Shown: piece after piece, positions 1-64,000 of the stretch
How the letters are laid out: each line of letters starts with the position of its first letter
How positions within the stretch are numbered: position 1 is the stretch's first letter
Assembly: GCA_017428495.1 (NCBI GenBank)
Contig: JAFRQS010000032.1
Coordinates: forward strand, 148-64,147
DNA from: Bacilli bacterium
Lineage (GTDB): Bacteria > Bacillota_I > Bacilli_A > RF39 > UBA660
Direction: 5' to 3'
Length of the DNA stretch: 64,000 nt
Translations under genes and position numbers: made by a program
Notes under the pieces: model-generated
Seen by the model: the letters and a program-made list of their open reading frames with translations, nothing else
The model's database searches: none
What the model was told of the DNA's origin: nothing

Positions 1-177
1 ATAGAAAAACATACAAGATAGTTGTTAAGTGCAAATTCAAAGTGCAAAATTTGCACTTTAAACAATAAAAACTATACATTGTAATTAGGTAAGAATTAAG
101 CAAGAATTAAGCAAGATGTATTGATAAAATTATATATATGTAGTATAATAATAACATAAGAATTAGAGGTGATTTTA

Positions 178-1173
178 ATGAACGATTATAAACCCCCATT
201 TACTATTACAAATAAAATGTTAGATTATGTGTCTAGTATAATGGAAAAGATTGGTAAATTAGATAATTATACTAATTTTAACAAAATGCCAGTATTAAGG
301 AGAAATAATAGAATTAAATCTATTCACTCATCACTAGCTATTGAAGCAAATTCTTTATCATTAGGACAAGTAAAAGATGTTATAGCTGGTAGAACAGTTA
401 TAGGAACTCAAAAAGAAATTCAAGAAGTAAAAAATGCATATAATGCTTATGAAATGATTAATAAAGTTGATGTTTATTCTATAAAAGATTTAAAAAAAGT
501 TCATGGCATTATGACATACTTAACAGTAGATGAATCTGGTGAATTTAGAAAAGGGAATGAAGGAGTTTTTGATGAAAAAGGTAATTGTATTCATGTTTGT
601 CCACCACCTGAACAAGTTGATGGATTAATGAAACAGTTATTTGAATGGATAAAAAAGAATAATGATGAAATTCACCCATTAATTTTATCATCCATTTTTC
701 ATTATGAATTTGTATTTATTCATCCTTTTTCAGATGGAAATGGTAGAACAGTTAGATTGTGGCAAAATATTTTATTATCTAAATGGAAGGATATATTTGA
801 ATACTTACCAATAGAATCGCAAATACATAAATATCAGGATGATTACTATAAAGCTATCAATAATTGTAATCACAATGTAGAGTCCACTGAATTCATTGAA
901 TTTATGTTGAATATGATTGATAAAGTATTAGATGAAGCAATTAGAACTAGCTCAATTCCAGTAACTGAAACTGGAATAAATATTAACAAACTACTTAGTG
1001 TTATGGAATACAATGTTCCGATGACTGCAAATGAAATAATGGATAAATTGGGCATTAAATCAAAAGAAACGTTGAGATCAACGTACCTTGATCCAGCAAT
1101 AAAGGAAGGAGTTGTTTCATTAACAATTCCAGACAAACCAACAAGTAAAAATCAAATGTATTATAAAGTATAA
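178..1173 (+). CDS. Fic-domain protein with C-terminal HTH-like region
   Basis: Canonical Fic motif HPFSDGNGRTVR; N-terminal SSLAIEAN inhibitory-type motif; RBS gaggtga before ATG 178. Confidence 0.92.
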   Translation: MNDYKPPFTITNKMLDYVSSIMEKIGKLDNYTNFNKMPVLRRNNRIKSIHSSLAIEANSLSLGQVKDVIAGRTVIGTQKEIQEVKNAYNAYEMINKVDVYSIKDLKKVHGIMTYLTVDESGEFRKGNEGVFDEKGNCIHVCPPPEQVDGLMKQLFEWIKKNNDEIHPLILSSIFHYEFVFIHPFSDGNGRTVRLWQNILLSKWKDIFEYLPIESQIHKYQDDYYKAINNCNHNVESTEFIEFMLNMIDKVLDEAIRTSSIPVTETGININKLLSVMEYNVPMTANEIMDKLGIKSKETLRSTYLDPAIKEGVVSLTIPDKPTSKNQMYYKV

Positions 1174-1285
1174 TAACCGAACACAAATGTGTTCTGTTTT
1201 TAGTAATTTTCCGAACTCTTTTCACGTGAAAAATTTTTGAAATATGTGATATAATTTATGTAGAATGTTAAGAGGAGTGATAATC

Positions 1286-1945
1286 ATGGATTTAAAAGAA
1301 GCAATGAAAAAGAGACATATGGTTCGTAAATATACAGATAAACCTTTGTCAGACGAATTAATTAGGAAAATAAATGAAAGAATAGAAATAAATAATAAAA
1401 AATATAATCTTAATATGAAACTTATGATTAACAATAACAAAGGTGTAAGTAGTATCATGAAGTTAATAATGGCTAAAGGTGTAAATAACTTTATAATTCT
1501 TGCGGGAGATGTAAGTGAAAATTTAGATGAAAGATTAGGATATTCTGGTGCTGATATAATGTTATATGCACAAACGCTGGGATTAAATACATGGTGGGTT
1601 GGTGGAACTTTTAACAGATCTGTAAGAAAGTACGTGGATAATAAAAATGTAACTGGAATAATTGCTATTGGATTTGGTCAAACGCAAGGAGTTCCACATA
1701 AGTCTAAAAGTGTAGAAGACGTTTCTAAATATAAGGGTTCTACAATTCCTGAATGGTTTGTTAATGGAACTGAAAGTGCATTGCTCGCTCCAACAGCTTT
1801 AAATAAACAAGATTTCATTTTAATAGGGAATGGCAACAAAGTTAAAATAGAGTGTAATAATGGTATATTTACAGGAAGCAATGTGGGATTAATAAAATAT
1901 CATTTTGAATTAGGAGCTGGAAAAGAAAATTTTGAATGGGAATAG
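1286..1945 (+). CDS. Nitroreductase family protein
   Basis: AMKKRHMVRKY FMN-binding start; AQTLGLNTWW; C-terminal APTALNKQ; RBS aggag before ATG 1286. Confidence 0.85.
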   Translation: MDLKEAMKKRHMVRKYTDKPLSDELIRKINERIEINNKKYNLNMKLMINNNKGVSSIMKLIMAKGVNNFIILAGDVSENLDERLGYSGADIMLYAQTLGLNTWWVGGTFNRSVRKYVDNKNVTGIIAIGFGQTQGVPHKSKSVEDVSKYKGSTIPEWFVNGTESALLAPTALNKQDFILIGNGNKVKIECNNGIFTGSNVGLIKYHFELGAGKENFEWE

Positions 1946-2164
1946 TTAAAGATGAGTTGATGTTTTAATTAATGTCAGAAACTTTTGATATTCCAATCTG
2001 TTCGCAATAGGTTGCTAATGCGAAAACATTAATAAATAGAATAATCGTAAGATTAAGATATTACGAACTGTTAAGAGGTAGAAATACTTCTTTTTCTTAT
2101 GTACAAAATCGCAGCCTAAACTTATTTTAATAAAAGTGATAATTTGTTTGTAGAGGTGAAGAAA

Positions 2165-2832
2165 ATGAAAAGAAAGGTAGCAATATATGCTAGAGTTTCA
2201 ACAGAGCATGAAGCTTTATTTTATGTATGTTATAACAAAAAAACAGACCTAAGAGTAGATTTAAAGAAGCTTGCGGTATGAAAGAAGTTCAAGAATGGAA
2301 GTTGCAATATATGGCTGAATATATTTTTAGAAATCTTACTCAAAATCCTGATAATAGAAAACAATTATTTGAAAGATTAATGAAAGGAGTAGATATAGAT
2401 GTACATCCGGAAATAAAAATACAAGAAAGGATTAATAAATTAAAACAATTAATAGAAAAAGAAACAGAAAAGTTTGATAGATTAATAGATACATATTTAG
2501 ATAAAACAATAGATATAAACTTATATGATATGTTTCAAAAAAAGTTATCAAGTAGAATAGAGAAATATAAAATAGAAATAATAGAATTAGAAAAGAAATG
2601 TGAATCAATTGAACCATTAGAAGTTAGAATTGAGAATGCAAAAAAGAGTATTAGAAGATTACTTGATATCAACTATAATGGTGTTGATGATAAAATAATA
2701 GAAGAATTCGTAGAAAGGATAATTGTTCATAAAGATTACTTTGAATGGAAATTAAACTTTATGAATGATACAATAAAATTAGAAATAAGCGGAAAAAGCA
2801 AAAAAGAAGGATTTTTAATAGAACGCGAATAA
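2165..2832 (+). pseudogene. Large serine recombinase remnant (internal deletion plus frameshift)
   Basis: ATG 2165 reads MKRKVAIYARVSTEHE (catalytic YARVS motif), jumps to YVCYNKK and stops at 2279-2281; second frame carries EACGMKEV, a coiled coil and IIEEFVERIIVH typical of LSR C-termini; most of the catalytic and recombinase domains are missing. Confidence 0.85.
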
Positions 2833-2835
2833 TAA

Positions 2836-2958
2836 TAAGTCATTTTAGTCTCAATGGAGCGCGAAGGCGCTCCAAATCGGTTTCCTTTGGTTTATGGGTC
2901 ATAAGCAAATTTGGCTAATAAGAAATAGAATTAAGACTAGTAAAAACTAGTCTTTTTT
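2836..2958 (+). repeat. Intergenic element copy R1: taagtcattttagt ... aagactag-N6-ctagtctttt
   Basis: Starts 3 nt after the recombinase stop; contains perfect hairpin tggagcgc-gaag-gcgctcca (2855-2874); 3' part aligns with R3. Confidence 0.85.
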
Positions 2959-2989
2959 GTTATAATAACCATTGAATGGAGAGATAATA

Positions 2990-3508
2990 ATGAATAAAGA
3001 ATTAGCAGAAGAATTGATTGGAAAATGTGTTACTATTGCCTTAAGTGAATGCAAGGAAGGACAATATCCACTTGGTGCTATGGTAGTTGATGAAAATGGA
3101 GAAATAATTACTTCATTATGTAGTAATTTGAATGCAGGTTATGATGTTTCTGCTCATCCAGAAATGGTAGCAATAAGACGAGCTTGTGAAATAAAAAAAG
3201 ATAGATATTTAAAAGGGTGCTATTTAGTTACTACATTAGAGCCTTGTCCAATGTGTACTTCAGTTGCTATTTGGGCCAAAATGAAAGGAATTATTTTTGG
3301 GGCTTCACAAAACGATGCTATAGAATATTCTAACACTCATCCTGAAAGTAAACTTTCATGGAGGCAAATAACAGTACCAGCGTCTTATATTATTGAACAT
3401 GGAACACCCAGATTAGAATTATATGAAAATATACTAGAAGATGAATGTAAGAAATTATTAGATGAAGAATATGTAAAAACGAGGAAAAAGATAAAAAAGA
3501 ATAATTAA
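2990..3508 (+). CDS. Zinc-dependent nucleoside/nucleobase deaminase (TadA/guanine deaminase-like)
   Basis: AHPEMVAIR and LEPCPMC zinc-binding motifs; extended -10 tgttataat at 2958-2966. Confidence 0.88.
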   Translation: MNKELAEELIGKCVTIALSECKEGQYPLGAMVVDENGEIITSLCSNLNAGYDVSAHPEMVAIRRACEIKKDRYLKGCYLVTTLEPCPMCTSVAIWAKMKGIIFGASQNDAIEYSNTHPESKLSWRQITVPASYIIEHGTPRLELYENILEDECKKLLDEEYVKTRKKIKKNN

Positions 3509-3617
3509 TAGTCATTTTAGTCTTGGCTATTCCTAATGAGACTGTGGCACAAGCCGCAATCAAAGCAAAGAACAATTAATAATTAAGCAATTAAGACTAG
3601 AGTAATCTAGTCTTTTT
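3509..3617 (+). repeat. Intergenic element copy R2
   Basis: tagtcattttagtc immediately after the deaminase stop; ends aagactag-agtaat-ctagtcttttt. Confidence 0.85.
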
Positions 3618-3690
3618 GTTTAGAAACTTAAAATATTAAGAAAGTGTAAAAATATTCTTTTATATGATATACTATATATGAGGTGAATTT

Positions 3691-4383
3691 ATGATGAAAA
3701 AAATGTTATTAATATTATTCTCTTTAATATTATTAATTAATATTACGGGGTGTAATTCTAAGGAAGAAAAACAAAGTAACACTAAACAACAAGAGCAAAA
3801 ACAAGAAGAAAAGGAAAATAATAATCAGCAAAGTAATTTAAATAATAATACATATATTAAAGATGATGAGATTATTGAAATTGAAGATGAAGACAATAAA
3901 TTAATTGAAGATGAAAGAGTTACTGTGGAAAAAGTAATCAATTGTGAAGAATGTGTATATGCTTATTTTAGTGATGAAGGTGAAAATGCAAAAAAATTAG
4001 GTGATACATTATCAGATGATGAATATACTACTGATATAAATAATATTAAAACAATGGGTAATAAGCAAAGACACAATTTCTTTGGTTTAGTACTTTCCGG
4101 TAATACTATTTCAAAAGCTTATTCATGTATTTTAAAAGATAATAAAATATATTGTATTCAAGGATCTACAGATGGTGCTTATCATACAAATAATATTAGT
4201 ATTTTAAATCAAATATTTGGTGTAGATAAATGTAAAACTTTATCAGATGGACACAATTATTGGTGTACAGATGGGTATTATAATGGTAATTCTAAAACCT
4301 CTGGTTATACTGACCTACATTATGAAACAAGTTGTACAATATATGGAGCAGATTCTAATACTGGTAAATTGATTTGCCATTAA
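3691..4383 (+). CDS. Cys-rich lipoprotein, unknown function
   Basis: Lipobox-like LINITGC, Q/E/N-rich linker, C-terminal domain with multiple Cys. Confidence 0.75.
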   Translation: MMKKMLLILFSLILLINITGCNSKEEKQSNTKQQEQKQEEKENNNQQSNLNNNTYIKDDEIIEIEDEDNKLIEDERVTVEKVINCEECVYAYFSDEGENAKKLGDTLSDDEYTTDINNIKTMGNKQRHNFFGLVLSGNTISKAYSCILKDNKIYCIQGSTDGAYHTNNISILNQIFGVDKCKTLSDGHNYWCTDGYYNGNSKTSGYTDLHYETSCTIYGADSNTGKLICH

Positions 4384-4416
4384 AGACTAGACTATTGGTA
4401 AAAAATAGGAAATGAA

Positions 4417-4510
4417 TAAGTCATTTTAGTTAAATAATTGGCTTATGGTTGTACAAGCAAATGTGATTAATAAGAAATAAAATGAAGACTAGTAAAATCT
4501 AGTCTTTTTT
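4417..4510 (+). repeat. Intergenic element copy R3
   Basis: taagtcattttagt at 4417-4430; ttggcttatgg..aagcaaat..taataagaaata shared with R1; aagactag-taaaat-ctagtctttttt. Confidence 0.85.
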
Positions 4511-4583
4511 AATGAATGGTATTGTGACAAACTCTTGCAAAGTAAAAATATTTTTTTGTATAATTTAATATAGGAGGTATATT

Positions 4584-4967
4584 ATGAGAGAAGAAGCTTT
4601 AATGCTTAGTGAAGATGAATTGATGTCACTAAATACAATAGATGAAGTCATTAATTACATTATTCAATGCGGTAATAATGGAAGGAATGTATATTATGTA
4701 CATAATGGAGTATCTTTATATTCTTGCGATAATTATTCATTTGATGAGTATTATCTATTAGCAACAGGATTATCAAAAAGTGATAAACAAAATTTAGATG
4801 AAATTATTTATGGTAAAAATGGAAGCAGAAATGCATCTCATGAAGATTTGGTTGCATTAACTGATTTGGTTTTGCCTATTTATTCTTATTTAATAAAGAT
4901 GAATGAACTTTTAGTAGAAGAATTAAAGAATGGTAAACCAAAAACTAATAATGGTTTTTCTGTATAA
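4584..4967 (+). CDS. Hypothetical protein
   Basis: 127-aa ORF with strong RBS aggaggt and upstream tgtataat. Confidence 0.7.
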   Translation: MREEALMLSEDELMSLNTIDEVINYIIQCGNNGRNVYYVHNGVSLYSCDNYSFDEYYLLATGLSKSDKQNLDEIIYGKNGSRNASHEDLVALTDLVLPIYSYLIKMNELLVEELKNGKPKTNNGFSV

Positions 4968-5208
4968 AAAAAATTAAAAATGTTTATTAGTTTTTTGTGC
5001 AATAATCATTATAGATTGAGTTATATTGTTAAATGACAAATTAAAAATAATGAAGATAGTGATGATATGGAAAAACCATTTAAAAAACATGAAACTATAT
5101 TTACTATTGAGCTAATAGTTATTTATGTTTTAGTAAATCCATATAATTTTACTCTTTTAATTGCTATAATTATCATATGATTAAAATTGTGTAAAATAAA
5201 TTGTAGAG

Positions 5209-5628
5209 GTGATAATATTGTCATTAATTAAATGTCCTGAATGTAATAAAGAAATAAGTGATACATCTAATACTTGTATTCATTGTGGTTATAAATTAAA
5301 AGAAATTTCTAATTTAAGTAGAAATAAAAAAATATTAATTCTATCTGTAATAAGTATTTTAATAATTTTACTATTTATAATTATTAAAAATGTTAATAAA
5401 GGAGAATTACCATATTGTTATGATAATGATTATTTCTATAAGCAAATGCGAGATGAAATTTATGATGAATATTGGCAATATGATTTTATAGATATAGAAT
5501 ACTGCGATAGTAGACTTTTAAATGGTGAATTAGATGCATGGTGTCATTTTAAATATAAAAAAAATAAAGATAATAATTATGTAGAAAGTGATTTTTCAAA
5601 AACATTCTATTGTTCTCATAGTCAATAA
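5209..5628 (+). CDS. Zinc-ribbon membrane protein
   Basis: CPECNKEISD...CIHCG zinc ribbon followed by one hydrophobic helix; true start may be TTG 5218. Confidence 0.75.
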   Translation: MIILSLIKCPECNKEISDTSNTCIHCGYKLKEISNLSRNKKILILSVISILIILLFIIIKNVNKGELPYCYDNDYFYKQMRDEIYDEYWQYDFIDIEYCDSRLLNGELDAWCHFKYKKNKDNNYVESDFSKTFYCSHSQ

Positions 5629-5679
5629 GATTTATTTATAAATTATATTGTATAAATTAGAAAAATAAAAAGTATTATT

Positions 5680-5705
5680 AAGATTAGGTAAAACTAGTCT
5701 TTTTT
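5680..5705 (+). repeat. Partial intergenic element copy R4 (dyad/terminator only)
   Basis: aagattag-gtaaaa-ctagtcttttt. Confidence 0.7.
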
Positions 5706-5781
5706 ACAATAAAATCTGAGTAAAATGATAATTATATTGTTAAATAATTTTTTGTGTGATATAACTATTATGGTGATGTAC

Positions 5782-6408
5782 ATGAATAAAAATCATATTT
5801 TAAATTGTTTTCCATATTATATTGCATTGGTAATTATAACAGTATTCTTTGGTGTTATATATATACCATCGCATAGTATTGTAGACACTGGAAGCCTTTT
5901 TGCTCAAGCTATTTTTATTGGTATACTTGAAGAGCTTATTTTCAGATATTTCTTGCAAAATAAAATAGAAAAATTTTTAACAAATAAAGGAAAAAATAGA
6001 TTATATTCTATTTTTATAACGGCATTAATATTTGGCTTAATTCATATGACTAATATTATTCAAATGGATTATAGTTTTGGTAAAGCATTTTTTCAAAGTT
6101 TTAATGCTATATTAGCTGGATTATTATATGGCTCAATATATTATAAAGATAAAAAAATAATTCATGTTATGATATTACATTCTTTATATGATTTTGGCGC
6201 TTTTATTAGCAGTCCACTTAATAAGACGATTTTAGGCTTAGGTATATTAGATATATTGCTATATCTAATTGAAATAATAGTATTCTTCAAAGTTATTTTT
6301 GATATTACTGATTATATGAAAGATAAAAAAAATGTAGTTAATACTATTTATTATATTTCATGTATTATTGTATTAATTTGTATGATGTTATATTTTGTAA
6401 TTATCTAA
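5782..6408 (+). CDS. CPBP family (CAAX/Abi) intramembrane protease
   Basis: EELIFR, FGLIH and HSLYD motifs in a polytopic membrane protein. Confidence 0.85.
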   Translation: MNKNHILNCFPYYIALVIITVFFGVIYIPSHSIVDTGSLFAQAIFIGILEELIFRYFLQNKIEKFLTNKGKNRLYSIFITALIFGLIHMTNIIQMDYSFGKAFFQSFNAILAGLLYGSIYYKDKKIIHVMILHSLYDFGAFISSPLNKTILGLGILDILLYLIEIIVFFKVIFDITDYMKDKKNVVNTIYYISCIIVLICMMLYFVII

Positions 6409-6437
6409 AAACAAGTTTGTAACACTTAAGCTCAGAT

Positions 6438-6512
6438 AAAGTCATATTACAAGCTGTAATAAAGTTAAGAATAGTTAGTAAGAAAAAAGACTAGGTAAAA
6501 CTAGTCTTTTTT
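6438..6512 (+). repeat. Intergenic element copy R5
   Basis: aagtcatatt; acaagctgtaataaagttaagaatagttagtaa aligns with R2 acaagccgcaatcaaagcaaagaacaattaataa; aagactag-gtaaaa-ctagtctttttt. Confidence 0.75.
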
Positions 6513-6540
6513 GACAAATTAAGTGTATATATGGTATACT
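6511..6540 (+). promoter_or_regulatory. Sigma-A promoter of the asnA leader
   Basis: TTGACA 6511-6516, 18-nt spacer, TG-n-TATACT 6532-6540. Confidence 0.75.
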
Positions 6541-6544
6541 AATA

Positions 6545-6845
6545 TTGCGTTGAAGGTGAAAAGTATCCAAAATAGTTATTCGAGTGAGTTAGGTATAGTG
6601 TGAACTAATAATAACATTTGGTGAAAGAACACTCCTGAGCAGACTACCGAAAAGTTAAATCTTAGTAGATTAGTCCGGAAAGCAATCCGTTACCTTATTG
6701 CTAGGTTTGTTAGAACTGAAATAAGAGATTACTGTAATAACAAACCGTTTATATGTATATATAGATGGTTTTTTAAGTAATAAATTAAGGTGGCACCGCG
6801 GATACCCGTATTCGTCCTTATATTGTAGGATGATACGGGTTTTTA
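6545..6845 (+). promoter_or_regulatory. T-box riboswitch, Asn specifier
   Basis: AG-box-like gagtgag and gtgtgaa in stem I; specifier AAC at 6628-6630; T-box aaggtggcaccgcg 6787-6800; terminator acccgtattcgtcct...aggatgatacgggtttttt; upstream of asnA. Confidence 0.9.
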
Positions 6846-6867
6846 TGTTTGTGAAAGAAGTGATTTT

Positions 6868-6918
6868 ATGCTGGATAACAATAATAAGAATAATAATACA
6901 AAACAAATACTAATATAA
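6868..6918 (+). CDS. Putative Asn-rich leader peptide MLDNNNKNNNTKQILI
   Basis: 16-codon ORF with 6 Asn codons, preceded by gaagtga RBS-like sequence, between the T-box terminator and asnA. Confidence 0.4.
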   Translation: MLDNNNKNNNTKQILI

Positions 6919-6982
6919 AGTAGATAGTACTTACAATCTATCTTAGTTTAAAAATAATATATTTAGAAAGAGGTTATAAAAA

Positions 6983-7951
6983 ATGCAAAAGGAATTAAGT
7001 TATTTAGAAACATTAAAGGCAATAAATGAAGTAAAAAAATATTTTGAAAAACAATTAGAAATGAAATTATCTCTTATGAAGGTCGAAAGCCCATTATTTG
7101 TTAAATCCGATTCGGGTTTACAAGATACTTTAACAGGAGTAGAAAAAGGGGTTAGCTTTAAAAAGGGTAAAGAAAAATTTGAGATAGTTCATTCTCTTGC
7201 AAAATGGAAAAGAGATGCACTTGGAAGATATGAATTTCCAATGCATACTGGATTATATACTGATATGAAAGCAATTAGAAAAGATGAAACGGTTGATAGT
7301 ATTCATTCTATGCTTGTAGAACAATGGGATTGGGAAAAGATAATTAGTAAAGAAGATAGGAATATAGATTATTTAAAAGAGACTGTAAGAGACATTTATG
7401 AGGCAGTAAGACAAACACTAATATTTGTTAAACAAAAATATAAATTTATTACAGTTGATTTACCAAAATCAATATTTTTCATTACTAGTCAAGATTTAGA
7501 AGATATGTATCCTGATAAAACTCCAAAGATGCGAGAAGATTTAATTGTTAGAGATAAGAAAGCTGTATTTATAATTGGAATAGGTGATAAATTAAAATCT
7601 GGTGATTATCATGATTTAAGAAGCCCAGATTATGATGATTGGTCACTAGATGGAGATTTACTTGTTTTTGATAAAACTATTGATAAGGTAATTGAATTAT
7701 CTTCTATGGGAATAAGGGTTGATGAAAAATCACTTTTATCGCAATTAGAAAAATCTGGTTGTTTAGATAGGCTTGAATTACCCTACCACAAAAAAATTAT
7801 CAATCGGGAATTACCATATACGATTGGTGGCGGAATTGGGCAGTCAAGAATATTAATGCTTTTATTAGAAAAATCCCATATTTCTGAAATTCAAGCTTCA
7901 AGTTGGGAAACAGAAACATTAAAGGAATTAAAAGGAAAGAAAGTTTTATAA
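6983..7951 (+). CDS. asnA: Aspartate-ammonia ligase (asparagine synthetase A)
   Basis: IVHSLAKWKR, VEQWDWEK, RSPDYDDW, TIGGGIGQSR motifs. Confidence 0.96.
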   Translation: MQKELSYLETLKAINEVKKYFEKQLEMKLSLMKVESPLFVKSDSGLQDTLTGVEKGVSFKKGKEKFEIVHSLAKWKRDALGRYEFPMHTGLYTDMKAIRKDETVDSIHSMLVEQWDWEKIISKEDRNIDYLKETVRDIYEAVRQTLIFVKQKYKFITVDLPKSIFFITSQDLEDMYPDKTPKMREDLIVRDKKAVFIIGIGDKLKSGDYHDLRSPDYDDWSLDGDLLVFDKTIDKVIELSSMGIRVDEKSLLSQLEKSGCLDRLELPYHKKIINRELPYTIGGGIGQSRILMLLLEKSHISEIQASSWETETLKELKGKKVL

Positions 7952-7995
7952 TTATCATAATTTATGATACAATTTATTGTAGATAGAGGTGTAAG

Positions 7996-8292
7996 ATGAG
8001 CTTGATAATCAATATTTATTATACTGGAGAAAATGGTAGTGCAAGAAAATTTGCTAATGAAATGATTTCAAATGGAATAGTTGATAGAGTAAGAAAAGAA
8101 GAAGGAAATCTTAGATATGAATACTTTTTCCCAATGGCTGATTCGGAGACGGTCTTACTTATAGATAAATGGATAGATGAAGAGGCATTAAATATACATC
8201 ATAAATCTGCTATGATGAAAGAAATTGCAGAATTAAGAAAAAAATATGGATTGAAAATGAGAGTTGAAAAATATAAAGAATTGGAGAGTTAA
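7996..8292 (+). CDS. Antibiotic biosynthesis monooxygenase (ABM) family protein
   Basis: VRKEEGNLRYEYF...LIDKWIDEEALNIHHKS dimeric alpha-beta barrel pattern. Confidence 0.8.
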   Translation: MSLIINIYYTGENGSARKFANEMISNGIVDRVRKEEGNLRYEYFFPMADSETVLLIDKWIDEEALNIHHKSAMMKEIAELRKKYGLKMRVEKYKELES

Positions 8293-8293
8293 T

Positions 8294-8800
8294 ATGGAAT
8301 TTGAAGATATAATAAGAAAAAGAACTTCTGTAAGAAAGTTTAGTGATACAAAAATAGACAAAGAAAAATTAGATAAAATATTAGAAGCAGGTAGATTAGC
8401 ACCTACAGCTAAAAACAACCAACCATTTAAAATATATGTTGTTAATAGTGAAAATGGTCTTATGAAAATTGATAATGCTTCAAGGTGTAGATATGGTGCT
8501 AAAACTGTTTTAATAATATGTGGCAATAAAGATCAAGCATATCATAAAGGTGATTATTCTACTTATGAAATGGATTCATGTATAGTTGCTACTCATATGA
8601 TGCTTGAGGCAACTAATATTGGAGTAGATAATATCTGGATTGAATCATTTGATGAAAATATATTAAGGAATGAATTTAATATACCAAATGAATATATTCC
8701 AGTGTGTTTACTTCCTTTAGGGTACAAATCAGTAGATTGTCCAATTAACCCTTTGCATGAAAAAAGAAAAAATATTGAAGATATAGTAGTATATAAGTAA
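8294..8800 (+). CDS. Nitroreductase family protein
   Basis: RKRTSVRKF, LAPTAKNNQP, MMLEATNIGVDNIW. Confidence 0.9.
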   Translation: MEFEDIIRKRTSVRKFSDTKIDKEKLDKILEAGRLAPTAKNNQPFKIYVVNSENGLMKIDNASRCRYGAKTVLIICGNKDQAYHKGDYSTYEMDSCIVATHMMLEATNIGVDNIWIESFDENILRNEFNIPNEYIPVCLLPLGYKSVDCPINPLHEKRKNIEDIVVYK

Positions 8801-8920
8801 TTATGAGAATGTGAAACAATGAAAAGAAATACAATATTAGGTTTGATTATATTAAATGACATGATGTAATAGAATAAATTTGGATTCAGAAAAAAATAAT
8901 ATACAAACTAATAAATAATA

Positions 8921-8945
8921 AAGACTAGTAGAATCTAGTTTTTTT
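8921..8945 (+). repeat. Partial intergenic element copy R6 (dyad/terminator only)
   Basis: aagactag-tagaat-ctagttttttt. Confidence 0.65.
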
Positions 8946-8998
8946 ATTCAAAATATAGATATTTACATTTTTTGATATTAAATATATAATTAGTATGA

Positions 8999-9020
8999 AA
9001 AGTATAACTTGTTATACTTT
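8999..9020. promoter_or_regulatory. Palindromic operator upstream of AbrB-like regulator
   Basis: aaagtataac-tt-gttatacttt, perfect 10-bp arms, between the -10 (tataat) and the RBS aggagg. Confidence 0.65.
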
Positions 9021-9031
9021 AGGAGGCAAAA

Positions 9032-9247
9032 ATGAAAGATAAATTTGTAGGTATTGCTAAAGTTGGTGAAAAAGGGCAAATTGTAATACCAAAAGAGGCA
9101 AGAGATATGTTTGATATTAAATCTGGGGATTCTGTAATTGTACTTTGTGATAAAGAAAAAGGGATTGCATTATTAAAAGCTAATGCAATTGAGGACTTAT
9201 CTGAAAAAGTATTTTCGAATGGAGATAAAAATAATGATAGCAATTGA
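9032..9247 (+). CDS. AbrB/MazE/SpoVT family DNA-binding protein
   Basis: KVGEKGQIVIPKEARDMFDIKSGD swapped-hairpin motif. Confidence 0.9.
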   Translation: MKDKFVGIAKVGEKGQIVIPKEARDMFDIKSGDSVIVLCDKEKGIALLKANAIEDLSEKVFSNGDKNNDSN

Positions 9248-9956
9248 AATTAAAAAATTAACAAAAAACTTTAAAGATAAAATTGCAGTAAATGGAATAG
9301 ATTTAAGTATCAAACAGGGAGAATTATTTGCACTTTTAGGTACAAATGGTGCAGGAAAAACAACAACAATAAAAATGTTATCAGGACTTATTTTGCCTAC
9401 TTTTGGAAGTATTGTAATTGAAAACATGGATATGAAAAAAGATATGTTAAAAATTAAGGAAATATTAAATGTTTCGCCACAAGATACAGCTATTGCTCCA
9501 AATTTAACTGTAAAAGAGAATTTAGAGTTTATGGCTGGAGTTTATCAAATTAATAATAAAGATAAAAAGATAGATGAATTAATTAAACAATTCAAACTTG
9601 ATGAAGTATTAAATAAAAGAGCAAAAACATTATCAGGTGGATGGCAAAGAAAAGTATCAATAGCAATAAGCTTAATTAATGATCCTAAAATATTGTTTTT
9701 AGATGAACCAACATTAGGATTAGATGTTATTGCAAGAAAAGAATTATGGAAAATAATAGAGGGATTAAAAGGTAAAATTACAATTATTTTAACTACTCAC
9801 TATATGGAAGAAGCTGAAAACTTATCTGATAGAATAGGTATAATGGTAAAAGGTAATCTTGTGGAAGTGGGAACATCTAAAGAATTAATTAAAAAGACTA
9901 AAACTAAGAATTTTGAAGACGCCTTTATATCTATTGCAACAGGAGGTAAACTATAA
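9234..9956 (+). CDS. ABC-2 type transporter ATP-binding protein
   Basis: GTNGAGKTT, LSGGWQ, LDEPT, TTH. Confidence 0.92.
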   Translation: MIAIEIKKLTKNFKDKIAVNGIDLSIKQGELFALLGTNGAGKTTTIKMLSGLILPTFGSIVIENMDMKKDMLKIKEILNVSPQDTAIAPNLTVKENLEFMAGVYQINNKDKKIDELIKQFKLDEVLNKRAKTLSGGWQRKVSIAISLINDPKILFLDEPTLGLDVIARKELWKIIEGLKGKITIILTTHYMEEAENLSDRIGIMVKGNLVEVGTSKELIKKTKTKNFEDAFISIATGGKL

Positions 9957-10687
9957 TGAGAATGATTAATTTTGCTAAAAGAAACTTTAAGGAATTAATA
10001 AGAGATCCTTTAAGTTTAATATTTGAGATTGCATTACCAATATTTTTACTATTCATATTTCAGCAAATAAAAATACCAGAAGATTTGTATAAATTAGAAA
10101 ATTTTACTCCGGGAATAATTATATTTGGGTTTTCTTTTATAACATTATTTACATCAACATTAGTAGCAAAAGATAGAGGTTCATCATTGTTGATAAGACT
10201 TGGAACTTCACCAATGAAATCAAGTGATTATATTTTAGGATATATATTATCTTTAATACCAATCATCATTATACAAGATTCATTATTTTTTATAGTTGCT
10301 TGTTTATTAGGTTTAAATGTTAGTATAAATATAATATTTACTATTTTAATATCAATAGTTGTTTCAATATTATTTATAGCATTTGGGATATTAGTTGGTA
10401 GTCTAGTAAGTGAAAAAGCATCTGGTGGTGTTGGAAGTGTTATTGTTCAACTGGCTTGTTTTACTAGTGGAATGTATTTTTCAATGGATTTAATTGGTAA
10501 AGGATTTGCTAAGGTATGTGAACTATTACCATTTGAAAGTGCTTTAATTATAATTAAAGGAGTATTAAATAGTAATTATGATATTATATCAACAAGAAAT
10601 ATAATTGTATTTATATCTTACACAATAATTATATTAATATCATCAGTAATAGTTTTTAAAAATAAAATGATTAGTGATAATAAGTAA
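9956..10687 (+). CDS. ABC-2 type transporter permease
   Basis: Six hydrophobic segments; coupled to the ATPase; RNFKELIRDP start. Confidence 0.85.
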   Translation: MRMINFAKRNFKELIRDPLSLIFEIALPIFLLFIFQQIKIPEDLYKLENFTPGIIIFGFSFITLFTSTLVAKDRGSSLLIRLGTSPMKSSDYILGYILSLIPIIIIQDSLFFIVACLLGLNVSINIIFTILISIVVSILFIAFGILVGSLVSEKASGGVGSVIVQLACFTSGMYFSMDLIGKGFAKVCELLPFESALIIIKGVLNSNYDIISTRNIIVFISYTIIILISSVIVFKNKMISDNK

Positions 10688-10794
10688 TTATAAAGGTAAT
10701 ATAATTATTTAATGTAAAAATTATTATTAAGAAGGAAGTATAATTTTAGAATTGTCGCGAAAAAAACAAATGATATTTTAAAAGGATGTGTATT

Positions 10795-11082
10795 ATGAAG
10801 AGTTATGCTATTATAAAAAATATTATTGATGATAAAGAACTTAATTCTTTAGATGCTTTAGAAGAAAAATATAATAAAATTGTAAAACCTGGAATCATTT
10901 CAAAAACAACTAAAAAAGCAATTCCTAAAATAGCGATAGGTGCAGGAGCATTATTAAGTTCATTAATTGATGGTAAACAAATGAAAACAATACTAGAATA
11001 TGCAGATATTTTTTATCAAAAAAGATTTATTCTCGAAAAAGAATATAGAATAAAACATACTAAAAAGTATAAGCAAATATAG
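10795..11082 (+). pseudogene. Probable internally deleted EcsC-like protein remnant
   Basis: Short ORF ending AIPKIAIGAGAL...ADIFYQKRFILEK reminiscent of EcsC-family C-termini; much shorter than expected. Confidence 0.35.
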
Positions 11083-11200
11083 ATAATTAAAATTGGAATA
11101 ATTTCATTAATTATTGTATTAGCAATAATTATATATTTGAATGTGTTATCTAAATAGAATTAATTATGGTTAAAGACTCTTTGGAGTCTTTTTTTTATGA

Positions 11201-11363
11201 TATGATTATCCTGGAAAAATATAAGATAATTTACAACCCATGAAGGGTCTTCATTATTTGGAGCGCCAAGACAGTTAAAAGAAATATACATAGGAGCTAA
11301 AGTGCTGATGGGTTTGCAATCATAGGCTCACAAGAAAAAGTAGAAAATTGGATAGAGGAATAG
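11201..11363 (+). pseudogene. Flavodoxin C-terminal remnant
   Basis: Broken frames read YDYPGK..FTTHEGSS..RQLKEI..GAKV..LAIIGS..KVENWIEE; stops and frameshifts; no start. Confidence 0.6.
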
Positions 11364-11408
11364 TTAGCAATGAAGAATTGATATGATATAATAAAAATGA
11401 GGTGTGAT

Positions 11409-12521
11409 ATGAAAAATTATAGAGAAAAGATTGTTATAAGAACTAGTATAATAAGTATACTATCAAATATTATCCTCGCTGGTTTTAAAGCGTTTGTAGG
11501 AGTGCTTGCTAATTCAATTGCTATTATATCTGATGCTGTAAACAATTTAAGTGATGCATTATCAAGTATCATAACAATAGTTGGAACTAAGTTGGCAGGT
11601 AAGAGTGCCGATAAAGAACATCCATATGGACATGGAAGAATTGAATATATGACATCACTTGTTGTATCAGGAATTGTTTTATATGCTGGTATTACAGCAT
11701 TTATAGAATCTGCAAAAAAAATTATTCATCATGAGTTTGCTAATTATTCAACTATTACGTTAATAGTTTTAATTGCAGGTATAATAGTTAAGTTTATTTT
11801 AGGATTATATGTTAAGAAAAAGGGTAAAGAAGTTAATTCAAATTCTTTGGTGGCAAGTGGATCAGATGCCTTTAATGATGCAATTCTTTCAATTTCAGTA
11901 TTGGCATCCGCAATTATTTATATGATATTTAATATTAGCTTAGAAGCATATGTTGGTGTACTTTTATCATTATTTATTATCAAGTCAGGAGTAGAATTAA
12001 TTAAAGAATCAGTTGATAATATGATAGGAGTTAGAGTTGAAAGTAATTTAGCAAGGCAAATAAAAAAAGAAATAGTTAAAGAAAAAGATGTTCAAGGAGC
12101 ATTTGATTTAATACTAAATGATTATGGCCCAGACAAATATTTAGGTTCGGTTCATATAGAAGTGTTAGATACATTATCTGTGGCAGAAGTAGATAAAATA
12201 TCACGTAGAATTACAAAAAGAATTGCAGAAAAATATGGCGTTATACTTCATACTATTGGTGTATATTCAGTTAATACAAAAGATAAAAATATAATAAAAA
12301 TGCAAAAAGACATTTATGATATTGTTTTTTCTCATACTGGTATTTTACAAATGCATGGTTTTTATGTAGATGAAGAAGAAAAATCAATTAGTTTCGATAT
12401 TATAATTGATTTTAAAATTAAGGATAGAGAAGAAGAATATAAAAAAATATATGATGAGATTCATAATAAATACGAAGATTATAAAATTAATATAACACTA
12501 GATGTAGATATAAGTGATTAA
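11409..12521 (+). CDS. Cation diffusion facilitator (CDF) transporter
   Basis: SDAVNNLSD, ADKEHPYGHGRIEY, six TM segments plus cytoplasmic dimerisation domain. Confidence 0.92.
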   Translation: MKNYREKIVIRTSIISILSNIILAGFKAFVGVLANSIAIISDAVNNLSDALSSIITIVGTKLAGKSADKEHPYGHGRIEYMTSLVVSGIVLYAGITAFIESAKKIIHHEFANYSTITLIVLIAGIIVKFILGLYVKKKGKEVNSNSLVASGSDAFNDAILSISVLASAIIYMIFNISLEAYVGVLLSLFIIKSGVELIKESVDNMIGVRVESNLARQIKKEIVKEKDVQGAFDLILNDYGPDKYLGSVHIEVLDTLSVAEVDKISRRITKRIAEKYGVILHTIGVYSVNTKDKNIIKMQKDIYDIVFSHTGILQMHGFYVDEEEKSISFDIIIDFKIKDREEEYKKIYDEIHNKYEDYKINITLDVDISD

Positions 12522-12547
12522 TTAAAAATTGAACTGGAGGATTATAA

Positions 12548-13471
12548 ATGAAAAAGAATGTATTATTAATTGTGCTTGTTATAATATTATTTTTTACTAT
12601 AGTTGGATGTAGTGTACAAAAAGAAAAAAATGACAATGTAAATTCAAATAATAAGTCAGTAGTTTTATATTTTTCAGCTACGGGAACTACAAAAAAGATT
12701 GCTGAAAGGATAGCTAGAGAGTCAAATAGTGATATTATTAAAATAATTCCTGAAGAAGAATATAAAAAAGAAGACTTAAATTATAATAGTGATTGTAGAG
12801 CAAATAGAGAACAAAATGATAGTAAGTCAAGACCTAAAATTAAGAATGCAATTGATATCAATAAATATGATACTATATATTTAGGATATCCTATTTGGTG
12901 GGGAACAAACCCTAAGATAATATTAACTTTATTAGATACATATGATTTTACAAATAAAATTATTATTCCATTTTGTACATCGGGAAGTACTGAAATAAGT
13001 GGAAGTGTAGAAGATTTAAGAAAGTATAATCCTAATTTGAATATTAAAGATGGAAAAAGATTTAGTACAAATGATAGTGATGAGGTAATAAAAGAATTTA
13101 TAAATAGAAATGAAATAGATAAGTCAAATGAGGTGATTAATTCAGTGAAAATAATAATAAATGATAAAGAATATATAATTAAATTGGAAGATAATGAAAC
13201 AGTAAAGAGTTTTATTAATATATTACCTCAAGAGTTAAATATGAGTGAATTAAATGGTAATGAAAAGTATATATATTTAGATAATATATTACCAACAAAT
13301 TCATTTAATCCTAAAAAAATTAATGCTGGGGATGTTATGCTTTATGGAAATAATTGTTTGGTTATATTTTATAAATCATTTGATACATCATATAGCTATA
13401 CTAAAATAGGTCATATAGATAATTTACCCAACTTAGGAAATAGTAATATAACAGTTAAATTTGAAAAATAA
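12548..13471 (+). CDS. Lipoprotein: flavodoxin fused to cyclophilin-like domain
   Basis: Lipobox IVGC; YFSATGTT and LGYPIWWG flavodoxin motifs; C-terminal ELNGNEKY..GDVMLYG cyclophilin-like motif. Confidence 0.85.
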   Translation: MKKNVLLIVLVIILFFTIVGCSVQKEKNDNVNSNNKSVVLYFSATGTTKKIAERIARESNSDIIKIIPEEEYKKEDLNYNSDCRANREQNDSKSRPKIKNAIDINKYDTIYLGYPIWWGTNPKIILTLLDTYDFTNKIIIPFCTSGSTEISGSVEDLRKYNPNLNIKDGKRFSTNDSDEVIKEFINRNEIDKSNEVINSVKIIINDKEYIIKLEDNETVKSFINILPQELNMSELNGNEKYIYLDNILPTNSFNPKKINAGDVMLYGNNCLVIFYKSFDTSYSYTKIGHIDNLPNLGNSNITVKFEK

Positions 13472-13499
13472 CTATTGTATTTGTGATATAATATAGTTA

Positions 13500-13782
13500 G
13501 TGTTAGGGAGAATGTAGAGGAAGAAGAATAGGTACTAAATTATTAGGACACTTTATTAGTAATATGGAAAGAGTAGGATTCAAAGATTATAGATTAGATT
13601 GCCTTTTACATAATTTAAGAGCAAAGAATTTATACCATAGTTTAGGTTTTAAAGAAATGGAAGAAGTAAAAGGCTTTGGGGGCTACGTTAAAGAACCAAT
13701 AGAAGTAGTTGTATTTAAAAGACATAAAGGTGACTACTTGCCAGAAGAATTCCAAAAAGAAGAAAAATATGTTGGTATATAA
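13500..13782 (+). pseudogene. 5'-truncated GNAT acetyltransferase
   Basis: Frame upstream of ATG 13564 reads ECRGRRIGTKLL (acetyl-CoA motif A) and continues NLRAKNLYHSLGF; N-terminal half absent. Confidence 0.6.
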
Positions 13783-13832
13783 AGACTATTATTATAGTCT
13801 TTTTTTATGCTATAATATTTATAGGTGATGTT

Positions 13833-14273
13833 ATGAAAGAAACTAGACATTTAGGTGTATATGGTTTAATAATTAAAGATAATAAAATAGCATTAGTTTT
13901 AAAGTCTAGAGGTGCATATACTGGTAAATTAGATTTACCGGGTGGTAGTTTTGAACATGGAGAAAGACCTGAAGTGACATTAAAAAGAGAAATAAAAGAA
14001 GAATTAGATGCTGATATAAAAGATTACAAATTATTTGATTCAGAATCTGTTGTTATAAATTGGGTACATAATGATGTTGAAGAATCTATGCATCATATAG
14101 GAATATTTTATATAGTAACTTTAAAAGAGAATAATTTAAAATCCGATTCTGATGGTCATGATTCATTAGGTGCAAATTGGTATGACATAAACAAGTTAAA
14201 AGAAAGTGATGTATCTCCATTAGTATGGATTGAATTAAATAAATTAAGAGGTGATTCATATGATAGAAATTAA
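13833..14273 (+). CDS. NUDIX hydrolase
   Basis: Nudix box GGSFEHGERPEVTLKREIKEEL. Confidence 0.92.
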   Translation: MKETRHLGVYGLIIKDNKIALVLKSRGAYTGKLDLPGGSFEHGERPEVTLKREIKEELDADIKDYKLFDSESVVINWVHNDVEESMHHIGIFYIVTLKENNLKSDSDGHDSLGANWYDINKLKESDVSPLVWIELNKLRGDSYDRN

Positions 14274-14964
14274 AAATGTAACTAAAAAATATGGAAATAA
14301 GGTAGCAGTAGATAATGTATCTTTTAATGTGGAAGATGGTGAAATATTTGCATTTATAGGTCATAATGGTGCTGGTAAAACCACATTAATTAAATCAATG
14401 GTAGGCATACATGATTTTGATTCTGGAGATATATTAATAGATGATATGTCTATTAAAGATAATCCTGTTGAATGTAAAAAACTAATGGCTTTTGTACCAG
14501 ACAATCCTGAAACATATGAACATATGAAGGCAATAGATTATATTAACTTTATATGTGATATGTATGATGTAGATACAGAAACTAGAGAAAAAAATATTAA
14601 AAAATATTCGAAATTATTTGATATGGAAGATAAATTAAATGATACTATTGATAGTTATTCACATGGTATGAAACAAAAGATAGTATTAATATCCGCTTTA
14701 TGTCATAATCCTAGAATACTTATTATGGATGAACCATTTGTAGGATTAGATCCAAAGGCAGTATTTGATATTAAAAAGGTATTAAATGAAATGATTAAAG
14801 AGAAGAAAATAGTATTTTATTCAACTCACATATTAGATGTTGCTGAAAAGTTATGTTCTAAAGTAGCTATTATAAAAAATGGTAAGTTAATAAAATGTGG
14901 TAGTATGAAAGACATTAAAGGTGATAAATCATTAGAAAAAGTATTTATGGAGTTGGAAAAATAA
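14260..14964 (+). CDS. ABC transporter ATP-binding protein
   Basis: GHNGAGKTT, YSHGMKQK, MDEPF. Confidence 0.92.
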   Translation: MIEIKNVTKKYGNKVAVDNVSFNVEDGEIFAFIGHNGAGKTTLIKSMVGIHDFDSGDILIDDMSIKDNPVECKKLMAFVPDNPETYEHMKAIDYINFICDMYDVDTETREKNIKKYSKLFDMEDKLNDTIDSYSHGMKQKIVLISALCHNPRILIMDEPFVGLDPKAVFDIKKVLNEMIKEKKIVFYSTHILDVAEKLCSKVAIIKNGKLIKCGSMKDIKGDKSLEKVFMELEK

Positions 14965-16583
14965 TGAAAAAGTTACATTCATTAATAAAAGCATGTATGA
15001 GTAATGATATGTCTTTGTTTAAGATAAAAACAAAGAATAGAAAAGCATCTGTATTATTTCCACTATTTTTAGCATTATATTTAATGTTTATAATAGGTAC
15101 AGCATCTTATGGCTTATTTAAACAATTGTCACCTATGAATCTACAATATGTATTACTATCTTTTTTCGTATTTGGAACTTTTATAATGACGCTTATTGAA
15201 GGTGTTTATAAAACAAGTTCATTATTATTTAATTGTAAAGATGATTTATTATTACTATCACTACCAATAAAAAGAAGAACAGTTTTATTCATAAGAATAT
15301 TTAAATTCTATATATTTGAATTAATGTTTAACTCATTATTTATGTTACCAGCTATGATAGTGTATGTATTCTTTATGAAAACACTTACTGTAACATATAT
15401 TATAACAAGTATTATTATGCTACTAACTCTTCCAATAATACCAATTGTAATATCATGTTTTATTGGTATGATTACATCTAGTATATCAAGTAGATTTAAA
15501 TATAAAAATGCAATAGAAATAATATTTACTATGATATTTTTAGTATTTATAATGATTATTTCATTTCAAATGCAATCTATTACTAAAAATATTATTCAAA
15601 ATGCTACTAGTATAAATGATGTAATAACAAAAATATATTATCCATCAGGAGTATATGCTAAGTTAGTAACTAATTTTAATATTGTTGATTTATTGATATA
15701 TATCTTAGTTAATATTATTTTATCTATATTATCTATTTATGTATTAGGTAAATTTTATTTTAAAATTAATTCTAGATTAAAAAAAGTAGAAACAAGTAAT
15801 AATGTTAATATTAATGATTTAAATATTAAGTCTAAATCTAAAACTAATTCATTAATAAAAAAAGAATTAAATACATTTTTTAAAACTCCAGTATTTATTA
15901 TTAATTCTGGGTTTGGGCTTATAATGTTTATGATAATAACATTTATATTAGTATTTAAATTTGATAGTTTAATACCAATTATTACTAATAAAGAAAATGG
16001 TTTAGGAATACCTAAAGATTTAATTATGAATAACATATCATTATTAATACTTTCTATTACAATGCTTACAGGTTTTATGACTTCTATTACTAATTCAGTA
16101 ATAAGTATGGAAGGTAGAAATATAAATATACTTAAATCATTACCAATAAAAGTAAAAACAATATTAATGTCTAAAATATATGCATGTTTAATAATAACAA
16201 CTCCAATATTATTAATTGGAAATATAATATTATTTATTAAATTCAAAATAAGCATTATTGAATCAATATTATTACTATTATTAGTAGTATTAATACCATT
16301 AGTATCTCATTTTATAGGTATATTAGTCAATTTAAGATATCCTAAATTAGATGCTGATAATGCTACTGAAATAGTAAAACAAAGTACAAGTTCCTTAGTA
16401 TCAGTTATGTTAGGCATAATATTTGTTGTAATAAATATTGCAATTATATATTCATCAATTAATCATATAAGTTCTATTTTATTACTAATTATTGAAGTAA
16501 TAGTATACATAATTATAGATATTATTTTATATTTATGTTTAATTAATAAAGGCGTTAAAAGATTTAATAAGCTATCAGTATAG
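14964..16583 (+). CDS. ABC-2 type permease (about 14 TM)
   Basis: Duplicated LLSLPIK / LKSLPIK motif, highly hydrophobic, coupled to ATPase. Confidence 0.82.
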   Translation: MKKLHSLIKACMSNDMSLFKIKTKNRKASVLFPLFLALYLMFIIGTASYGLFKQLSPMNLQYVLLSFFVFGTFIMTLIEGVYKTSSLLFNCKDDLLLLSLPIKRRTVLFIRIFKFYIFELMFNSLFMLPAMIVYVFFMKTLTVTYIITSIIMLLTLPIIPIVISCFIGMITSSISSRFKYKNAIEIIFTMIFLVFIMIISFQMQSITKNIIQNATSINDVITKIYYPSGVYAKLVTNFNIVDLLIYILVNIILSILSIYVLGKFYFKINSRLKKVETSNNVNINDLNIKSKSKTNSLIKKELNTFFKTPVFIINSGFGLIMFMIITFILVFKFDSLIPIITNKENGLGIPKDLIMNNISLLILSITMLTGFMTSITNSVISMEGRNINILKSLPIKVKTILMSKIYACLIITTPILLIGNIILFIKFKISIIESILLLLLVVLIPLVSHFIGILVNLRYPKLDADNATEIVKQSTSSLVSVMLGIIFVVINIAIIYSSINHISSILLLIIEVIVYIIIDIILYLCLINKGVKRFNKLSV

Positions 16584-16635
16584 ATTAAGTTAATACTTGA
16601 TCTTTTTTTATGATATAATTTTAATAGGTGATAAT

Positions 16636-17505
16636 ATGAGTATTATAGAACTTAAACATTTAAAAAAATATTATGGAAATAATAGAGGAGTAGAAGATGT
16701 ATCTTTAAAATTAAATAAAGGTGATATATATGGCTTTATTGGACCTAATGGTGCTGGTAAATCTACTACTATTAGAACTATTATGGGTTTAATTAATAAG
16801 ACTAGTGGTAATATTTATTTTAATGGTGAAGAATTAGATTATAATGATGAAAATACAAAAAAGAAAATAGGTTATTTACCTAGTGAAATAAATTTATATG
16901 GTGATATGACAGTTAAAGAATTATTTGATTATCATGAATCATTTTATAATGAAGATTTTGATAAGAGAAAAAAAGAATTAGTAAAATTATTAAAAATAGA
17001 TATAAATAAAAAAATAGAGGATTTGTCATTGGGTAATTTAAAGAAAGTGGGTATAGTACTTGCACTAATGCATGAACCACAAGTATTAATACTTGATGAA
17101 CCTACTAGTGGTCTTGATCCAATTATGCAAAATATTTTTCATGAACTATTATTAAAAGAGAAAGAAAAAGGTACAACAATATTATATTCATCACATGTAT
17201 TAAGTGAAGTATCAAATATTTGTGATAGAGTTGGGTTTATTAAAGATGGAAAGATCATTAAAGAAGACTCTATTGAAAATATTAGAAAAGAAAATTATAC
17301 ATATTTAAAAATTATATCTAAAGATATAAATAAGATTAAAAAAGATTTGAAATTAAAAATATATAAGGAATCTAATAATGAGATAGTATTTATTAATAAT
17401 ATGGATTTTAATACATTAATAAATAAATTAAGTAAATACAATATTGAACATTTATTAATAGAAGAAATACCATTAGAAGATTTATTTATGAATTATTATA
17501 AGTAG
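16636..17505 (+). CDS. ABC transporter ATP-binding protein
   Basis: GPNGAGKST, LSLGNLKK, LDEPTSGLD. Confidence 0.92.
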   Translation: MSIIELKHLKKYYGNNRGVEDVSLKLNKGDIYGFIGPNGAGKSTTIRTIMGLINKTSGNIYFNGEELDYNDENTKKKIGYLPSEINLYGDMTVKELFDYHESFYNEDFDKRKKELVKLLKIDINKKIEDLSLGNLKKVGIVLALMHEPQVLILDEPTSGLDPIMQNIFHELLLKEKEKGTTILYSSHVLSEVSNICDRVGFIKDGKIIKEDSIENIRKENYTYLKIISKDINKIKKDLKLKIYKESNNEIVFINNMDFNTLINKLSKYNIEHLLIEEIPLEDLFMNYYK

Positions 17506-17513
17506 GTGAATAT

Positions 17514-18305
17514 ATGTTAAAAAGAGAATTTAAAGTAAACTTAAAAAGTTTTGTAATTTGGTTATCTATTTTAATAGTTATGTTTTTATTTGTTTATTTA
17601 ATATATCCATATATTATTACAGATGAAACTATGAAAAGTATGGATGAACTTATGAAAGTTTTCCCAGAAGAAGTATTAAAAGCTTTTAATATGGATATGA
17701 CTTCAATTGAAACTGCATATGGATGGTTTAAAACAGAAGGATTTATGTTTATATTATTAATTATAGGTTTTTATTCTTCTATATTAGGAGGCAATATATT
17801 ACTTAAAGAAGAAAATGATAAAACTATAGAGTATTTAGGATCATTACCTATAAAAAGATCAAAGATAATAACTAATAAAATATTAGTAAGTATTGTTTAT
17901 ATATTATCAATGGTATTAATATTAGGAATATTTAATTATATTGGATTATCATTAAGTGGTTCTTTTGATCACAAGCAATTTATATTATTAAGTATTACAC
18001 CAATATTTATTGGATTACCATTATTTGCTATTAATTTATTTATATCAACATTTTTACATAAAACTAAAGGAATAGTTGGTATAAGTTTGGGTATGGTATT
18101 TATATTTTATTTATTTAGTGTATTATCTGAATTATCATCTAATGTAGAATTCATTAAATATTTTAGTATTTATACATTAGCAGATACTAGAAATGTTATA
18201 TCAAATATTTCTATTAATTCTATTAATATAATTATTAGTTTATTAATAACCATTGTATTTATAATTAGTACATATATTAGATATAATAAAAAAGAGTTGA
18301 TATAA
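17514..18305 (+). CDS. ABC-2 type transporter permease
   Basis: KEENDKTIEYLGSLPIKR motif, six TM segments. Confidence 0.85.
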   Translation: MLKREFKVNLKSFVIWLSILIVMFLFVYLIYPYIITDETMKSMDELMKVFPEEVLKAFNMDMTSIETAYGWFKTEGFMFILLIIGFYSSILGGNILLKEENDKTIEYLGSLPIKRSKIITNKILVSIVYILSMVLILGIFNYIGLSLSGSFDHKQFILLSITPIFIGLPLFAINLFISTFLHKTKGIVGISLGMVFIFYLFSVLSELSSNVEFIKYFSIYTLADTRNVISNISINSINIIISLLITIVFIISTYIRYNKKELI

Positions 18306-18322
18306 TTAAGGTAGGAGGATAT

Positions 18323-19690
18323 ATGAAAAAGAAGATATTAATTATAAGCGCAGTAGTATTAGTGGTTATTTTATTAGTTCTAAGATTTACTGTTTTTGGT
18401 GAGAGGTTATCTACAATCACTTTGGATATAAATCCAAGTATTGAACTTAAAGTAAATAAAAAAGATGAAGTAAAAAGTGTAAAAGCATTAAATGAAGATG
18501 CTAAAGAAATTGTTGATTTTAAATTTAATAATATGAAACTTGATGAAGTAGTAGGTGTTATTGCAGATAATGTAGTTGAAAAAGGGTATGTTAAAGAAGA
18601 TGAAGTAACAATACTTGTACATAATAGTTATAGTGCTAATAATGAAAAAGTAAAGGATATTGTAAACAAAAAATTTACTGAAAAAGAAATTGCTACTAAT
18701 GTTATTGTGGTTGAAAACATAAGTAAGGAAGATGAAAAACTCGCTAAAAAATATAATATAAGTCCTGCTAAAGCAGCATATGTTAATCAGATAAAGAAAG
18801 AAAATGAGGATATATCTACTGAAAATTTAATTGAAAAAGATGTTAGAGAATTAGATAATATTAAAGAAACAGGTAATTATTGTGATCCGGGATATACATT
18901 AAGAGGTAATGAATGTTTTAAAGAAATTAGTAAAGAACCTGCATCAAAAGGTAATGTATGCCCACGTGGTTATTATGAATATGAAGGTAAATGTTATGAA
19001 GAAGTAGGCATAGAAGAAAAAGAAGAATTTATATGTGCTGATGGTTTTAGTTTAAAAGAAGACAAATGTGTACTTACTGAAATTATAGATAGTGAAATAG
19101 AATATAAATGTACTACTGGTGAATTAATGAAAAAGGGAGATGTAAATCCTATTGGTTCAAAAGATAATGATAAATACTATTGTATCGATAAATCTACAGG
19201 TAAAGCACCTACATTAAGATGTTTAACTAATAGTGGTCATATAATGATTGGTGGAGTATGTTATAATGGACCAGCACCTCTTATTAATGGAGGATGCCCT
19301 GGTAATGATGTTGCAGTAAATGGTTGGTGTTATTCAAAAGATACATATGATCAATATGTATGTCCAGACGGTAATATATATGAAAAATCAAAGAATACAT
19401 ATGTCTCTTTATGTCCAGATACATTTACATATACTGAGCCTGAAATAAAAGGTTATAAATGCAGCGACGGATTTAAATTGGAAGATAAAAAATGTATAAG
19501 AGAAGATATTCAAGATGCATTACATGAAAGATATTGTAAAGATGGATATACTTTAGTAAATAATGATAGATGTATAAATATGAATAATACTATTGAAAAA
19601 CAAGATGGATATGTATGTAATAAGGAAGGTAGTATATTAGAAGATAATATGTGCATTAATTATGAAATATTAGAATCTAAACATTCTTGA
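18323..19690 (+). CDS. RsgI-like extracellular domain protein with Cys-rich repeats
   Basis: N-terminal TM, ITLDINPSIEL...ALNEDA (RsgI extracytoplasmic domain), then repeated CxxGYxLxxxxC units. Confidence 0.7.
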   Translation: MKKKILIISAVVLVVILLVLRFTVFGERLSTITLDINPSIELKVNKKDEVKSVKALNEDAKEIVDFKFNNMKLDEVVGVIADNVVEKGYVKEDEVTILVHNSYSANNEKVKDIVNKKFTEKEIATNVIVVENISKEDEKLAKKYNISPAKAAYVNQIKKENEDISTENLIEKDVRELDNIKETGNYCDPGYTLRGNECFKEISKEPASKGNVCPRGYYEYEGKCYEEVGIEEKEEFICADGFSLKEDKCVLTEIIDSEIEYKCTTGELMKKGDVNPIGSKDNDKYYCIDKSTGKAPTLRCLTNSGHIMIGGVCYNGPAPLINGGCPGNDVAVNGWCYSKDTYDQYVCPDGNIYEKSKNTYVSLCPDTFTYTEPEIKGYKCSDGFKLEDKKCIREDIQDALHERYCKDGYTLVNNDRCINMNNTIEKQDGYVCNKEGSILEDNMCINYEILESKHS

Positions 19691-19750
19691 TAGATTGTTG
19701 AAAATTATTATTGAATATATTATAATTAAATAAGAAGTAATGGTGATAAT

Positions 19751-20638
19751 ATGACAGAAGAACAAATTTTAGAAATGTGGAAAAAAGAAATATCAGAAAG
19801 TTTTCTTCCTAAAAAGAATAAACCAAATGGTATAGGAGAAATTGAAGGTTTTAAACAATTAATAGCAGGTATTCCTTTTAAAGATGCAAAAATAAGTACT
19901 ACAAAAGAAGTAGATACTAAGGTAAGAAGAGAAAGTAAACAATACCCATGCATAACAATGTATGTTGGTAAACATTCTGAAGTGGATGGTAATACAAAAG
20001 TTGTTTATATTGATTTTGAAGACAAGATAATAATGGAAAAAGAAAATGCATATTTTGCAGACTGGTATATGGAGCAAAAAACTGAAGATGGAATTTATGA
20101 TATTACTATTAAGATTAATAGCCCTGGGGAACTTGGTACTGCCATAGTTAAATTTAAACCTAATGCAATTTATGAAAGTGCATATCCTAATATTCCAGTT
20201 GAAGAAGTAAAGAGTGGATTGTTGGATAGAAAAGAAGGATTTATAACTCCAAATGTTTCAATATCTACAAAGAGTATTCCTGTTAGAGATGAGGATATCC
20301 CTAGATTAATCAATAAACTTGCAAAAGAGGGTTTAAAAGAGATTTATGAAACAGGGTCAATTAGTTTACCTGAAGAAAGTATGGCTGCAGAAGAACCAGC
20401 TGTTCAAATTATTGGGCAAGATGAACCAGTAATTGAATCACAACCAGAAGAAAAAGCTATAGAATTAGATCAAATGGGAATAATTTATGATGCTTTAAAA
20501 ACATTACAAGAGCATGCAGCTTATTTGTTATCTCAAGAACAATTAGAATTAATTGCTAGACTTGATGCAGTAAAGAAAATTAATGAAGAATTTGGTCAAG
20601 GACCAATTGGTGTTGAGGATTCTGCCAAATCAAAATAA
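19751..20638 (+). CDS. Hypothetical acidic protein
   Basis: 295-aa ORF, RBS ggtga, own -10 tataat; no recognised motif. Confidence 0.7.
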   Translation: MTEEQILEMWKKEISESFLPKKNKPNGIGEIEGFKQLIAGIPFKDAKISTTKEVDTKVRRESKQYPCITMYVGKHSEVDGNTKVVYIDFEDKIIMEKENAYFADWYMEQKTEDGIYDITIKINSPGELGTAIVKFKPNAIYESAYPNIPVEEVKSGLLDRKEGFITPNVSISTKSIPVRDEDIPRLINKLAKEGLKEIYETGSISLPEESMAAEEPAVQIIGQDEPVIESQPEEKAIELDQMGIIYDALKTLQEHAAYLLSQEQLELIARLDAVKKINEEFGQGPIGVEDSAKSK

Positions 20639-20707
20639 CAATTCAATATGAATTGTTATTTTTTTATTTATTTTAAAATTTATGGTATACTTATAATAGG
20701 TGATAGT

Positions 20708-21292
20708 ATGAAAGAATTTAAAAAGAGAATAAAGGAAAAAATAAAATTATATTCAAATGATGAATATTTAGATGGCTATATAAAAAATGAATTTTTATCA
20801 GAAGATGGATCTGCAAATATAATGTTAAAATTAAGGGATAAAGATGATTTGTTTGATTTAAGAACAGTTGGAAATCAGTTGGATGTTAATGAAAGAGTTT
20901 ATGATTATATAGAAGAAAAATCATCTATGTTAAATAATGATATATTACTTAATTTTCATATAATAGATAGTAAATTAAATAAGGAAGAGAAAGAAAAAGT
21001 AACAGATATTATAAAAGAACATTATGCTATAGAATTATATAAGATACAGAAAAAATATAAAAGAAGTAGAATTAAAATATTAAGATTGTTAATAATGGGA
21101 ATATTGTTTTTCTTTATATATTCATTTATTGCGTATAATACTGAATCAAAATTATTTATTGAAGTATTTGGATTTATGTTTTCTTTTACATTATGGGAAG
21201 CTTTTGAATATTTAATATATGATATGGTAGACATAAAAAGGGAAAGGGAATCAATAACTCAGAAATTACTTATGAATATAGACTTTGAGTAA
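20708..21292 (+). CDS. Hypothetical membrane protein (2 TM)
   Basis: RBS aggtga; two C-terminal hydrophobic helices. Confidence 0.7.
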   Translation: MKEFKKRIKEKIKLYSNDEYLDGYIKNEFLSEDGSANIMLKLRDKDDLFDLRTVGNQLDVNERVYDYIEEKSSMLNNDILLNFHIIDSKLNKEEKEKVTDIIKEHYAIELYKIQKKYKRSRIKILRLLIMGILFFFIYSFIAYNTESKLFIEVFGFMFSFTLWEAFEYLIYDMVDIKRERESITQKLLMNIDFE

Positions 21293-21329
21293 CTTTGTGA
21301 TATAATAAAATTATAATAGGAGGAATAAA

Positions 21330-22232
21330 ATGAGGGTAGTAGTAGCGTTAGGTGGTAATGCTTTGGGTAGTACAGTACCTGAACAATTGGAAAATACAAA
21401 AAAGACAGCTAAAAAATTAGTTGATTTAGTAGAAATGGGACATGAGATAATTATTACTCATGGTAATGGGCCACAGGTTGGAGTTATATATAAAGCAATG
21501 AGTAATGAGGGATTCCCTTTTGCTGAATGTGGTGCGATGAGTCAAGGATATATTGGGTATCATTTGCAACAGGCTATTCAAGCAGAACTTCAAAAAAGAA
21601 GAAAGAAAATGAGGATTGCTACAATTATATCTCAAGTTGAAGTTGATAAAAATGATTTAGCATTTAAAAATCCAACTAAGCCAATAGGAAATTTTTATAC
21701 TAAAGAAGAAGCAGAAAAATTATCTAGTGAAGGCTTAGGTGTATATAAAGAAGATGCTGGAAGAGGCTATAGAAAGGTAGTACCTTCTCCTATACCAATA
21801 AAAATATGCGAATTATCTACAATAGAAAAATCAGTAGAAGGTAAAAATATTGTCATTACATGTGGTGGTGGTGGAATACCAGTAATTGCCGCTAAAAATG
21901 GTTATAAAGGTGTAGATGCAGTAATTGATAAAGATAGAACGAGTTCTCTTTTGGCAACTAAGTTAAAAGCAGATATATTATTAATACTTACTACTGTAGA
22001 AAAAGTATCTATTAATTTTAATATGCCTAATGAGAAGAAACTTAGTAAGTTGACATTAAAAGAGGCAAAAAAATATATTGACAATAAAGAATTTAAAGAA
22101 GGTTCTATGTTACCTAAAATTGAAGCTTGTATTGAATTTGTAAAAAAATCTAATGGTAAGGCAATAATTACATCATTAGCAAAAGCTAAAAGTGCTATTG
22201 AAGGTAAGACAGGAACAATTATCGAAAAATAA
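21330..22232 (+). CDS. arcC: Carbamate kinase
   Basis: VVALGGNAL, THGNGPQVG, GGGGIPV, AVIDKD, GSMLPKI. Confidence 0.96.
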   Translation: MRVVVALGGNALGSTVPEQLENTKKTAKKLVDLVEMGHEIIITHGNGPQVGVIYKAMSNEGFPFAECGAMSQGYIGYHLQQAIQAELQKRRKKMRIATIISQVEVDKNDLAFKNPTKPIGNFYTKEEAEKLSSEGLGVYKEDAGRGYRKVVPSPIPIKICELSTIEKSVEGKNIVITCGGGGIPVIAAKNGYKGVDAVIDKDRTSSLLATKLKADILLILTTVEKVSINFNMPNEKKLSKLTLKEAKKYIDNKEFKEGSMLPKIEACIEFVKKSNGKAIITSLAKAKSAIEGKTGTIIEK

Positions 22233-22301
22233 ATTAGTAATAATACTAATTTTTTAGTATTGTAAATTTTTATGTTATAATTTATATAATAGAGGTATTG
22301 T

Positions 22302-23369
22302 ATGGAGAAGAAAGTTTTAGTTAAATTAGAAAATGTTAGTAAGAGTTTTGGAAGCGTTGAGGTTATAAAAAACATATCCCTTGATATTTATGAAGGAGAA
22401 TTTTTGACATTACTTGGACCTTCTGGATGTGGAAAAACTACAATTTTAAGAATGATATCAGGTCTTGATGATGTGACTACTGGTAAAGTATACATAGATG
22501 ATAAAGATATGACTAATGTAGATGCAACAAAAAGAGAAGTAAATACTATATTTCAAAATTTAGCATTATTTCCTAAAATGACTACAAAAGAAAATATAAG
22601 TTTTGGATTAAAAATGAAAAAAGTTGATAAAGCAGAAATAGATAAAAGAGTAGATGAAGTAATTAAATTAGTAAAATTACAAGGATTTGAAGATAGGTAT
22701 CCAAGTGAATTATCAGGAGGGCAACAACAAAGAGTTGCAATAGCGAGAAGTATTATAATGAATCCGAAAGTATTATTATTAGATGAATCTTTATGCTCTC
22801 TAGATTTAAAATTAAAAAAAGATATGCAAATTGAATTAAAAAGATTACAAAAAAAATTAGGAATCACATTTATATATGTTACTCATGCACAAGATGAGGC
22901 TTTAAGTATGAGTGATAGAATTGCTATTATAAATAATGGAGCAATTGAACAGTTAGATACTCCAAGTAATATATATAAATATCCAAAAACTTTATTTGTA
23001 GCAGATTTTATTGGTGAAGCTAATATAATAAATGCTAAAGTATTAGAAGTAGGTGATAATGAGATAAAAGTTTCAATGCTTCAAGATCATGTTGTAGACA
23101 TTAAAGCAGATAGTATATTTGAAAAGAATCAAGAATTAAAATTAGTTATTAGACCAGAAAATGTAAGAATATCGAAAAATGAACTTGCTAATGGTATAAA
23201 AGGGAGTATAAATGATATTACTTACAGTGGAGATAGTACTAAGTTATTAGTGAATATTCCGGGTAGTATAGATATAAAAGTATGTATAAATGATGATAAT
23301 AAATATGTATATAATGATGAAGTATATGTAAAATTTGATAGTAATTATATAATACCTTTGAGGAAGTAA
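22302..23369 (+). CDS. potA: Spermidine/putrescine ABC transporter ATP-binding subunit
   Basis: GPSGCGKTT, LSGGQQQRVAIAR, C-terminal TOBE-like region; operon context. Confidence 0.9.
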   Translation: MEKKVLVKLENVSKSFGSVEVIKNISLDIYEGEFLTLLGPSGCGKTTILRMISGLDDVTTGKVYIDDKDMTNVDATKREVNTIFQNLALFPKMTTKENISFGLKMKKVDKAEIDKRVDEVIKLVKLQGFEDRYPSELSGGQQQRVAIARSIIMNPKVLLLDESLCSLDLKLKKDMQIELKRLQKKLGITFIYVTHAQDEALSMSDRIAIINNGAIEQLDTPSNIYKYPKTLFVADFIGEANIINAKVLEVGDNEIKVSMLQDHVVDIKADSIFEKNQELKLVIRPENVRISKNELANGIKGSINDITYSGDSTKLLVNIPGSIDIKVCINDDNKYVYNDEVYVKFDSNYIIPLRK

Positions 23370-23370
23370 T

Positions 23371-24225
23371 ATGAAGAAGAATAGTGGATTTAAGTCATTT
23401 TTCATATTACCTATAATTATTTATACTTTTGTATTAATACTTTTACCAATAATATATATTTTGTTTTTGAGCTTTTGTACTAGTGATTCTTATGGAGGAA
23501 TATTATATAATTTTACACTTGATAATTATTTAAATATATTTGATATGACTTATATAAAAATGTTATTAAAATCAAGTTTAATTGCCCTTGTAACAACATT
23601 TATATGTATATTAATATCATATCCATTTGCCTTAATATTACGTAATAAGAGTGAACATATTAAAAATTTAACTACTAAACTAATAATGGTACCATTCTTA
23701 ACAAATTCACTTATTAGAACTTATGGTTGGATTATATTATTAAGAAAAAATGGTATTATAAATAAATTTCTTACAAGTTTAGGAATAATAGCATTCCCAC
23801 TCAATTTAATGTATAACAAATTGGGTATAATTATAGGTATGACGTATACTTTGTTACCATTTATGCTACTACCGGTTTGTTCTGCTGTATTTGAAATAGA
23901 TAAGAGCTTAATAGAAGCTGCTAAGGATTTAGGTGCAAAACCATTACAAATATTTAAAAATATAATATTACCGCAAACAATATCAGGAGTATTTAATGGC
24001 TCATTGATGGTATTTATACCTGCAATAGGATATTTCTTTATAGCTGATATATTAGGTGGTGGAAAGACTATGATAATTGGTAATTTAATAAAGAATCAAT
24101 TTTTAACTGCTAGAAATTGGCCATTTGGATCTGCTATAGCTATATTCTTAATAATTATTACATTTGCACTAGTTAAAGTATATAAAAAGCTTGGTGGTAA
24201 GATGGAAGAATTAGGAGGTCTATAA
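23371..24225 (+). CDS. potB: Spermidine/putrescine ABC transporter permease
   Basis: TNSLIRTYGW, EAAKDLGA EAA motif, RNWPFGSA. Confidence 0.9.
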   Translation: MKKNSGFKSFFILPIIIYTFVLILLPIIYILFLSFCTSDSYGGILYNFTLDNYLNIFDMTYIKMLLKSSLIALVTTFICILISYPFALILRNKSEHIKNLTTKLIMVPFLTNSLIRTYGWIILLRKNGIINKFLTSLGIIAFPLNLMYNKLGIIIGMTYTLLPFMLLPVCSAVFEIDKSLIEAAKDLGAKPLQIFKNIILPQTISGVFNGSLMVFIPAIGYFFIADILGGGKTMIIGNLIKNQFLTARNWPFGSAIAIFLIIITFALVKVYKKLGGKMEELGGL

Positions 24226-25007
24226 TGAAGCATAAATTGTTAAAAAATTTATTTATACTCTTAGTATTCTTCTTCCTTTATTTACCAATAATTGTACTTA
24301 TAATATATTCATTTAATAGTTCTTCAATGAATATACTATTTGAAAATTTTACTTTTAAATGGTATATAGAATTATTTAAAAATAATGATTTAATTATGTC
24401 TTTTGTTAATACACTTATAGTAGCTTTAACAAGTACAATAATATCTACTATAATTGGTACTATATCTGCATATGGATTATATAAATTTGATTTTCCACTA
24501 AAAAAATTAATCAATAGTTTAATTTATATACCAATAGTAATACCAGAAATAGTTTTAGGAATTTCACTTTTATCAATATATACACTTATGAAATTAGAAC
24601 TAGGTATGTTTACAATAATATTATCACACATAGCATTTTCAATACCATTTGTAATAGTAAGTGTAAGAAGTGCATTATCTAGTGAAACGGTTTATTATGA
24701 AGAAGCGGCAAAAGATTTAGGTGCAAGTAATTTTAAAATATTTAAGGATATAATTTTACCTGTAATTATGCCTGGAGTTGTGAGTGGTGCTATTTTGGCA
24801 TTTACATTATCATTAGATGATGTGGTAATAAGCTATTTTACTGCTGGTCCAGGAAGTAATACATTACCATTATATATTTATTCTATGATAAAAACAGGTA
24901 TAACTCCTGATGTAAATGCATTAACAACTATAATGCTAACAATAACTTTTATCACACTTACATCTATTGCAGTTATACAAAGTAGAAAGATAAGGAAGAG
25001 AATATGA
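24225..25007 (+). CDS. potC: Spermidine/putrescine ABC transporter permease
   Basis: FLYLPIIVLIIYSFN, AFTLSLDDVVISYF. Confidence 0.9.
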   Translation: MKHKLLKNLFILLVFFFLYLPIIVLIIYSFNSSSMNILFENFTFKWYIELFKNNDLIMSFVNTLIVALTSTIISTIIGTISAYGLYKFDFPLKKLINSLIYIPIVIPEIVLGISLLSIYTLMKLELGMFTIILSHIAFSIPFVIVSVRSALSSETVYYEEAAKDLGASNFKIFKDIILPVIMPGVVSGAILAFTLSLDDVVISYFTAGPGSNTLPLYIYSMIKTGITPDVNALTTIMLTITFITLTSIAVIQSRKIRKRI

Positions 25008-26002
25008 AGAAATTAATAATATTATTTATAAGTATATTTTTACTTTGTGGATGTACAAATAAAAGTTATGATGGTGAAATAAATGTGCTTAATTGGACAA
25101 GTTATATACCATATGAAATTATAAGAGATTTTGAAAAAGAATATAATATCAAAGTTAATTATGGTACTTATTCATCAAATGAGGAATTGCTTGCTAAAAT
25201 ATCTTCTTCAAAAGAAGGTACATATGATTTAATATTTCCAAGTGATTATATGGTAGAACTTATGATAGATAGGAATATGTTAGATGAAATAGATATTAGC
25301 AAGATACCGAATTATTCAAATATTAACTCATTATTTTTAAAACAAAGTTTTGATATTGATAATAAATATTCATTGCCATTTTTAGCTGCTACTACAGTAA
25401 TTACAATAAATAGAGAAACTATAAAAGATAGTATAGTTAGTTATAATGATTTGTTTAGTAGTAAATATGAAAATGATATAGTTTTATTAGATGATCAAAG
25501 GATAGTAATTGGAATGGCTTTACAAGCAAATGGATATTCAATGAATGAAATAGAAAATGATAAATTAGATAAAGCAAAAGAATGGCTTTTAAAATTAAAT
25601 AAAAATGTTAAAGCTTTTGATAGTGATAGCCCCAAAACATTTTTAATTACTAAAGAAGTGGATTTGGGAGTTATGTGGAATGCTGAAGCTATAATTGCTA
25701 AAGAACAAAATGATAATATTGAGATAGTATATCCTACTGATGGTTTTGCAATAAGTTTAGATAATTATACTATTGTAAAAGGAGCTAAAAATAAAGATAA
25801 TGCTTATAAATTTATCAATTATTTACTTAGAAGTGATGTGAGTAAAAAAATAACAGATGAATATCCATATATAAATACTGGATTATATAGCAAGAATGTT
25901 TCAGATGAAGAATTATCAAATATTCTATATAATGGTTCATATGTTAAAAATATAGGTATGAATATAGCAGCATATGATAGAATTTGGGCAGAAATTAAGT
26001 AG
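25004..26002 (+). CDS. potD: Spermidine/putrescine-binding lipoprotein
   Basis: Lipobox LLCGC; NWTSYI, YSSNEEL, YDLIFPSDYMV. Confidence 0.9.
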   Translation: MKKLIILFISIFLLCGCTNKSYDGEINVLNWTSYIPYEIIRDFEKEYNIKVNYGTYSSNEELLAKISSSKEGTYDLIFPSDYMVELMIDRNMLDEIDISKIPNYSNINSLFLKQSFDIDNKYSLPFLAATTVITINRETIKDSIVSYNDLFSSKYENDIVLLDDQRIVIGMALQANGYSMNEIENDKLDKAKEWLLKLNKNVKAFDSDSPKTFLITKEVDLGVMWNAEAIIAKEQNDNIEIVYPTDGFAISLDNYTIVKGAKNKDNAYKFINYLLRSDVSKKITDEYPYINTGLYSKNVSDEELSNILYNGSYVKNIGMNIAAYDRIWAEIK

Positions 26003-26059
26003 ACAATTTTAATTAAAAATACTATAATTAAGATATATAGTAGTGGAAGGAGGTGAAGT

Positions 26060-27028
26060 ATGCAGAGAAATTTCGTAGATACGCAAGATTTTACAAAAGA
26101 TGAGATTCTAAGAATGAAAGATTTGGGTATTAAAATAAAGAAATATATCAAAGATGGTAATTACTTAGATGTTCTTCACCATAAAACTTTAGGTATGATT
26201 TTTGAACAAAAATCTACTAGAACTAGAGTATCATTTGAAACAGCTATGGAACAATTGGGTGGCCATGCTCAATATTTAGCACCAGGTCAAATTCAATTAG
26301 GAGCTCATGAAAGTTTATATGATACAGCTAAAGTTTTAGGAAGGCTTACAGATATCTTAATGGCACGTGTTATTAAACATGAATCTATTGTTACTTTAGC
26401 AAAACATGCTGGAGTACCAGTAATTAATGGAATGAGTGATTACAATCATCCAACTCAAGAATTAGGAGATTTAATTACAATATTTGAACATAAACCAGCA
26501 GGTAAGAGATTTGAAGATTTAAAAATAGTATTTTTTGGTGATGCTACTCAAGTTTGTGCAAGTTTAGCTATGCTTACTACACATTTAGGTGGTCATTTCG
26601 TTCAATATGGACCAAAAGGATTCCAATTGAATGAACATTTTAGAGAAATTTGTAGAAAGAACTGTGAAGCATCAGGTGGTACATTCTTAATTACTGAAAA
26701 TGAAGAAGAAGCAGTAAAAGATGCAGACTTTATTTATACTGATGTATGGTATGGTTTGTATGAATCAGAATTACCTGAAGAAGAAAGAATGAAAATATTC
26801 TATCCAAAATATCAAGTAAATATGGATATAATAAAGAAGGCAAGCCCAACTGTTAAGTTTATGCACTGTCTTCCTGCTACAAGAGGTGAAGAAGTTACTG
26901 ATGAAGTAATGGATTCAGAATATTCTGTAGTATTTGATGAAGCTGAAAATAGACTTACAGCTATGAGAGCGTTACTTGTATATTTTATGGGTAAAGAAGA
27001 AGAAACTTTAAAGATTATTGAAGGTTAG
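26060..27028 (+). CDS. ptcA: Putrescine carbamoyltransferase
   Basis: [17 protein letters not shown] carbamoyltransferase motifs; YTDVWYGLY typical of putrescine transcarbamylase; adjacent to aguA. Confidence 0.92.
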
Positions 27029-27037
27029 GAGTAAAAA

Positions 27038-28444
27038 ATGGAAAAGAAGAAAAAATTTAGATTATTTGATGCCATTTTGGGAACAGTATGTTTAACATTA
27101 GTATGTGAATCTGTTATGCCAACTGCCGCAATAGGTAATACTCAATATGCATGGTGGATATTACTTCTAATAGGATTTTGTTTACCATATGGTATGATTA
27201 CTGCTGAGCTTGGTACAACTTATCCAAGTGAAGGTGGTATGTATGATTGGGTAAAAAGAGCATTTGGTCCTAAATGGGCTGGACGTGTTGCATGGAACTA
27301 TTGGGTTAACTTCCCACTATGGATTGCATCACTTGCTGTAGCAGTTACAGACATAATATGCGGAATGTTTAATGTAGAACTTAATATATGGTTGATATTA
27401 TTAATACAACTTGCATATATTTGGTTAGTAACATTCTTAAGTACAAAAAGAATAGGTGAAAGTAAGGGTGTTGTTAACTTAGGAACAGCATTCAAAGTAT
27501 TCTTATTATTAGGTATTGGTATTTTAGGTATATATACAGTTATTAAAACTGGAGAAAGTGCTAATCCCATAACAAGTTTTAAAGATTTAATACCAGATTT
27601 CTCATTAAATATAGATACTGGTTTACCATTTATTTCAATTATTTTATTTAACTTTATGGGATTTGAAGTAGTTGGAACATGGGTAGATGATATGGATAAT
27701 CCTAAAAAAGATATTCCAAAAGCATTAATATTTGGTGGGTTATTAATGGCTATATTCTATATTTTACCAGCAACAGGATTTAATATTGCTTTAAGTCCAG
27801 ATGTAGTTGGTGAAATGGATCCAGAAAATGTTGTAGAAGTATTAACTGCATTGTTTGCAGCAGTTGGTATTGGTGCATCTGCACTTAAAGTATTAGTTAT
27901 AATTGCAGGATTTATGTTTATCTATACATTTATAGCTAATATTGCATCATGGTCATTTGGTGTTAATTCGGTTGCTAAATATGCAGCAGATGATGGCTCT
28001 ATGCCAAAAATGTTTAGTAAAACAAATGAAGAAGGTGTTGCTGTAAATGGAGCTATAATTAATGGAGTAGTTGCATCATTAATAGTTATTGGTGGAGTAG
28101 TTGCATCATTAATTAGTGAAGATTTTGAAGCAGGATTTAGTTTGTTCTTCTGTTTAAGTTGGATTACATTATTAGTTGGTTATATTCCAATGTTTATGGC
28201 ATTCTTAAAACTTAGAAAAACAGACGCAAATGTAGAAAGACCTTATAAAGTACCAGGTGGCAAATTTATGATTAAAGTAGCTGCTATAGTACCATTTATA
28301 ATTTTAATATTAGGTGTTGTATTTACATTGTTTGGCGATTTCTCATTAGAATATATTCAAGATAATATACCATTACTTGCTGGTGTTGTATTATCATTCA
28401 TAATTGAAGAAATATTAGTAGCAAGAATTAAATCTAAAAAATAA
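27038..28444 (+). CDS. aguD: Agmatine/putrescine antiporter (APC family)
   Basis: 12-TM APC transporter, AELGTTYPSEGG, FNFMGFE; between ptcA and aguA. Confidence 0.85.
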   Translation: MEKKKKFRLFDAILGTVCLTLVCESVMPTAAIGNTQYAWWILLLIGFCLPYGMITAELGTTYPSEGGMYDWVKRAFGPKWAGRVAWNYWVNFPLWIASLAVAVTDIICGMFNVELNIWLILLIQLAYIWLVTFLSTKRIGESKGVVNLGTAFKVFLLLGIGILGIYTVIKTGESANPITSFKDLIPDFSLNIDTGLPFISIILFNFMGFEVVGTWVDDMDNPKKDIPKALIFGGLLMAIFYILPATGFNIALSPDVVGEMDPENVVEVLTALFAAVGIGASALKVLVIIAGFMFIYTFIANIASWSFGVNSVAKYAADDGSMPKMFSKTNEEGVAVNGAIINGVVASLIVIGGVVASLISEDFEAGFSLFFCLSWITLLVGYIPMFMAFLKLRKTDANVERPYKVPGGKFMIKVAAIVPFIILILGVVFTLFGDFSLEYIQDNIPLLAGVVLSFIIEEILVARIKSKK

Positions 28445-28449
28445 TTAAT

Positions 28450-28472
28450 AGGGATTTCAAAATGAAATCCCT
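28450..28472 (+). other. Intercistronic hairpin
   Basis: agggatttca-aaa-tgaaatccct, 10-bp perfect stem, no U-tract. Confidence 0.6.
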
Positions 28473-28492
28473 TATATAAAAAGGAGTTTTTT

Positions 28493-29602
28493 ATGAAAAG
28501 AATAGAAAAAACTACACCAAAAAAAGATGGTTATAGAATGCCAGCCGAGTATGAAAAGCATAGTGGAACATACATTATTTGGCCAGAAAGACCAGATAAC
28601 TGGAGGTTAGGTGCTAAACCTGCTCAAAAAACATTTGTAGAAGTGGCAAGTGTTATTGGTAAATATGAACCATGTACTGTAGTTGTAAGTGGTTGGCAAT
28701 ATGCAAATGCAAGAGGAATGTTACCAGATTATGTTAAAGTAGTAGAAATGAGTAATAATGATTCTTGGATTAGAGATTGTGGGGCAACATTTTTAGTAAA
28801 TGACAAAGGTGGTTTACGTGCAGTAGACTGGAGCTTTAATGCTTGGGGAGGTTTAGTAGATGGATTATATTTCCCTTGGGATAAAGATGATATGGTTGCA
28901 CAAAAGATGTGTGAATTAGAAGGTGCTGATAGGTATCGATTAGATGACTTTGTATTAGAAGGTGGAAGTATACATGTAGATGGTGATGGAACTGCTATGG
29001 TAACTTCAGAATGTTTATTATCAAAAGGTAGAAATCCACATTTAAGTCAAAAAGAAATAGAACAAGTATTAAAAGATTATTTAAATGTAGAAAAAGTTCT
29101 TTGGATACCAAAAGGGATATTTAATGATGAAACAAATGGACATGTAGACAATATGTGTAATTTTGTTAAACCAGGAGTAGTAGTACTTGCATGGACTGAT
29201 GATGAAAATGATCCTCAATATTCAAGAAGTAAAAAAGCATATGAATATTTATCAAAGGAGAAAGATGCAAAAGGAAGAAAATTAGAAATTCATAAGTTGT
29301 TAATTCCTAAGAAGCCAATACTAATAACAAAAGAAGAAAGTTTAGGAGTTGATGCTGTTGATGGTACATTACCTAGACAAAAAGGTGATAGAATGGCTGC
29401 TTCATATGTTAACTATTATACAGGTAATGGCTTTGTAGCTCTTCCTATATTTGGTGATGAACATGATAAACTTGCAATAAAGAAATTGCAAGAATTATAT
29501 CCTGATCGAGTAATTGAGCCAATATATGCAAGAGAGATTCTATTAGGTGGTGGCAATATTCATTGCATTACTCAACAAGTACCTTTTGTAAAAAAAGATT
29601 AA
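28493..29602 (+). CDS. aguA: Agmatine deiminase
   Basis: [40 protein letters not shown]. Confidence 0.97.
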
Positions 29603-29627
29603 AAAAACAGTTAATAACTGTTTTTTT
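29601..29627. terminator. Bidirectional intrinsic terminator
   Basis: aaaaaaacagtt-aat-aactgttttttt between convergent genes. Confidence 0.8.
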
Positions 29628-30555
29628 ATTTCTTAATCATATTACTTTCATAAAATAGTGGTAATAATATATATCCATTTTCTTCTAAATAAGTAATCAT
29701 TTCAGGAAGAATAGCAGTAGTATATCTACTATAATCATGATATAAAATGACTTCTATTTTTTCATTTATTGTAGAAGTAAAATTATTCCATGTTTCTTCT
29801 TTAGAATAAAGCATACCACCATCTCCATCAGAACCATTCCAATCTACATATCCATAATGATTTTCTCTTAACTTTTCTACAATAGAACTTTTTAAATTTC
29901 TGGCTGTAGAACTACCACCAGGGAATCTAACAATGTTAGTAATATAACCATATGCATATTTTTTTACATGTTCTTCTTGATCTTTAACTGCTTTAATAAA
30001 TGATTCGGCACTACTATATAATCCATATCTTATTGCATGTGTATATGTATGATTTGCAATAGTATGTCCTCTCTTAACATATTCTGGATATAATTTAAAG
30101 CATTCATATGATTTATTATCATAACAATATGTACCATTTGTAGTAGTAGTAAAAAATGTTGCTTTAACATTATACTTATCTAAAATATCTAATACCTTAT
30201 AAGTATTATAATAAGGACCATCATCAAATGTTAAATAAGCAATCTTTTTGTTTGATTTGCCATTAATAATATCATTTTCTAATTGTTTAATATATTTAAA
30301 ATATTCTTCTTTAATAAAATTAATTTTATTATCAATATTGCCATAGTCATTATAATAATTTTTTAATTCAGTTAACTCTTTTTCTTTATCTTTTTGTTTT
30401 GTTTTTAATGAATTATATTCATCTATCATATACTTATCAATACTTGATATTTTATTTTTATAATAATATGAGGTATTTAGTAATGAAATAATCAATATTA
30501 ATAAAATAGTTTCTGTAATTATAAATTTTTTACTTTCTGTAATTCTTTTTCCCAT
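29626..30555 (-). CDS. Polysaccharide (peptidoglycan) deacetylase, NodB domain
   Basis: YLTFDDGP, ANHTYTH, RFPGG, ILYHD; N-terminal TM and coiled coil. Confidence 0.92.
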   Translation of the reverse strand: MGKRITESKKFIITETILLILIISLLNTSYYYKNKISSIDKYMIDEYNSLKTKQKDKEKELTELKNYYNDYGNIDNKINFIKEEYFKYIKQLENDIINGKSNKKIAYLTFDDGPYYNTYKVLDILDKYNVKATFFTTTTNGTYCYDNKSYECFKLYPEYVKRGHTIANHTYTHAIRYGLYSSAESFIKAVKDQEEHVKKYAYGYITNIVRFPGGSSTARNLKSSIVEKLRENHYGYVDWNGSDGDGGMLYSKEETWNNFTSTINEKIEVILYHDYSRYTTAILPEMITYLEENGYILLPLFYESNMIKK

Positions 30556-30776
30556 ACTTCCAGTATTCCTTTTTTTACATCATCAATTACTATTTTATCT
30601 GTTTTATTTTTCATATCTTTAATATCAGTATCTAACTTACTAATATCATTCTTTAAATTAATTATTTCATCTTTTCTAATATTACTATTTTTATGATAAC
30701 TATTAATATTCATATATGTATTATAAGATATAAATATTAATATAATAAATGTAACAAATACTACTAATTTTTTCAT
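30519..30776 (-). CDS. Small membrane-anchored coiled-coil protein
   Basis: RBS gaggt on minus strand; N-terminal TM; overlaps deacetylase start. Confidence 0.65.
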   Translation of the reverse strand: MKKLVVFVTFIILIFISYNTYMNINSYHKNSNIRKDEIINLKNDISKLDTDIKDMKNKTDKIVIDDVKKGILEVWEKELQKVKNL

Positions 30777-30856
30777 ATACTACCTCTAATATAATTTTAA
30801 TACCATATGTATTTATTGTAAACAATATTTATGATATATTTAAATAGAGGTGTAAG

Positions 30857-31483
30857 ATGGAAGAATATATAAATAATGATATTAAACTTAATAAAAAACA
30901 ATTGATAAGTATAATATGTTTAATAATAGTAATATCAGGTATATTTGGATGGATATATGAATTTATATTTTATTATATAAATAGTGGTTTTAAAACCTTT
31001 TATATGAGAGGCGGAAACTTTTTGCCATGGATTAATATATATGCATATGGTGCATTTATAATATTGTTTTTAACATATAAAAGAAGAAAACATCCATTAC
31101 AAGTATTTTTAATAAGTATGATATCTACAGGTGTATTAGAGTATTTATCAGGATATATACTATATGGAGTATTAGGTTTAACTAAATGTTGGGATTACAA
31201 TACCGAAATATTAAACTTTGGTAATATAGGTGGATATGTATGTTTAAGAAGTGTCCTTATATTTGGATTATCGGGATTATTTTTAATATATATATTAGTA
31301 CCACTACTTATTAAATTGGTACAATCTAAACATATAAATATTATATTAACAATAAGTATAATATTGTGTACAATATTTTTATTAGATGAAATATATAATT
31401 TAATTTTTACAAAATTATTTCATTTGCCAAAATCTACAAAGATATATAGTAAATTAGGATTTAAATATTTGTATTTTAAATAA
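30857..31483 (+). CDS. Putative ABC transporter permease (CmpB/DUF1113-like membrane protein)
   Basis: FGWIYE, PWINIYAYGA, LEYLSG, WDYN..NIGGYVCL motifs. Confidence 0.75.
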   Translation: MEEYINNDIKLNKKQLISIICLIIVISGIFGWIYEFIFYYINSGFKTFYMRGGNFLPWINIYAYGAFIILFLTYKRRKHPLQVFLISMISTGVLEYLSGYILYGVLGLTKCWDYNTEILNFGNIGGYVCLRSVLIFGLSGLFLIYILVPLLIKLVQSKHINIILTISIILCTIFLLDEIYNLIFTKLFHLPKSTKIYSKLGFKYLYFK

Positions 31484-31503
31484 ATAGTGATATAATTTAA
31501 TTA

Positions 31504-31622
31504 ATCTTATAAAGAGTGATTGAGGGACTAGCCCTATGAAGTCACACCAACCTATTAAATTAGGTGGTAATGCTAGATCTATAAGATAACTTTGTGCGCA
31601 GGAGTTATCTTGGGCATTTTTT
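31504..31622 (+). promoter_or_regulatory. SAM-I riboswitch (short variant) with terminator
   Basis: P1 atcttata/tataagat; aagag..gagggactagccctatgaa; ccaacc..aggtgg; terminator aagataactt/gagttatctt; directly upstream of metK. Confidence 0.88.
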
Positions 31623-31645
31623 TATTTGATTAGAAAGGAAGTAGT

Positions 31646-32428
31646 ATGATAGAAAAAGTAAACCCAAGTCATCCTGATAAAGTGGCAGACAGGATAGCTG
31701 GTGCATTAGTGGATTTGGCATATGTAAAAAGTAATAATCCTAAAATAGCTGTAGAAGTATTACTTGGTCATGGGAATTGTCACATAATAATTGAAACAAG
31801 TGAAAAATTTAATAAGAGTGAAGTAGAATCTATAGTACGTAGGATAGCAGGTAATATGAAATTAGATTTACAAGTTGTAAAACAAGATGTATACCTTGCT
31901 AATAACCAAATAGGTAAGCTAAGATGTGGAGATAATGGAATATTTAAAGGTGTACCTTTAAATAAAGAAGAAAAAAAATTATCTAGAATAGCAAGAGATA
32001 TTTATAGAAAGTATCCATATGATGGTAAATATATTTTAGATAAAAATAAATTGATTATATGTCAAAGTAATTGCATAAGTGGTGATTTAAAAAATACATA
32101 TAAAAACGCAATTATTAATCCACTTGGAGAATGGACAGGAGGCATTAATGTAGATAGTGGTGCTACAAATAGGAAATTAGGATCTGATATGGCATCTAGT
32201 ATTACAGGAGGTGGACTGCATGGAAAAGATTTATCTAAAGCAGACGTTTCAATTAACATATATGCGTTTTTAAAAGCGCAAAAAGAAAATAAAACAATTA
32301 AACTTTCTTGTGCTATAGGTGATGAATACGTAGATGGTAAAACATATGAAGAGATAGTAGAAATTGCAAGAGAATATATTAAAATGATAGGAGGATTTGA
32401 AGAATTTGCAAAATGGGGATTATATTGA
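31646..32428 (+). CDS. metK: S-adenosylmethionine synthetase, miniature form (260 aa)
   Basis: EKVNPSHPDKVADRI, CGDNG, INPLG, DSGATNRK, GGGLHGKDLSKAD; SAM-I upstream. Confidence 0.88.
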   Translation: MIEKVNPSHPDKVADRIAGALVDLAYVKSNNPKIAVEVLLGHGNCHIIIETSEKFNKSEVESIVRRIAGNMKLDLQVVKQDVYLANNQIGKLRCGDNGIFKGVPLNKEEKKLSRIARDIYRKYPYDGKYILDKNKLIICQSNCISGDLKNTYKNAIINPLGEWTGGINVDSGATNRKLGSDMASSITGGGLHGKDLSKADVSINIYAFLKAQKENKTIKLSCAIGDEYVDGKTYEEIVEIAREYIKMIGGFEEFAKWGLY

Positions 32429-32432
32429 TAGA

Positions 32433-32600
32433 ATGAATAAATATAAAGCAAAAGTAAAAAAATTTTTAATGGATAAAAATAATTATACAGAAGAATCAGC
32501 AGATGAATTGATGGGACTTTATGAAGATGATTTTAAAGAATTTTTAGATAATGGTTGGAGCCCAGGATGTGCAGCAACAGCAATGAGGATGGGTTATTAA
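32433..32600 (+). CDS. Small hypothetical protein
   Basis: 55-aa ORF directly after metK. Confidence 0.5.
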   Translation: MNKYKAKVKKFLMDKNNYTEESADELMGLYEDDFKEFLDNGWSPGCAATAMRMGY

Positions 32601-32644
32601 TAAAAAAGTTGTTGTAAATATAAATATTGTGTTATAATACACTT

Positions 32645-32836
32645 GTAATTTATTTTGGAATTAGTAGTAAATGATTTACTAATAGAGAGTTAGTGGTTGG
32701 TGGAAACTAATGTAATAGTTTATGAATGACATCCATATATGATAAATCGTTAATTACGTTATAATTAAAGTGCACGTTAGTGAAGTAAGGTGGTACCGTC
32801 CTATTGGACCCTTATAACTCTTTTGTGCACTTTTTA
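32645..32836 (+). promoter_or_regulatory. T-box riboswitch, probable Asp (GAC) specifier
   Basis: agagag and ggtggaa stem I motifs; gaatGACatcc specifier loop (GAC 32728-32730); T-box aaggtggtaccgtcc 32787-32801; upstream of hisS-aspS. Confidence 0.88.
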
Positions 32837-32851
32837 TTTAAAGGAGGAAAT

Positions 32852-34117
32852 ATGGAAATAATACAAAGACCTAAAGGAACAAATGATGTTTATGATGAAA
32901 CTGGTAGAACTATTCTTTATATTAGAGATTTAGTAGAGAGTATTGCTAAAGAATATAATTATAATTATTTTAGGACACCTACATTTGAAAGAACTGAAGT
33001 GTTTAAAAGAGGTGTAGGAGATACCACTGATATAGTTGAAAAAGAAACTTATGATTTTGTAGATAGAGGAAATAGAAATATGACCTTAAGGCCTGAAGGT
33101 ACTGCAGCAGTTGTAAGAAGTATAATTGAAAATAAATTATACGTTAATGGTATAAACAAAGTATGGTATTTTATGCCTATGTTTAGATATGAAAGACCAC
33201 AATCTGGAAGACTTAGAGAACACTTCCAATTTGGATTTGAATCATTTGGAACTAATAGTCCTTATGCAGATGCTGAAATAATATCTATAGCAGTAAAAAT
33301 ATTAAAGGGTCTTGGACTTAAAGGTATTAAAGTAAACATTAATAGTTTAGGAGATATAGAATCTAGAAATAATTATAGAGAAGCATTAAAAGAACATTTT
33401 AGACCACATCTAGATAATTTATGTTCTGATTGTAAAGAAAGATTTGATAGGAATCCATTAAGAATAATAGATTGTAAAGTAGATAGTGAATTGGAAGTAA
33501 TAAAAAATGCTCCAAAAATATTAGATTATTTAAATGATGAATCTAAGAAATATTTTGAATCCGTTAAAAAGAATTTAGATATACTTGGTATAGAGTATAA
33601 TGTAAATCCAAATATAGTAAGAGGACTTGACTATTATACTCATACTGTATTTGAAATAACTGCTGAAATAAAAGATTTTGGAAGTCAAAATGTGTTATGT
33701 GGTGGTGGAAGATATAATAATCTTGTGAGCAATCTGGGAGGACCAGAATATCCATCTGTTGGATTTGGAATGGGTATTGAAAGACTTATGAATGCTTTGA
33801 GTGCAGAAGGAATTGATTTTGGTAAAAAAGAGATTGATGCATATATTTGCTATATAAGTGATAATGAAAAAGATTATGCATTTAAATTATTAAATGAATT
33901 AAGGAATAATAATTTAAGATCTGATATGTGCTATACAAATAGGAATTTAAAGGGTCAATTTAAAGAATGTGATAGTAATAATACTAAATTTGTAATAATT
34001 ATTGGAGAAGAAGAAAAAAATACTGAAGTTATTACTATTAAGAATAATAATACAAAAAAAGAATACAAAATAAATAGAAATGAATTAGTAGAATTTATTA
34101 GGAGGAATTATGAGTAA
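32852..34117 (+). CDS. hisS: Histidine--tRNA ligase
   Basis: LRPEGTA, FRYERPQSGRLREH, VRGLDYYT, GGGRYN. Confidence 0.97.
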   Translation: MEIIQRPKGTNDVYDETGRTILYIRDLVESIAKEYNYNYFRTPTFERTEVFKRGVGDTTDIVEKETYDFVDRGNRNMTLRPEGTAAVVRSIIENKLYVNGINKVWYFMPMFRYERPQSGRLREHFQFGFESFGTNSPYADAEIISIAVKILKGLGLKGIKVNINSLGDIESRNNYREALKEHFRPHLDNLCSDCKERFDRNPLRIIDCKVDSELEVIKNAPKILDYLNDESKKYFESVKKNLDILGIEYNVNPNIVRGLDYYTHTVFEITAEIKDFGSQNVLCGGGRYNNLVSNLGGPEYPSVGFGMGIERLMNALSAEGIDFGKKEIDAYICYISDNEKDYAFKLLNELRNNNLRSDMCYTNRNLKGQFKECDSNNTKFVIIIGEEEKNTEVITIKNNNTKKEYKINRNELVEFIRRNYE

Positions 34118-35423
34118 GTTAAAATTTTGTGAATTAAAAAATCATTATAATGAAGAAGTAGTATTAAAAGGTTTTATTGATAATTTAAGAGATTTACAAT
34201 ATGTACAATTTTTAGTACTTAGAGATAGAACAGGTAAAATACAAGTAACCATAGAAAAGAATGATGATAATAAAGAATTAAATGAAATAGTTTCTAATTT
34301 AACATTAGAAAGTGTAGTTACTGTAACAGGTAAATTACTTGAAAATGAAAAAGTAAAATTAAATGGTATGGAAGTAATACCAACTAGTATAGAAATAAAT
34401 AGTAGAAGTGAAAATGAACTTCCAATAAATTATAAAGATAAAAATAATACATTGTTAGACACAAGATTAGATTATAGATTCTTAGATTTAAGAAATGAAA
34501 AAAACATTCTTATGTTTAGAGTACAAAGTGCATTTGTACAAGGAATGAGAGACTATCTTTATGAAAATGATTTTACTGAAATACATACACCTAAATTAAT
34601 AGCAGCAGCTTCTGAATCTGGATCAGATGTATTTGAAGTAAAATATTTTGAAAATAAAGCTTATCTTGCACAAAGCCCACAATTTTATAAACAAATGGCT
34701 ATGGCGGCAGGTTTTGAAAAAGTGTTTGAAGTGGCGCCAGCATTTCGTGCAGAAAATTCTAATACAAATAGACATACGACTGAATTCACATCATTTGACC
34801 TAGAGTTTAGTTATATAAAAGATTTTACTGAAGTAATGGATTTGGAAGAAGAAATGCTTATAGCAGGGTTAACTAAAGTAAAAGAATTATATGGTGAAAA
34901 GATTAAAGAAATGTTTAATGAAGAAATAATAATTCCAACAAGGCCATTCCCAAGAATAAAATTGCAAGATTTATACAAAGAATTAGAAAAAAGATATGGT
35001 TACAATATTCCAACAGAAGATGTAGGAGATATGAATGCAGAAGCAGAAAAATTAACAGGTAGATTTGCAAAAGAAGTATATGGTCATGAATTTATATTTG
35101 TAACTGATTATAGTGCTAAAAAAAGAGCGTTCTATCATATGAGGAAAGATGGAATACCTCAAGGATATGATTTGATTTGGAAAGGTATGGAAATAACTAC
35201 AGGAGCACAAAGAGAACATAGATATGATGTATTAAAAGCTCAATGTGATGAAAAAGGATTAGGAAAAGATGTAGAATTCTATCTAGAATTCTTTAAGTAT
35301 GGATGCCCTCCACATGGTGGATTTGCACTTGGAATAGATAGAATTACAATGTTAATGCTAGGTATGCCAAATTTAAAAGAAACAATGTTCCTATTTAGAG
35401 GACCAAATAGGATTACACCATAA
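34110..35423 (+). CDS. aspS: Aspartate--tRNA ligase, archaeal/eukaryal-type short form
   Basis: 437 aa with no GAD insert; YLAQSPQFYKQM, FRAENS, GCPPHGGFALGIDR. Confidence 0.9.
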   Translation: MSKLKFCELKNHYNEEVVLKGFIDNLRDLQYVQFLVLRDRTGKIQVTIEKNDDNKELNEIVSNLTLESVVTVTGKLLENEKVKLNGMEVIPTSIEINSRSENELPINYKDKNNTLLDTRLDYRFLDLRNEKNILMFRVQSAFVQGMRDYLYENDFTEIHTPKLIAAASESGSDVFEVKYFENKAYLAQSPQFYKQMAMAAGFEKVFEVAPAFRAENSNTNRHTTEFTSFDLEFSYIKDFTEVMDLEEEMLIAGLTKVKELYGEKIKEMFNEEIIIPTRPFPRIKLQDLYKELEKRYGYNIPTEDVGDMNAEAEKLTGRFAKEVYGHEFIFVTDYSAKKRAFYHMRKDGIPQGYDLIWKGMEITTGAQREHRYDVLKAQCDEKGLGKDVEFYLEFFKYGCPPHGGFALGIDRITMLMLGMPNLKETMFLFRGPNRITP

Positions 35424-36376
35424 TGAAAAAGAAAGTAGTAGTTTTAGGTGGTGGAACAGGAATGTCTAATTTACTTATGGGACTTAAAAATTTCCCATTA
35501 GACATTTCTGCAATAGTAACAGTTTGTGATGATGGATCTAGTACTGGCATACTAAGAGAAGAATTTAATATACCTGCAGTTGGTGATATTAGAAGGGTTT
35601 TGGTTGCTTTATCAGAAACAGAACCACTTGTTATGGATTTATTTAATTATAGATTTAAAACAACAAGTGATTTAGATGGTCATACAGTTGGTAATCTGCT
35701 CTTAACAGCAGCTACTGAAATATGTGGTAATATGTCAGATGGCATTGAAGCGTTAAGTAAAGTATTAAATTTAAAAGGTAAAGTAATACCACTTACAGAG
35801 GATAATGTTACACTAATGGCTAAAATGCAAAATGGAAGTATAGTAGAAGGGGAACATCATATTACATTATCAAAAGAAAAAATATTGAAAGTATATTATA
35901 AAAAAGCACCAAAAGTTAATGAAGATGCACTAAAAGCAATTAGAGAAGCAGACTTGATATTATTTTCAATGGGTAGTTTATTTACAAGTATAATACCGAA
36001 TTTGCTTGTAAAAGATATAGTAAATGAAATAGATAAGAGTAAAGCAAAAATAATGTATGCATGTAATATGATGACGCAACCAGGAGAAACTGATAACTTT
36101 AAGGTATCTGATCATGTTAATATGTTAAATAAGTATTTAGGAAAAAGAAAGATAGAAATTGTGGTAGCAAATAATTCAAAAATTGATAGAAAAATGGCTA
36201 AATTCTATGAAACTACTGAACAAAAAGATCCTGTTATTTTAGATAAAGAAAATATAAAAGTAAAAATAATAGAAGATAATTATGTATATATTACTAAAAA
36301 TAATTTACTTAGGCATGATAATATAAAATTGGGTTTTGATATATTTTATTATATTAATAATAATGGTGTAAGATGA
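35423..36376 (+). CDS. yvcK: YvcK/GlmR family protein (UPF0052)
   Basis: VVLGGGTG, DDGSSTG, GDIRR, GSLFTSIIPNLL, MTQPGET. Confidence 0.92.
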   Translation: MKKKVVVLGGGTGMSNLLMGLKNFPLDISAIVTVCDDGSSTGILREEFNIPAVGDIRRVLVALSETEPLVMDLFNYRFKTTSDLDGHTVGNLLLTAATEICGNMSDGIEALSKVLNLKGKVIPLTEDNVTLMAKMQNGSIVEGEHHITLSKEKILKVYYKKAPKVNEDALKAIREADLILFSMGSLFTSIIPNLLVKDIVNEIDKSKAKIMYACNMMTQPGETDNFKVSDHVNMLNKYLGKRKIEIVVANNSKIDRKMAKFYETTEQKDPVILDKENIKVKIIEDNYVYITKNNLLRHDNIKLGFDIFYYINNNGVR

Positions 36377-37653
36377 AAAAATTAACAAGATTAATATTAA
36401 TAATAGTTTTATCTTTTATTACAAATTGTTATGCAGATAGCATAGTACTTGATAATAAGATATCCGATAATAGTGAATTTATAACAGAAGTAGATATAAC
36501 ATCTGTAGATAATATTGATAATTTAAAATATTATAAAAATGTAAAAAAAATAAATATTAGAAATGTTGTAATAGATGATATAAGTTTTTTAAATGATTTA
36601 AATAATTTAGATAGTATAGTAGTATTTTATAGTAAAGTAAATTTATCAAAATTAAATAATATTCATATTAAAGAAATGACATTCATAAATTCATACATTG
36701 TAAATGATAATTTTACACCATTGATAAATACAAGTATTAAAAGATTGGATTTAGAAGGTAGTTATGTTACCAGTATTTATACATTAAAAAATATTGTTTC
36801 ATTAGAAGAACTATATTTAAATTCAATTAGTAATTTAAGAAGTTTGGAACCTATCACTAATCTTCCAAAATTAAAGAAATTAGATTTTGGAGGTTCTGAA
36901 GAATTAGTAAATAAAAAAGTATTAGATTATATAAGAGAAAAGAATATAGTTGGTACAAACTATGATGTAACTCAATATATGTTTTTAAATAGAGAGCTAG
37001 ATACTAAATTAAATGAAATAATTAAAAGTTTAAAATTAGATAATCTAACTGATTTAGAAAAAATAAAGAAAATAACTACATATGTTATTGATAATATAAA
37101 ATATGATGATGATTGTGGAATAAAAAGTAACTGTGAATATAATGAATTAACATTTAACATACTTGAAAAAAGTTTGTCTGGTAAAGGAATATGTTACAAC
37201 TATGCCCATCTTGAAAACAAATTATTAAATATGGTTGGTATTAAATCATACTTAGTAAGTGGATTTAATAAAACAGGATTAGGGCATGAATGGGTAAATG
37301 TATATTTAGATAAAAAATGGTATGCAATTGATCCAACATGGATAGACACTTATGTAGGAGAGGACAAGAAATTCAAAACCACTGGCAAGTCAAAATTTTA
37401 TATGGTTGATTTAGAAGATAAAACTTGGAATAGTTTGCATAAGGCAGATGTATTACCATCTAAAATAGTAGAGCCAGAAAAAGAGATAATAGATGAAGTT
37501 ATAATTGATTCTAATATAACTAAAGCACAAGATAATTATTATACAATATTTATAATATCTATAATAATAGTTTGCTTATTCATATTAATAGTAATATATA
37601 AAAGAGTAGATAAATTATCTAAAAAAAGGAGAAGAAGGAATGTTAGAAAATAG
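36373..37653 (+). CDS. Surface protein with leucine-rich repeats and transglutaminase-like domain
   Basis: Signal peptide, LRR-like units, GICYNYA / HEWVNV / IDPTW Cys-His-Asp triad, C-terminal TM plus basic tail. Confidence 0.85.
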   Translation: MKKLTRLILIIVLSFITNCYADSIVLDNKISDNSEFITEVDITSVDNIDNLKYYKNVKKINIRNVVIDDISFLNDLNNLDSIVVFYSKVNLSKLNNIHIKEMTFINSYIVNDNFTPLINTSIKRLDLEGSYVTSIYTLKNIVSLEELYLNSISNLRSLEPITNLPKLKKLDFGGSEELVNKKVLDYIREKNIVGTNYDVTQYMFLNRELDTKLNEIIKSLKLDNLTDLEKIKKITTYVIDNIKYDDDCGIKSNCEYNELTFNILEKSLSGKGICYNYAHLENKLLNMVGIKSYLVSGFNKTGLGHEWVNVYLDKKWYAIDPTWIDTYVGEDKKFKTTGKSKFYMVDLEDKTWNSLHKADVLPSKIVEPEKEIIDEVIIDSNITKAQDNYYTIFIISIIIVCLFILIVIYKRVDKLSKKRRRRNVRK

Positions 37654-38644
37654 TGTATTGACAGAAGAAATAATTAAAAAATTATTAGAGGATAATTACA
37701 ATTTGAAAGTAGCAAGTGTTGAAAGAATAAATAGAGGTAGTGCAAATATATACAATATAGATAATAAGTATATATTGAAAGAATTTAGTAGTGATAGGGA
37801 AGTTTCTTCTATAGAAAAAGAATATAATGTAATAAAACATCTTGATAATAAAGGATTAAAAGTACCTACATATATTGAAACAAAATATGGTAATCCATAT
37901 ATAATATATGAAGGTAGAATAATAATACTTCAAGTGTATCTAGAAGGATATGCAATGCCAAATAATACAGGAGATTATGCTAAAACAATTGAATCAGCAA
38001 CTATATTGGGTAAATTAACTAAAGCATTAGAAGATTATGAATTAGATAGTACTTATAATGATTATCCATCAAAAGAGGCATTAGAAGAAGGCATTGTTAA
38101 ATTAAGTGATTTAATTAATAAGATTAAAGATGATAATCCATATAAAGATAAAATAATATCCGATTTAAAAAGAAGAATAGAAATATCAAAAGAACTATTA
38201 GATTTTAATTTTGAAGATATTAAAAAAGTAACATTAAAAATATGTCATGGAGATTATTCTGTACAACAATTAATATATAATGATAATGAGGAAACTGCAA
38301 TAATAGATTTTGAAACAGTAAGAAAAATGCCAATAGATTGGGAAATAATAAGAAGTTATAGTTATATAGATAAAGAATGTAAAGATGGAGTATTTAATTT
38401 AAATACATTTATTGATTATGTTAAAGAAGTAAAGAAATATATTAAATTAACAAAAAAAGATTTAAAATATATGCCATACATCTATATATTTCAATTAGTA
38501 TCAAGTACATTTGGTTATAAACAATATAATAATGATTATTCTAAAACGTCTTTATTAGATTTTGCATTCTTTAGAACTAATCTATGTAATTACTTATATG
38601 ATAATTTAGAACTAATATCAAAAGAATTATTAAATATAAAATAA
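37640..38644 (+). CDS. APH/choline-kinase-like phosphotransferase
   Basis: YILKE, CHGDY, AIIDFE; paralog of 48138-49109. Confidence 0.85.
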   Translation: MLENSVLTEEIIKKLLEDNYNLKVASVERINRGSANIYNIDNKYILKEFSSDREVSSIEKEYNVIKHLDNKGLKVPTYIETKYGNPYIIYEGRIIILQVYLEGYAMPNNTGDYAKTIESATILGKLTKALEDYELDSTYNDYPSKEALEEGIVKLSDLINKIKDDNPYKDKIISDLKRRIEISKELLDFNFEDIKKVTLKICHGDYSVQQLIYNDNEETAIIDFETVRKMPIDWEIIRSYSYIDKECKDGVFNLNTFIDYVKEVKKYIKLTKKDLKYMPYIYIFQLVSSTFGYKQYNNDYSKTSLLDFAFFRTNLCNYLYDNLELISKELLNIK

Positions 38645-38760
38645 TAAACACAAATAAATTATTTGTGTTTTTATTATTAATAATTGAGAAAATAAGATTT
38701 TGATAGTATAATAAAAATATAAGATAGGAGTGTATTATGAAAAATAGAAAAGCATTTACA
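38596..38760 (+). repeat. Direct repeat copy 1 (kinase 3' end, terminator, promoter, pilin start)
   Basis: Near-identical to 40051-40217. Confidence 0.9.
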
Positions 38761-40020
38761 ATAGTTGAATTATTAGCAGTAATAGTAATATTAGCAATAA
38801 TATTAATAATAGCTGTACCACAGATAATGAATGCAATAAAAATAGCTAAATTAAAGAGTATAGAAGGTAGTGCAAGATTAATAGCAAAGAATGCAGAAGA
38901 AGATTATTATTCACAAAAATTGATAAATAAAAGATATAATGCAACAAGTATACCATGCTCTGATGTGGCAAAATTAAGCGATGATTATTCGAGTTGTAGT
39001 ATTACATATGATAATAGTGGAACGGCAACAGTAACATTAAAGGGAGCATCAGGTGGTAAGTTTGATAAAATTAAATGTACAGGGACAAAAGCTAATATAA
39101 ATTGTAGTGAAATAACACCACTTCCAGGATACACTGATGCAGTAGAATTATTAACATCTAAAATAGGAACAGGTGGTCTAATAAAAGATGATCATGATGA
39201 ATTAAGATATCAAGGAGAGACAGTAGATAATTATGTAACATTTAATGATGAAGTAGCAAAATGGAGAATAGTAGGATTATTTAACGTTGATGGAGAACAA
39301 AGAGTAAAATTGGTAAGAAAAGATTCAATATGGAATAATTACTCATGGGATACAAGTGATTCATCTGTAAATAGGGGAGAAGGAATAAATCAATGGGGAC
39401 CATCAGGAACATATGAAGGTGCAGATTTAATGAGAGAACTAAATGGAGATTATTTGAATTCAACACTATCAGTAGATGCAAATTGGTATGATGGATCGAA
39501 TAACTCATTAGGAAGTGAAAATTTCGATAAGAATTATGTATTAAAAGAGAGCGCACAAGAACTAATAGGAGATGCAACATGGTTCTTAGGCGGAGTAGCA
39601 TATAATAGTACAGTAACACTAGCAGATGCATATATTCAAGAAAGAGGAGAACAAGGAAAGATGTGTACACAAGGTGCAACATATTGTAATGATACAGTAA
39701 CTAGAACATACACATGGACTGGTAAAGTAGGATTAATATATTCAAGTGACTATGGGTATGCATCAGGAAATAGTAACTGTGCAACAAACATAGCATCGTA
39801 TAATCCGTATTGTGATACAAATTGGATGGGTGATTATGGATGGACAATTTCTCCTCAGCGTGACTCTAGCAGTGCCTTCTATGTGTGGAATGCGGATTCT
39901 CTTATGTACGGCGTCGAAGCATCCGTTCCTTGTCCCGTTCACCCATCAGTATATTTGATTTCAGGAGTTCAAATGAAAGGCTCTGGTACAACTGCTGATC
40001 CATATGTTTTTGCAGAATAA
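38737..40020 (+). CDS. Type IV pilin-like protein with C-terminal DUF6273/CLec-like domain
   Basis: KA-FTIVELLAVIVIL prepilin motif; WRIVG, VGLIYSSDY, WTISP, VHPSVYL..GSGT..DPY. Confidence 0.82.
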   Translation: MKNRKAFTIVELLAVIVILAIILIIAVPQIMNAIKIAKLKSIEGSARLIAKNAEEDYYSQKLINKRYNATSIPCSDVAKLSDDYSSCSITYDNSGTATVTLKGASGGKFDKIKCTGTKANINCSEITPLPGYTDAVELLTSKIGTGGLIKDDHDELRYQGETVDNYVTFNDEVAKWRIVGLFNVDGEQRVKLVRKDSIWNNYSWDTSDSSVNRGEGINQWGPSGTYEGADLMRELNGDYLNSTLSVDANWYDGSNNSLGSENFDKNYVLKESAQELIGDATWFLGGVAYNSTVTLADAYIQERGEQGKMCTQGATYCNDTVTRTYTWTGKVGLIYSSDYGYASGNSNCATNIASYNPYCDTNWMGDYGWTISPQRDSSSAFYVWNADSLMYGVEASVPCPVHPSVYLISGVQMKGSGTTADPYVFAE

Positions 40021-40050
40021 ACAGGTTTATTCCTGTTTTTATTTACAAAA

Positions 40051-40217
40051 ATATGATAATTTAGAACTAATATCAAAAGAATTATTAAATATAAAATAAA
40101 AAACACAAATAAATTATATTTGTGTTTTTATTATTAATAATTGAGAAAATGAGGTTTTAATAGTATAATAAAAATATAAGATAGGAGTGTATTATGAAAA
40201 ATAGAAAAGGATTTACA
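40051..40217 (+). repeat. Direct repeat copy 2
   Basis: Near-identical to 38596-38760, includes a copy of the last 49 nt of the upstream kinase gene. Confidence 0.9.
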
Positions 40218-40994
40218 TTAGTAGAATTATTAGCAGTAATAACAATATTATCAGTAATACTTATAATAGCGGTACCACAGATAATGAATACAATTAAAGT
40301 TTCAAAATTAGGGGCAATGGAAAGCAGTGCAAAAATAATAGCAAAAGATGCAGAAAAGAAATATTATATGAAGAAAATGGAAGATAAAAACTATGTGGCT
40401 GCTGGAATACCATGTACAGATATAACTAAAATGAGTAGTGATTATGGAAGTTGCACAATATCATATTCTAATAATGGAATAGCAACAGTAACATTAAAAG
40501 GTGCAACTGGTGGTAAATTTGATGGAATAACTTGTACAGGTACAAAAAATAATATGAGTTGTGTTGAAAGAGTTCCAGGTCCTCCAGTGTGGATATATGC
40601 ATATGGTAATATAACATCAGTAGATCAAGGAGTAGAAAATTATGCAGATTTAGATAAACAAATTTTTATAAGATTTAACAAAAATGATTTGAGTGAAAAA
40701 AATATATGTATAATGTATAAAAGTGCAGAAAGAAGTGGTGAACCTGCTTGTTTGGTATCTAAAGATACATATAATACAAGAAATAATGAAAATTCAGAAT
40801 GGAGTCAAATAGAAGCATTATTTGGTTCAAGTAACTGCGTTGAAGAAGTAAATTCTATAAGATGCTATGTTAGTTTACCAGAGTATTGGCAGTGTATTAC
40901 ATCTAGTAATAGTACAAGTTGTACCTTACTAAATCAAAATACAGAAGAAGAATGTAGTTTGAAATCTGATGGCACTGTTAGTTGTATTCAATAA
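40194..40994 (+). CDS. Type IV pilin-like protein with Cys-rich C-terminal domain
   Basis: KG-FTLVELLAVITIL prepilin motif; first ~125 aa homologous to 38737 gene, C-terminus unrelated to it. Confidence 0.85.
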   Translation: MKNRKGFTLVELLAVITILSVILIIAVPQIMNTIKVSKLGAMESSAKIIAKDAEKKYYMKKMEDKNYVAAGIPCTDITKMSSDYGSCTISYSNNGIATVTLKGATGGKFDGITCTGTKNNMSCVERVPGPPVWIYAYGNITSVDQGVENYADLDKQIFIRFNKNDLSEKNICIMYKSAERSGEPACLVSKDTYNTRNNENSEWSQIEALFGSSNCVEEVNSIRCYVSLPEYWQCITSSNSTSCTLLNQNTEEECSLKSDGTVSCIQ

Positions 40995-41002
40995 AATAAA
41001 TT

Positions 41003-41030
41003 AAAATAGGAACAATGTTCCTATTTTTTT
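41003..41030. terminator. Bidirectional intrinsic terminator
   Basis: aaaataggaac-aat-gttcctatttt between convergent pilin and LysR genes. Confidence 0.75.
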
Positions 41031-41890
41031 ATTAATCCATTTAAGAAATATGATATTGCTATGCTATGATATTTATTATTGTTTGTAAGAGCTACTAATT
41101 CTGATTTAGGTAGTTCTTCTTTTACTTTTATTTCATGTATTCCATCTATGTTTCTACCAAATTCTCTTATAACCATTCCAATTCCAACTCCTGCTTTAAC
41201 AAAGTCTATTATGAAAGAATTTGATACTACGCTTAAGAAGTTATTAAGTTTATGGTTTTGATAGAATTTATTTATTTCTGTAGTATTAACATTTATTATA
41301 AAGTTCTTATCTTTAATATCATGTACACTTATTGTCTTATCTAATTTATCCATATAATCATCACTACAGAATAATCCATATGTTAAATCCTCTATTTTAT
41401 ATCTAGTTATATTTGAATATTTATTAACATAGTTATAACTTGAAATTATTATTGCTATATCTATTGCGCCTTCTTTTATCTTTGTAATTAAGTTATTGTT
41501 TGTGTTATCTTCTACATATACGTGTACATTTGGATGCTCTTTTGTATATTTTTTTATATACTCAATTAAAAACATTCTAAGTACTGTTATAGATGTACCA
41601 ATTCTTATATTCATTTTACCATCACTGATTATTTCATCCATAACATTTTTTGTTTCGTCTAATTGAAGCATAAGTGGTTTTACATATGCATAGAGTCTTT
41701 CTCCTTCTGTTGTAAGCTTAATACCACTATGGCTTCTGTTAAATAGGCTACTTCCAATTTCGTTTTCTAATATTTTTATTGTTTTTGTAATAGCAGGTTG
41801 CGAAATTAATAATTTTTCAGCAGCTTCTGTGATGCTTTTACTTTCTGCTACTATGCAAAAAGTTTTATAGTATTCAAAACTTATATTCAT
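41021..41890 (-). CDS. LysR family transcriptional regulator
   Basis: SITEAAEKLLISQPAITKTIKILE..LFNR..LTTEG HTH motif, 289 aa. Confidence 0.95.
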   Translation of the reverse strand: MNISFEYYKTFCIVAESKSITEAAEKLLISQPAITKTIKILENEIGSSLFNRSHSGIKLTTEGERLYAYVKPLMLQLDETKNVMDEIISDGKMNIRIGTSITVLRMFLIEYIKKYTKEHPNVHVYVEDNTNNNLITKIKEGAIDIAIIISSYNYVNKYSNITRYKIEDLTYGLFCSDDYMDKLDKTISVHDIKDKNFIINVNTTEINKFYQNHKLNNFLSVVSNSFIIDFVKAGVGIGMVIREFGRNIDGIHEIKVKEELPKSELVALTNNNKYHSIAISYFLNGLIKK

Positions 41891-41943
41891 ACTACCACCT
41901 CAATTTTTATTATATACATATAATTTTAATTGTCAACAGAAAT

Positions 41944-41958
41944 ATAACTAAAAGTTAT
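41944..41958. promoter_or_regulatory. LysR recognition site
   Basis: ATAAC-N5-GTTAT dyad containing T-N11-A in the divergent intergenic region. Confidence 0.7.
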
Positions 41959-42033
41959 GGATACATAAAAAATATGTATTTTTAATTTCAAAAATCATCA
42001 GGTATTATGTAAGTAGAGAGGTGATATGCGCGT

Positions 42034-42858
42034 ATGATAGACTTACATATTCATTCAAAATTTTCAGATGGTGATAAAACAATTCCAGAGCTTATAGATA
42101 TGCTTAAAAGAAAAAAAGTTGAATTATTCTCCATAACTGATCATGATAGTGTTGATAGCTTGAAAGTGCTCGAAAATATTCCAAACATTACTTATATACC
42201 AGGAGTAGAGATGAGTGCTGTAAGCGATGGTGTTAAGATGCATATCCTCGGATATGGTATAGATGATAATTCAAAGTTAAAATCTACATGTGAAATTATA
42301 AAGAAAACCAGAAAAGAACTTGTACTTGAAATATTAGAAGATTTAATAAAAAGGGGTTATAAATTTAGTGAAGAAGATCTAAGTTATTTCTATAATAGTG
42401 AAAGTTCTTGTATTGGAAAAGTAGAAATATCAAAGTTTTTAGTAAAAAATGGTTATGCTCTTAGTGTCAAAGATGCATTTTATGAAATATTAGGTAGATA
42501 TAAAATAGGACCTAGGATAAGGAAAAATGCTGAACAAATAATTGATGAGATACATGAAAAAGATGGTTTAGCAATACTTGCGCATCCTTTTGAAATAGTA
42601 AGAAAGCAAGGTGTAGAAATAGCACCAGTAATTGATGAACTTGAATATTATGGCTTAGATGGTGTAGAGGTTTTTACTACTAAACATAATAAAGAAGAAG
42701 AAAAGTATATGTATGATTTGTGTAGAAATAGGGGATTATTGATAAGTGGTGGTAGTGATTATCATGGACCACTTACTAAGCCTAACATACAAATTTGTGA
42801 TAGTGTGAAAGGGGATGAAATTAGTGAAAAGATTAAGAAAAAAAGAATTAAACATTAA
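42034..42858 (+). CDS. PHP-family phosphoesterase (TrpH/YciV-like)
   Basis: DLHIHSKFSDG, ITDHD, GVEMS, LAHP, GGSDYHG. Confidence 0.9.
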   Translation: MIDLHIHSKFSDGDKTIPELIDMLKRKKVELFSITDHDSVDSLKVLENIPNITYIPGVEMSAVSDGVKMHILGYGIDDNSKLKSTCEIIKKTRKELVLEILEDLIKRGYKFSEEDLSYFYNSESSCIGKVEISKFLVKNGYALSVKDAFYEILGRYKIGPRIRKNAEQIIDEIHEKDGLAILAHPFEIVRKQGVEIAPVIDELEYYGLDGVEVFTTKHNKEEEKYMYDLCRNRGLLISGGSDYHGPLTKPNIQICDSVKGDEISEKIKKKRIKH

Positions 42859-43861
42859 TGGAGTTCTCTTTAATATATATACAGAGGATGTTGAGGAAGT
42901 AGAGAAATATTTTAGTAATTTTATAATTACATGTAATGAAAAGGTAACTGCTACTTATAATATTTATTTTGATAGTGATAAAGATATATTATTATCTTTG
43001 ATAAGTAATTTTGATAAATCTAAGTCAGTAGTATTGCCTACGTTTAAAAATCAAATTCATTATAAAAATGGTAATAAGTTTTTAATAGATACAGAAGAAT
43101 ATATGTGTATTAAAACTAATGATAAGAATTATAAAATATTTGGTACAGTAAAAGGTTTAAGTTGGGTTGTAAGAGAATTATTAATAAGAGAAATGGAAGA
43201 TAAAGGATACTTTTATATGCATGGTACAGGTATTGAAGTGTTTGATAAAGGAATATTGCTATTAGGTAATTCTGGTAGTGGTAAAACAACTTTTATGACC
43301 AAGTTAAGTGAATTAGATACTAAAGAAAAATTTATATCTAATGATAGGGTATTTGTAAAAAATAGAATGATGCATTATTATCCACTTCCAATTATATATG
43401 CAATGGGAACTGCGAGAGCAAATAGAAATTTAGATGAATATTTTAGAAGAACTCAAGCATTAGAAAAAAGAAGGGGAAAAGATTATACTACTTGTGGAGA
43501 TGGTGCTAAGTGTGATGTGCCATTAAAAGATATTCCAAGAATATTTCCAAATATAGAAAATGTGGATAAGAGTAAAATTGATTTGATTGTATTCCCTAGA
43601 ATAACTGATAGAGAAAGGTTTGAATACTTAAGTAGTGAGGATGCAATAAGAAGATTAAGTGAAACTAATTTTACTCCAAATGATAGTGAAAATGAAAGAA
43701 AAGAATGGTTAAGATATAGAACAGTACCTATAGAAGAAATAGAAAGAAAGAAAAAAGAATTTCATCAAGAATTGATAAGTCATATTCCAATTATAGAAGT
43801 TGAATATACTAGGGATACTAGTAGTTCATATTTAGAAAAGGTATTAAAGAAGACTTTATGA
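42815..43861 (+). CDS. HPr-kinase-like P-loop kinase
   Basis: MHGTGIEV..GILLLGNSGSGKTT and ISNDRV, the H..G-Walker A..DD-like layout of HprK-related kinases. Confidence 0.7.
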   Translation: MKLVKRLRKKELNINGVLFNIYTEDVEEVEKYFSNFIITCNEKVTATYNIYFDSDKDILLSLISNFDKSKSVVLPTFKNQIHYKNGNKFLIDTEEYMCIKTNDKNYKIFGTVKGLSWVVRELLIREMEDKGYFYMHGTGIEVFDKGILLLGNSGSGKTTFMTKLSELDTKEKFISNDRVFVKNRMMHYYPLPIIYAMGTARANRNLDEYFRRTQALEKRRGKDYTTCGDGAKCDVPLKDIPRIFPNIENVDKSKIDLIVFPRITDRERFEYLSSEDAIRRLSETNFTPNDSENERKEWLRYRTVPIEEIERKKKEFHQELISHIPIIEVEYTRDTSSSYLEKVLKKTL

Positions 43862-44568
43862 TAAGTGTCATTACAGATGAAGTATCAAGTGATATTGATT
43901 CTTTAATAAAAATATTAAAAGATACAAAATTGGAATATGTAGAATTAAGAAAAATAAATGATAAATACTTGTTTGAAATAGATGCTGGTGAATTAAAACT
44001 AATAAGTAAGAAATTTGAATTGAATAATTATAAAATTTCATTAATAGATAGTCCTATTGGTAAACATAAATATAGTTATGATAAAGAAGATAAATTAATT
44101 ATTAAATATATAAATATTTGTAAGATATTTAAATGTAAATATTTGAGAATATTTACAGATGTTTGTGATTTAAAAAAATATAATGATATAGCAAAAGAAA
44201 ACAATATAATTTTATTAATTGAGAATGAAAAGGGTACAAAAGGTGAAAGTTATATATATTTAAAAGAATTAATGAATAAAAAGTATAGCAATATAAAATT
44301 ATTATATGATGCTGAAAATTATTATAGTTTAAATTTAGATTATATAGAAGCTTTGAGAGTGTTAAAAAATGATATAGTTTATATTCATTTAAGAGATGTT
44401 AAAGATAGTAAATTTGTTTATTTATATGATGGTGATATAGATATAGACAAGATATTAAGTATGATTGATAAAGATACAATAGTATCTTTAGAAACACATT
44501 TACCAATGTGTAGTGATTTAGAAAAAGAAGTTTTATTTAAAGAGAGTATGAGGAGGATTTATGAATAA
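43858..44568 (+). CDS. Sugar phosphate isomerase/epimerase (xylose-isomerase-like TIM barrel)
   Basis: ITDEVS, VELR, SPIGK, LIENE, YDAEN, IHLRD, SLETH. Confidence 0.8.
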   Translation: MISVITDEVSSDIDSLIKILKDTKLEYVELRKINDKYLFEIDAGELKLISKKFELNNYKISLIDSPIGKHKYSYDKEDKLIIKYINICKIFKCKYLRIFTDVCDLKKYNDIAKENNIILLIENEKGTKGESYIYLKELMNKKYSNIKLLYDAENYYSLNLDYIEALRVLKNDIVYIHLRDVKDSKFVYLYDGDIDIDKILSMIDKDTIVSLETHLPMCSDLEKEVLFKESMRRIYE

Positions 44569-45976
44569 GAATTTTTATGGAAATATAGATGATTTAAAAA
44601 AGAAATTAGATGGTTTAAAAGTTAGTTATAAGATTAAAGGGGATAAAATAATAATAGGTGATGGATATATTAAATTTAAAGAAAAAGAGTTACCTATAAG
44701 AAGTTTTTCTGTTACTAGATTTGCAGATCCAGGATTAGAACTTATGGCTGTAGATGTGGATTATGATTTAGTAAATAAAATATGTTTAGCATATTCAGAT
44801 TCTGAAATAGAATCTATTGTAAGAGATATGCCTGTAATAGATTGGTATAGTTCAAATCATAAGAATACATTAAATAATGTTGCTATTATTTGGAGAGATC
44901 ACTTTCTTGAAGAAAATGTAGGTTTATTAAATGGTTTTGTAAATATGGGTGTTAGACCTGAAAATATACTTGCTATCGATAAAGGAGATAGTACAAAGCA
45001 TAGATTTGAAATAACAGAAACTTTTAAGAAGATGGGATTTAATGTAAGTGTACTTGATAATACAGATGTAGATAATGAAAAGTTAATGAAAATTGGTGAA
45101 GAATTAATATTTGATTTTATTAATAAAAGAAAAGATTTAAAAGTAGTTGTATTAGATGATGGTGCTATAGTAACTAAGATATTAGATAAAATACATTTTG
45201 ATAATGTAGTAGGTGTAGTAGAGCTTACTGAAATGGGATTAAGAAGAATAAGACCAAATGAAGATAAATTATTATATCCAGTACTTAATGTTGCAAAGAC
45301 TAAATTAAAAAGGCATATTACTTATACCGAAATATCTAGCAGTATATTTACAAGAATAATAGAATTATTGGCAGGAGAAAAATTAGTAGGTAGAAGTGTA
45401 GTAATGTGTGGTTATGGGGACTTAGGCGAAATACTTGCAGATAGATTAAGAAGTTATGGAGTTAGAGTAACAGTAGTAGATGTAGATGTACTAAGACTTA
45501 TAATTGCAGCTGAAAGGGGCTTTACAACTTATAAAAACTGTTATGATGCAGTTAAAAATGAAAAACCATTTATGATAGTTGGTGCATCTGGCTATAAGAG
45601 TATTAGTGAAGATGTTATTAAAATGCTTCCTGATTATGGATATGTAACAAGTGGTGCTACTGCTGATCTTCATGCATTTAGAGATTTTGAAGCACGTGGT
45701 GAAGTATTTAAGAAAATAGATAAGTATGGAACTCAATATTATGTGTTTGATAAACATGTAGATGTATTAGGAAATGGTAGAAGTGTTAATTTATTTGATT
45801 CTGAAGCAATTCCTAATAAGAGCAATGATGTATTTAAAGCTGCTCAACTTCTTACAGTTTATAATATGATTAATAAAGAAACTCTAGAAAATAAATTGGA
45901 AGTAAATATAGTAGATGAATGGATTAGTGAATCAGGCATATTAGATAAATACTATAGTTTATATATGGAGAAATAA
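44561..45976 (+). CDS. Adenosylhomocysteinase-like (AHCY fold) NAD-binding protein
   Basis: LDDGA, VELTEMG, VLNVAKTKLK, Rossmann CGYGDLG, GNGRSVNL; divergent N-terminus. Confidence 0.75.
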   Translation: MNKNFYGNIDDLKKKLDGLKVSYKIKGDKIIIGDGYIKFKEKELPIRSFSVTRFADPGLELMAVDVDYDLVNKICLAYSDSEIESIVRDMPVIDWYSSNHKNTLNNVAIIWRDHFLEENVGLLNGFVNMGVRPENILAIDKGDSTKHRFEITETFKKMGFNVSVLDNTDVDNEKLMKIGEELIFDFINKRKDLKVVVLDDGAIVTKILDKIHFDNVVGVVELTEMGLRRIRPNEDKLLYPVLNVAKTKLKRHITYTEISSSIFTRIIELLAGEKLVGRSVVMCGYGDLGEILADRLRSYGVRVTVVDVDVLRLIIAAERGFTTYKNCYDAVKNEKPFMIVGASGYKSISEDVIKMLPDYGYVTSGATADLHAFRDFEARGEVFKKIDKYGTQYYVFDKHVDVLGNGRSVNLFDSEAIPNKSNDVFKAAQLLTVYNMINKETLENKLEVNIVDEWISESGILDKYYSLYMEK

Positions 45977-47424
45977 TGAAAGATTTTCATATTCATCTTA
46001 AAAAAGGTGTAACTGATTATGATGTGATGAAACAGTATATAGATAGGTGCATAGAACTTGGAATAGATGAAGTAATATTCCTAGATCATGGTAACAGAAC
46101 ATCACCAAATCATAAGCCAGTATTAAATAACAAAAAAATAATAAAAGAGTTTCTAAAGTTAATAGATAGAGCAAGAAGTGAATATAAAAATATAACTATA
46201 CATAGTGGTATAGAAACAGATTACTTTCCAGATAAAGAAAAACAAGATAATGAAATAGAACTTATGAATAGTGGATTTGATTATGTGGTATCTAGTGTAC
46301 ATGGAGTTAAATATCTTAATTTAGATGATACAGGATACTATAAAGCAATGTTAGATACAGTAAAAAAATATCCACTTAATATACTTGCTCATTTAAAATT
46401 ATATGATGATTATAAAGAACATGATAAAATTATTAATCAAATATTAAAAGAGTGTAAAAAGAAAAATGTAATGATGGAAATAAATACTAGTGATAGAAGT
46501 ATTTGGAATATAGAACAATTAAATTATATGTTAGATTTATTTAAAAAATATGATATTAAATACACAATAGGAAGTGATGCACATAAAGTAGGAGAACTAG
46601 GTGTAAACTATGATTTAATGTATTCATATTTAGATAATAAAATAAATAAAGAAGATAGAGAAATAGAGTATAACATAGTGAGTAGAGGAACGGAAAAAAG
46701 TGGTTCAAAAGGATATATGGCTATTACTAAGAAAATAAATAATTCAAGATATTTAATTGTTCAAGGCCATGAAAATAAAAATATAACTTGCTTTAAAGAT
46801 AGTTTAAAATGTTATGACAATGATATAGAAACAATTGCATTTTCAAGATTTGAGATGATTGGTGCTTTATCATTAAATAGAATTAATTTTAAAGACGATA
46901 TATTATTATGTGGATTAGGGAATATAGGAATAGGTGTATTAGTATATTTATTAGATAATAATTATAAAAATATTGATATATATACAAAGGATATTAAGCC
47001 CTATATAAAAAGCATGATAAGAAAGTTGAATAAAAGATATGATTCTAATATTAAATTAGTAGATGAAATAGAAGAACATGAAACTTATATTGATACTACT
47101 GGAGTAAGTTCTGTAATAGAAATGATTTTTAAAGATATCAAGACATTTAAAACAATATTTTTAATTGGAACTCCTAGAGAAAGTAAGTATTTTATAGATC
47201 CATTATTAATTCATAGGAATAATTTAATGGTAATTGGTGGACATGAATTAAGAGGAGTAGAAAAGACTGATAGAGTTGAATTATTTGAAAAGTTATTAAA
47301 AGTTAATAGTAGTAATGAATTAATAAAACAAATTGTTCACATCAATAGATATAAAAAGGATATATTTGAAAATATATTGAAAGAAAAAAATCATTTTATA
47401 GAGGTGGTAAAATATGACGATTAA
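45976..47424 (+). CDS. Fusion: PHP (histidinol-phosphatase-like) domain plus dehydrogenase-like Rossmann domain
   Basis: DFHIH, LDHG, GIETD, SSVH, GSDAH; C-terminal CGLGNIG, IDTTG, LIGTPR, IGGHE resembling the MDR NAD-binding half. Confidence 0.72.
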   Translation: MKDFHIHLKKGVTDYDVMKQYIDRCIELGIDEVIFLDHGNRTSPNHKPVLNNKKIIKEFLKLIDRARSEYKNITIHSGIETDYFPDKEKQDNEIELMNSGFDYVVSSVHGVKYLNLDDTGYYKAMLDTVKKYPLNILAHLKLYDDYKEHDKIINQILKECKKKNVMMEINTSDRSIWNIEQLNYMLDLFKKYDIKYTIGSDAHKVGELGVNYDLMYSYLDNKINKEDREIEYNIVSRGTEKSGSKGYMAITKKINNSRYLIVQGHENKNITCFKDSLKCYDNDIETIAFSRFEMIGALSLNRINFKDDILLCGLGNIGIGVLVYLLDNNYKNIDIYTKDIKPYIKSMIRKLNKRYDSNIKLVDEIEEHETYIDTTGVSSVIEMIFKDIKTFKTIFLIGTPRESKYFIDPLLIHRNNLMVIGGHELRGVEKTDRVELFEKLLKVNSSNELIKQIVHINRYKKDIFENILKEKNHFIEVVKYDD

Positions 47425-48169
47425 TATTAAAAATATTTTAATCAATGTAGATAGCACTTTCGATATAGTCTTTAATAGATTAAAACAATTTGAAATAAGT
47501 GATGTTAGTACTGATAATAAGATAATAATTAATGATAATTTGATAGATATATCTGTGTTAGATTATAAATTAAAGATAAAAGAAAAAATAAATACAACAG
47601 ATATATATCCAATACTTAATAATTTAATAGCGTATCTTATAAATGATGAAAATAATCTATATATTCATTCGGTAGTTATTAGCAAAAATAATAAAGGAAT
47701 TTTAGTGTTGGGAGATTTTAAAGTTGGTAAAAGTGCACTTGCTATAGAAGCACAGAATTATGGATATGAAGTTAATTCTGCAGATCAGACATGGATTAAA
47801 ACTAATGAGATGGTTCTTGGAAGTTCATTTAATAAGGATAAAAATGGGATATCATTTCTAGATAAAAAAAATGTAAATAAAAAGGTAAAATTAGAAAGAA
47901 TAATTATATTAAAGGGGATATCAACAAATGGAGAATTAAGTATCCAAAAGATAGAAAATAGAGATTATTATGTTAAGAATATATTTAGATATTCTAATTG
48001 GCATTATGATATGCCACTACTTACAAAATATATTAAGCTAAAAGATACAGGGGAAAAAATATTAAAATTTATAAATAAATTAAATATTGAAGCTTATTTC
48101 ATTTGTGGTGATGAAAGAAAAATTATGGAGGCTATTTGTGATAGAAAAGAAGGTATTAAACAAGACTAA
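47414..48169 (+). CDS. Second, divergent HPr-kinase-like protein
   Basis: IHSVVISKNNKGILVLGDFKVGKSAL and SADQT. Confidence 0.6.
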   Translation: MTINIKNILINVDSTFDIVFNRLKQFEISDVSTDNKIIINDNLIDISVLDYKLKIKEKINTTDIYPILNNLIAYLINDENNLYIHSVVISKNNKGILVLGDFKVGKSALAIEAQNYGYEVNSADQTWIKTNEMVLGSSFNKDKNGISFLDKKNVNKKVKLERIIILKGISTNGELSIQKIENRDYYVKNIFRYSNWHYDMPLLTKYIKLKDTGEKILKFINKLNIEAYFICGDERKIMEAICDRKEGIKQD

Positions 48170-49109
48170 AATTAAAAAGATATTTAAAGATTATTATAAT
48201 ATTAAAGTAAATGATATTCAGTTAGTAAGTGGTGGTTCTGCAGAGATATATAAAGTAGATAATTATATATTAAAGTTATATCAAAAAAAGTATAATGAAG
48301 AGCAAATATCAAAAGAAGTAAATGTAATTAATTATTTAAAAAATAGAGAATTCAAAGTCCCTAATTATTTAAAAACTATTGATGATAAATATTTAGTAAA
48401 AGTAGATGATAGATATTTAATTGTACAAGAATTTATAAATGGAATTACCAAGGATAAATTTATGGCTACTAAAAAAGAAATAAAAGAATGTGGATATCTT
48501 CATGGACTTTTAGTGAAGAATTTAATGGATTATAAAGTAGATGATAAAGAAGATGGGAATTGGTATGATTTTAATAGTAATATAGAAAAATTAAATGAAA
48601 TAATTAAATTAGGTAATAATAAATTAATTGTCTCAGATTTAAGTAAAAAGATTGAAATGATGAATAGTTTTGAAGATGATTTAAAAGATATAGATAAAAT
48701 ATCATACTATACATCACATGGTGATTTTAGTTATTTACAATTTATATATGATAAAGGCAAAGTAAATGCAATTATAGATTTTATAAGAGTAAAGAGATTA
48801 CCAATTGTATGGGAAATAATTAGAAGTTATAGTTATATGGATAAAAAATGTAAAGATGCAAAAATAGATATTGATAATTTAATTTTATATGTTAAAGAAT
48901 TTATGAAGAATGTAAAATTAACTAAATATGATTTAAAATATATGCCATATGTTTATATGTGTCAATTATTTAGAAGTACATATGGATACAAAGAATATTA
49001 TAAAAAAGATAACAATAATATTTTAGAATTTGCGCACTTTAGGACTCAGTTATGTGAATACTTATTTAAGAATAGTAAAGAAATATCAAGGAGGTTAGAA
49101 GAATTATGA
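48138..49109 (+). CDS. APH/choline-kinase-like phosphotransferase
   Basis: RBS ggagg plus GTG 48138; YILKL, SHGDF, AIIDF. Confidence 0.85.
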   Translation: MIEKKVLNKTKIKKIFKDYYNIKVNDIQLVSGGSAEIYKVDNYILKLYQKKYNEEQISKEVNVINYLKNREFKVPNYLKTIDDKYLVKVDDRYLIVQEFINGITKDKFMATKKEIKECGYLHGLLVKNLMDYKVDDKEDGNWYDFNSNIEKLNEIIKLGNNKLIVSDLSKKIEMMNSFEDDLKDIDKISYYTSHGDFSYLQFIYDKGKVNAIIDFIRVKRLPIVWEIIRSYSYMDKKCKDAKIDIDNLILYVKEFMKNVKLTKYDLKYMPYVYMCQLFRSTYGYKEYYKKDNNNILEFAHFRTQLCEYLFKNSKEISRRLEEL

Positions 49110-50044
49110 AAGATATTATATTAGTTGGAAGGGGTAAAGCTAGTAGAATACATACTATGTCATATAATAAATTTGAAAAAGTACCTAATTTATATTATGC
49201 TGATGTAGATATACCTATAAAAAAGATATTAAAGGATAATAAACTAGATGTCGATAATGTAATAGTTGATATTGTAACACCAAAAGAAGTATTTGTAGAA
49301 GTAATTGAAACTTGTGAATCATTGGGTTTATATAACATAATAGTAGAAAAACCATTTGTAATAGAAGAGGATTTCTTTAAAAAACATCCAAAATTAAATA
49401 TAGTTATGATTCAAAATTACATATATTCATTAACTACTAATTTTGTTAAAGATTATTTAGATAAGAATAAATTAAAAATAAAATCAATAATGACTAATTT
49501 TTCTAAAAATAGAATAAATGAAAGTATTAATATGCGTGGTATGAGTAGTAAAATAACAGAGAACTATGAAATAGAAGTACCACATCAAGTTTATATTTGT
49601 GATTATTTATTGGGTAGTAGAAGTGAACTATTAATGCTTGAACAAAAAGATATGCAAAATATTGATAGAACTTTAAAAAATCATGGATATAGTTTCTCAA
49701 TGCTAAAAAATAAAAACGTAATAATAAGTCATCAATGTGATTTAACATCTAATACTTTGCATAAAGGAATGACAATTTATTGTGAGGATAATGTAGTAAT
49801 AAGTGTTGAATATTCAATATATGATAAAGAATTAGCGTGTTTAAGAAATAGTAGAGTAGTTATATATAAAGATAAAAATAAAATAATGGATGCTGAGATT
49901 GTTGATGACAATATGTATTATTGTTTAAAAGATTTTTATGAATATTTTAGCGGTAAAAAGATTAATCCGGTATATAAGAAAAGAATAGAAGATTTTAGTA
50001 TAATAATGAAAGAATATGCAAGCTTTAGTAGTAAGTATTGCTAG
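49106..50044 (+). CDS. Gfo/Idh/MocA-like oxidoreductase
   Basis: LVGRGKASRIH, DIVTP, IVEKP, EVPHQ. Confidence 0.72.
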   Translation: MKDIILVGRGKASRIHTMSYNKFEKVPNLYYADVDIPIKKILKDNKLDVDNVIVDIVTPKEVFVEVIETCESLGLYNIIVEKPFVIEEDFFKKHPKLNIVMIQNYIYSLTTNFVKDYLDKNKLKIKSIMTNFSKNRINESINMRGMSSKITENYEIEVPHQVYICDYLLGSRSELLMLEQKDMQNIDRTLKNHGYSFSMLKNKNVIISHQCDLTSNTLHKGMTIYCEDNVVISVEYSIYDKELACLRNSRVVIYKDKNKIMDAEIVDDNMYYCLKDFYEYFSGKKINPVYKKRIEDFSIIMKEYASFSSKYC

Positions 50045-50052
50045 GAGGAACT

Positions 50053-51372
50053 ATGAAAGTTACAGTTGCTGGTACTGGTTATGTAGGACTTGTTACAGGT
50101 GTTTGTTTAGCACATATAGGTCATGAAGTCACATGCCTTGATGTAGTTGAAGAAAAAATTGAAATGTTAAAGAATGGTAAAAGTCCAATATATGAACCGG
50201 ATTTAGAAGATTTAATGTTAAAAAATAAAGATAGACTAAATTTTACAACTAATTATAAAAAAGCATATAAAGATGCAGATGTAATATTTATAGGTGTAGG
50301 AACACCAGAAAGAATAGATGGTACTGCAAATTTAGATTATGTTAATGAAGTTGCAAGACAAATTTCTGAATCTATAGATAAGGATACAGTGGTAGTAATT
50401 AAATCAACTGTTCCAATAGGTACTAATGATAGAATAGAAGAATACCTAAATGGAAATATAAAAAATGGTATTAAGGTAAGAGTAGCAAGTAATCCAGAAT
50501 TTTTAGCTGAAGGAACCGCAGTAAAAGATACTTTATATGCATCTAGAATTGTAATTGGTACTGAAGATAAGATTGCTGAAAAGGTACTTAAAGAGTTATA
50601 TTTACCATTAACAAAAAAGCCATATAATGTGCCATTATTATCTATGGATAGAAGATCTGCTGAAATGGTAAAATATGCATCAAATGATTTTTTAGCACTT
50701 AAAATATCTTACATAAATGAAATAGCTAACTTCTGCGAGAGTGTAGGTGCGAATATAAAAAATGTAACATTAGGAATGGGTTATGATCCAAGAATAGGAA
50801 ATAAATTTTTAAATTCAGGAATAGGGTATGGTGGATCATGCTTTCCAAAAGATACAAAAGCATTACATTGGTTGAGCAAAAGTTTAGATTGTGAACTTAA
50901 AACTGTAAAAGCATGTATAGAAGTTAATAAAGATCAAAAATTAAGGTTATTTCATAAATTGAAAAATTCATTATATTTGAAGGATTTGGAAGTTGCTATA
51001 TTAGGTGTTACATTTAAACCAAATACAGATGATTTACGTGATGCTCCTAGTATAGATAATGTAGAACTATTACTTGAATATGGTGCTAATGTTACGGTAT
51101 ATGATCCAATAGGACTTGATAATTTTAAGAAAAGATTTAAAGATAGAGTAAATTATGCAAGTAGTATTAATGAAGCAATAAAAGATAAAGAAGCTGTAAT
51201 GATTATGACAGAGTGGAAAGAAATTAAAGAATATGATTTAAATAATTATGTTAAATATATGAATAAAGCAAATATATTTGATGGAAGAAATTGCTATGAT
51301 TTAGATGATTTTAAAAATATAGATGCATATTATGTATCTATAGGAAGAAAAGATGTAGGAAGTTTAAAATAA
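50053..51372 (+). CDS. ugd: UDP-glucose 6-dehydrogenase family
   Basis: GTGYVG, KSTVP, NPEFL, GYGGSCFPKD, FKPNTDD, DGRN. Confidence 0.93.
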   Translation: MKVTVAGTGYVGLVTGVCLAHIGHEVTCLDVVEEKIEMLKNGKSPIYEPDLEDLMLKNKDRLNFTTNYKKAYKDADVIFIGVGTPERIDGTANLDYVNEVARQISESIDKDTVVVIKSTVPIGTNDRIEEYLNGNIKNGIKVRVASNPEFLAEGTAVKDTLYASRIVIGTEDKIAEKVLKELYLPLTKKPYNVPLLSMDRRSAEMVKYASNDFLALKISYINEIANFCESVGANIKNVTLGMGYDPRIGNKFLNSGIGYGGSCFPKDTKALHWLSKSLDCELKTVKACIEVNKDQKLRLFHKLKNSLYLKDLEVAILGVTFKPNTDDLRDAPSIDNVELLLEYGANVTVYDPIGLDNFKKRFKDRVNYASSINEAIKDKEAVMIMTEWKEIKEYDLNNYVKYMNKANIFDGRNCYDLDDFKNIDAYYVSIGRKDVGSLK

Positions 51373-51382
51373 CTTCCTTTTT
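51358..51382 (+). terminator. Intrinsic terminator closing the LysR-linked operon
   Basis: aggaagtt-taaaat-aacttcct followed by tttt. Confidence 0.7.
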
Positions 51383-51455
51383 ATGTAAATTTACCATCAT
51401 TTGTATTTTCATACATTTTTATGATATAATAATATCGGTATAGTAGGTGAATTAT

Positions 51456-51614
51456 ATGAGTATGGGAAAAGTAGTAATAGACGGAGTAGAAACTAAGTTT
51501 TCATTTGATATTGATGAAGATGAAATTGAAGTCAATGAAAAAAAATTAGATAATACTATCGATTTAAAAGAGGTAATAGAAAGCATTAATGGACAGGATA
51601 CAGAGAGCCAATGA
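51456..51614 (+). CDS. Small acidic protein (52 aa) not in the ORF track
   Basis: MSMGKVVIDGVETKFSFDIDEDEIEVNEKKLDNTIDLKEVIESINGQDTESQ; RBS aggtga; extended -10 tgatataat at 51422-51430. Confidence 0.65.
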   Translation: MSMGKVVIDGVETKFSFDIDEDEIEVNEKKLDNTIDLKEVIESINGQDTESQ

Positions 51615-52956
51615 TTTCTTGCGTTTAATTGCTGAAATATCAAAAAATGGCATATTAATTGATTCAAACTTAGTATATTCTAATTTAATTACTCTTGGAA
51701 CCGAAAAAAAATTAATAGATACTTACTTTACTACATGGCAAAACAGGGATGCAAATAATCCAAATATAGATGTATTTGTACAACCAGATTGGAAATGTTT
51801 TTGTCAATTTAAATCAAAAAATGCAACTAGAGACTTTGATGATATGCTTAAAATATATATACCCATAGATGAAAGTCATATTTATCATGGCGTAAATAAA
51901 ATATTTGATTATATTTCTAGAAATAATATATCACATAAATCAAAAGTAGCTACTCATACTAGGTTTGATGATTTAGTAATAAGAGTTGATGACGTTGAAG
52001 CATTATCGGATATAAGAAAATTTGTAGAAAATGATGGATATATAATTGAAGGACTAATACAAACAAATCCATTTGCTATTTCTGATGGTATGATTTCATT
52101 CGCATGGGATGGTGATTTATCATATAATAGGGTAGTGTCAGAATGGATTAGTGAATATATCAATTCGATGCAAAATAATTTGGATGCTATTTCTTATGAT
52201 TCATTTATTGATTATGTAGGAAAACAATATGAAGAAGTATTCGAACAAGGACAAGGTATAAATTCATTTTATAGAAGTAGAAAGATTAATAATAGTATTA
52301 ATGATCTTGTAAATTATCAAAGAATTACAGAGTTATTACTTATATCGCTACAAAGAGATAGTAAATTATCGGATTTATATAAATTTTATGAGTATGTTAA
52401 ATCACCGTATAGTAAAACAGAGGCATATGAAAATATAAAAAGACTAAAAAATAAAGATTCTTTGATAGTAGAAGAAATACCAGATGATGTAAAAGAAGCA
52501 TTTGATTATGCATTTTTACAAATTTCTACAAAAGAGAGCCCAGAAGCAGCGGTATTACGTTTTAAAAAATTTGTAAAAGATGGTAATTATGATTTGTTTA
52601 CTAGAACTAATGGAGTTAGAGCTCTTATGCAGGAGACAATTAATATTCCTTTCATAAATAGAATAATATATGAAGAACAAAAATCAGCGCTCATATCTTC
52701 ATCTTTAGAAACATTAAAAAAGTATGATACTATTCAATTAGGAAGAGCAATATTTGGTGTAGAAAATAATGATTATCGAAGTTTTACTAGTAGTAATGGT
52801 GCTAGAGAAAGATTAAGGCTTTGGGTAAGACCAGATGAGGTTTCAAATGTTGTTAAAAATATATTAATAGAAGAAGGATATACAGATATAAAACCATATG
52901 AGGAATATTGGGTATTTATGGAAATGATATCAAAATTAAATGGTAAAAGTAAATAA
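51589..52956 (+). CDS. Hypothetical protein
   Basis: 455-aa ORF; KIYIP..HKSKV..RFDDLVIR core; internal repeat GNYDLFTRTNGVR / NDYRSFTSSNGAR. Confidence 0.75.
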   Translation: MDRIQRANDFLRLIAEISKNGILIDSNLVYSNLITLGTEKKLIDTYFTTWQNRDANNPNIDVFVQPDWKCFCQFKSKNATRDFDDMLKIYIPIDESHIYHGVNKIFDYISRNNISHKSKVATHTRFDDLVIRVDDVEALSDIRKFVENDGYIIEGLIQTNPFAISDGMISFAWDGDLSYNRVVSEWISEYINSMQNNLDAISYDSFIDYVGKQYEEVFEQGQGINSFYRSRKINNSINDLVNYQRITELLLISLQRDSKLSDLYKFYEYVKSPYSKTEAYENIKRLKNKDSLIVEEIPDDVKEAFDYAFLQISTKESPEAAVLRFKKFVKDGNYDLFTRTNGVRALMQETINIPFINRIIYEEQKSALISSSLETLKKYDTIQLGRAIFGVENNDYRSFTSSNGARERLRLWVRPDEVSNVVKNILIEEGYTDIKPYEEYWVFMEMISKLNGKSK

Positions 52957-52966
52957 TGGAGGAATT

Positions 52967-53659
52967 ATGGGGGAATATTTATATGTAGCAACACAAATAC
53001 AAGAAGTTATGGCAAATATAGAGGAATATGTAATACCTGAAAATAGAGAGATTATCGAGTATCTTTGGGATATGAATATACTTACTACTCAAACTAATAA
53101 TTATGAAAATGAATTCTCATGGATACAATTAGGGGAACTATCTGAAGAAAATGAAAAAATATTTTGGAAATTAGTAAATGAAATGATGGATTTAGATGAA
53201 CGTACAGCGTCTAAGTTTACTACATATAGAGGAATAAGTGTACCAATAGTACCTGGTACAAGAGGTACATTTGATGATTTTAAATTATTAGTTGATCATT
53301 TAAAACCACAAGATGTTCAAAAAGATGGATATATGACAGAAGATGAATTTTTTATAAAAATGGGTTTTTCTATGGTTATTGATAATCCAGAGTATGGTAA
53401 GGTTCCTGAACCAGAATATGAAGATTATAATGATGTAAAAAAATATCAAGAAGCTTGTAAAAAGTATAATGATTCATTGATAAGAAGAATAACTGTTGTA
53501 GACAGAACTAAAATTACAAAACCAATAGAAGAGTATTTAGAAGAAAATGATTATAGCGGATGCTATGATAAAGAAGAAGGGAAAATATTCTATAATCAAA
53601 GACTATATGAAGGACATATGAGGTTCAAAAATAAAGAACAACCAAAAAAACACCTATAA
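52967..53659 (+). CDS. Hypothetical protein
   Basis: RBS ggagg; 230 aa; followed by terminator aaaaaacacct/aggtgtttttt. Confidence 0.72.
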   Translation: MGEYLYVATQIQEVMANIEEYVIPENREIIEYLWDMNILTTQTNNYENEFSWIQLGELSEENEKIFWKLVNEMMDLDERTASKFTTYRGISVPIVPGTRGTFDDFKLLVDHLKPQDVQKDGYMTEDEFFIKMGFSMVIDNPEYGKVPEPEYEDYNDVKKYQEACKKYNDSLIRRITVVDRTKITKPIEEYLEENDYSGCYDKEEGKIFYNQRLYEGHMRFKNKEQPKKHL

Positions 53660-53697
53660 AAGGTGTTTTTTGTGTTACAATAAAAAAGGTGATTTTT

Positions 53698-55473
53698 ATG
53701 ATTAAAGAAAAATTATCATTATTACCTGATAAACCAGGTTGTTATTTAATGAAAGATAAGAATGGTGTAATTATATATGTAGGTAAAGCAAAGAATTTGA
53801 AAAGACGTGTAAATTCTTATTTTAATCGTACTCATACAGGTAAAACAAGTGTACTTGTAAGTAATATAGTAGATTTTGAATATATAATTACTAATTCAGA
53901 ACTTGAATCTTTATTACTTGAAATAAATTTAATTAAAGAATATACACCTAAATATAATGTATTATTAAAAGATGATAAAAGTTATCCATATATAGAACTT
54001 ACTGATGAAAAAATACCTAGGCTTTTAATAGTAAGACCTAACAAATTAAGAAAGAAAAATATAAAATTATATGGACCATATCCAAATGTAACAGCAGCTA
54101 GGAAAACAATAGAATTATTAAATAGGTTATATCCTTTAAGAAAATGTACTACAATGCCTAAAAAAGAATGTTTATATTATCATTTGGGAGAATGTCTTGG
54201 TTATTGCATAAATAAAATAGAGGATAATAAAATAAAAGAATTAACTGATGAAATAACTAAATTTCTAAAAGGCGATGATACCATAGTATTAACTAAAATA
54301 GATAATGAGATGAATGAATGTATAAATAAATTAAATTTTGAAAAAGCAAAAGAATTAAAAGAATTAAAAGACTTTATAAATATAACTCTTAGAAAACAAT
54401 TAATAGATTTGAATGATAATATAGATAGAGATATATTTGGTTATGCAGTATATAAAGGTTATATAGCTATACAAGTATTATTCTTAAGAGGTGGAAAATT
54501 AGTAGAAAGAAAATCTAGTATTTATCCAATAATTATGGATGAAGTAGAGGATTTAACACTATATATATGTAGTTTTTATGATAAAAATAATATAAAACCA
54601 AAAGAAATATTAATACCTGATATGATAGATGAAAATTTAATAAAAGAAGTACTTGATATAAATGTATATAAACCAGTTAAAGGTAAGAAAAAAGAATTAG
54701 TAGAAATGGCCAATAATAATGCACTAAATGTATTAAAAGAAAAATTCGAACTTATTAAAACAAATGATGAAAATGCACTTAATGCATGTATAGAACTTAA
54801 AAATTTATTAAATATAGATTCTGCAAATAAAATAGAAGCATTTGATAATAGTCACTTGTTTGGAACTTATTCAGTAAGTGGTATGGTAACATTTACTTTA
54901 GGTCTACCAGATAAAAACAATTATAGAAAATATAAAATAAATTCTGAACAATTTGATGATTTCCATGTAATGAAAGAAGTAATATATAGAAGATATTTTA
55001 GAGTGCTTATGGATAATTTAGAAAAACCAGATCTAATAATTGTAGATGGTGGTAAAGCACAAATAACAGCAGCAACAGAAGTATTAAATTCATTAAATCT
55101 AAATATACCAATATGTGGACTTGTGAAAAATGATAAGCATAGGACAAGTGAAATATTATTTAATAATAAATTATATGAAGTAGATAAAACATCTAATTTA
55201 TTTCATATGTTAGAAAGAATACAAGATGAAGTACATAATTATGCAATTAGTTATCATAAACAAATAAGAAGTAAGGGAGCATTATCATCTATATTAGATA
55301 ATATACCTGGCATAGGTGATAAAAGAAAAAAGATGTTACTTAAAAAATATTCAAGTATGAATAAAATGAAAGAAGCAACACTAGAAGAATTAAAAGAAAT
55401 ATTACCAGATGATGTAGCATATAATTTGTATGAATTCTTAAAAGGTGATGAAAATGAGAATAGGAGTATTTGA
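53698..55473 (+). CDS. uvrC: Excinuclease ABC subunit C
   Basis: GIY-YIG start PGCYLM..IYVGKAKNL, IEAFDNSH, IVDGG, QDEVH, HhH IPGIG. Confidence 0.97.
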   Translation: MIKEKLSLLPDKPGCYLMKDKNGVIIYVGKAKNLKRRVNSYFNRTHTGKTSVLVSNIVDFEYIITNSELESLLLEINLIKEYTPKYNVLLKDDKSYPYIELTDEKIPRLLIVRPNKLRKKNIKLYGPYPNVTAARKTIELLNRLYPLRKCTTMPKKECLYYHLGECLGYCINKIEDNKIKELTDEITKFLKGDDTIVLTKIDNEMNECINKLNFEKAKELKELKDFINITLRKQLIDLNDNIDRDIFGYAVYKGYIAIQVLFLRGGKLVERKSSIYPIIMDEVEDLTLYICSFYDKNNIKPKEILIPDMIDENLIKEVLDINVYKPVKGKKKELVEMANNNALNVLKEKFELIKTNDENALNACIELKNLLNIDSANKIEAFDNSHLFGTYSVSGMVTFTLGLPDKNNYRKYKINSEQFDDFHVMKEVIYRRYFRVLMDNLEKPDLIIVDGGKAQITAATEVLNSLNLNIPICGLVKNDKHRTSEILFNNKLYEVDKTSNLFHMLERIQDEVHNYAISYHKQIRSKGALSSILDNIPGIGDKRKKMLLKKYSSMNKMKEATLEELKEILPDDVAYNLYEFLKGDENENRSI

Positions 55474-56179
55474 TTCAGGAGTAGGAGGGCTTACTGTACT
55501 TAAATCTTTATATGAAAAATATCCAAATAATGAATATTATTATATAGCAGATAGTAAAAACCTACCATATGGAGAAAAAACAAAAGAAGAATTATTTAGT
55601 TATGCATCTAGAATTATAGATTATTTTATATTACAAGATATAAAATTAATAGTAATTGGTTGTAATACAATATGTTCAACAGTATACAAAGATTTAGAAA
55701 ATAAATATAAAGATATTACTTTTATTGGAGTAATAGATGCAACAGTAGATTTATTTTTAAAATCAAATAAAAAAAATGTATTAGTAATAGCTACTACTAA
55801 TACTATAAAATCTAATAAATATGAAACAAAAATAAAATGTAAAAACAATAATATAATAGTACATAACCTAGCAACACCTAACTTAGTACCATTAATAGAA
55901 AATGATTTAGATACAACCAAAGAAATAAATAATATATTATCTAATTATAAAGATATAGATAGTATTATTTTAGGATGTACTCACTACAAATTAATTGAAG
56001 ATAAAATATCAAGTAATATAACATGTATTGATAGTTCTACAGGAGTAATAAATGTAATAAATAAATATATCAATAATTCAATTAATAATATTAAAATATA
56101 TACAACAGGTAATAAAGAAGAATTTAATAAAATATGTAAAAGAATAATGAATATTAATGGAGAAAAATTAGATATATAA
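55454..56179 (+). CDS. murI: Glutamate racemase
   Basis: FDSGVGGLTV, PYGEK, IGCNT, LGCTHY. Confidence 0.95.
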   Translation: MRIGVFDSGVGGLTVLKSLYEKYPNNEYYYIADSKNLPYGEKTKEELFSYASRIIDYFILQDIKLIVIGCNTICSTVYKDLENKYKDITFIGVIDATVDLFLKSNKKNVLVIATTNTIKSNKYETKIKCKNNNIIVHNLATPNLVPLIENDLDTTKEINNILSNYKDIDSIILGCTHYKLIEDKISSNITCIDSSTGVINVINKYINNSINNIKIYTTGNKEEFNKICKRIMNINGEKLDI

Positions 56180-56273
56180 TGTCTAATTTTTTTATTTATA
56201 GTTTTAAAAAATATATATGAATGATATAATAAAAATGATATTAAACATATATATCCTCCAGGAAGTGCTAACT

Positions 56274-56303
56274 AAAAGAATAGAATTTACAATCTATTCT
56301 TTT
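56274..56303 (+). terminator. Intrinsic terminator between murI and mutL
   Basis: aaaagaataga-atttacaa-tctattctttt. Confidence 0.7.
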
Positions 56304-56329
56304 TCTTTTATAATTAAGTTGGTGGTATT

Positions 56330-58081
56330 ATGAGTAAAATTAAAGTAATGGATGAGATTCTTGCTAATAAGATTGCAGCAGGAGAAGTAATAGAAAAGTG
56401 TGTATCTATAGTTAAAGAATTAGTAGAAAATAGTATAGATGCTAAAAGTAGTAAGATAAGAATAGATTTATTAAATAGTGGTGTTAATGAGATAAGAGTT
56501 ACTGATAATGGAATTGGAATGGACTCTGATGATGCTTTACTTGCATTTCAAAGACATGCTACTAGTAAGTTATTGAGTGATAAAGATTTATTTAATATTA
56601 ATTCACTTGGATTTAGAGGTGAAGCATTACCTTCTATTGCATCAGTAAGTGAAGTTGAATTAAAAACATGTCAAAAAGATGTAGGTACTAGAATTGTAAT
56701 TAAAGGTGGTAAATTAATTATTAATGAGAAATGTGAAGCTAGAGTTGGTACTGAAATAATTGTTAAAAAATTATTTTATAATACACCTGCTAGATTGAAA
56801 CATTTAAGTAGTTTATATACTGAGCTTGCAAATGTAAGTGAGTTTGTAAATAAAATAGCATTATCTTATCCGTCTATATCATTTACTCTTACTAATGATG
56901 GTAAAACATTATTAAATACTGATGGTAGAGGTAGTTTACTAAAGGTTATAAATAGTATTTATGGAATTGATATTACAAAAAGAATGGTTGAAGTAAGTGG
57001 TAGTGATGATGAATATAGTATAAGTGGATATATAAGCCTTCCAGAAGTGAATAAAAGTAGTAGAAATCATATGATTACTATTGTAAATGGAAGGATAGTA
57101 AGAAATTTAGAAATAAATAAGTGTATTAATGAAGCATATCATACTTATAAACCAGATGATAGATATCCAATAGTTATATTAAATATTGAAGTTGATACAT
57201 CATTAGTAGATGTAAATATACATCCTACTAAACAAGATATTAAATTTAGTAAATTAGAAGAATTGAAAGAGTTAATTACTAATATTATAATTAATGCATT
57301 AAAAGAAAAGATACTTATCCCTAAAATGGAAGAAAAAAGTACTATTCCATTTATTAATAAAGTTATTGCAGAAAAAGAAGTTGTTGAAGATAAAAAAGAA
57401 GAAATTAAAGAAGAGAAAAAATATGAGGAAGTAACATTAGATTTAGATTATATAAAGGAAGAAACTAGCACCTATCAAGAAGAAATAGTGGATAATAAAA
57501 AAGTACCAGTTATGTATCCGGTAGGAGTAGTAAGAGGTACATATATAGTGTGTCAAAATGAGGATGGTATGTTTTTAATAGATCAGCATGCTGCTAATGA
57601 GAGAATAAATTATGAGTATTATTATGAATCACTTACTAATAAGACAGAAGTAGTGAATATGTTAATACCTATTAATTTGGAATTTCCATCTAATGAATAT
57701 TTAATTATTAAAGAAAATTTAGATATATTAAGAGATATTGGCTTTGATATAGAAGAGTTTGGTATAAGTTCATTTATAATTAGAAGTCATCCAATATGGT
57801 TACCTAAAGGTAATGAAGAATTAGCTATAAAGAAAATATTAGAATTAATTGTTGAAAAAGAAAAGAATTTTGATAAACAAAGGTTTAATGATAGAGTAGC
57901 AGCTACAGTAGCATGTAAAGCTAGTATAAAAGCAAATGATGCGATAAGTATTGAAGAAATGGAAGTATTAGTAAACAAGTTAAGACAATGTAAAAATCCA
58001 TATACATGTCCACATGGTAGACCTACAATTATATTTTATTCTAATTATGAGCTTGAAAAGCTATTTAAGAGGGCGATGTAA
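56330..58081 (+). CDS. mutL: DNA mismatch repair endonuclease MutL
   Basis: IAAGEVIE, KELVENSIDA, GFRGEAL, DQHAANERINYE, CPHGRP. Confidence 0.97.
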   Translation: MSKIKVMDEILANKIAAGEVIEKCVSIVKELVENSIDAKSSKIRIDLLNSGVNEIRVTDNGIGMDSDDALLAFQRHATSKLLSDKDLFNINSLGFRGEALPSIASVSEVELKTCQKDVGTRIVIKGGKLIINEKCEARVGTEIIVKKLFYNTPARLKHLSSLYTELANVSEFVNKIALSYPSISFTLTNDGKTLLNTDGRGSLLKVINSIYGIDITKRMVEVSGSDDEYSISGYISLPEVNKSSRNHMITIVNGRIVRNLEINKCINEAYHTYKPDDRYPIVILNIEVDTSLVDVNIHPTKQDIKFSKLEELKELITNIIINALKEKILIPKMEEKSTIPFINKVIAEKEVVEDKKEEIKEEKKYEEVTLDLDYIKEETSTYQEEIVDNKKVPVMYPVGVVRGTYIVCQNEDGMFLIDQHAANERINYEYYYESLTNKTEVVNMLIPINLEFPSNEYLIIKENLDILRDIGFDIEEFGISSFIIRSHPIWLPKGNEELAIKKILELIVEKEKNFDKQRFNDRVAATVACKASIKANDAISIEEMEVLVNKLRQCKNPYTCPHGRPTIIFYSNYELEKLFKRAM

Positions 58082-58941
58082 TGATTATAGTAATAATTGG
58101 ACCGACTGGTGTTGGTAAAACAAAATTATCACTTTCACTAGCTCATAAATATAATGCAGAAATAATAAATGCTGATGCCATGCAAGTATATAAAGAAATG
58201 AATATAGGTACAGCTAAAGTAGAAGATACTGAAGGTATAGTACATCATTTATTAAGTATTAGAAGTGTAGATAATCCTTATTCTGTATATGAATATCAAA
58301 AAGATGGTAGAAAAGTATTAGATAAATTAATAAATGAAAACAAGATTGTAATAATAGTTGGTGGTACAGGATTATATATTAAGGCTTTACTATATGATTA
58401 TAGATTTAATGATGAAGATAGTAGTGAAGTTTATGATAATCTTTCTAATGAAGAAATATTAAATGAAATAAGAAAAGCAGAAGATACTGATATACATATA
58501 AACAATAGAAAAAGACTTGTAAGAGCTTTAAATAGGATAAAAAATAATAATGGAACTAGTAATAATGGCAATGAATTATTATATAAGAATGTATATTTTA
58601 TAGGACTTACTACTGATAGAGATATATTGTATAAAAGAATTAATGATAGAGTAGATGAGATGGTTAGTGATGGACTACTTAATGAAGTAAAAGATTTATA
58701 TGATAAAAATATAAATACTATACCTATAAATACAGCTATTGGTTATAAAGAATTATATAAATATTTTAATAATGAAATAAGTATAGAAGATGCAATAAAT
58801 TTAATAAAGAGAAATTCAAGAAGATATGCTAAAAGACAATACACATGGATTAATAATAAAATGGATGTTAAATGGTTTGATGTTAATTTTAATGATTTTA
58901 ATTCTACTATTAAAGAAGTAGAAGAATATTTACAAAAATAA
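58081..58941 (+). CDS. miaA: tRNA dimethylallyltransferase
   Basis: GPTGVGKT, DAMQVY..IGTAK, GGTGLY, AIGYKE, YAKRQYTW. Confidence 0.96.
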   Translation: MIIVIIGPTGVGKTKLSLSLAHKYNAEIINADAMQVYKEMNIGTAKVEDTEGIVHHLLSIRSVDNPYSVYEYQKDGRKVLDKLINENKIVIIVGGTGLYIKALLYDYRFNDEDSSEVYDNLSNEEILNEIRKAEDTDIHINNRKRLVRALNRIKNNNGTSNNGNELLYKNVYFIGLTTDRDILYKRINDRVDEMVSDGLLNEVKDLYDKNINTIPINTAIGYKELYKYFNNEISIEDAINLIKRNSRRYAKRQYTWINNKMDVKWFDVNFNDFNSTIKEVEEYLQK

Positions 58942-59123
58942 GTTTATATTAAAAATAAAAGTACAAATAATAGAATAATAATTTAGTATTTGTACTTTTT
59001 GTATGTAATTATATATTTAATTTTAAAATGTAATAAGTACATAATAATTACTTTTTATTTAGTTAAATCTTTTATTTAGTACTATAATTTGATATAATTA
59101 TATTGGATGCTAGAGGTGAAATT

Positions 59124-61340
59124 ATGGCAAAGAGAAAAAAGAGAAAAAGTGAAGAAAAAGAAAGTAAACACGGGTTCGAATTAATAGGACTTTTGTGGAT
59201 TTTAATATCTATAATTGGTTTTGGTGGTTCTGAGATATTTGGACCTGTTGGTAAGGTTATATCAAATTTTAGTATATTTCTTACAGGTTCTTTATGGATT
59301 GTTCCTTTAATATTTGTGTTTGTATTTGGTGCATATGAAGTAATAAAAAATGAGAAAATTAAAGCTTTATCACTTAGGTTATTTGGAGTATATTTAGTAG
59401 TTATTGGATTACTTGTATTCTGTCATATTAATTATGTTACTAAAAATAATGCAGAAATTATGGCTACATTAGAAAGTACAGTAGATCAATTATTAAGTGT
59501 GTTTGGTAATAATTTAGATCCAAATGGTGGTGGAATTATAGGTGCTGCATTCTCATTATTGTTTGTGAAATTATTTTCTGTAAAGGGTACTTATATTGTT
59601 TCTATATTTTTAATAGTTTGTGGAATAATTATTGCATTTAATATATCTATAATTAATATTATTAAGAAGATGTTATCAAATCTTAAGAATATGTCATTTA
59701 AAAGGGAATTTAAGAAGCAAGGAATTACAGTTAATGTAGAAGAAGATCATGAAGATGAAGTAGAAGATTTAACTGGTAAAAAGATTATTAGTAGTTTAGA
59801 TGAGTTAGATGATAGTAAGGAGGAAGAAGAGCAGGAAGAACTTGAAGCTTCTACTATTAGTTATGAAGAGACAGTTGTAGATAATTATGTTCTTCCAGAT
59901 TTTAGAACTATTTTAAAGAAACCTACTAAGGTTAATAGTAGTGAAAATAAGGCTGTAATTAGAGAAAATGTAGAAAAACTAGAAAGGGTTCTTAGTGATT
60001 TTGATATAGTTGCAAAAGTTGTAGCTATTAATGTAGGGCCATCTATTACTCAATATGAAATGGAATTAAAAAGTGGTACTAAGGTTAATAAAGTATTATC
60101 AATTTCAAGAGAAATAGCATTAGCTCTTGCAGCAAAAGATATAAGAATACAGGCTCCAATACCTGGTAAGAGTACCATAGGTATAGAATTGCCTAATAAG
60201 ACAAGTGTGGGAGTTACATTAAGAGAAATAATGGAAGATATTCCTAAATCTATGGAAAGTTCAAAGCTTGCAGTTGCATTAGGTAAAAACATAATGGGTA
60301 AGACAATGTTTATGGAGATAAATAAGACACCACACTTACTTGTAGCTGGTGCAACAGGTAGTGGTAAATCTGTATGTATAAATTCCATAATAGTTACATT
60401 GCTTCTTAGAACTAAGCCGAGTGAAGTTAAAATGGTATTAGTTGATCCTAAAAAGGTTGAAATGAGTATGTATAATGGTGTGCCACATTTACTTATGCCA
60501 GTTGTAACAGATCCTAAAAAAGCAAGTATTGCACTTATGAAAATGGTATCTGAAATGGAAAGAAGATATAGTTTGTTTGAAGAAACGCGCACTAAGAATA
60601 TTGGTGATTATAATAAATATGTTGAGGATAGAAGAAGAAACTTAAATGGAAAATTTGAAAAATTACCTTATATAGTAATAATAATTGATGAACTTGCTGA
60701 TTTAATGCTAGTAGCAGCAAAGGAAGTAGAAGATTCAATATTAAGAATTACTCAAATGGCTAGAGCAGCAGGTATACATTTAATTGTAGCAACACAAAGA
60801 CCATCAACAGATGTTATTACAGGTATTGTTAAAGCAAATATTCCATCACGTATTTCATTTGCGGTTTCATCAAGTATTGATTCAAGAACAATTCTTGATA
60901 TGACAGGTGCAGAAAAATTACTTGGTAAAGGTGATATGTTATTCTTACCAATGGGTGAAAATAGTCCTGTTAGAATTCAAGGAGCTTATGTATCCGATGA
61001 TGAAATAAATAAAGTTATTGATTATGTAGTTGGACAACAAAAGGCTCAATTTGATAATAAATTTAATTTGGATGCAACTGCTACTACTATGCATAATGAT
61101 GATGTAGATAGTAGTGATGTTGATGAAAAAGATGATCCTCTATATAAAGAGATTGTTGAATTTGTAGTAAAAACAGGAAAAGCCTCTGCATCTTTACTTC
61201 AAAGAAAGTATAAGCTTGGTTATAATAGAGCAGCAAGGATAATAGATTTGTTGGAAGAAAGAGGTATAGTGGGTCCTCAAAATGGTTCAAAACCTAGAGA
61301 GGTTTTAGTTAAGTTAGAAGAAAAAGGTGATGAAGAGTGA
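59124..61340 (+). CDS. ftsK: DNA translocase FtsK/SpoIIIE
   Basis: N-terminal TM domain, PHLLVAGATGSGKS, IDELADLM, ATQRPS, gamma domain LQRKYKLGYNRAAR. Confidence 0.96.
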   Translation: MAKRKKRKSEEKESKHGFELIGLLWILISIIGFGGSEIFGPVGKVISNFSIFLTGSLWIVPLIFVFVFGAYEVIKNEKIKALSLRLFGVYLVVIGLLVFCHINYVTKNNAEIMATLESTVDQLLSVFGNNLDPNGGGIIGAAFSLLFVKLFSVKGTYIVSIFLIVCGIIIAFNISIINIIKKMLSNLKNMSFKREFKKQGITVNVEEDHEDEVEDLTGKKIISSLDELDDSKEEEEQEELEASTISYEETVVDNYVLPDFRTILKKPTKVNSSENKAVIRENVEKLERVLSDFDIVAKVVAINVGPSITQYEMELKSGTKVNKVLSISREIALALAAKDIRIQAPIPGKSTIGIELPNKTSVGVTLREIMEDIPKSMESSKLAVALGKNIMGKTMFMEINKTPHLLVAGATGSGKSVCINSIIVTLLLRTKPSEVKMVLVDPKKVEMSMYNGVPHLLMPVVTDPKKASIALMKMVSEMERRYSLFEETRTKNIGDYNKYVEDRRRNLNGKFEKLPYIVIIIDELADLMLVAAKEVEDSILRITQMARAAGIHLIVATQRPSTDVITGIVKANIPSRISFAVSSSIDSRTILDMTGAEKLLGKGDMLFLPMGENSPVRIQGAYVSDDEINKVIDYVVGQQKAQFDNKFNLDATATTMHNDDVDSSDVDEKDDPLYKEIVEFVVKTGKASASLLQRKYKLGYNRAARIIDLLEERGIVGPQNGSKPREVLVKLEEKGDEE

Positions 61341-62020
61341 GAGGAGAGAATTATTACTTAATATTAGTTATGAAATCTGGCCAATTATATAGAGTTTATC
61401 GAAAACCTATAACATTGCGTATGATGGATGAAAGAACTACTAAATATGAAAATAAAGATGAACTAGTAAGAACTATAATTGCAAATACAGGTGTCCCAAT
61501 AAGAATTAGTGATGTATTAAGTGTTAAAATAATGATGCAGCCTAATAAAGAAAAAGAAGTATATAAAAATGAAAAAGGGCCATTATATAGGAAAGATAAT
61601 GGAGTACTAAGTATGGATTCTGTTGCTGCTAAATTTGAACTTTTAGCAAAAGATAAGTCTTTTGTAAGAAAATTTATAAAAAAATATAAAGGTATTAAAA
61701 ATTTTAATGGTATTGCATCTTCAATAGAAGCAGCTTTAAATAATGATGAAGATTATTTAGAGGATTTGGCTTGTTTGTCAGAAAAATTATTTTCAACATA
61801 TAAAGGCTCTAGAAATATATATTTAGCAATGAGAGCTTATGAACAAGAAAAGAAAATGAAGAAACAGAAAAAAGAATTATCAGTATATGATGTATCTGAA
61901 GATGAAAAAGAAGAAATGGAGATTGAATATTTAAAAGAACATGAAAGAGAATTGTTGGATATAGATGATTTTGTTGGTAAGGAAGATTTATCTCCATTTG
62001 ATGCTCATAAGAAAAAATAG
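61337..62020 (+). CDS. Hypothetical protein
   Basis: 227-aa ORF overlapping the ftsK stop (GTGA). Confidence 0.7.
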   Translation: MRGENYYLILVMKSGQLYRVYRKPITLRMMDERTTKYENKDELVRTIIANTGVPIRISDVLSVKIMMQPNKEKEVYKNEKGPLYRKDNGVLSMDSVAAKFELLAKDKSFVRKFIKKYKGIKNFNGIASSIEAALNNDEDYLEDLACLSEKLFSTYKGSRNIYLAMRAYEQEKKMKKQKKELSVYDVSEDEKEEMEIEYLKEHERELLDIDDFVGKEDLSPFDAHKKK

Positions 62021-62058
62021 AATTAATGTATATTAATTCTTTTTAGTAGGGGATTTAT

Positions 62059-62952
62059 ATGACTATAGATGAGTTTATAAAATATTTAAAAATAGAAAAA
62101 AATTATAGTAAGTACACAATTATGAATTATGAATTAGATATAAATGATTTTATTAGTTTTTGTAATGAAGAAAAAATAAATATATATAAAATTAATTATA
62201 ATGAAGTAAAAAAATATTTAATTAAATTATATGATAAAAAATATAAAGCATCTACTATATCTAGAAAGATAAGTTCATTAAGAATGTATTATAAATTTTT
62301 GTATAATAATAAATTTGTAGATAAAAATATATTTAAATATATATCACTTCCTAAGAAGGAGAAGAGATTACCTAAATATATGACTAATACAGATATAGAT
62401 GAAATATTTAATATACCTAATATAAAAACGCCAATAGGTCAAAGAAATAGACTTATTCTGGAATTGTTATATAGTACAGGTATTAGAGTATCTGAATTAT
62501 GTAATATAAAAATAAATGATATTAATTTTGGAGAAAAGAGCATAAGAATATTAGGTAAGGGTTCTAAAGAAAGAATAGTATTATATGGTAAACCATGTGA
62601 AGAAATATTAGAAAAATATATAGAAGATGGAAGAAAAGTATTATTAAATGGAAAAAATAATGAATATTTAATAGTGGGAACTAATAAAGGAAATAGATCA
62701 TTTAGTACTAGAAGTGTAGAATTAATTATTGATGATATAATAAAAAAAGCAGCACTTAATAAAAATGTTACTCCTCATACTTTGAGACATACTTTTGCAA
62801 CTCATTTATTAAATGAAGGCTGTGATATATTAATTGTTAAGGAATTGTTAGGACATTCATCATTAGATACTACAGGAATATATACTCATGTTTCTAATGA
62901 AAGATTAAGAAAAGTATATTTGAATAGTCATCCTAGAGCAAAAAAAGATTGA
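62059..62952 (+). CDS. xerC: Tyrosine recombinase XerC
   Basis: TGIRVSEL, GKGSKER, PHTLRHTFATHLL, LLGHSSLDTTGIYTH; XerC versus XerD assignment is tentative. Confidence 0.85.
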   Translation: MTIDEFIKYLKIEKNYSKYTIMNYELDINDFISFCNEEKINIYKINYNEVKKYLIKLYDKKYKASTISRKISSLRMYYKFLYNNKFVDKNIFKYISLPKKEKRLPKYMTNTDIDEIFNIPNIKTPIGQRNRLILELLYSTGIRVSELCNIKINDINFGEKSIRILGKGSKERIVLYGKPCEEILEKYIEDGRKVLLNGKNNEYLIVGTNKGNRSFSTRSVELIIDDIIKKAALNKNVTPHTLRHTFATHLLNEGCDILIVKELLGHSSLDTTGIYTHVSNERLRKVYLNSHPRAKKD

Positions 62953-63010
62953 AATAATATTTTATTTGTGTATAATAAAATTTGTAGGAAAATGATGGTA
63001 GGTGTTTGGT

Positions 63011-63313
63011 ATGAGTTATATTGTAAAAGGTGGTGCATATATAAATGAAGATAGATATGCACAAGTATTTATGAGAGCATATAATGAATTAACTCCAATG
63101 GAACAGAAAATAATATATGAAGCAAAGGTTAACAATGATAATAGATTGTATTCTGAATATTTAAAAATAGTTGTTAAGTTAGCAAGTAGTATATTTGATG
63201 AGGATGAATCATTAGGAATATTAGTTTATAGAAGAATGCTTCCTAATATAGTTTTAGAGAGCGATGAAGACGTTAAAGCATTTAATGATAAAATGAAAAG
63301 TAAGGTTAAATAA
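63011..63313 (+). CDS. Hypothetical protein
   Basis: About 100-aa ORF with upstream tgtataat. Confidence 0.55.
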   Translation: MSYIVKGGAYINEDRYAQVFMRAYNELTPMEQKIIYEAKVNNDNRLYSEYLKIVVKLASSIFDEDESLGILVYRRMLPNIVLESDEDVKAFNDKMKSKVK

Positions 63314-63323
63314 CCTTACTTTT

Positions 63324-64000
63324 TTAATTTGATTTTTGTTCATTCATATAATGATCATATCTAATCTTTAATTCAGCATCATAAATTTTTAATTCATTCT
63401 TTTCTCTTAACCAATCTAATGCAAAGATAGATATGTTTTCTGTATTACTAATTAAATTGTTAATTAATGTATCTTTAATATTATCTTTAGCTTCCTCTAA
63501 TTTTGGTTTATCTTTTTGATCAGTCTTAAGTATAATATGATATCCAAATTGAGTTTTTACTGGTTCTTTAGTATATTCATTAACTTTCAATGCTACAGCA
63601 GCATCTTCAAATTCTGAAACCATTTCACCTCTATTAAAGTAACCTAAATTGCCACCATCAGATGCACTTGAATCTTTAGAGTATTCTTTTGCTAAATCTT
63701 CGAATTTTGCACCATCATTTAATTTTTTAATAACTTCTTTTGCAGTAGCTAAAGCTTTTTCTTCAGCAGCCTTTTTTTCTTCATCAGTCATATCATCAGT
63801 AGCTTCAGATTTAATTAGTATGTGACTTGCTTTAATATCACCAATAGTCTTCTCATTATAGTATTTTTCAATATCTTTATCAGTTATTAAAGTTGCAGCA
63901 TAATCTTTAATTGCTAATTCTCTTTTGTAAGACATTTCTAATAAGTTTTTCAATGCTTTTTCACTAGCTATATTATTATAACTTAAGAAATCTTGAAAAT
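63324..64000 (-). CDS. prsA: Parvulin-type peptidyl-prolyl isomerase PrsA (5' end outside window)
   Basis: KASHILI, FEDLAKEYS, GGNLG, MVSEFE, TQFGYHII. Confidence 0.9.
   Translation of the reverse strand, partial: FQDFLSYNNIASEKALKNLLEMSYKRELAIKDYAATLITDKDIEKYYNEKTIGDIKASHILIKSEATDDMTDEEKKAAEEKALATAKEVIKKLNDGAKFEDLAKEYSKDSSASDGGNLGYFNRGEMVSEFEDAAVALKVNEYTKEPVKTQFGYHIILKTDQKDKPKLEEAKDNIKDTLINNLISNTENISIFALDWLREKNELKIYDAELKIRYDHYMNEQKSN

Follow-up and report, generated by a model that had tools for sequence, protein, structure and literature searches.

Candidate gene-cassette arrays bounded by copies of the ppdK 3′ end, probably built by serial insertion by large serine recombinases, in an uncultured gut Bacilli lineage

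Introduction

Integrons depend on IntI, a tyrosine integrase, and on folded attC sites, and their promoterless cassettes rely on Pc. Tandem accretion is also known from the CIMEs of ICESt1/ICESt3 at the 3′ end of fda and from tycheposons at tRNA genes, where mainly tyrosine integrases are involved and the units are larger. In SCC composite islands, as described in one account (PMC13739063), Ccr large serine recombinases (LSRs) insert at the 3′ end of rlmH, the element-side half-sites resemble one another and the gene end, the units lie in tandem with internal att boundaries and the outermost oldest, and units without ccr occur.

The array described here was noticed in a window, the whole 64,000-nt stretch of DNA analysed, and apparently lies with a second array behind ppdK in an uncultured small-genome gut Bacilli lineage. 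The original prediction did not recognise it as a described system and suggested either an integron-analogous platform or serial accretion at a serine-recombinase att site. Our results support accretion and leave the integron as a fair analogy only, and SCC composite islands (PMC13739063) are an existing analogue. Likenesses to SCC are the apparent insertion by LSRs into a conserved housekeeping gene at its 3′ end, the element-side half-sites that are alike and look like that gene end, the tandem units with the oldest apparently outermost, the boundaries that repeat the gene end (66 displaced cores here) and the units lacking a recombinase (24 here). Unlike SCC, the target is the 3′ end of ppdK rather than of rlmH, the host belongs to the lineage just named, and the units are as small as ~0.5 kb, with a single gene and a terminator-promoter head, in arrays of at least seven. 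The LSR found here is also different; its best NCBIfam matches were CcrB at 154 bits and CcrC at 120 bits against Ccr cutoffs of 900, far too low for it to count as CcrAB or CcrC, and it appears to be only distant kin of Ccr. No resistance genes were seen in the units. With integrons the arrays share co-oriented, mostly single-gene, functionally unrelated cassettes that are split by a recombination site and vary in content among relatives; in contrast to integrons, the recombinase is a serine enzyme, the site would be a double-stranded mimic of a gene end rather than a folded attC, and each cassette carries a promoter-like box and a terminator instead of relying on Pc. The likeness to CIMEs and tycheposons lies in repeated 3′-end insertion that leaves direct repeats of the gene end and integrase-less units, and the difference in the kind of enzyme and the unit size. 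A literature search found no published description of ppdK-end LSR cassette arrays.

Results

We searched for the dyad AAGACTAG-N6-CTAGTCTT, allowing up to two mismatches. As predicted, the window contained six copies with a 6-nt loop (2933, 3593, 4485, 5680, 6487 and 8921), those at 5680 and 8921 with a single mismatch apiece, versus no match in any of 100 shuffles. The whole genome of 1,235,081 bases held only 10 dyads, these six and four at 6222-9390 of contig C21; all were confined to the two arrays, and none lay in the housekeeping part of the window, as had been claimed. A terminator common throughout the genome, the observation that would have spoken against the original prediction, was not what we found, and from the small number of copies we concluded that the dyad is not a general terminator of this genome. 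The six dyads have folding energies of −7.9 to −14.5 kcal/mol (z of −2.7 to −5.2), and each is followed by a T5-7 (U) tail, the features of a predicted intrinsic (Rho-independent) terminator; a consensus terminator scan flagged two of the six, on the + strand, and no Rfam family matched the repeat. Supposed looser relatives at 11172 and 13781 proved not to be specific to the array: at both places a different hairpin leads into a T run and TGnTATAAT, a module that occurs 54 times genome-wide.

That the repeat is conserved was correctly foreseen; its identity had been missed. Its middle box, ACAAGCYGCAAT, proved to be ppdK's 3′ end, the dyad being a terminator of the ppdK type. The sole ppdK of this genome ends ...GCTGCACAAGCTGCAATTAAG...TAG, followed by AAAGACTAGAAATAGTCTTTTTTT, and at locus L011 the exact dyad serves as the predicted terminator of ppdK itself. 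Matches to the core pattern numbered 93 across the island and 79 LSR loci; of these matches, 79 read Q-A-A-I-... with a stop within 16 codons, 13 of them in real ppdK genes and 66 displaced. By sequence, what is repeated is a copy of the final ppdK codons together with a ppdK-type terminator.

Each full junction runs from a recombinase-side arm (5′ box and CC motif) through the core ACAAGC to last codons like those of ppdK, with their stop, and on to a terminator and an extended −10 box. The 5′ box AGTCATTTTAGT was found as an exact match upstream of three dyads (2838, 3510 and 4419) and in a degenerate form, AAGTCATATT, upstream of a fourth (6440), just as described beforehand; with one mismatch this 12-mer has 34 genomic places, and weight was given to exact copies only. 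Alignment of the copies showed that the two proposed subtypes of middle segment are real, E2 and E5 having ACAAGCYGYAAT in common and E1 and E3 A[CT]AAGCAAAT[GT]TG..TAATAAGAAATA. All six junctions are on the + strand. E1 (2838..2960), the right end of a dead LSR unit, has on its left side the 5′ box (2838-2849), a hairpin (2856-2873) and the CC motif GTTTCCTTTGG; a core mutated to ATAAGC (2901-2906) separates these from an alternative right arm, AAATTTGGCTAATAAGAAATAG, which precedes the dyad (2933-2954) and a T run leading into TGTTATAAT; an arm at L096 is 83% identical to that of E1, yet has the canonical ACAAGC. In E2 (3510..3620), the 5′ box (3510-3521) and the CC motif CTATTCCTAATG precede the core ACAAGCCGCAAT (3549-3560), which reads (A)QAAIKAKNN*; its dyad lies at 3593-3614. 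In E3 (4419..4512), a junction also present at 2521 of L123, the 5′ box (4419-4430) and core ACAAGC (4453-4458), here with AAATGTGATTAATAAGAAATAA as alternative arm, are followed by the dyad (4485-4506), and in E5 (6440..6513) the truncated left arm AAGTCATATT is joined to the core ACAAGCTGTAAT (6449-6460), with the dyad at 6487-6508. E4 (5680..5706) and E6 (8921..8948), the window's last copy, are dyads alone, each with one mismatch and with neither 5′ box nor core; a core-less junction was seen directly at 4345 of L124, where the core has been lost between arm and dyad. Of 24 LSR-less arms, 19 carried the CC motif at −21 to −14, as did 31 of 40 arms adjacent to an LSR; the figure for random 8-mers was 11%.

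Between these junctions lie unrelated genes, as had been claimed, and their assignments were confirmed; all are on the + strand. Following E1 are a cytidine/deoxycytidylate-type deaminase (2990..3508; PF00383 dCMP_cyt_deam_1, E = 4e-21) and a 230-aa putative lipoprotein (3691..4383) whose N-terminus ends ...INITGC, which matched no Pfam family and has relatives 75-78% identical in the arrays of L031, G101, G313 and G391. Next come a 127-aa hypothetical protein (4584-4967), a 139-aa zinc-ribbon membrane protein (5209-5628), with 77% identity to part of G039 over 5113-5628, and a CPBP/Rce1-like intramembrane protease (5725..6408; PF02517, E = 2e-18). The dyads of E5 and E6 bound a three-gene block (6541..8800) in which a T-box leader (6541-6822; RF00230, 99 bits) precedes asnA (6983-7951; AsnA), an ABM monooxygenase gene (7996-8292; ABM) and a nitroreductase gene (8264-8800; Nitroreductase). 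The TGnTATAAT boxes are carried by the cassettes themselves. Upstream of E1, at 169..1945 on the + strand, a Fic-domain gene (169-1173; Fic/Fic-like_C) and a TM1586-type nitroreductase gene (1265-1945; TM1586_NiRdase) are likely cargo of an older LSR unit ending at E1, and 1204-1992 is 98% identical to 7075-7862 of L003, which lies inside the LSR element of that locus between ppdK and the LSR. The window contains at least five LSR-less units and an older, dead LSR.

The recombinase preceding the array is a dead remnant (2144..2832, + strand), in which ~18 N-terminal codons are joined out of frame to codons ~328 to the end, with ~310 codons lost. Window positions 2059-2215 match the start of the L026 LSR and 2217-2824 match 10982-11589 of L015 at 84%; tblastn with the intact LSR recovered only residues 361-539, at 51% identity, and a Pfam search of 2278-2832 gave no match. 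The assembly's only intact LSR, of 541 aa, is on C21, 7 kb behind ppdK and followed by seven junctions. It has Resolvase (PF00239) and Recombinase (PF07508) domains, both with E = 1e-27, and PDB matches to the SPbeta, A118 and phiC31 integrases; its left arm, GGATAAGTTAATTATCTGGTTTG, is without the CC motif typical of most cassette arms. In 16 of the 79 loci with LSR homologues, the ppdK end lay 2-6 kb upstream in the same orientation. For 40 of 65 displaced cores an LSR was found in the unit left of the core, including Lachnospiraceae LSRs only 47-51% identical, and in most loci with the LSR as last gene its stop was 44-282 nt from the core. The junctions thus have what characterises att sites of LSR elements, namely a short common core (ACAAGC), unlike arms and an LSR near one end.

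Breakpoints had been predicted at agtcattttagt. This was wrong; copies of one cassette began and ceased to match at ACAAGC, the core, which lies 34-66 nt beyond that 5′ box on the downstream side, or sometimes at the dyad. An HD cassette at 9440-8015 of C21 is 94.6% identical to 3598-5029 of L005, the homology running from ACAAGC to just after the next ACAAGCTGCAATCAA, with unrelated flanks. Among the 79 genome loci it was the only cassette shared at high identity. The deaminase cassette was found 88-99% identical in three further contexts, the metagenome contigs L123, L124 and L125. Its neighbours are the LSR remnant and the lipoprotein gene in the window, another gene (X) and the lipoprotein gene in L123, PP-loop and HD genes in L124, and different genes on both sides in L125, where the T-box leader lies beside it, 89% identical and inverted. 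The breaks occur immediately before A[CT]AAGC and immediately after ACAAGC, and the homology of E2 to L124 and L125 ends right behind ACAAGC. Of 255 informative ends of alignments with at least 88% identity, 22 fell within 10 nt of a core, versus 0.5% of random positions, and 17 fell at dyads, not at cores. The right arm of the HD cassette is canonical in C21 and L005 and alternative in L124, and the PP-loop/deaminase junction of L124 has no core. These swaps, losses and breaks at dyads indicated that homologous recombination explains part of the shuffling.

C21 and the window's contig, C29, are joined by a 141-nt overlap found in these two contigs only, and the two arrays may therefore form one island behind ppdK, the contiguity resting on this single assembler overlap. 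Along the joined contigs, the intact LSR adjoins ppdK and the dead LSR is ~26 kb further on. Units containing an LSR span 5-14 kb; those lacking one are for the most part single-gene units of 0.5-1.5 kb. Content varied across the genus, as its three further species showed: in G199 ppdK is followed directly by housekeeping genes, G436 has neither LSR nor cassettes, G178 has a single LSR unit, and none of them matched window positions 2833-6520.

Discussion

We propose that the arrays arose by SCC-like serial LSR insertion at the 3′ end of ppdK, with secondary deletion and homologous exchange, and that the window is the distal, older part of the resulting island; we consider this reading likely. 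It draws on the anatomy of the junctions, the ppdK origin of the repeat and its tie to the LSR family, the CC motif common to arms with and without an LSR, the breaks at the core, the variable content, the placing of the intact and dead LSRs and the distant kinship to Ccr. Weighing against it are the lack of the CC motif in the left arm of the only intact LSR, the core-less E4 and E6, the breaks at dyads, the single cassette shared at high identity and the one overlap that joins C21 and C29. In this scheme the LSR family would insert circular elements into the final ppdK codons, crossing over inside CAAGC of ...GCA CAA GCx.... The part of the incoming unit to the right of the crossover would bring a further copy of the last ppdK codons together with a stop and a hairpin terminator of the ppdK type, and in many cases an extended −10 box serving its first gene. 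The part on the other side, the element-side arm, would comprise the 5′ box AGTCATTTTAGT, GnnGC, a CC motif lying ~17 nt from the core and, in some units, a hairpin. Because each unit would bring its own ppdK end and terminator, ppdK would stay whole and terminated after insertion, while the new gene would gain a promoter and the earlier ppdK end, shifted downstream, would terminate the unit ahead of it. The site might be reusable, since the new right arm again resembles the end of ppdK, and repeated insertion would stack units with the newest adjoining ppdK. Canonically, LSRs recombine attP with attB only; re-use of a hybrid site would thus need the right arm to pass as attB, which sequence likeness alone suggests. 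LSR-less units presumably were moved by an LSR in trans or are leftovers of larger units, and secondary deletions and homologous exchange between near-identical dyads could remove cores and reshuffle arms.

The single-gene units could instead be decayed full LSR elements, immobile alone, with their orders produced by homologous recombination or deletion between repeats of ~35-100 nt (dyad, T run, −10 box and ppdK-like arm). The alignment ends at dyads, the swapped right arm before the HD gene and the lost core in L124, the dyad-only E4 and E6, and the visible decay of the window's LSR through internal deletion are all consistent with this account. It sits less well with 24 LSR-less units of mostly 0.5-1.5 kb in which the gene ends a few nt before an intact arm and, in 19, the CC motif is kept; pure decay would require the same neat trimming many times, and the repeated breaks at one hexamer are at a sequence too short for homologous recombination. 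We therefore regard decay alone as rather unlikely.

Two other explanations carry far less weight. An ordinary intrinsic terminator or REP/MITE-like intergenic repeat with no link to recombination would agree with hairpins that have U tails and with the 54 genome-wide terminator and extended −10 modules, but the confinement of 10 of 10 dyads to two arrays, the upstream continuation of the repeat as codons derived from ppdK and an arm linked to the LSR, and the lack of an Rfam match make it very improbable. We give barely any credence to a true integron, with tyrosine IntI and attC, using the Xer-like recombinase located where the two contigs meet, immediately ahead of the window. This 320-aa tyrosine recombinase (972-10 of C21, running into the start of C29) and the co-orientation of the cassettes could suggest one; against it, the protein scored 233 bits on an XerA-type model and only 64 on the TIGR02249 integron-integrase model (cutoff 265), and as it is the only nearby tyrosine recombinase an IntI-type integrase was rejected. 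Moreover, the makeup of the junctions is that of ppdK ends and LSR arms rather than attC-like imperfect palindromes, the cassettes have their own −10 boxes, and arrays in other genomes come after LSRs.

Serial LSR insertion may extend to self-contained cassettes of 0.5-1.5 kb moved in trans, each consisting of a ppdK-end mimic, terminator, promoter, gene and LSR half-site, which would excise as circles, be inserted by the LSR at the 3′ end of ppdK and form strain-variable arrays in many genera of small-genome gut Bacilli, with related Lachnospiraceae LSRs sharing the target, and would exemplify a broader, so far undescribed class of LSR cassette arrays at conserved gene ends; we offer this extension tentatively, at a little under even chances. 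For genome-engineering toolkits, the junctions are of interest as a ready collection of predicted attachment sites of natural LSRs, all with the end of ppdK as their defined target; the compact terminator-promoter head offers an insulator design of natural origin, and the ppdK end a practical marker locus for strain variation in these organisms. If single-gene units do move in trans, they would represent a second, serine-recombinase route to integron-like gene capture outside Proteobacteria. Its hosts would belong to a gut and rumen lineage that is abundant but uncultured and has a genome of 1.2 Mb, and whose gain of accessory genes is little known.

Occurrence of the dyad and its 5′ box

The dyad AAGACTAG-N6-CTAGTCTT was present at all six places named for it in the window (2933, 3593, 4485, 5680, 6487, and 8921; junctions E1 to E6), giving six matches at up to two mismatches versus 0 in 100 shuffles. 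The whole assembly (1,235,081 bases in 33 contigs, 26% G+C) held only 10 dyads, the six in the window and four on the opposite strand at 6222–9390 of a neighboring contig, C21; therefore, the dyad is not a general terminator. The 5′ box, AGTCATTTTAGT, had exact copies at 2838, 3510, and 4419 and three further exact copies in the C21 array. Copies with one mismatch occurred at 34 places genome-wide and are common by chance, and we therefore gave degenerate copies no weight as evidence. Junctions E4 (5680) and E6 (8921) consisted of the dyad only.

Rfam and Pfam annotation bore out the claim that the genes between the dyads are functionally unrelated; they encode a deaminase, a putative lipoprotein, a 127-aa hypothetical protein, a zinc-ribbon protein, a CPBP protease, and a block of T-box leader, asnA, ABM monooxygenase, and nitroreductase. 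The junctions themselves matched no Rfam family (window at the gathering threshold; C21:6000–12700 at E ≤ 1), the only matches being the T-box, a SAM riboswitch (RF00162, 66.7 bits) among the housekeeping genes of the window at 31504–31587, and a chance PreQ1. The T-box leader (RF00230, 99 bits) lies ahead of asnA at 6541–6822 within the array. As an inverted leader, 89% identical, was located right beside the deaminase cassette in metagenome contig L125 (4117–4451), the T-box/asnA block may itself be a movable unit. Terminator hairpins with a T run leading directly into an extended −10 box (TTTTT..TGnTATAAT), as at 11172, 13781, and 16610 in the window, numbered 54 in the genome, and the island of about 37 kb accounted for 10 of these; this compact intergenic design is not confined to the array.

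Origin of the repeat from the end of ppdK

The minus strand of C21 carries the genome's sole ppdK (23979–21340), an intact 541-aa large serine recombinase (LSR; 14247–12622), and seven junctions built like those of the window, each behind one or two genes. The 3′ end of this ppdK reads ...GCTGCTGCACAAGCTGCAATTAAGGCGAATCAAAAATAG and is followed by AAAGACTAGAAATAGTCTTTTTTT; therefore, the so-called middle segment, ACAAGCYGCAAT, consists of the last ppdK codons, and the dyad is a ppdK-type terminator. At locus L011, the exact dyad serves as the terminator of ppdK itself.

When the pattern of the core (ACAAGC) was scanned for in 79 loci encoding LSR relatives together with the present island, 93 matches were obtained; 79 of these had a Q-A-A-I... 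reading and a stop within 16 codons, 13 of them lying in real ppdK genes and 66 being displaced copies. The in-frame stop past the core was not used as a test, since the filter demanded a stop and stops are frequent in AT-rich DNA. A narrow pattern, core-N(5-30)-AGACTAG, matched 5 of 201 genomes of the order and is too strict to gauge spread.

A ppdK end lay 2–6 kb upstream on the same strand in 16 of the 79 LSR loci, and the unit to the left of the core contained an LSR for 40 of 65 displaced cores; when the LSR was the last gene, its stop was mostly 44–282 nt from the core. LSR-linked displaced cores included those of Lachnospiraceae enzymes that are only 47–51% identical and have the core ACAGGC, and use of the ppdK end by this LSR family seems to extend over two bacterial classes. 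Core-to-core units ranged from 4.8 to 14.4 kb with an LSR (n = 10) and from 467 to 7653 nt, mostly 0.5–1.5 kb, without one (n = 24). Two features recurred in the left arms, GnnGC adjoining the core and, some 17 nt away from the core, a CC motif. Of the 24 LSR-less arms, 19 had the CC motif, as did 31 of the 40 arms next to an LSR, versus 11% of random 8-mers; in the window this motif was present at E1 and E2 and absent at E3, and the E5 arm is truncated.

Several further features of the LSR units were observed. In the Lachnospiraceae loci L042, L046, L047, L060, L066, L068–L070, and L081, a TCCTA-type arm and the core ACAGGCTGCAAT, reading QAAIA..*, lay 44–124 nt past the LSR. LSR-adjacent left arms had a hairpin between 5′ box and CC motif (window 2856–2873; L015, L012, L019, L010, L118) that was missing from short cassette arms; its stems differed by lineage yet remained paired (GGAGCGC..GCGCTCC, GGAGTGT..ACATTCC, GAACG..CGTTC, and ACGGA..TCCGT), and there were few types. 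A 226-aa membrane-protein gene separated the LSR stop from the 5′ box in C21 (11912–12592, minus strand) and L009 (11656–12336); L003–L007 were without this gene, and their 5′ box was 16 nt past the LSR stop. Loci L045 and L005 are two contigs of one MAG. L045 carries a second LSR, 49% identical, whose core is followed by a stretch 91% identical to the left end of a C21-type LSR element; here two complete LSR units from different lineages stand in tandem.

Structure of the island

The reverse complement of the C21 start overlaps the start of C29, the contig containing the window, by exactly 141 nt, a stretch found in no other contig. Joined through this overlap, the two arrays appear to be one island behind ppdK. 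Proceeding from ppdK, its order is the LSR unit; seven junctions with membrane protein, deaminase, hypothetical, PP-loop-like, HD-like, and GNAT genes and an XRE plus 276-aa pair; TetR, an MMPL transporter, a 705-aa protein, and an Xer-like tyrosine recombinase; and, in the window, Fic, nitroreductase, a dead LSR, and E1 to E6. The Xer-like protein (320 aa; C21:972–10 into C29:1–141) sits mid-island in the unit of the older LSR and may be either cargo or the enzyme with which the cell itself resolves dimers.

In the dead LSR, about 18 N-terminal codons are fused out of frame to codons from about 328 to the end. This remnant has 84% nucleotide identity to the type at L015 versus 69% to the C21 gene, and belongs to a lineage other than that of the C21 LSR. 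The intact LSR adjoins ppdK and the dead one lies about 26 kb further out, an arrangement that fits a stack with the newest unit beside the target; the newest unit of SCC composites is likewise assumed to lie next to the target (PMC13739063). Synteny could not be used to fix the distal border, as the genes directly behind ppdK in genome G199 correspond to C29:71572–73633 here, and polA and others are rearranged.

The region behind ppdK varied among relatives. Window positions 2833–6520 had no match in the three other species of the genus. Housekeeping genes followed ppdK at once in G199, neither LSR nor cassettes were present in G436, and a single 9.3-kb LSR unit was present in G178; G101, of another genus, had an LSR-less array directly behind ppdK, including a homologue of the window lipoprotein. 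In a family-level search, the query was matched by 39 of 401 genomes at E ≤ 1e-10, and among the matches listed from the 400 other genomes searched, at least 23 genomes matched only or mainly junction segments.

Cassette contexts and breakpoints

In an all-against-all comparison of LSR-less units among the genome loci, the HD cassette was the sole one common at high identity (C21:9440–8015 and L005:3598–5029; 94.6% over 1439 nt). Homology started at ACAAGC and ended directly past the next ACAAGCTGCAATCAA; the left flank was a PP-loop cassette arm in one locus and an LSR arm in the other. The window deaminase, used as query against metagenome contigs, retrieved six contigs with 80–99% protein identity and differing contexts. 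The deaminase stands between the dead LSR and the lipoprotein in the window; between an unrelated 263-aa gene and the lipoprotein, with an IS within the next dyad, in L123; between PP-loop and HD cassettes, which are directly adjacent to each other on C21, in L124; and between different flanks on both sides in L125. Divergence from the window occurred directly before A[CT]AAGC for L123 and directly after ACAAGC for L124 and L125. For all alignments of at least 88% identity and 300 nt among the compared sequences, 22 of 255 informative ends lay within 10 nt of a core versus 0.5% of random positions, and a further 17 lay at dyads.

At the PP-loop/deaminase junction of L124 the core is lost, and its HD gene has an alternative arm, ACAAGCAAATTT..., at its head in place of the canonical arm. 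From these changes we infer that deletion and homologous exchange between near-identical dyads must also be at work, which accounts for junctions that, like E4 and E6, consist of a dyad only. In both L123 (about 2560–3634) and L125 (about 5260–5300), one junction dyad had its loop split by an insert starting GAAGTGAACCCC, followed by IS3-like transposase ORFs in L123 and forming a short palindromic insert in L125; this suggests targeting of the dyad by an IS and by a miniature element derived from it.

Reads from four runs were available as short contigs, none bridging cassettes. A recurrent joint of 3581 to 6485 had sides under 30 nt with extra letters between them and was rejected as an excision product, being a repeat artefact. 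One X9 read contig matched 2930–3560 and then continued past the core for 61 nt that did not resemble the window, which is at most a hint.

Proposed mechanism and relation to known systems

The feature is real, and we read each junction as a putative LSR attachment-site scar composed of an element arm, a crossover in CAAGC, and a mimic of the ppdK end. The incoming circle would be headed by the mimic (last codons, stop, terminator, and often TGnTATAAT) and would end with the arm. Insertion would then leave ppdK intact and terminated and give the new gene a promoter, and the transcript of that gene would end at the displaced old terminator. Because the first 15 nt or so past the core are similar in the right arms of elements and in native ppdK ends, the hybrid site beside ppdK can plausibly serve again. 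Such re-use would follow the half-site logic of SCC, in which three of four half-sites are alike (PMC13739063). Anatomy and breakpoints are direct observations; the recombination chemistry, repeated use of the site, and trans-mobilization of LSR-less units we infer. The arm of the assembly's only intact LSR, that of C21, lacks the CC motif, which argues against easy trans-mobilization here.

The array is not an integron. The nearby tyrosine recombinase is Xer-like, scoring 233 bits with an XerA-type model versus 64 bits (cutoff 265) with the integron-integrase model, and the junctions do not resemble attC. Among known systems, SCC/SCCmec comes nearest, with its composite islands and its units that lack ccr. 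The best named family matches of the C21 LSR were CcrB (154 bits) and CcrC (120 bits), far under the family cutoffs of 900, and the target is ppdK rather than the rlmH of SCC; thus, the island works like SCC yet is not SCC. Searches of a full-text paper library, without supplements, found no account of LSRs that target ppdK or of single-gene cassette arrays based on LSRs. The window contributes the distal half of the island, which is the older one, together with a decayed LSR of a second lineage, and it shows directly that its deaminase cassette occupies different places in other samples.

Follow-up and report, generated by a model that had tools for sequence, protein, structure and literature searches.

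The 30 codons at 39856-39945 on the forward strand of the 64,000-nt stretch of DNA analysed here (the window), which encode residues 374-403 of a type IV pilin-like protein, can with fair probability be regarded as a variable region (VR) that was once written by a diversity-generating retroelement (DGR) and is now frozen. The segment and the stretch of homology to a 93-nt template repeat (TR) have the same extent; this TR belongs to a DGR on another contig (C4) of the same genome, and a DGR origin of the patch, as proposed in a preliminary description, is supported by this homology, by an asymmetry of the mismatches towards template adenines and by an imprint in codon usage. We infer that the window copy is the work of a DGR, that this writing came to an end, and that the protein is located in a pilus and binds a ligand there.

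The gene (38737-40020, forward strand) is an open reading frame of 427 codons for a modular type IV pilin-like protein, and the segment lies between the peptides WTISP and VHPSVYL, as had been described. A promoter-like site (38684-38712, forward strand, 11 of 12 consensus matches) precedes it; the same promoter-like block is found again at 40141-40169 before the next pilin gene, and a nearly identical upstream block of about 130 nt is common to both genes. The second gene (40194-40994, forward strand, 266 amino acids) combines a pilin module (N_methyl 34 bits), 64% identical to that of the first, with a different, cysteine-rich C-terminal part. In the first gene, residues 1-26 (38737-38814, forward strand) form a prepilin-type leader with an N-terminal methylation motif, i.e., a class III signal peptide with cleavage/methylation motif and Glu5, which scores above the cut-offs of Pfam N_methyl (25.8 bits, cut-off 21.2) and TIGR02532 (18.8 bits, cut-off 16.3). 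The protein begins as a prepilin, as the assignment to type IV pilins had implied, and all equivalog pilin models stayed under their cut-offs on it. Position -1 of the predicted cleavage site, which is followed by F-T-I-V-E, is alanine and not glycine. The probable pilin module (residues 1-128; 38737-39120, forward strand) consists of a long alpha-1 helix, spanning residues 9-63 in the AlphaFold2 model of the 427-residue protein (mean pLDDT 88.6), and a small beta sheet. Its profile matches to pilin N-termini reach a best E of 6.4e-8, and residues 3-130 align in VIA-align with PilV, PilX, PilA and other pilins at Z 5.7-7.2, values that agree among more than 15 entries but stay under the Z of about 8 for which the tool asks. 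The genome also encodes a prepilin peptidase (Peptidase_A24, 58.7 bits, C3:146450-146779) and assembly ATPases (T2SSE, 424.8 and 98.2 bits, on contigs C21 and C25).

The remainder of the protein (residues 133-427; 39133-40017, forward strand) is an enlarged C-type-lectin-like head, assigned by its structural match to the N-terminal domain of the Thomasclavelia ramosa IgA peptidase (9qa6; VIA-align Z 15.6, rmsd 3.6, 221 aligned residues, 17% identity), a domain for which the available part of its publication (PMC12237041) describes a core of C-type lectin-like type that bears large decorations. Through this match the segment comes to lie near the C-terminal end of a C-type-lectin-like fold, which agrees with the CLec-like domain recognized earlier. 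Matches of the head to Lcl (8q4e, Z 5.1) and TvpA (2y3c, Z 4.7) are both weak, a Foldseek search with the whole model listed no lectin-fold DGR target, and no family in Pfam or NCBIfam matched the C-terminal domain. The hairpin past the stop codon, which had been noted together with the segment, does exist (40019-40038, forward strand, 7-bp stem and 6-nt loop; 40019-40048 with its T-run); it lies 74 nt downstream of the segment, folds weakly (z = -1.8) and is an ordinary terminator-like site, not a structure of DGR type.

The composition of the segment is the most conspicuous property of the gene. A recount of 39851-39950 gave A16, C30, G23 and T31, thus 53 G+C in 100 nt, and the 29 codons of 39856-39942 include 22 ending in a pyrimidine and ten ending in C, by which all earlier hand counts (53 G+C, 16 A, 22/29 and 10) were reproduced. 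The whole pilin gene has 39.7% A, 39.8% pyrimidine-ending and 5.9% C-ending codons, and genome-wide 70 of 123,194 stretches of 100 nt (step 10) contain 53 or more G+C. To the composition of this genome, with 25% G+C, the G+C-rich scaffold of the segment is foreign. When the 30 codons were resampled with residues kept and usage taken from 613 long ORFs, 1.25 C-ending codons were expected and ten observed, a number reached in none of 200,000 simulations; 10.7 A-ending codons were expected and three observed (P ~1e-4); and 35.6 ± 1.5 G+C were expected in 90 nt, with 48 observed (0 of 20,000 simulations). The flanks are normal in both respects (C-ending four against 3.1 expected, A-ending 27 against 23.5). 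The G+C-rich anomaly is therefore synonymous, and the amino-acid content does not explain it. An adenine-poor scaffold and NNY codons, as a past DGR product would leave them, thus exceed the prediction and are confined to the TR-homologous span.

One DGR was detected in the genome, on contig C4 and hence outside the window, with reverse transcriptase (RT), bAvd, a MutS-like ORF and TR, so that a DGR-type RT, an accessory gene and a TR are present in the same genome. The RT (364 amino acids, RVT_1 55.6 bits) adjoins bAvd (40.3 bits, cut-off 40) and contains an I-G-x-x-x-S-Q stretch, which we take to be a DGR hallmark. It is one of two RT matches in the genome, both on contigs other than the window's, which confirms the earlier statement that the window holds no RT; the other resembles retron RTs (St85 family model, 222 bits). 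The MutS-like ORF, of about 111 amino acids, lies between TR and avd. MutS_I is present in the Atlas clusters closest to it (30 of 30 matches, scores 0.96-0.97), and two of three homologues match Pfam MutS_I (best E 6.5e-5); the ORF of this genome found no match of its own in Pfam or NCBIfam, and a profile search of solved structures returned chance kinase matches only. The TR is AAY-rich and differs from the adjoining VR at 18 of 31 adenines and at none of 62 other bases. A GC-rich hairpin (-19.6 kcal/mol, z = -4.1) follows this target, and no hairpin of this kind was found at the window segment. A second target on contig C2 matches the same TR almost perfectly at non-adenine sites. The window pilin gene belongs to the family of the cognate target on C4; the prediction of a DGR elsewhere in the genome, with a homologous template rich in AAY, was borne out.

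Segment and C4 TR align over the full length of 39856-39945, with a deletion of one codon (3 nt) in the segment, and mismatches fall on 22 of 31 adenine sites and 18 of 59 non-adenine sites (Fisher P 3e-4); an independent nucleotide alignment gave identical counts. Identities at non-adenine sites number 41, compared with 33.6 ± 2.5 (maximum 40) in 300 codon shuffles. Third positions are likewise similar (A3 C10 G5 T12 in the segment, A0 C11 G7 T13 in the TR), and seven of the ten C-ending codons of the segment face C-ending TR codons in a hand count. The asymmetry towards adenines alone would also follow from a gain of adenines by the TR later than the split of the copies, against which only the synonymous imprint speaks. 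A BLASTN comparison with the full genome had been suggested to find a template next to a DGR RT and differing almost only at adenines: the first part was borne out, the second was not, as the segment differs at other bases, too.

The 18 non-adenine differences comprise eight G<->C transversions, seven GC->AT, two AT->GC and one T->A change (hand count). Since they are rich in G<->C exchanges and the C-ending codons number ten against 11 in the TR, a pattern unlike AT-biased decay, the sequences suggest that a different, unseen TR probably wrote the window copy, and quite recently. Such recent writing would leave room for an unseen TR that is still active. The segment might thus be an active target of a second TR outside the assembly (in the unassembled 7%, a collapsed repeat or an unbinned phage or plasmid), served by its own RT or by the C4 RT in trans, a reading that we consider unlikely. 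It is favoured by the nearly undecayed share of C-ending codons (10/30 against 11/31 in the TR, while about 1.3 would be expected at equilibrium), by scaffold differences dominated by G<->C transversions, which fit recent writing by a cousin TR, by the completeness of the assembly, which is 93%, and its fragmentation at these genes, and by the trans-acting DGRs on remote targets that are documented in the available parts of PMC5758913 and bioRxiv 10.1101/2023.09.22.558884. Against it stand the retron-like nature of the only other RT, the occurrence of the same allele in four studies, and the outcome of all searches for another TR, in the own assembly, in loci of relatives, in genome, viral and metagenome collections and among phages and plasmids. 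An adenine-tolerant ungapped scan of the own assembly (33 contigs, with many paralogues at contig ends) gave as best non-self match 14 non-adenine mismatches in 90 positions, in A-rich DNA, a scan whose power is low when pieces are short. Local alignment that tolerated adenine differences, against loci of family relatives (20 with an RT and 30 TR-like), yielded no better TR, the best match being always the own C4 TR, in its first half only. A 3'-scaffold IUPAC pattern, which presumes which codons vary, matched nine times in genome_contigs, never in viral_contigs and seven times in metagenome_contigs, always by chance in unrelated DNA of 51-72% G+C; the JGI set did not return the organism itself. 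A blastn search with 39800-40020 against phage and plasmid collections gave no match.

The allele of the segment recurs in single contigs from four independent gut metagenome studies, which differ from the window at 0 of 414 nt (X2), 4 of 286 (X4), 4 of 376 (X8) and 9 of 506 (X11); inside the segment, zero to three differences are listed, at positions 39898, 39900 and 39935 only. As evidence for fixation this invariance is weak, because the cognate C4-type VR is likewise identical in seven database sequences and contigs, on which the comparison was based, lose minor variants. The same allele is also found in a protein with another N-terminal half (P0002), and the P0121-type allele was not found in eight genus representatives with the query used. 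A dip in depth in the bin 39863-39939, with joints such as 39851 to 39946, was rejected as variation and is read as paralogue contigs aligning by their conserved flanks.

A history without any DGR, in which the patch is merely VR-like and arose by recombination with a homologue of higher G+C or by selection on mRNA or protein, is quite improbable. What speaks for it is the resemblance of several database proteins (P0002, P0003/P0123, P0139, P0140) to mosaics of the paralogues, which suggests recombination within the pilin family, assembly chimeras being possible as well. Against it, no similar DNA was found in phage and plasmid collections, the patch coincides with the TR-homologous span, its third positions follow the profile of the TR, its mismatches are concentrated at TR adenines, and the same columns are imprinted in other members of the family. 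The pilin module occurs in 19 tblastn matches at 64% identity or more in this genome, and 14 paralogues (17 tblastn matches without a 15-residue fragment on C21 and without C2:32890 and C11:12880, both at 32-35% identity) could be analysed for the imprint. In the VR columns nine of the 14 show an excess of C-ending codons (P < 0.05) and 11 a deficit of A-ending ones, whereas in the flanks the A-ending deficit is lacking throughout and the C-ending excess never falls under P 0.03. The strength of the imprint is graded among the paralogues, most of which have a conserved -10 and leader upstream; the flanks of the window gene resemble those of C2 most (0.84), followed by C4 (0.80), with 0.66-0.80 to the other paralogues.

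Very improbable, finally, is that the C4 DGR still diversifies the segment from a distance, as the remote DGR target proposed in the preliminary description, imperfect homology being tolerated, and that the segment forms a hypervariable tip: RT, Avd and TR look intact and the 5' halves of TR and segment have a 36-nt stretch with only four non-adenine mismatches in common, but cDNA templated by this TR cannot yield 18 non-adenine mismatches and a codon deletion, the 3' half, where homing begins, is worse (12 of 30 non-adenine sites mismatched, against 6 of 29 in the 5' half) and ends without a homing sequence common to the TR (6 of the last 15 nt identical, hand count), published remote targets were accepted with A-to-N differences only, as far as the available part of PMC5758913 goes, and the contigs of the four studies display no hypervariability. 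By these mismatches, the deletion and the diverged 3' end, the segment does not look like a current target of the C4 DGR.

For the preferred reading, a former VR that is now frozen, the following course can be proposed. cDNA would have been made from an AAY-rich template with its adenines randomised, leaving NNY codons in the segment, the remaining positions being taken over from a scaffold poor in adenine and rich in G+C. By its leader and alpha-1 helix the protein would become part of a type IV filament, on which the enlarged lectin-like head may expose what was once the variable loop for binding. The window copy would have lost, or never had, the match to the C4 TR including the 3' homing end, and for want of this match it would now evolve like any other gene, as one of at least nine pilin paralogues with a graded imprint, each presumably with its own promoter. 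A more far-reaching version is tentative and in our judgement rather doubtful: the DGR would feed a heritable repertoire, in which lectin-like tips are written, stored through duplication or recombination as paralogues with promoters of their own, then freeze and fade, with at least nine copies of different ages and the window copy stemming from a second, since-lost template lineage. If true, this would amount to a write-then-archive library of adhesins on type IV pili in a gut bacterium with a genome of 1.2 Mb.

DGRs are usually scored as pairs of TR and VR, active or absent. Here, one small genome holds within one surface-protein family the whole life cycle side by side, with a perfect pair on C4, a near-perfect remote copy on C2, several copies, including the window gene, with the synonymous imprint only, and faded copies, which raises the testable idea that DGR products can become fixed and build up a repertoire of adhesins spread over many genes. 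A codon-usage test limited to TR-homologous columns offers a means to spot former DGR targets from sequence alone; a VR-like composition, however striking, is no proof of ongoing hypermutation.

Among known systems, the family may be likened to pilE/pilS of Neisseria, with which it presumably has in common many pilin paralogues, conserved flanks around a variable segment and possible mosaics. It differs in that the copies have their own promoter-like site and leader and are therefore not silent cassettes, and in that their variable segments bear the imprint of a retroelement. With remote DGR targets, such as the multiple ones of Treponema denticola and those surveyed by Wu et al. (PMC5758913), as presented in the part of that paper available, the window gene shares a chromosomal position far from the RT, a C-type-lectin-like domain with the VR at its C-terminal end, NNY codons facing AAY and a homologous TR in the genome; those targets keep the 3' homing sequence and differ at adenines only, whereas the segment has mismatches at other bases, an indel and a 3' end that has diverged. 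Going by its sequence, the segment is either a target no longer in use or one whose TR has been lost, and such a kind is not listed there. The cassette on C4, itself outside the window, resembles the MSL-type cassettes of the same source in its MutS-like accessory gene and avd, with the difference that its MutS-like ORF has no Pfam match of its own.

On the side of the protein, the best structural match, the 9qa6 domain, has a lectin-like core similar to Legionella Lcl; it belongs to a sortase-anchored metallopeptidase, for which the available part of PMC12237041 describes no link to DGRs. PilB and PilC of the monoderm Streptococcus sanguinis, according to the accessible portions of PMC8179133 and PMC9934059, similarly join a pilin module to a bulky C-terminal functional module, and by analogy the window pilin may serve in adhesion as a minor or tip subunit; here, the graft is a C-type-lectin-like domain of about 295 residues with a DGR-type loop, and many copies exist in the genome. 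At the adhesive tips of the type V pili of Bacteroides a DGR diversifies the binding surface of a pilus-borne adhesin, likewise in a gut bacterium (bioRxiv 10.1101/2024.11.15.621889, in the part available), whereas here a type IV prepilin module with N-methylation motif is found in a small-genome Bacilli MAG and the window copy does not appear to be undergoing diversification. Until now, pilins that start with a type IV prepilin leader and are diversified by a DGR have been a scarce survey-table entry, 'G-type pilin', in what is available of PMC11661182; in the present case, pilin diversification of DGR type is met with in an uncultured, reduced-genome lineage of the ruminant gut, in which attachment is probably central.

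The 100 nt from 39851 to 39950 comprise 16 A, 30 C, 23 G and 31 T, and from 39856 to 39942 a pyrimidine ends 22 of 29 codons and C ends ten; these counts of the preliminary description were all exact on recount. Over the whole pilin gene (38737-40020) A amounts to 39.7% and C-ending codons to only 5.9%. The long contigs of the 1.235-Mb assembly have 25-26% G+C, 70 of 123,194 100-nt windows across it hold at least 53 G+C, and the segment is among those with at least 50, as are its counterparts in four paralogues. When the 30 residues encoded by 39856-39945 were held fixed and codons were sampled at the frequencies found in 613 long ORFs, 1.25 C-ending codons were expected and ten seen (0 of 200,000 simulations reached this value), 10.7 A-ending codons were expected and three seen (P about 1e-4), and 35.6 +/- 1.5 G+C among the 90 bases were expected and 48 seen (0 of 20,000 simulations). 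The compositional anomaly is synonymous. The hairpin reported after the stop codon is present, as an ordinary terminator-like site.

Both reverse transcriptase (RT) genes of the assembly lie on other contigs, C4 and C27, and the window was correctly described as lacking one. The C4 RT belongs to a diversity-generating retroelement (DGR), whose complete cassette (L011 4299-7030 = C4:38298-41029, minus strand) consists, on one strand and in this order, of the 3' end of a paralogous pilin-head target gene that is truncated where the contig stops, a GC-rich hairpin (-19.6 kcal/mol, z = -4.1), a 112-aa ORF matching no family, a 93-nt AAY-rich template repeat (TR), a 111-aa MutS-domain-I-like ORF between TR and avd (L011 5700-6032, minus strand), bAvd and the 364-aa RT. 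This TR and the neighbouring variable region (VR) are mismatched at 18 of the 31 TR adenines and agree at all 62 other bases. The cassette order is conserved in two relatives (G008 and G058), and of 120 other genomes sampled from the family, 36 have an RT homologue. The 111-aa ORF, with PF01624 in 30 of its 30 nearest Atlas clusters and Pfam MutS_I matched by two of three homologues but not by the copy itself, appears to fall in the accessory class that Wu et al. call 'MSL'. The C27 RT (L012 3468-5498 = C27:31467-33497, minus strand) is retron-like, reaching 222 bits with the St85 family model (cut-off 235), and its neighbour is an ORF of 288 aa resembling P-loop ATPases; this RT probably belongs to a defence retron and has no relation to the DGR.

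Apart from one missing codon, the window segment aligns with the C4 TR from end to end, and mismatches affect 22 of the 31 TR adenines and 18 of the 59 non-adenine bases (Fisher P 3e-4; codon and free nucleotide alignments agree). Its 41 non-adenine identities compare with 33.6 +/- 2.5, maximum 40, after 300 shuffles of its codons. Despite the mismatches, its third-position profile (A3 C10 G5 T12) copies that of the TR (A0 C11 G7 T13), unlike the flanks in the same gene (A27 C4 G9 T32). The proposed DGR origin of the patch is supported by TR homology, adenine asymmetry and synonymous imprint. A template differing almost only at adenines had been anticipated beside a DGR RT; a homologous TR does stand there on C4, but its differences are not so confined. 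Non-adenine mismatches number 6 of 29 in the 5' half and 12 of 30 in the 3' half, at which end DGR homing begins, and by hand count 6 of the last 15 bases match. The present form of the C4 TR is unlikely to have written the segment. Neutral, AT-biased decay of a product of this TR should have left another pattern: the 18 non-adenine differences include, by hand count, eight G<->C transversions, two AT-to-GC and only seven GC-to-AT changes, and C-ending codons have scarcely decayed (10 against 11 in the TR). From this pattern, together with the slight loss of C-ending codons, we infer that a cousin template, now lost or unseen, wrote the segment.

A second copy close to the C4 TR is found on contig C2, at a locus without DGR genes (VR at L002 about 1576-1673 = C2:73773-73870, minus strand). 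Compared with the TR it is mismatched at 13 adenines and three other bases, has gained 3 nt by insertion and departs by one base at the 3' end; a plain terminator and then an ABC-transporter ATPase gene follow downstream, and upstream of the VR the C2 and C4 copies are identical as far as both contig ends. It would be either a young relic or a target for some other TR allele of slightly different sequence.

With the last 102 residues as query, tblastn found 17 places in the assembly: ten complete ORFs of 400-465 aa with a prepilin motif at the start, four truncated by contig ends and three without a prepilin start (ORFs of 278 and 356 aa and a fragment of 15 aa). The pilin module alone (38737-39120 and 40194-40577 in the window) has 31 tblastn matches, 19 of which reach at least 64% identity, a strong expansion for a genome of 1.2 Mb. 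Since several copies lie at contig ends (C4, C2, C20, C25, C26, C27 and C6), the family is seen as a main cause of assembly breaks. The codon test was extended to TR-homologous columns and flanks of 14 paralogues, the 15-aa fragment (C21) and two distant members at 32-35% identity (C2:32890, C11:12880) being dropped. C-ending codons were in significant excess in nine (seen/expected: C2, 12/1.4; C4, 11/1.3; window, 10/1.3; C29:76852, 8/1.4; C26, 7/1.2; C8, 7/1.3; C3:163989, 5/1.1; C25, 5/1.4; C27:80993, 5/1.6) and A-ending codons depleted in 11, and the flanks were normal in all paralogues tested. Divergence from the TR scaffold grows in roughly the same order as the C-ending excess fades, and the flanks of the window gene are nearest to C2 (0.84), then C4 (0.80). 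On the simplest reading, the series would represent VRs written at different times and then drifting.

Twenty metagenome runs from 13 studies, on the guts of sheep, bovines and other animals, contain the gene or part of it. For four studies, contigs were compared at 80% likeness, and in each study one contig spans the segment and unique flank, with 0 differences from the window over 414 nt (X2), 4 over 286 nt (X4), 4 over 376 nt (X8) and 9 over 506 nt (X11). Within the segment the best-supported differences fall at three sites, 39898 (T>G, two runs), 39900 (T>C, one run) and 39935 (C>A, one run), one of the three opposite a TR adenine; as only the best-supported differences are listed, the contig totals set the upper bounds. 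This constancy speaks only weakly against the suggested hypervariability, because contigs mask minor variants and the cognate C4-type VR is itself identical in 7 database sequences. As the TR scaffold is kept and AAY-coded residues are changed among the C4 type, the C2 type and the database proteins P0003, P0123 and P0004/P0132, several alleles have been written by the DGR element in nature. The last ~240 residues of P0002 are identical to the window protein and its N-terminal half is different. Apparent paralogue mosaics among P0002, P0003/P0123, P0139 and P0140 join the window N-terminal half to a C4/C2-type tail with a true TR-scaffold VR (on 8.5- and 20-kb contigs) or to a C25-type tail, or a C4:9986-type N-terminus to the window tail; they reflect either real pilin-gene recombination or chimeric short-read assembly. 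About fifty further proteins (P0053-P0103) are almost all 437 aa long and all about 42% identical to the query. Most form singleton clusters at 90% and are encoded on long contigs of other assemblies; they may represent rapidly varying orthologues in a related, more abundant organism.

Taken together, the segment is rather probably a VR written by a DGR and now frozen. That it is still rewritten from an unseen TR, a reading which the cousin template would suit, seems unlikely: a matching TR was not found in the assembly (93% complete), at 50 loci of relatives, by scaffold pattern in three public contig collections or in phage and plasmid collections. A patch without any DGR history is quite improbable beside the TR homology and codon imprint. 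Least credible, and very improbable, is the C4 TR as active template: surveys accept non-adjacent targets only if the differences are A-to-N (accessible text of PMC5758913), and by this rule the segment, with its non-adenine mismatches, does not count among the targets of the resident TR; the current remote target first proposed is not supported.

The pilin-like gene (38737-40020, plus strand) encodes 427 residues, of which 1-26 fit the prepilin cleavage/methylation motif with profile scores above curated cut-offs. In an AlphaFold2 model (61-sequence alignment, pLDDT 88.6), a long helix (9-63) and small sheet align with many type IV pilins (Z 5.7-7.2), and residues 133-427 with the N-terminal domain of Thomasclavelia ramosa IgA peptidase (Z 15.6, rmsd 3.6, 221 residues aligned), described as a C-type lectin-like core with large decorations, resembling Legionella Lcl (accessible text of PMC12237041). 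Direct matches of the head to Lcl (Z 5.1) and a Treponema variable protein (Z 4.7) are both weak. The genome also encodes a prepilin peptidase and two T2SSE-type ATPases, and with motif and Z scores these are in line with a type IV pilin with lectin-like head on sequence and fold level. By analogy with modular pilins (PMC8179133, in part), the protein would be located in the filament. The adjacent gene (40194-40994) encodes a 266-aa pilin-like protein in which this pilin module carries another head, its C-terminal ~140 residues being cysteine-rich and without family match. The ~130-nt blocks upstream of both genes (38607-38736 and 40064-40193) are nearly identical and contain a terminator-like hairpin, promoter-like site, leader and ribosome-binding site; -10 and leader are also kept in other paralogues. 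This conservation suggests that each pilin copy is expressed separately.

In DGRs the TR transcript is reverse-transcribed, bases are misincorporated at its adenines and the cDNA replaces the VR. Here, adenine-mutagenised cDNA would replace the pilin-head VR, as seen only in the C4 TR/VR pattern, and the written gene would be copied by duplication or recombination, at which the database mosaics hint. A copy losing its 3' match to the TR could no longer be rewritten and would retain a fixed specificity, as the mismatches indicate for the window copy. Each copy would be driven by its own promoter, to judge from promoter-like sites and the conserved leader, and its product, processed by prepilin peptidase, would join a type IV filament and bind a ligand by its lectin-like head.

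A graded set of former VRs in one expanded pilin family, a codon-usage test as their detector and the idea of an archive, in which DGR products are kept as fixed copies, were not found in the searched literature on DGRs and pilins; supplementary tables of surveys may list such proteins. The segment itself is probably a relic, and across the genome a useful and somewhat unexpected form of DGR biology emerges, whose component parts are already known. Lectin-fold variable proteins belong to these parts. As far as the accessible texts go, so do the MutS-like accessory genes and the remote targets of DGRs (PMC5758913), Bacteroides pilus adhesins diversified by DGR (bioRxiv 10.1101/2024.11.15.621889) and modular type IV pilins (PMC8179133), and 'G-type pilin' is among the scarce VR-holding domains of one survey (PMC11661182).

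Follow-up and report, generated by a model that had tools for sequence, protein, structure and literature searches.

The region 41021–51382 of the window (the whole 64,000-nucleotide stretch analysed) contains, by open reading frame calls, a divergent LysR-type regulator gene on the minus strand (41021–41890), a palindromic box, nine plus-strand genes running from 42034 to 51372, here called g1 to g9, and a terminator-like hairpin, all located as in the preliminary description. The nine genes are tightly coupled, the eight junctions overlapping or abutting by 44, 4, 8, 1, 11, 83, 4 and 7 nt, with the 83-nt overlap depending on a TTG start of g7 which is itself uncertain. The hairpin and its T run (51357–51378, plus strand) overlap the stop codon of g9 and comprise an 8-pair stem with 3 GC pairs and the tail TTTTATG. 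Nine terminator-like sites were found in the region versus 1.7 expected. The host genome is 1.235 Mb and 93% complete.

Conservation was examined in 27 sources, namely the window and 26 related loci, each from a different GTDB species of gut or rumen Firmicutes known from MAGs. The LysR protein matched HTH_1 (5.5e-18) and LysR_substrate (3.6e-18), has orthologues at the same position in L001 (93%), L003 (72%) and L004, and is linked in 5/27 sources. A sigma-70-like promoter (12/12) lies beside its gene at 41936–41909 on the minus strand. The palindrome ATAAC-N5-GTTAT (41944–41958), of the T-N11-A type, is a candidate LysR box. It occurs once in the window versus 0.24 expected, a count which alone is not significant because at least one match also arose in 21 of 100 shuffles. 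The palindrome is, however, invariant in all four loci with a divergent LysR gene, where the flanking sequence diverges. A conserved TATTAT is present between LysR and g1 at 42003–42008, and the box would sit ∼64 nt 5' of the transcription start deduced from it. LysR may bind the palindrome between the divergent promoters and turn the operon on in response to a ligand.

Several of the genes encode predicted phosphatases and kinases. The g1 product (42034–42858) is a PHP-family phosphoesterase of the TrpH/YciV-like kind (PF02811), whose best match, the 3',5'-nucleoside bisphosphate phosphatase family NF041577 (7.3e-35, 120.5 bits), falls under the cut-off of 400. The g2 product (42815–43861) is an HprK/PEPCK-type P-loop kinase with the Walker A motif GNSGSGKT; its match to PF07475 (2e-5, 24.7 bits) is under the cut-off of 33.3 and weak matches to FomB-type kinases and HprK-related kinase B were also seen. 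These neighbours, found in 18 and 16 sources respectively and with g1 directly 5' of g2 in 15, look like one phosphatase/kinase couple. A second HprK/PEPCK-type kinase, g6 (47414–48169; PF07475, 0.0026, 17.7 bits), is a paralogue of g2 (hhalign probability 96.7%) and is found in 22/27 sources. The structure model of g6 (pLDDT 90.9) gave PEPCK 6at3 and HprK/P 1knx as the best folds, so that structure prediction, a check suggested in the preliminary description, agrees with its HprK-like label. The g7 product (48087–49109) is an APH-family kinase (PF01636, 1.7e-5) with homoserine-kinase-type matches, again present in 22/27 sources; its start codon is uncertain since tblastn alignments begin at residues 35–37.

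The remaining genes encode predicted sugar and nucleoside enzymes. A xylose-isomerase-like TIM barrel of the keto-sugar isomerase, epimerase or dehydratase type is encoded by g3 (43858–44568; PF01261, 1.1e-10) and occurs in 24/27 sources, with E124, D151, H177 and E212 invariant in the family. The signature enzyme of the cluster, g4 (44561–45976; AdoHcyase_NAD, 5.8e-10), is an SAH-hydrolase-like NAD enzyme of the Her4/AnmB/HcdB type. It scored 78 bits against TIGR00936 (cut-off 497.6), and PDB profile matches to residues 199–451 were exclusively AHCY or S-inosyl-homocysteine hydrolase chains. Such an AHCY-like protein is present in all 27 sources, and natural fusions of the domain with a TIM barrel occur in P0062 and P0122. 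The g5 product (45976–47424) joins a HisJ-type PHP phosphatase (∼residues 1–220; PF02811, 1.2e-13; hisJ_fam, 70 bits) to a trimmed MDR-type sugar dehydrogenase (∼residues 225–482; 46648–47424). It had been described as a PHP-dehydrogenase fusion, which holds, and the model of the C-terminal half (pLDDT 86; best folds glucose dehydrogenase 2cdb and TarJ 6xhk) narrows that half to an MDR-type fold. The halves are fused in 14 sources and separate genes in 10. An atypical Gfo/Idh/MocA-like oxidoreductase is encoded by g8 (49106–50044), found in 23/27 sources. The protein itself has no Pfam or NCBIfam match and the assignment, made earlier and retained, comes from remote evidence: the homologue in L026 matches PF01408, the natural fusion P0140 aligns with g8 in its C-terminal half (hhalign probability 79%) and the Atlas neighbours of g8 are Gfo/Idh/MocA clusters. 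Lastly, g9 (50038–51372) is Ugd, UDP-glucose 6-dehydrogenase, with three UDPG_MGDP_dh domains and 438 bits against TIGR03026, above the cut-off of 189.8. No clear galU was detected in the genome, the best candidate scoring 47 bits (cut-off 326.8). Profile matches thus bear out the earlier TIM barrel, AHCY-like and Ugd labels.

A core of APH, TIM barrel, AHCY-like, MDR-type, HprK2 and g8 genes recurs in the same order in 22–24 of the 27 sources; the MDR gene, counting g5, is present in 24 and lies directly 3' of g4 in 22. This co-occurrence, for which the preliminary description had proposed a test, is far above chance and the core is not an accidental neighbourhood. Ugd and LysR had been treated as fixed parts. 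Both are real here but are variable members, Ugd-type dehydrogenases being linked in 16/27 sources and LysR less often. Ugd is missing from the locus of the closest relative, L001, so UDP-glucuronate may not be obligatory. The relatives add genes for GT1, GT2 and GT64 glycosyltransferases, an acyl-AMP ligase, alpha/beta hydrolases, an acyltransferase, NUDIX, a histidine phosphatase and, in 11/27 sources, an extended-SDR NDP-sugar epimerase/dehydratase. A fixed core with variable tailoring genes is the usual pattern of natural-product clusters. No match to g4 at E ≤ 1e-20 was found in 200 other sampled genomes of the same family, and the cluster is probably a rare accessory trait acquired horizontally.

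The preliminary description counted three kinase-like domains, which is correct for the operon but misses a fourth kinase gene upstream, APHup (37640–38644, plus strand; PF01636, 3.3e-9), a paralogue 39% identical to g7. In the window APHup is located in the hisS-aspS operon headed by a T-box leader (32648–32816). Elsewhere it lies directly 5' of the PHP gene in type-A loci and directly abuts LysR in L001 and L003. APHup therefore belongs to the start of the conserved set, and in this lineage LysR and two prepilin-type genes (38737–40020 and 40194–40994, plus strand) stand between it and the remaining members. The prepilin-type genes carry the N_methyl motif and have their own promoter-like and terminator-like sites. 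Pilin genes adjoin the cluster in none of the 26 related loci and, judged from this gene order, the pair is a lineage-specific insertion outside the pathway. Decoration of the adjacent pilins, as proposed earlier, is unsupported because of this.

The pilin genes next to the cluster had been one reason to consider that the operon supplies an unusual activated sugar, phosphosugar or nucleotide sugar, made from UDP-glucuronate, for a surface glycan, a teichuronic-type polymer or a pilin glycan. The presence of Ugd in the operon and of Ugd and the NDP-sugar epimerase/dehydratase in many relatives would suit such a role. The absence of a glycosyltransferase noted earlier holds for the window, yet glycosyltransferases are found within the cluster in L011, L017, L020 and L026. 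However, neither the window nor the common type-A loci contain a glycosyltransferase, flippase, polymerase or nucleotidyltransferase, nucleotide-sugar pathways normally lack four kinases and an SAHH-like enzyme, and the closest relatives of g4 and g8 with a characterised role belong to pathways for nucleoside antibiotics. A surface-polymer precursor is thus an unlikely product.

Catabolic operons are frequent targets of LysR regulators, and the divergent LysR would fit the breakdown or salvage of a compound taken up from outside, whether a nucleoside, a nucleotide or one that contains uronate. In such a route LysR would respond to the substrate, oxidation-elimination by the SAHH-like enzyme would strip off the 5' substituent, and the kinases and phosphatases would pass the fragments on to central metabolism. 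The window contains no exporter, the very small genome is of a kind whose owners rely on salvage, and P0066 combines the AHCY-like domain with a class II aldolase in one protein. SAHH-type chemistry is also reversible according to PMC8599513. Against this, neither the window nor the conserved loci yielded an importer or glycoside hydrolase, Ugd and the epimerase are supply rather than catabolic enzymes, the relatives carry tailoring genes (glycosyltransferases, acyl-AMP ligase, acyltransferase) and, unlike a core salvage route, the trait was not found in the 200 family genomes searched. A catabolic role is accordingly rather improbable.

The rare, accessory distribution would also be expected of a conflict or anti-phage system which, upon infection or competition, would deplete a nucleotide pool or produce a nucleotide analogue that is toxic or terminates chains. 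Fusions of more distant AHCY-like domains (24–30% identity) with SAVED, PRTase-CE, ORC-CDC6-like, AAA and cytidine-deaminase domains occur, the L026 cluster adjoins Cap15 and AbiEi/AbiEii genes, and relatives have NUDIX and possibly a CYTH-like protein, c10, labelled from sequence inspection without a family match. These fused relatives, however, fall outside the clade of g4 and the herbicidin-type proteins. PADLOC gave no meaningful match for 12 proteins (two marginal P-loop/APH matches, E ∼0.006), the window has no sensor or effector domain, and the metabolic supply genes and LysR control suit secondary metabolism better. A defensive function seems very improbable.

Herbicidin biosynthesis reportedly opens with the two enzymes Her4 and Her5, which couple a nucleotide with UDP-uronate. 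The g4 protein shares 34.5% identity (83% coverage, E 3e-62) with the SAHH-like enzyme encoded in a herbicidin-type cluster, and 30–34% with that clade overall. The two groups are sisters in a quick tree and share 45 invariant columns, among them RDH..E, DKGD.T, DDG, ELT..G, the catalytic-position Lys250 and LG[ND]GRS.NL. By these comparisons g4 belongs to the SAH-hydrolase-like family of herbicidin/aureonuclemycin-type clusters, though its substrates may differ because identity is only 30–34%. The likeness of g8 to the Her5/AnmC-type partner is remote (Her5-like family, hhalign probability 83.5%, E 8.3e-6, 15% identity), with CTP, EKP, FSK[ND]R and E.PH motifs coinciding.

The pathway therefore appears, on homology, to be built on the two-enzyme chemistry that opens herbicidin/aureonuclemycin biosynthesis. 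Because the core enzymes resemble these initial enzymes, the operon of this gut bacterium probably makes a phosphate-tailored, sugar-extended nucleoside. The best reading in full, to which we give an even chance, is that a nucleotide and a UDP-uronate are coupled by Her4/Her5-type chemistry, the keto-sugar is then processed, and kinases and phosphatases tailor the product to a nucleoside-type metabolite. By its profile assignment Ugd would supply UDP-glucuronate. By homology, g4 with tightly bound NAD+ would oxidise the nucleotide 3'-OH, the 5'-phosphate or diphosphate leaving to give a 3'-keto-4',5'-ene; the UDP-uronate would be activated by g8, and a C–C bond at C5' would join both pieces into a sugar-extended (∼C11) nucleoside. 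Keto-sugar intermediates could then be isomerised, dehydrated or reduced by metal-dependent g3 and the MDR half of g5, and phosphates added to or removed from ribose or sugar hydroxyls by the kinases APHup, g7, g2 and g6 and by two PHP phosphatases, g1 and the N-terminal half of g5. Such 'cryptic' phosphorylation may guide intermediates or hold the product inactive within the cell. The preliminary description is thus supported in that the enzymes form a real set, linked to LysR and inherited together, that serves a small molecule of the phosphorylated-sugar or nucleoside type. Modified nucleoside biosynthesis is the best fitting of the options it offered, given the homology of g4 and g8 to the herbicidin-type pair, and the cyclitol option gained no specific support.

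As that description held, the whole set matches no described pathway, but its parts have counterparts. PMC8599513 describes AgmF, an SAHH-like enzyme performing NAD-dependent oxidation-elimination on nucleosides, and the sinefungin preprint (10.64898/2026.05.21.726688) describes 'cryptic phosphorylation' by a kinase and phosphatase in a nucleoside pathway. The reference clade was taken as Her4-type from the genes that make up its clusters in Streptomyces and Clavibacter. In L028–L034 an SAHH-like gene is accompanied by two Gfo genes and a radical SAM gene, and L028 also has a serine hydrolase gene, in agreement with the set in Table 1 of PMC6794829 (HcdB/Her4/AnmB 'SAH hydrolase', HcdC, HcdD, HcdE and HcdH). 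Clavibacter michiganensis, the source of L034, is named there as a carrier. The herbicidin clusters thus have a radical SAM and a second Gfo enzyme, whereas the window has neither; it is also devoid of an exporter, a resistance gene and a nucleotidyltransferase. The Streptomyces plasmid locus L027 encodes an HprK-like protein, an MDR-like protein, a TIM protein annotated 'AP endonuclease', an APH, a 907-aa fusion and a second HprK-like protein. Its MDR-like homologue aligns with the dehydrogenase half of g5 (probability 99%) and its second HprK-like protein, of 394 aa, with g2 (hhalign probability 93%); its TIM protein does not align with g3 (probability 0.3%). The 907-aa fusion is 47% identical to a herbicidin-type SAHH-like protein and 42% to the adjoining 325-aa Gfo/Idh/MocA protein. 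Thus the SAHH-like enzyme and its partner oxidoreductase are fused in Streptomyces and are separate proteins, g4 and g8, here.

The nine operon genes, g1 to g9, lie on the plus strand at 42034-51372, each overlapping or directly adjoining the next, in an AT-rich region with a GC content of 0.21-0.29. Divergent from them, on the minus strand at 41021-41890, is the gene for a LysR-type regulator with HTH_1 and substrate domains. The intergenic region contains the palindrome ATAACTAAAAGTTAT at 41944-41958, a candidate LysR box of the T-N11-A type, and the whole has the arrangement of a LysR-type divergent operon. The palindrome alone is non-significant, as 21 of 100 shuffled sequences contained such a site; it is unchanged in all four related loci with a divergent LysR, while the intergenic DNA around it varies. 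A perfect sigma-70-like promoter for lysR lies directly beside the palindrome. The conserved TATTAT at 42003-42008 is a candidate promoter element for the operon and, placed from it, the candidate box would lie near -64 of the operon promoter. At the far end, the stop codon of the Ugd gene, g9, is overlapped by a hairpin and T run. The preliminary description of a divergent LysR gene, a palindrome, nine coupled genes and a terminator-like end was confirmed, because the open reading frames, family matches and site scans place the genes, palindrome and hairpin where they had been described. LysR would activate the operon from the conserved candidate box; such control would also suit the rival explanation that the operon serves catabolism or salvage. 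No riboswitch or leader for the cluster was found at E <= 0.1 in the window between 30000 and 56000, where only a T-box and a SAM riboswitch belonging to other genes were seen, nor at the gathering score in seven related loci.

The limits of the operon were only partly upheld. The nine genes stand, but the upstream limit does not, as a further APH kinase gene (APHup, 37640-38644) is also a member of the conserved set; the commonest gene order across related loci includes an APH gene before the PHP gene. The equivalent of APHup abuts the LysR gene in L001, the locus whose g4 is 96% identical, and in L003. Between APHup and LysR the window has an insertion of two pilin genes, each having promoter-like and terminator-like sites of its own. 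These prepilin-type genes (38737-40994, 427 and 266 aa, with an N_methyl motif) are absent from L001 and L003, so a role in pilin decoration, which had been proposed from their adjacency to the operon, is not supported. A GC bump to 0.35 lies inside the first of them, at 39000-40000. Upstream, a T-box leader (74.9 bits against a gathering score of 93) heads a run at 32648-37653 comprising hisS, aspS, a CofD/YvcK-like gene and a transglutaminase-like gene, for which a PHROGs search gave nothing. The last of these overlaps the start of APHup, and APHup is therefore probably co-transcribed with the housekeeping genes rather than controlled by LysR.

Other genes in the window were noted as well. 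A SAM riboswitch (66.7 bits, above gathering) at 31504-32428 heads a 260-aa open reading frame whose sole match is to the N-terminal domain of SAM synthetase (8e-11); the frame may be a truncated, divergent or disrupted metK. The stretch 22302-29602 encodes a polyamine-type ABC transporter, a putrescine/ornithine carbamoyltransferase, an amino-acid permease and an agmatine deiminase (PAD_porph, 1.9e-120) and looks like an agmatine deiminase energy pathway. Past the terminator, at 51456-53659, are a small open reading frame and an overlapping gene pair (455 and 239 aa) common only to L001 (59-64% identity); the pair gave no Pfam, NCBIfam, PADLOC or PHROGs family save a sub-threshold DUF6108 match.

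Matches to Pfam and NCBIfam assigned most of the operon proteins. g1 is a PHP/TrpH-type phosphoesterase whose nearest model, 3',5'-nucleoside bisphosphate phosphatase, scored 120.5 bits, under its cut-off. g3 is a xylose-isomerase-like TIM barrel, g7 an APH kinase and g9 a nucleotide-sugar (UDP-glucose) dehydrogenase with all three Pfam domains and 438 bits against the TIGR03026 cut-off of 189.8. The sugar specificity of g9 is only inferred since its score against the TuaD equivalog, 485.6, is below the cut-off of 700. g5 has an N-terminal HisJ-type PHP domain and a C-terminal half without a Pfam or NCBIfam family. A model of this half (pLDDT 86.3, from a 9-sequence alignment) gave glucose dehydrogenase, TarJ and threonine dehydrogenase as best Foldseek matches (E 3e-11 to 1e-8), and it has an MDR fold with the Rossmann GxGxxG; sequence-level Pfam matches were weak (Glu_dehyd_C, 0.01 in the window and 1.2e-6 in L019). 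The half was considered as an equivalent of the herbicidin oxidoreductases Her5 or Her7 and rejected (probability 0.2-1%), being of MDR type and unrelated to Gfo proteins. Catalytic motifs are intact in the P-loops of g2 and g6, the HxH of both PHP domains, the HGD of g7 and the E-D-H-E set of g3.

The two HprK-like proteins, g2 and g6, are paralogous (probability 96.7%) but fall short of the family cut-offs, with 24.7 and 17.7 bits for PF07475 against a gathering cut-off of 33.3 and 25.5 and 16.4 for TIGR00679 against 240. The g6 model (pLDDT 91) matches PEP carboxykinase and HprK/P folds. Thus the fold kinship claimed for these genes holds through the g6 model and the weak Pfam matches, whereas membership of HprK/P does not: both are predicted to be P-loop kinases of the PEPCK/HprK fold type, with only the P-loop and fold in common with HprK/P. 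A role as RiPP kinases was not supported, as genes for a precursor peptide, PqqD or a maturase were not seen. The cyclitol pathway, one of the options in the preliminary description, was discarded as a lead; no gene for an inositol-phosphate synthase or DHQS-like cyclase was found, the sole trace being an IolE-type match of the TIM barrel at 1.4e-4.

The AHCY-like protein g4 matched the AdoHcyase NAD domain (PF00670, 5.8e-10) and keeps DDG, ELT..G, K250 and GYGDLG, the NAD core of the SAHH type. Its PDB profile matches were to AHCY-type chains only, including one S-inosyl-L-homocysteine hydrolase, and covered residues 199-451 only (best match 7zd8, E 4.6e-24). Against the adenosylhomocysteinase model TIGR00936 it scored 78 bits, below the curated cut-off of 497.6. 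The hydrolytic His residues of AHCY are not conserved, their positions being occupied by Thr367 and Ile417 by alignment, and Thr and Ile at these positions are common to the window group and the actinomycete herbicidin-type group. The roles assigned to the canonical AHCY residues follow in part PMC8599513, according to which one of the two His residues is essential in the SAHH-like dehydratase AgmF.

An exhaustive search found 1294 relatives of g4 at E <= 0.001 and 52 at E <= 1e-30, many of 500-540 residues. A tblastn search of plasmids gave ten records, nine from Streptomyces (32-35% identity) and a weaker one from Kitasatospora (24%). The homologue in the S. cadmiisoli locus L028 has 541 aa and is a full-length one (34.5% identity, 83% coverage, E 3e-62), identity to the herbicidin-type clade being only about 30-34%. 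Its neighbours encode a serine hydrolase, Gfo/Idh/MocA proteins of 381 and 325 aa, a radical SAM protein, an AMP-binding enzyme and an ABC transporter, and six further loci, one from Clavibacter michiganensis, have the gene order SAHH-like, Gfo, Gfo, radical SAM. Table 1 of PMC6794829 lists for the hcd/her/anm cluster a 558-aa 'SAH hydrolase', HcdB, equivalent to Her4/AnmB, with the oxidoreductases HcdC and HcdD, the radical SAM protein HcdE and the beta-lactamase-type hydrolase HcdH; the paper names Clavibacter michiganensis as carrier of such a cluster. From gene composition compared with this table, we infer that L028-L034 are herbicidin/aureonuclemycin-type clusters. A 12-sequence alignment of both groups has 45 invariant columns. 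These include the N-terminal RDH..E, DKGD.T and LDN, absent from AHCY by sequence, as well as DDG, ELT..G, the catalytic-position Lys, GYG..G, AT.D and LG[ND]GRS.NL. In a 43-row maximum-likelihood tree from a quick search only, subject to composition and long-branch warnings, the window clade and the actinomycete clade were sisters (SH-aLRT 83 and 93). Among individual relatives, P0062 and P0122 are natural fusions of the AHCY-like enzyme to a TIM barrel, and P0066, one case on a single contig, is a fusion to a class II aldolase/adducin-type domain.

The window protein g8 has no Pfam or NCBIfam match of its own. Its homologue in the related locus L026 reaches 25.1 bits for PF01408 against a cut-off of 24, and the Atlas neighbours of g8 are Gfo/Idh/MocA clusters at 0.96. 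Profile alignment of the g8 family with the 325-aa, Her5-like Gfo neighbours gave a probability of 83.5% (E 8.3e-6), and with the C-terminal half of a natural 898-aa fusion 79%; the SAHH-like and Gfo-like families do occur as natural fusions. The invariant motifs of the g8 and Her5-like families coincide (CTP, EKP, [NQ]Y, FSK[ND]R and E.PH), EKP being invariant in the g8 family. These alignments suggest that g8 is a remote homologue of the Her5-type partner oxidoreductase. The Gfo/Idh/MocA assignment made for g8 on first inspection is likewise suggested by remote profile alignments, the L026 match and the Atlas neighbours, but not by a Pfam match of the window protein. Complex prediction for g4 and g8 scored 0.00, which counts neither for nor against pairing.

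Searching with g4 and with an alignment of its relatives gave 26 related loci from different species-level genomes, nearly all of uncultured gut or rumen Clostridia or Bacilli. All open reading frames of these loci and the window were clustered, making 27 sources; the family counts are minima, as several loci are on short contigs. The AHCY-like family was present in all 27, TIM in 24, the g5 family in 24 (as a PHP-MDR fusion in 14 and, in the others, as split genes or MDR alone), g8 in 23, and APH, usually in two copies, and HprK2 (g6) in 22 each. PHP1 (g1) occurred in 18/27, HprK1 (g2) in 16 (preceded by PHP1 in 15), a nucleotide-sugar dehydrogenase in 16, NUDIX in 14 with a second type in seven, an extended-SDR NDP-sugar epimerase/dehydratase in 11 and LysR in five. 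The commonest order begins (unknown c10)-NUDIX-APH-PHP-HprK1-TIM-AHCY-PHP·MDR and continues HprK2-APH-g8-(P-loop)-SDR-Ugd-(histidine phosphatase). The genes therefore do co-occur in other genomes, each core family being present in 22-27 of the 27 sources. L001 is without Ugd in the locus; in L011, L017 and L020 there are additional genes for glycosyltransferases, an acyl-AMP ligase, alpha/beta hydrolases and a protein of acetyltransferase type, and in L026 for three glycosyltransferases and two radical SAM proteins. No conserved transporter was found across the related loci. Besides the nucleoside pathway considered below, a surface-glycan precursor pathway is a rival explanation of this gene set.

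The genome of the window (1,235,081 bases, 93% complete) has g4 once, and the 10-kb accessory operon occupies about 1% of it; a search of 200 further genomes, sampled within the family, did not find g4. At least half of the sampled words were present in 14 sequencing runs. Twenty rows matching these words came from 10 studies of sheep, bovine and other animal gut, and three of the rows may represent the source sample itself. Parts of g1, g2, g4, g5, g7 and g8/g9 lie on short contigs of four runs (150-620 nt, 90-99% alike). Two of these runs are labelled RNA and two metatranscriptomic, the latter probably DNA, and with DNA carry-over possible the contigs cannot demonstrate transcription. Literature searches for the gene set or family in gut bacteria found no paper, subscription journals being outside their coverage.

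Fusions of more distantly related AHCY-like domains to PRTase-CE, AAA, cytidine deaminase, SAVED and ORC-CDC6-like domains (P0216, P0251, P0261, P0266, P0267 and P0269) suggest a separate use of the fold in conflict systems. A distant cluster in L026 (5408-17879), with an AHCY-like protein 36% identical to g4, MDR-like and g8-like proteins, the three glycosyltransferases and two radical SAM proteins and a glyoxalase, directly follows genes for Cap15, a CBASS-type effector, and AbiEi/AbiEii. The rival explanation that the operon itself is a conflict system was drawn from these two observations; a PADLOC search of the window proteins gave nothing meaningful.

A Streptomyces plasmid cluster, L027 (NZ_CP109456.1), is known here, like the window operon, from its genes alone. 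It encodes a 907-aa fusion, the halves of which are 47% and 42% identical to the L028 SAHH-like and 325-aa Gfo proteins, surrounded by an HprK-like gene, a TIM gene annotated 'AP endonuclease' and an APH gene. A homologue of the g5 MDR half (probability 99%) and a second HprK-like gene (93% to g2) are also present. L027 and the window thus both combine two HprK-like, MDR-like, TIM, APH, SAHH-like and Gfo-like functions in one operon. However, in L027 the SAHH-like and Gfo-like parts are fused, the operon is without PHP phosphatases, LysR and Ugd, and the SAHH-like part is nearer the herbicidin-type clade (47%) than g4 (33%). The TIM protein could not be aligned with g3, and g6 gave a probability of only 25% with a 230-aa protein. 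Given the gene content of L027, the operon core therefore occurs also in actinomycetes, with a fused Her4/Her5-type protein.

In work by Chen et al. in 2022, Her4 and Her5 reportedly C5'-glycosylate ADP/ATP with UDP/TDP-glucuronate by an NAD mechanism like that of SAH hydrolase. By analogy, Ugd would supply UDP-glucuronate, which the SDR present in many relatives may epimerise, and g4 and g8 would couple UDP-glucuronate to a nucleotide. The resulting keto-sugar would be processed by g3 and the MDR domain, and the kinases and PHP phosphatases would add and remove phosphate groups much as documented in the sinefungin pathway; g1, being TrpH/nucleoside-bisphosphate-phosphatase-like, would fit removal of a ribose 2'- or 3'-phosphate. 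Counting against a nucleoside pathway are the identity of g4 to the herbicidin-type proteins, about one third, the remoteness of the g8 link, the lack of Ugd in L001 and of an evident galU in the genome, the lack of an exporter, and LysR control, which is suited to catabolism too.

A wider joint reading is offered tentatively and, as a whole, appears to us plausible but somewhat doubtful. The Her4/Her5 C-C coupling module would not be an actinomycete oddity but the centre of an ancient pathway spread widely by transfer, composed of SAHH-like, Gfo-like, MDR, TIM, APH and two HprK-type kinases and spanning rumen and gut Firmicutes to Streptomyces plasmids, with the herbicidin clusters a derived offshoot. 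Gut anaerobes would make new phosphorylated sugar-extended nucleosides of ∼C11 from a nucleotide and a UDP-uronate, perhaps as antimetabolites or signals, and the HprK-fold proteins would be small-molecule kinases. If this is true, uncultured gut and rumen Firmicutes possess a compact route to high-carbon nucleosides, even where they have 1.2-Mb genomes and are not regarded as natural-product makers. The route would rely on an unusual NAD-dependent C-glycosylation that has until now been linked with a single family of actinomycete antibiotics. Gut metabolomes could then be searched for a new nucleoside scaffold, and C5' extension of nucleotides would gain new biocatalysts; two families of HprK-fold kinases would have their first small-molecule role, and the origin of herbicidin clusters would become clearer. 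The cluster, at about 10 kb, is small enough for direct heterologous expression.

With AHCY/SahH, g4 has in common the NAD-binding domain (GYGxxG), DDG, E-x-T..G, the catalytic-position Lys and GRxVNL, but its first ∼200 residues have no sequence kinship with those enzymes. AgmF of angustmycin biosynthesis, a SAHH-like NAD+-dependent dehydratase, resembles g4 in its kinship to SAH hydrolase; it leaves SAH unhydrolysed and carries out oxidation-elimination on a nucleoside sugar by means of its bound NAD+ (PMC8599513). It retains the canonical His56, Asp129, Lys184, Asp188 and His299, whereas g4 and the herbicidin-type clade have Thr367 at the second His and Thr/Ala254 at Asp188, and a different N-terminal domain. 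In sinefungin biosynthesis a kinase and a phosphatase, SinF/SinD, are encoded with nucleoside-modifying enzymes, and cryptic phosphorylation is described as both handle and protection in a preprint (10.64898/2026.05.21.726688). The enzyme families there are different and the window has four kinases and two phosphatases.

The closest comparison is with the early pair of the herbicidin and aureonuclemycin clusters, Her4/AnmB/HcdB and Her5/AnmC/HcdC. g4 is a full-length homologue of the former, with motifs outside the AHCY core in common, g8 appears to be a remote homologue of the latter, and a UDP-glucuronate supply gene is linked in the window cluster. The window operon is nevertheless without the radical SAM (Her6/AnmE), second Gfo/Idh/MocA (Her7/AnmD), methyltransferase and serine hydrolase genes, no radical SAM domain being found in any window open reading frame at 22302-55473. 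It has instead the TIM barrel, the MDR dehydrogenase, four kinases and two PHP phosphatases, and its host is a gut Firmicute rather than an actinomycete. The operon lies outside the herbicidin cluster type, since it has neither the radical SAM gene nor the second Gfo gene. A herbicidin is an unlikely product. Judged from the sequences of g4 and g8, the first chemistry looks common to the window operon and the herbicidin cluster type.
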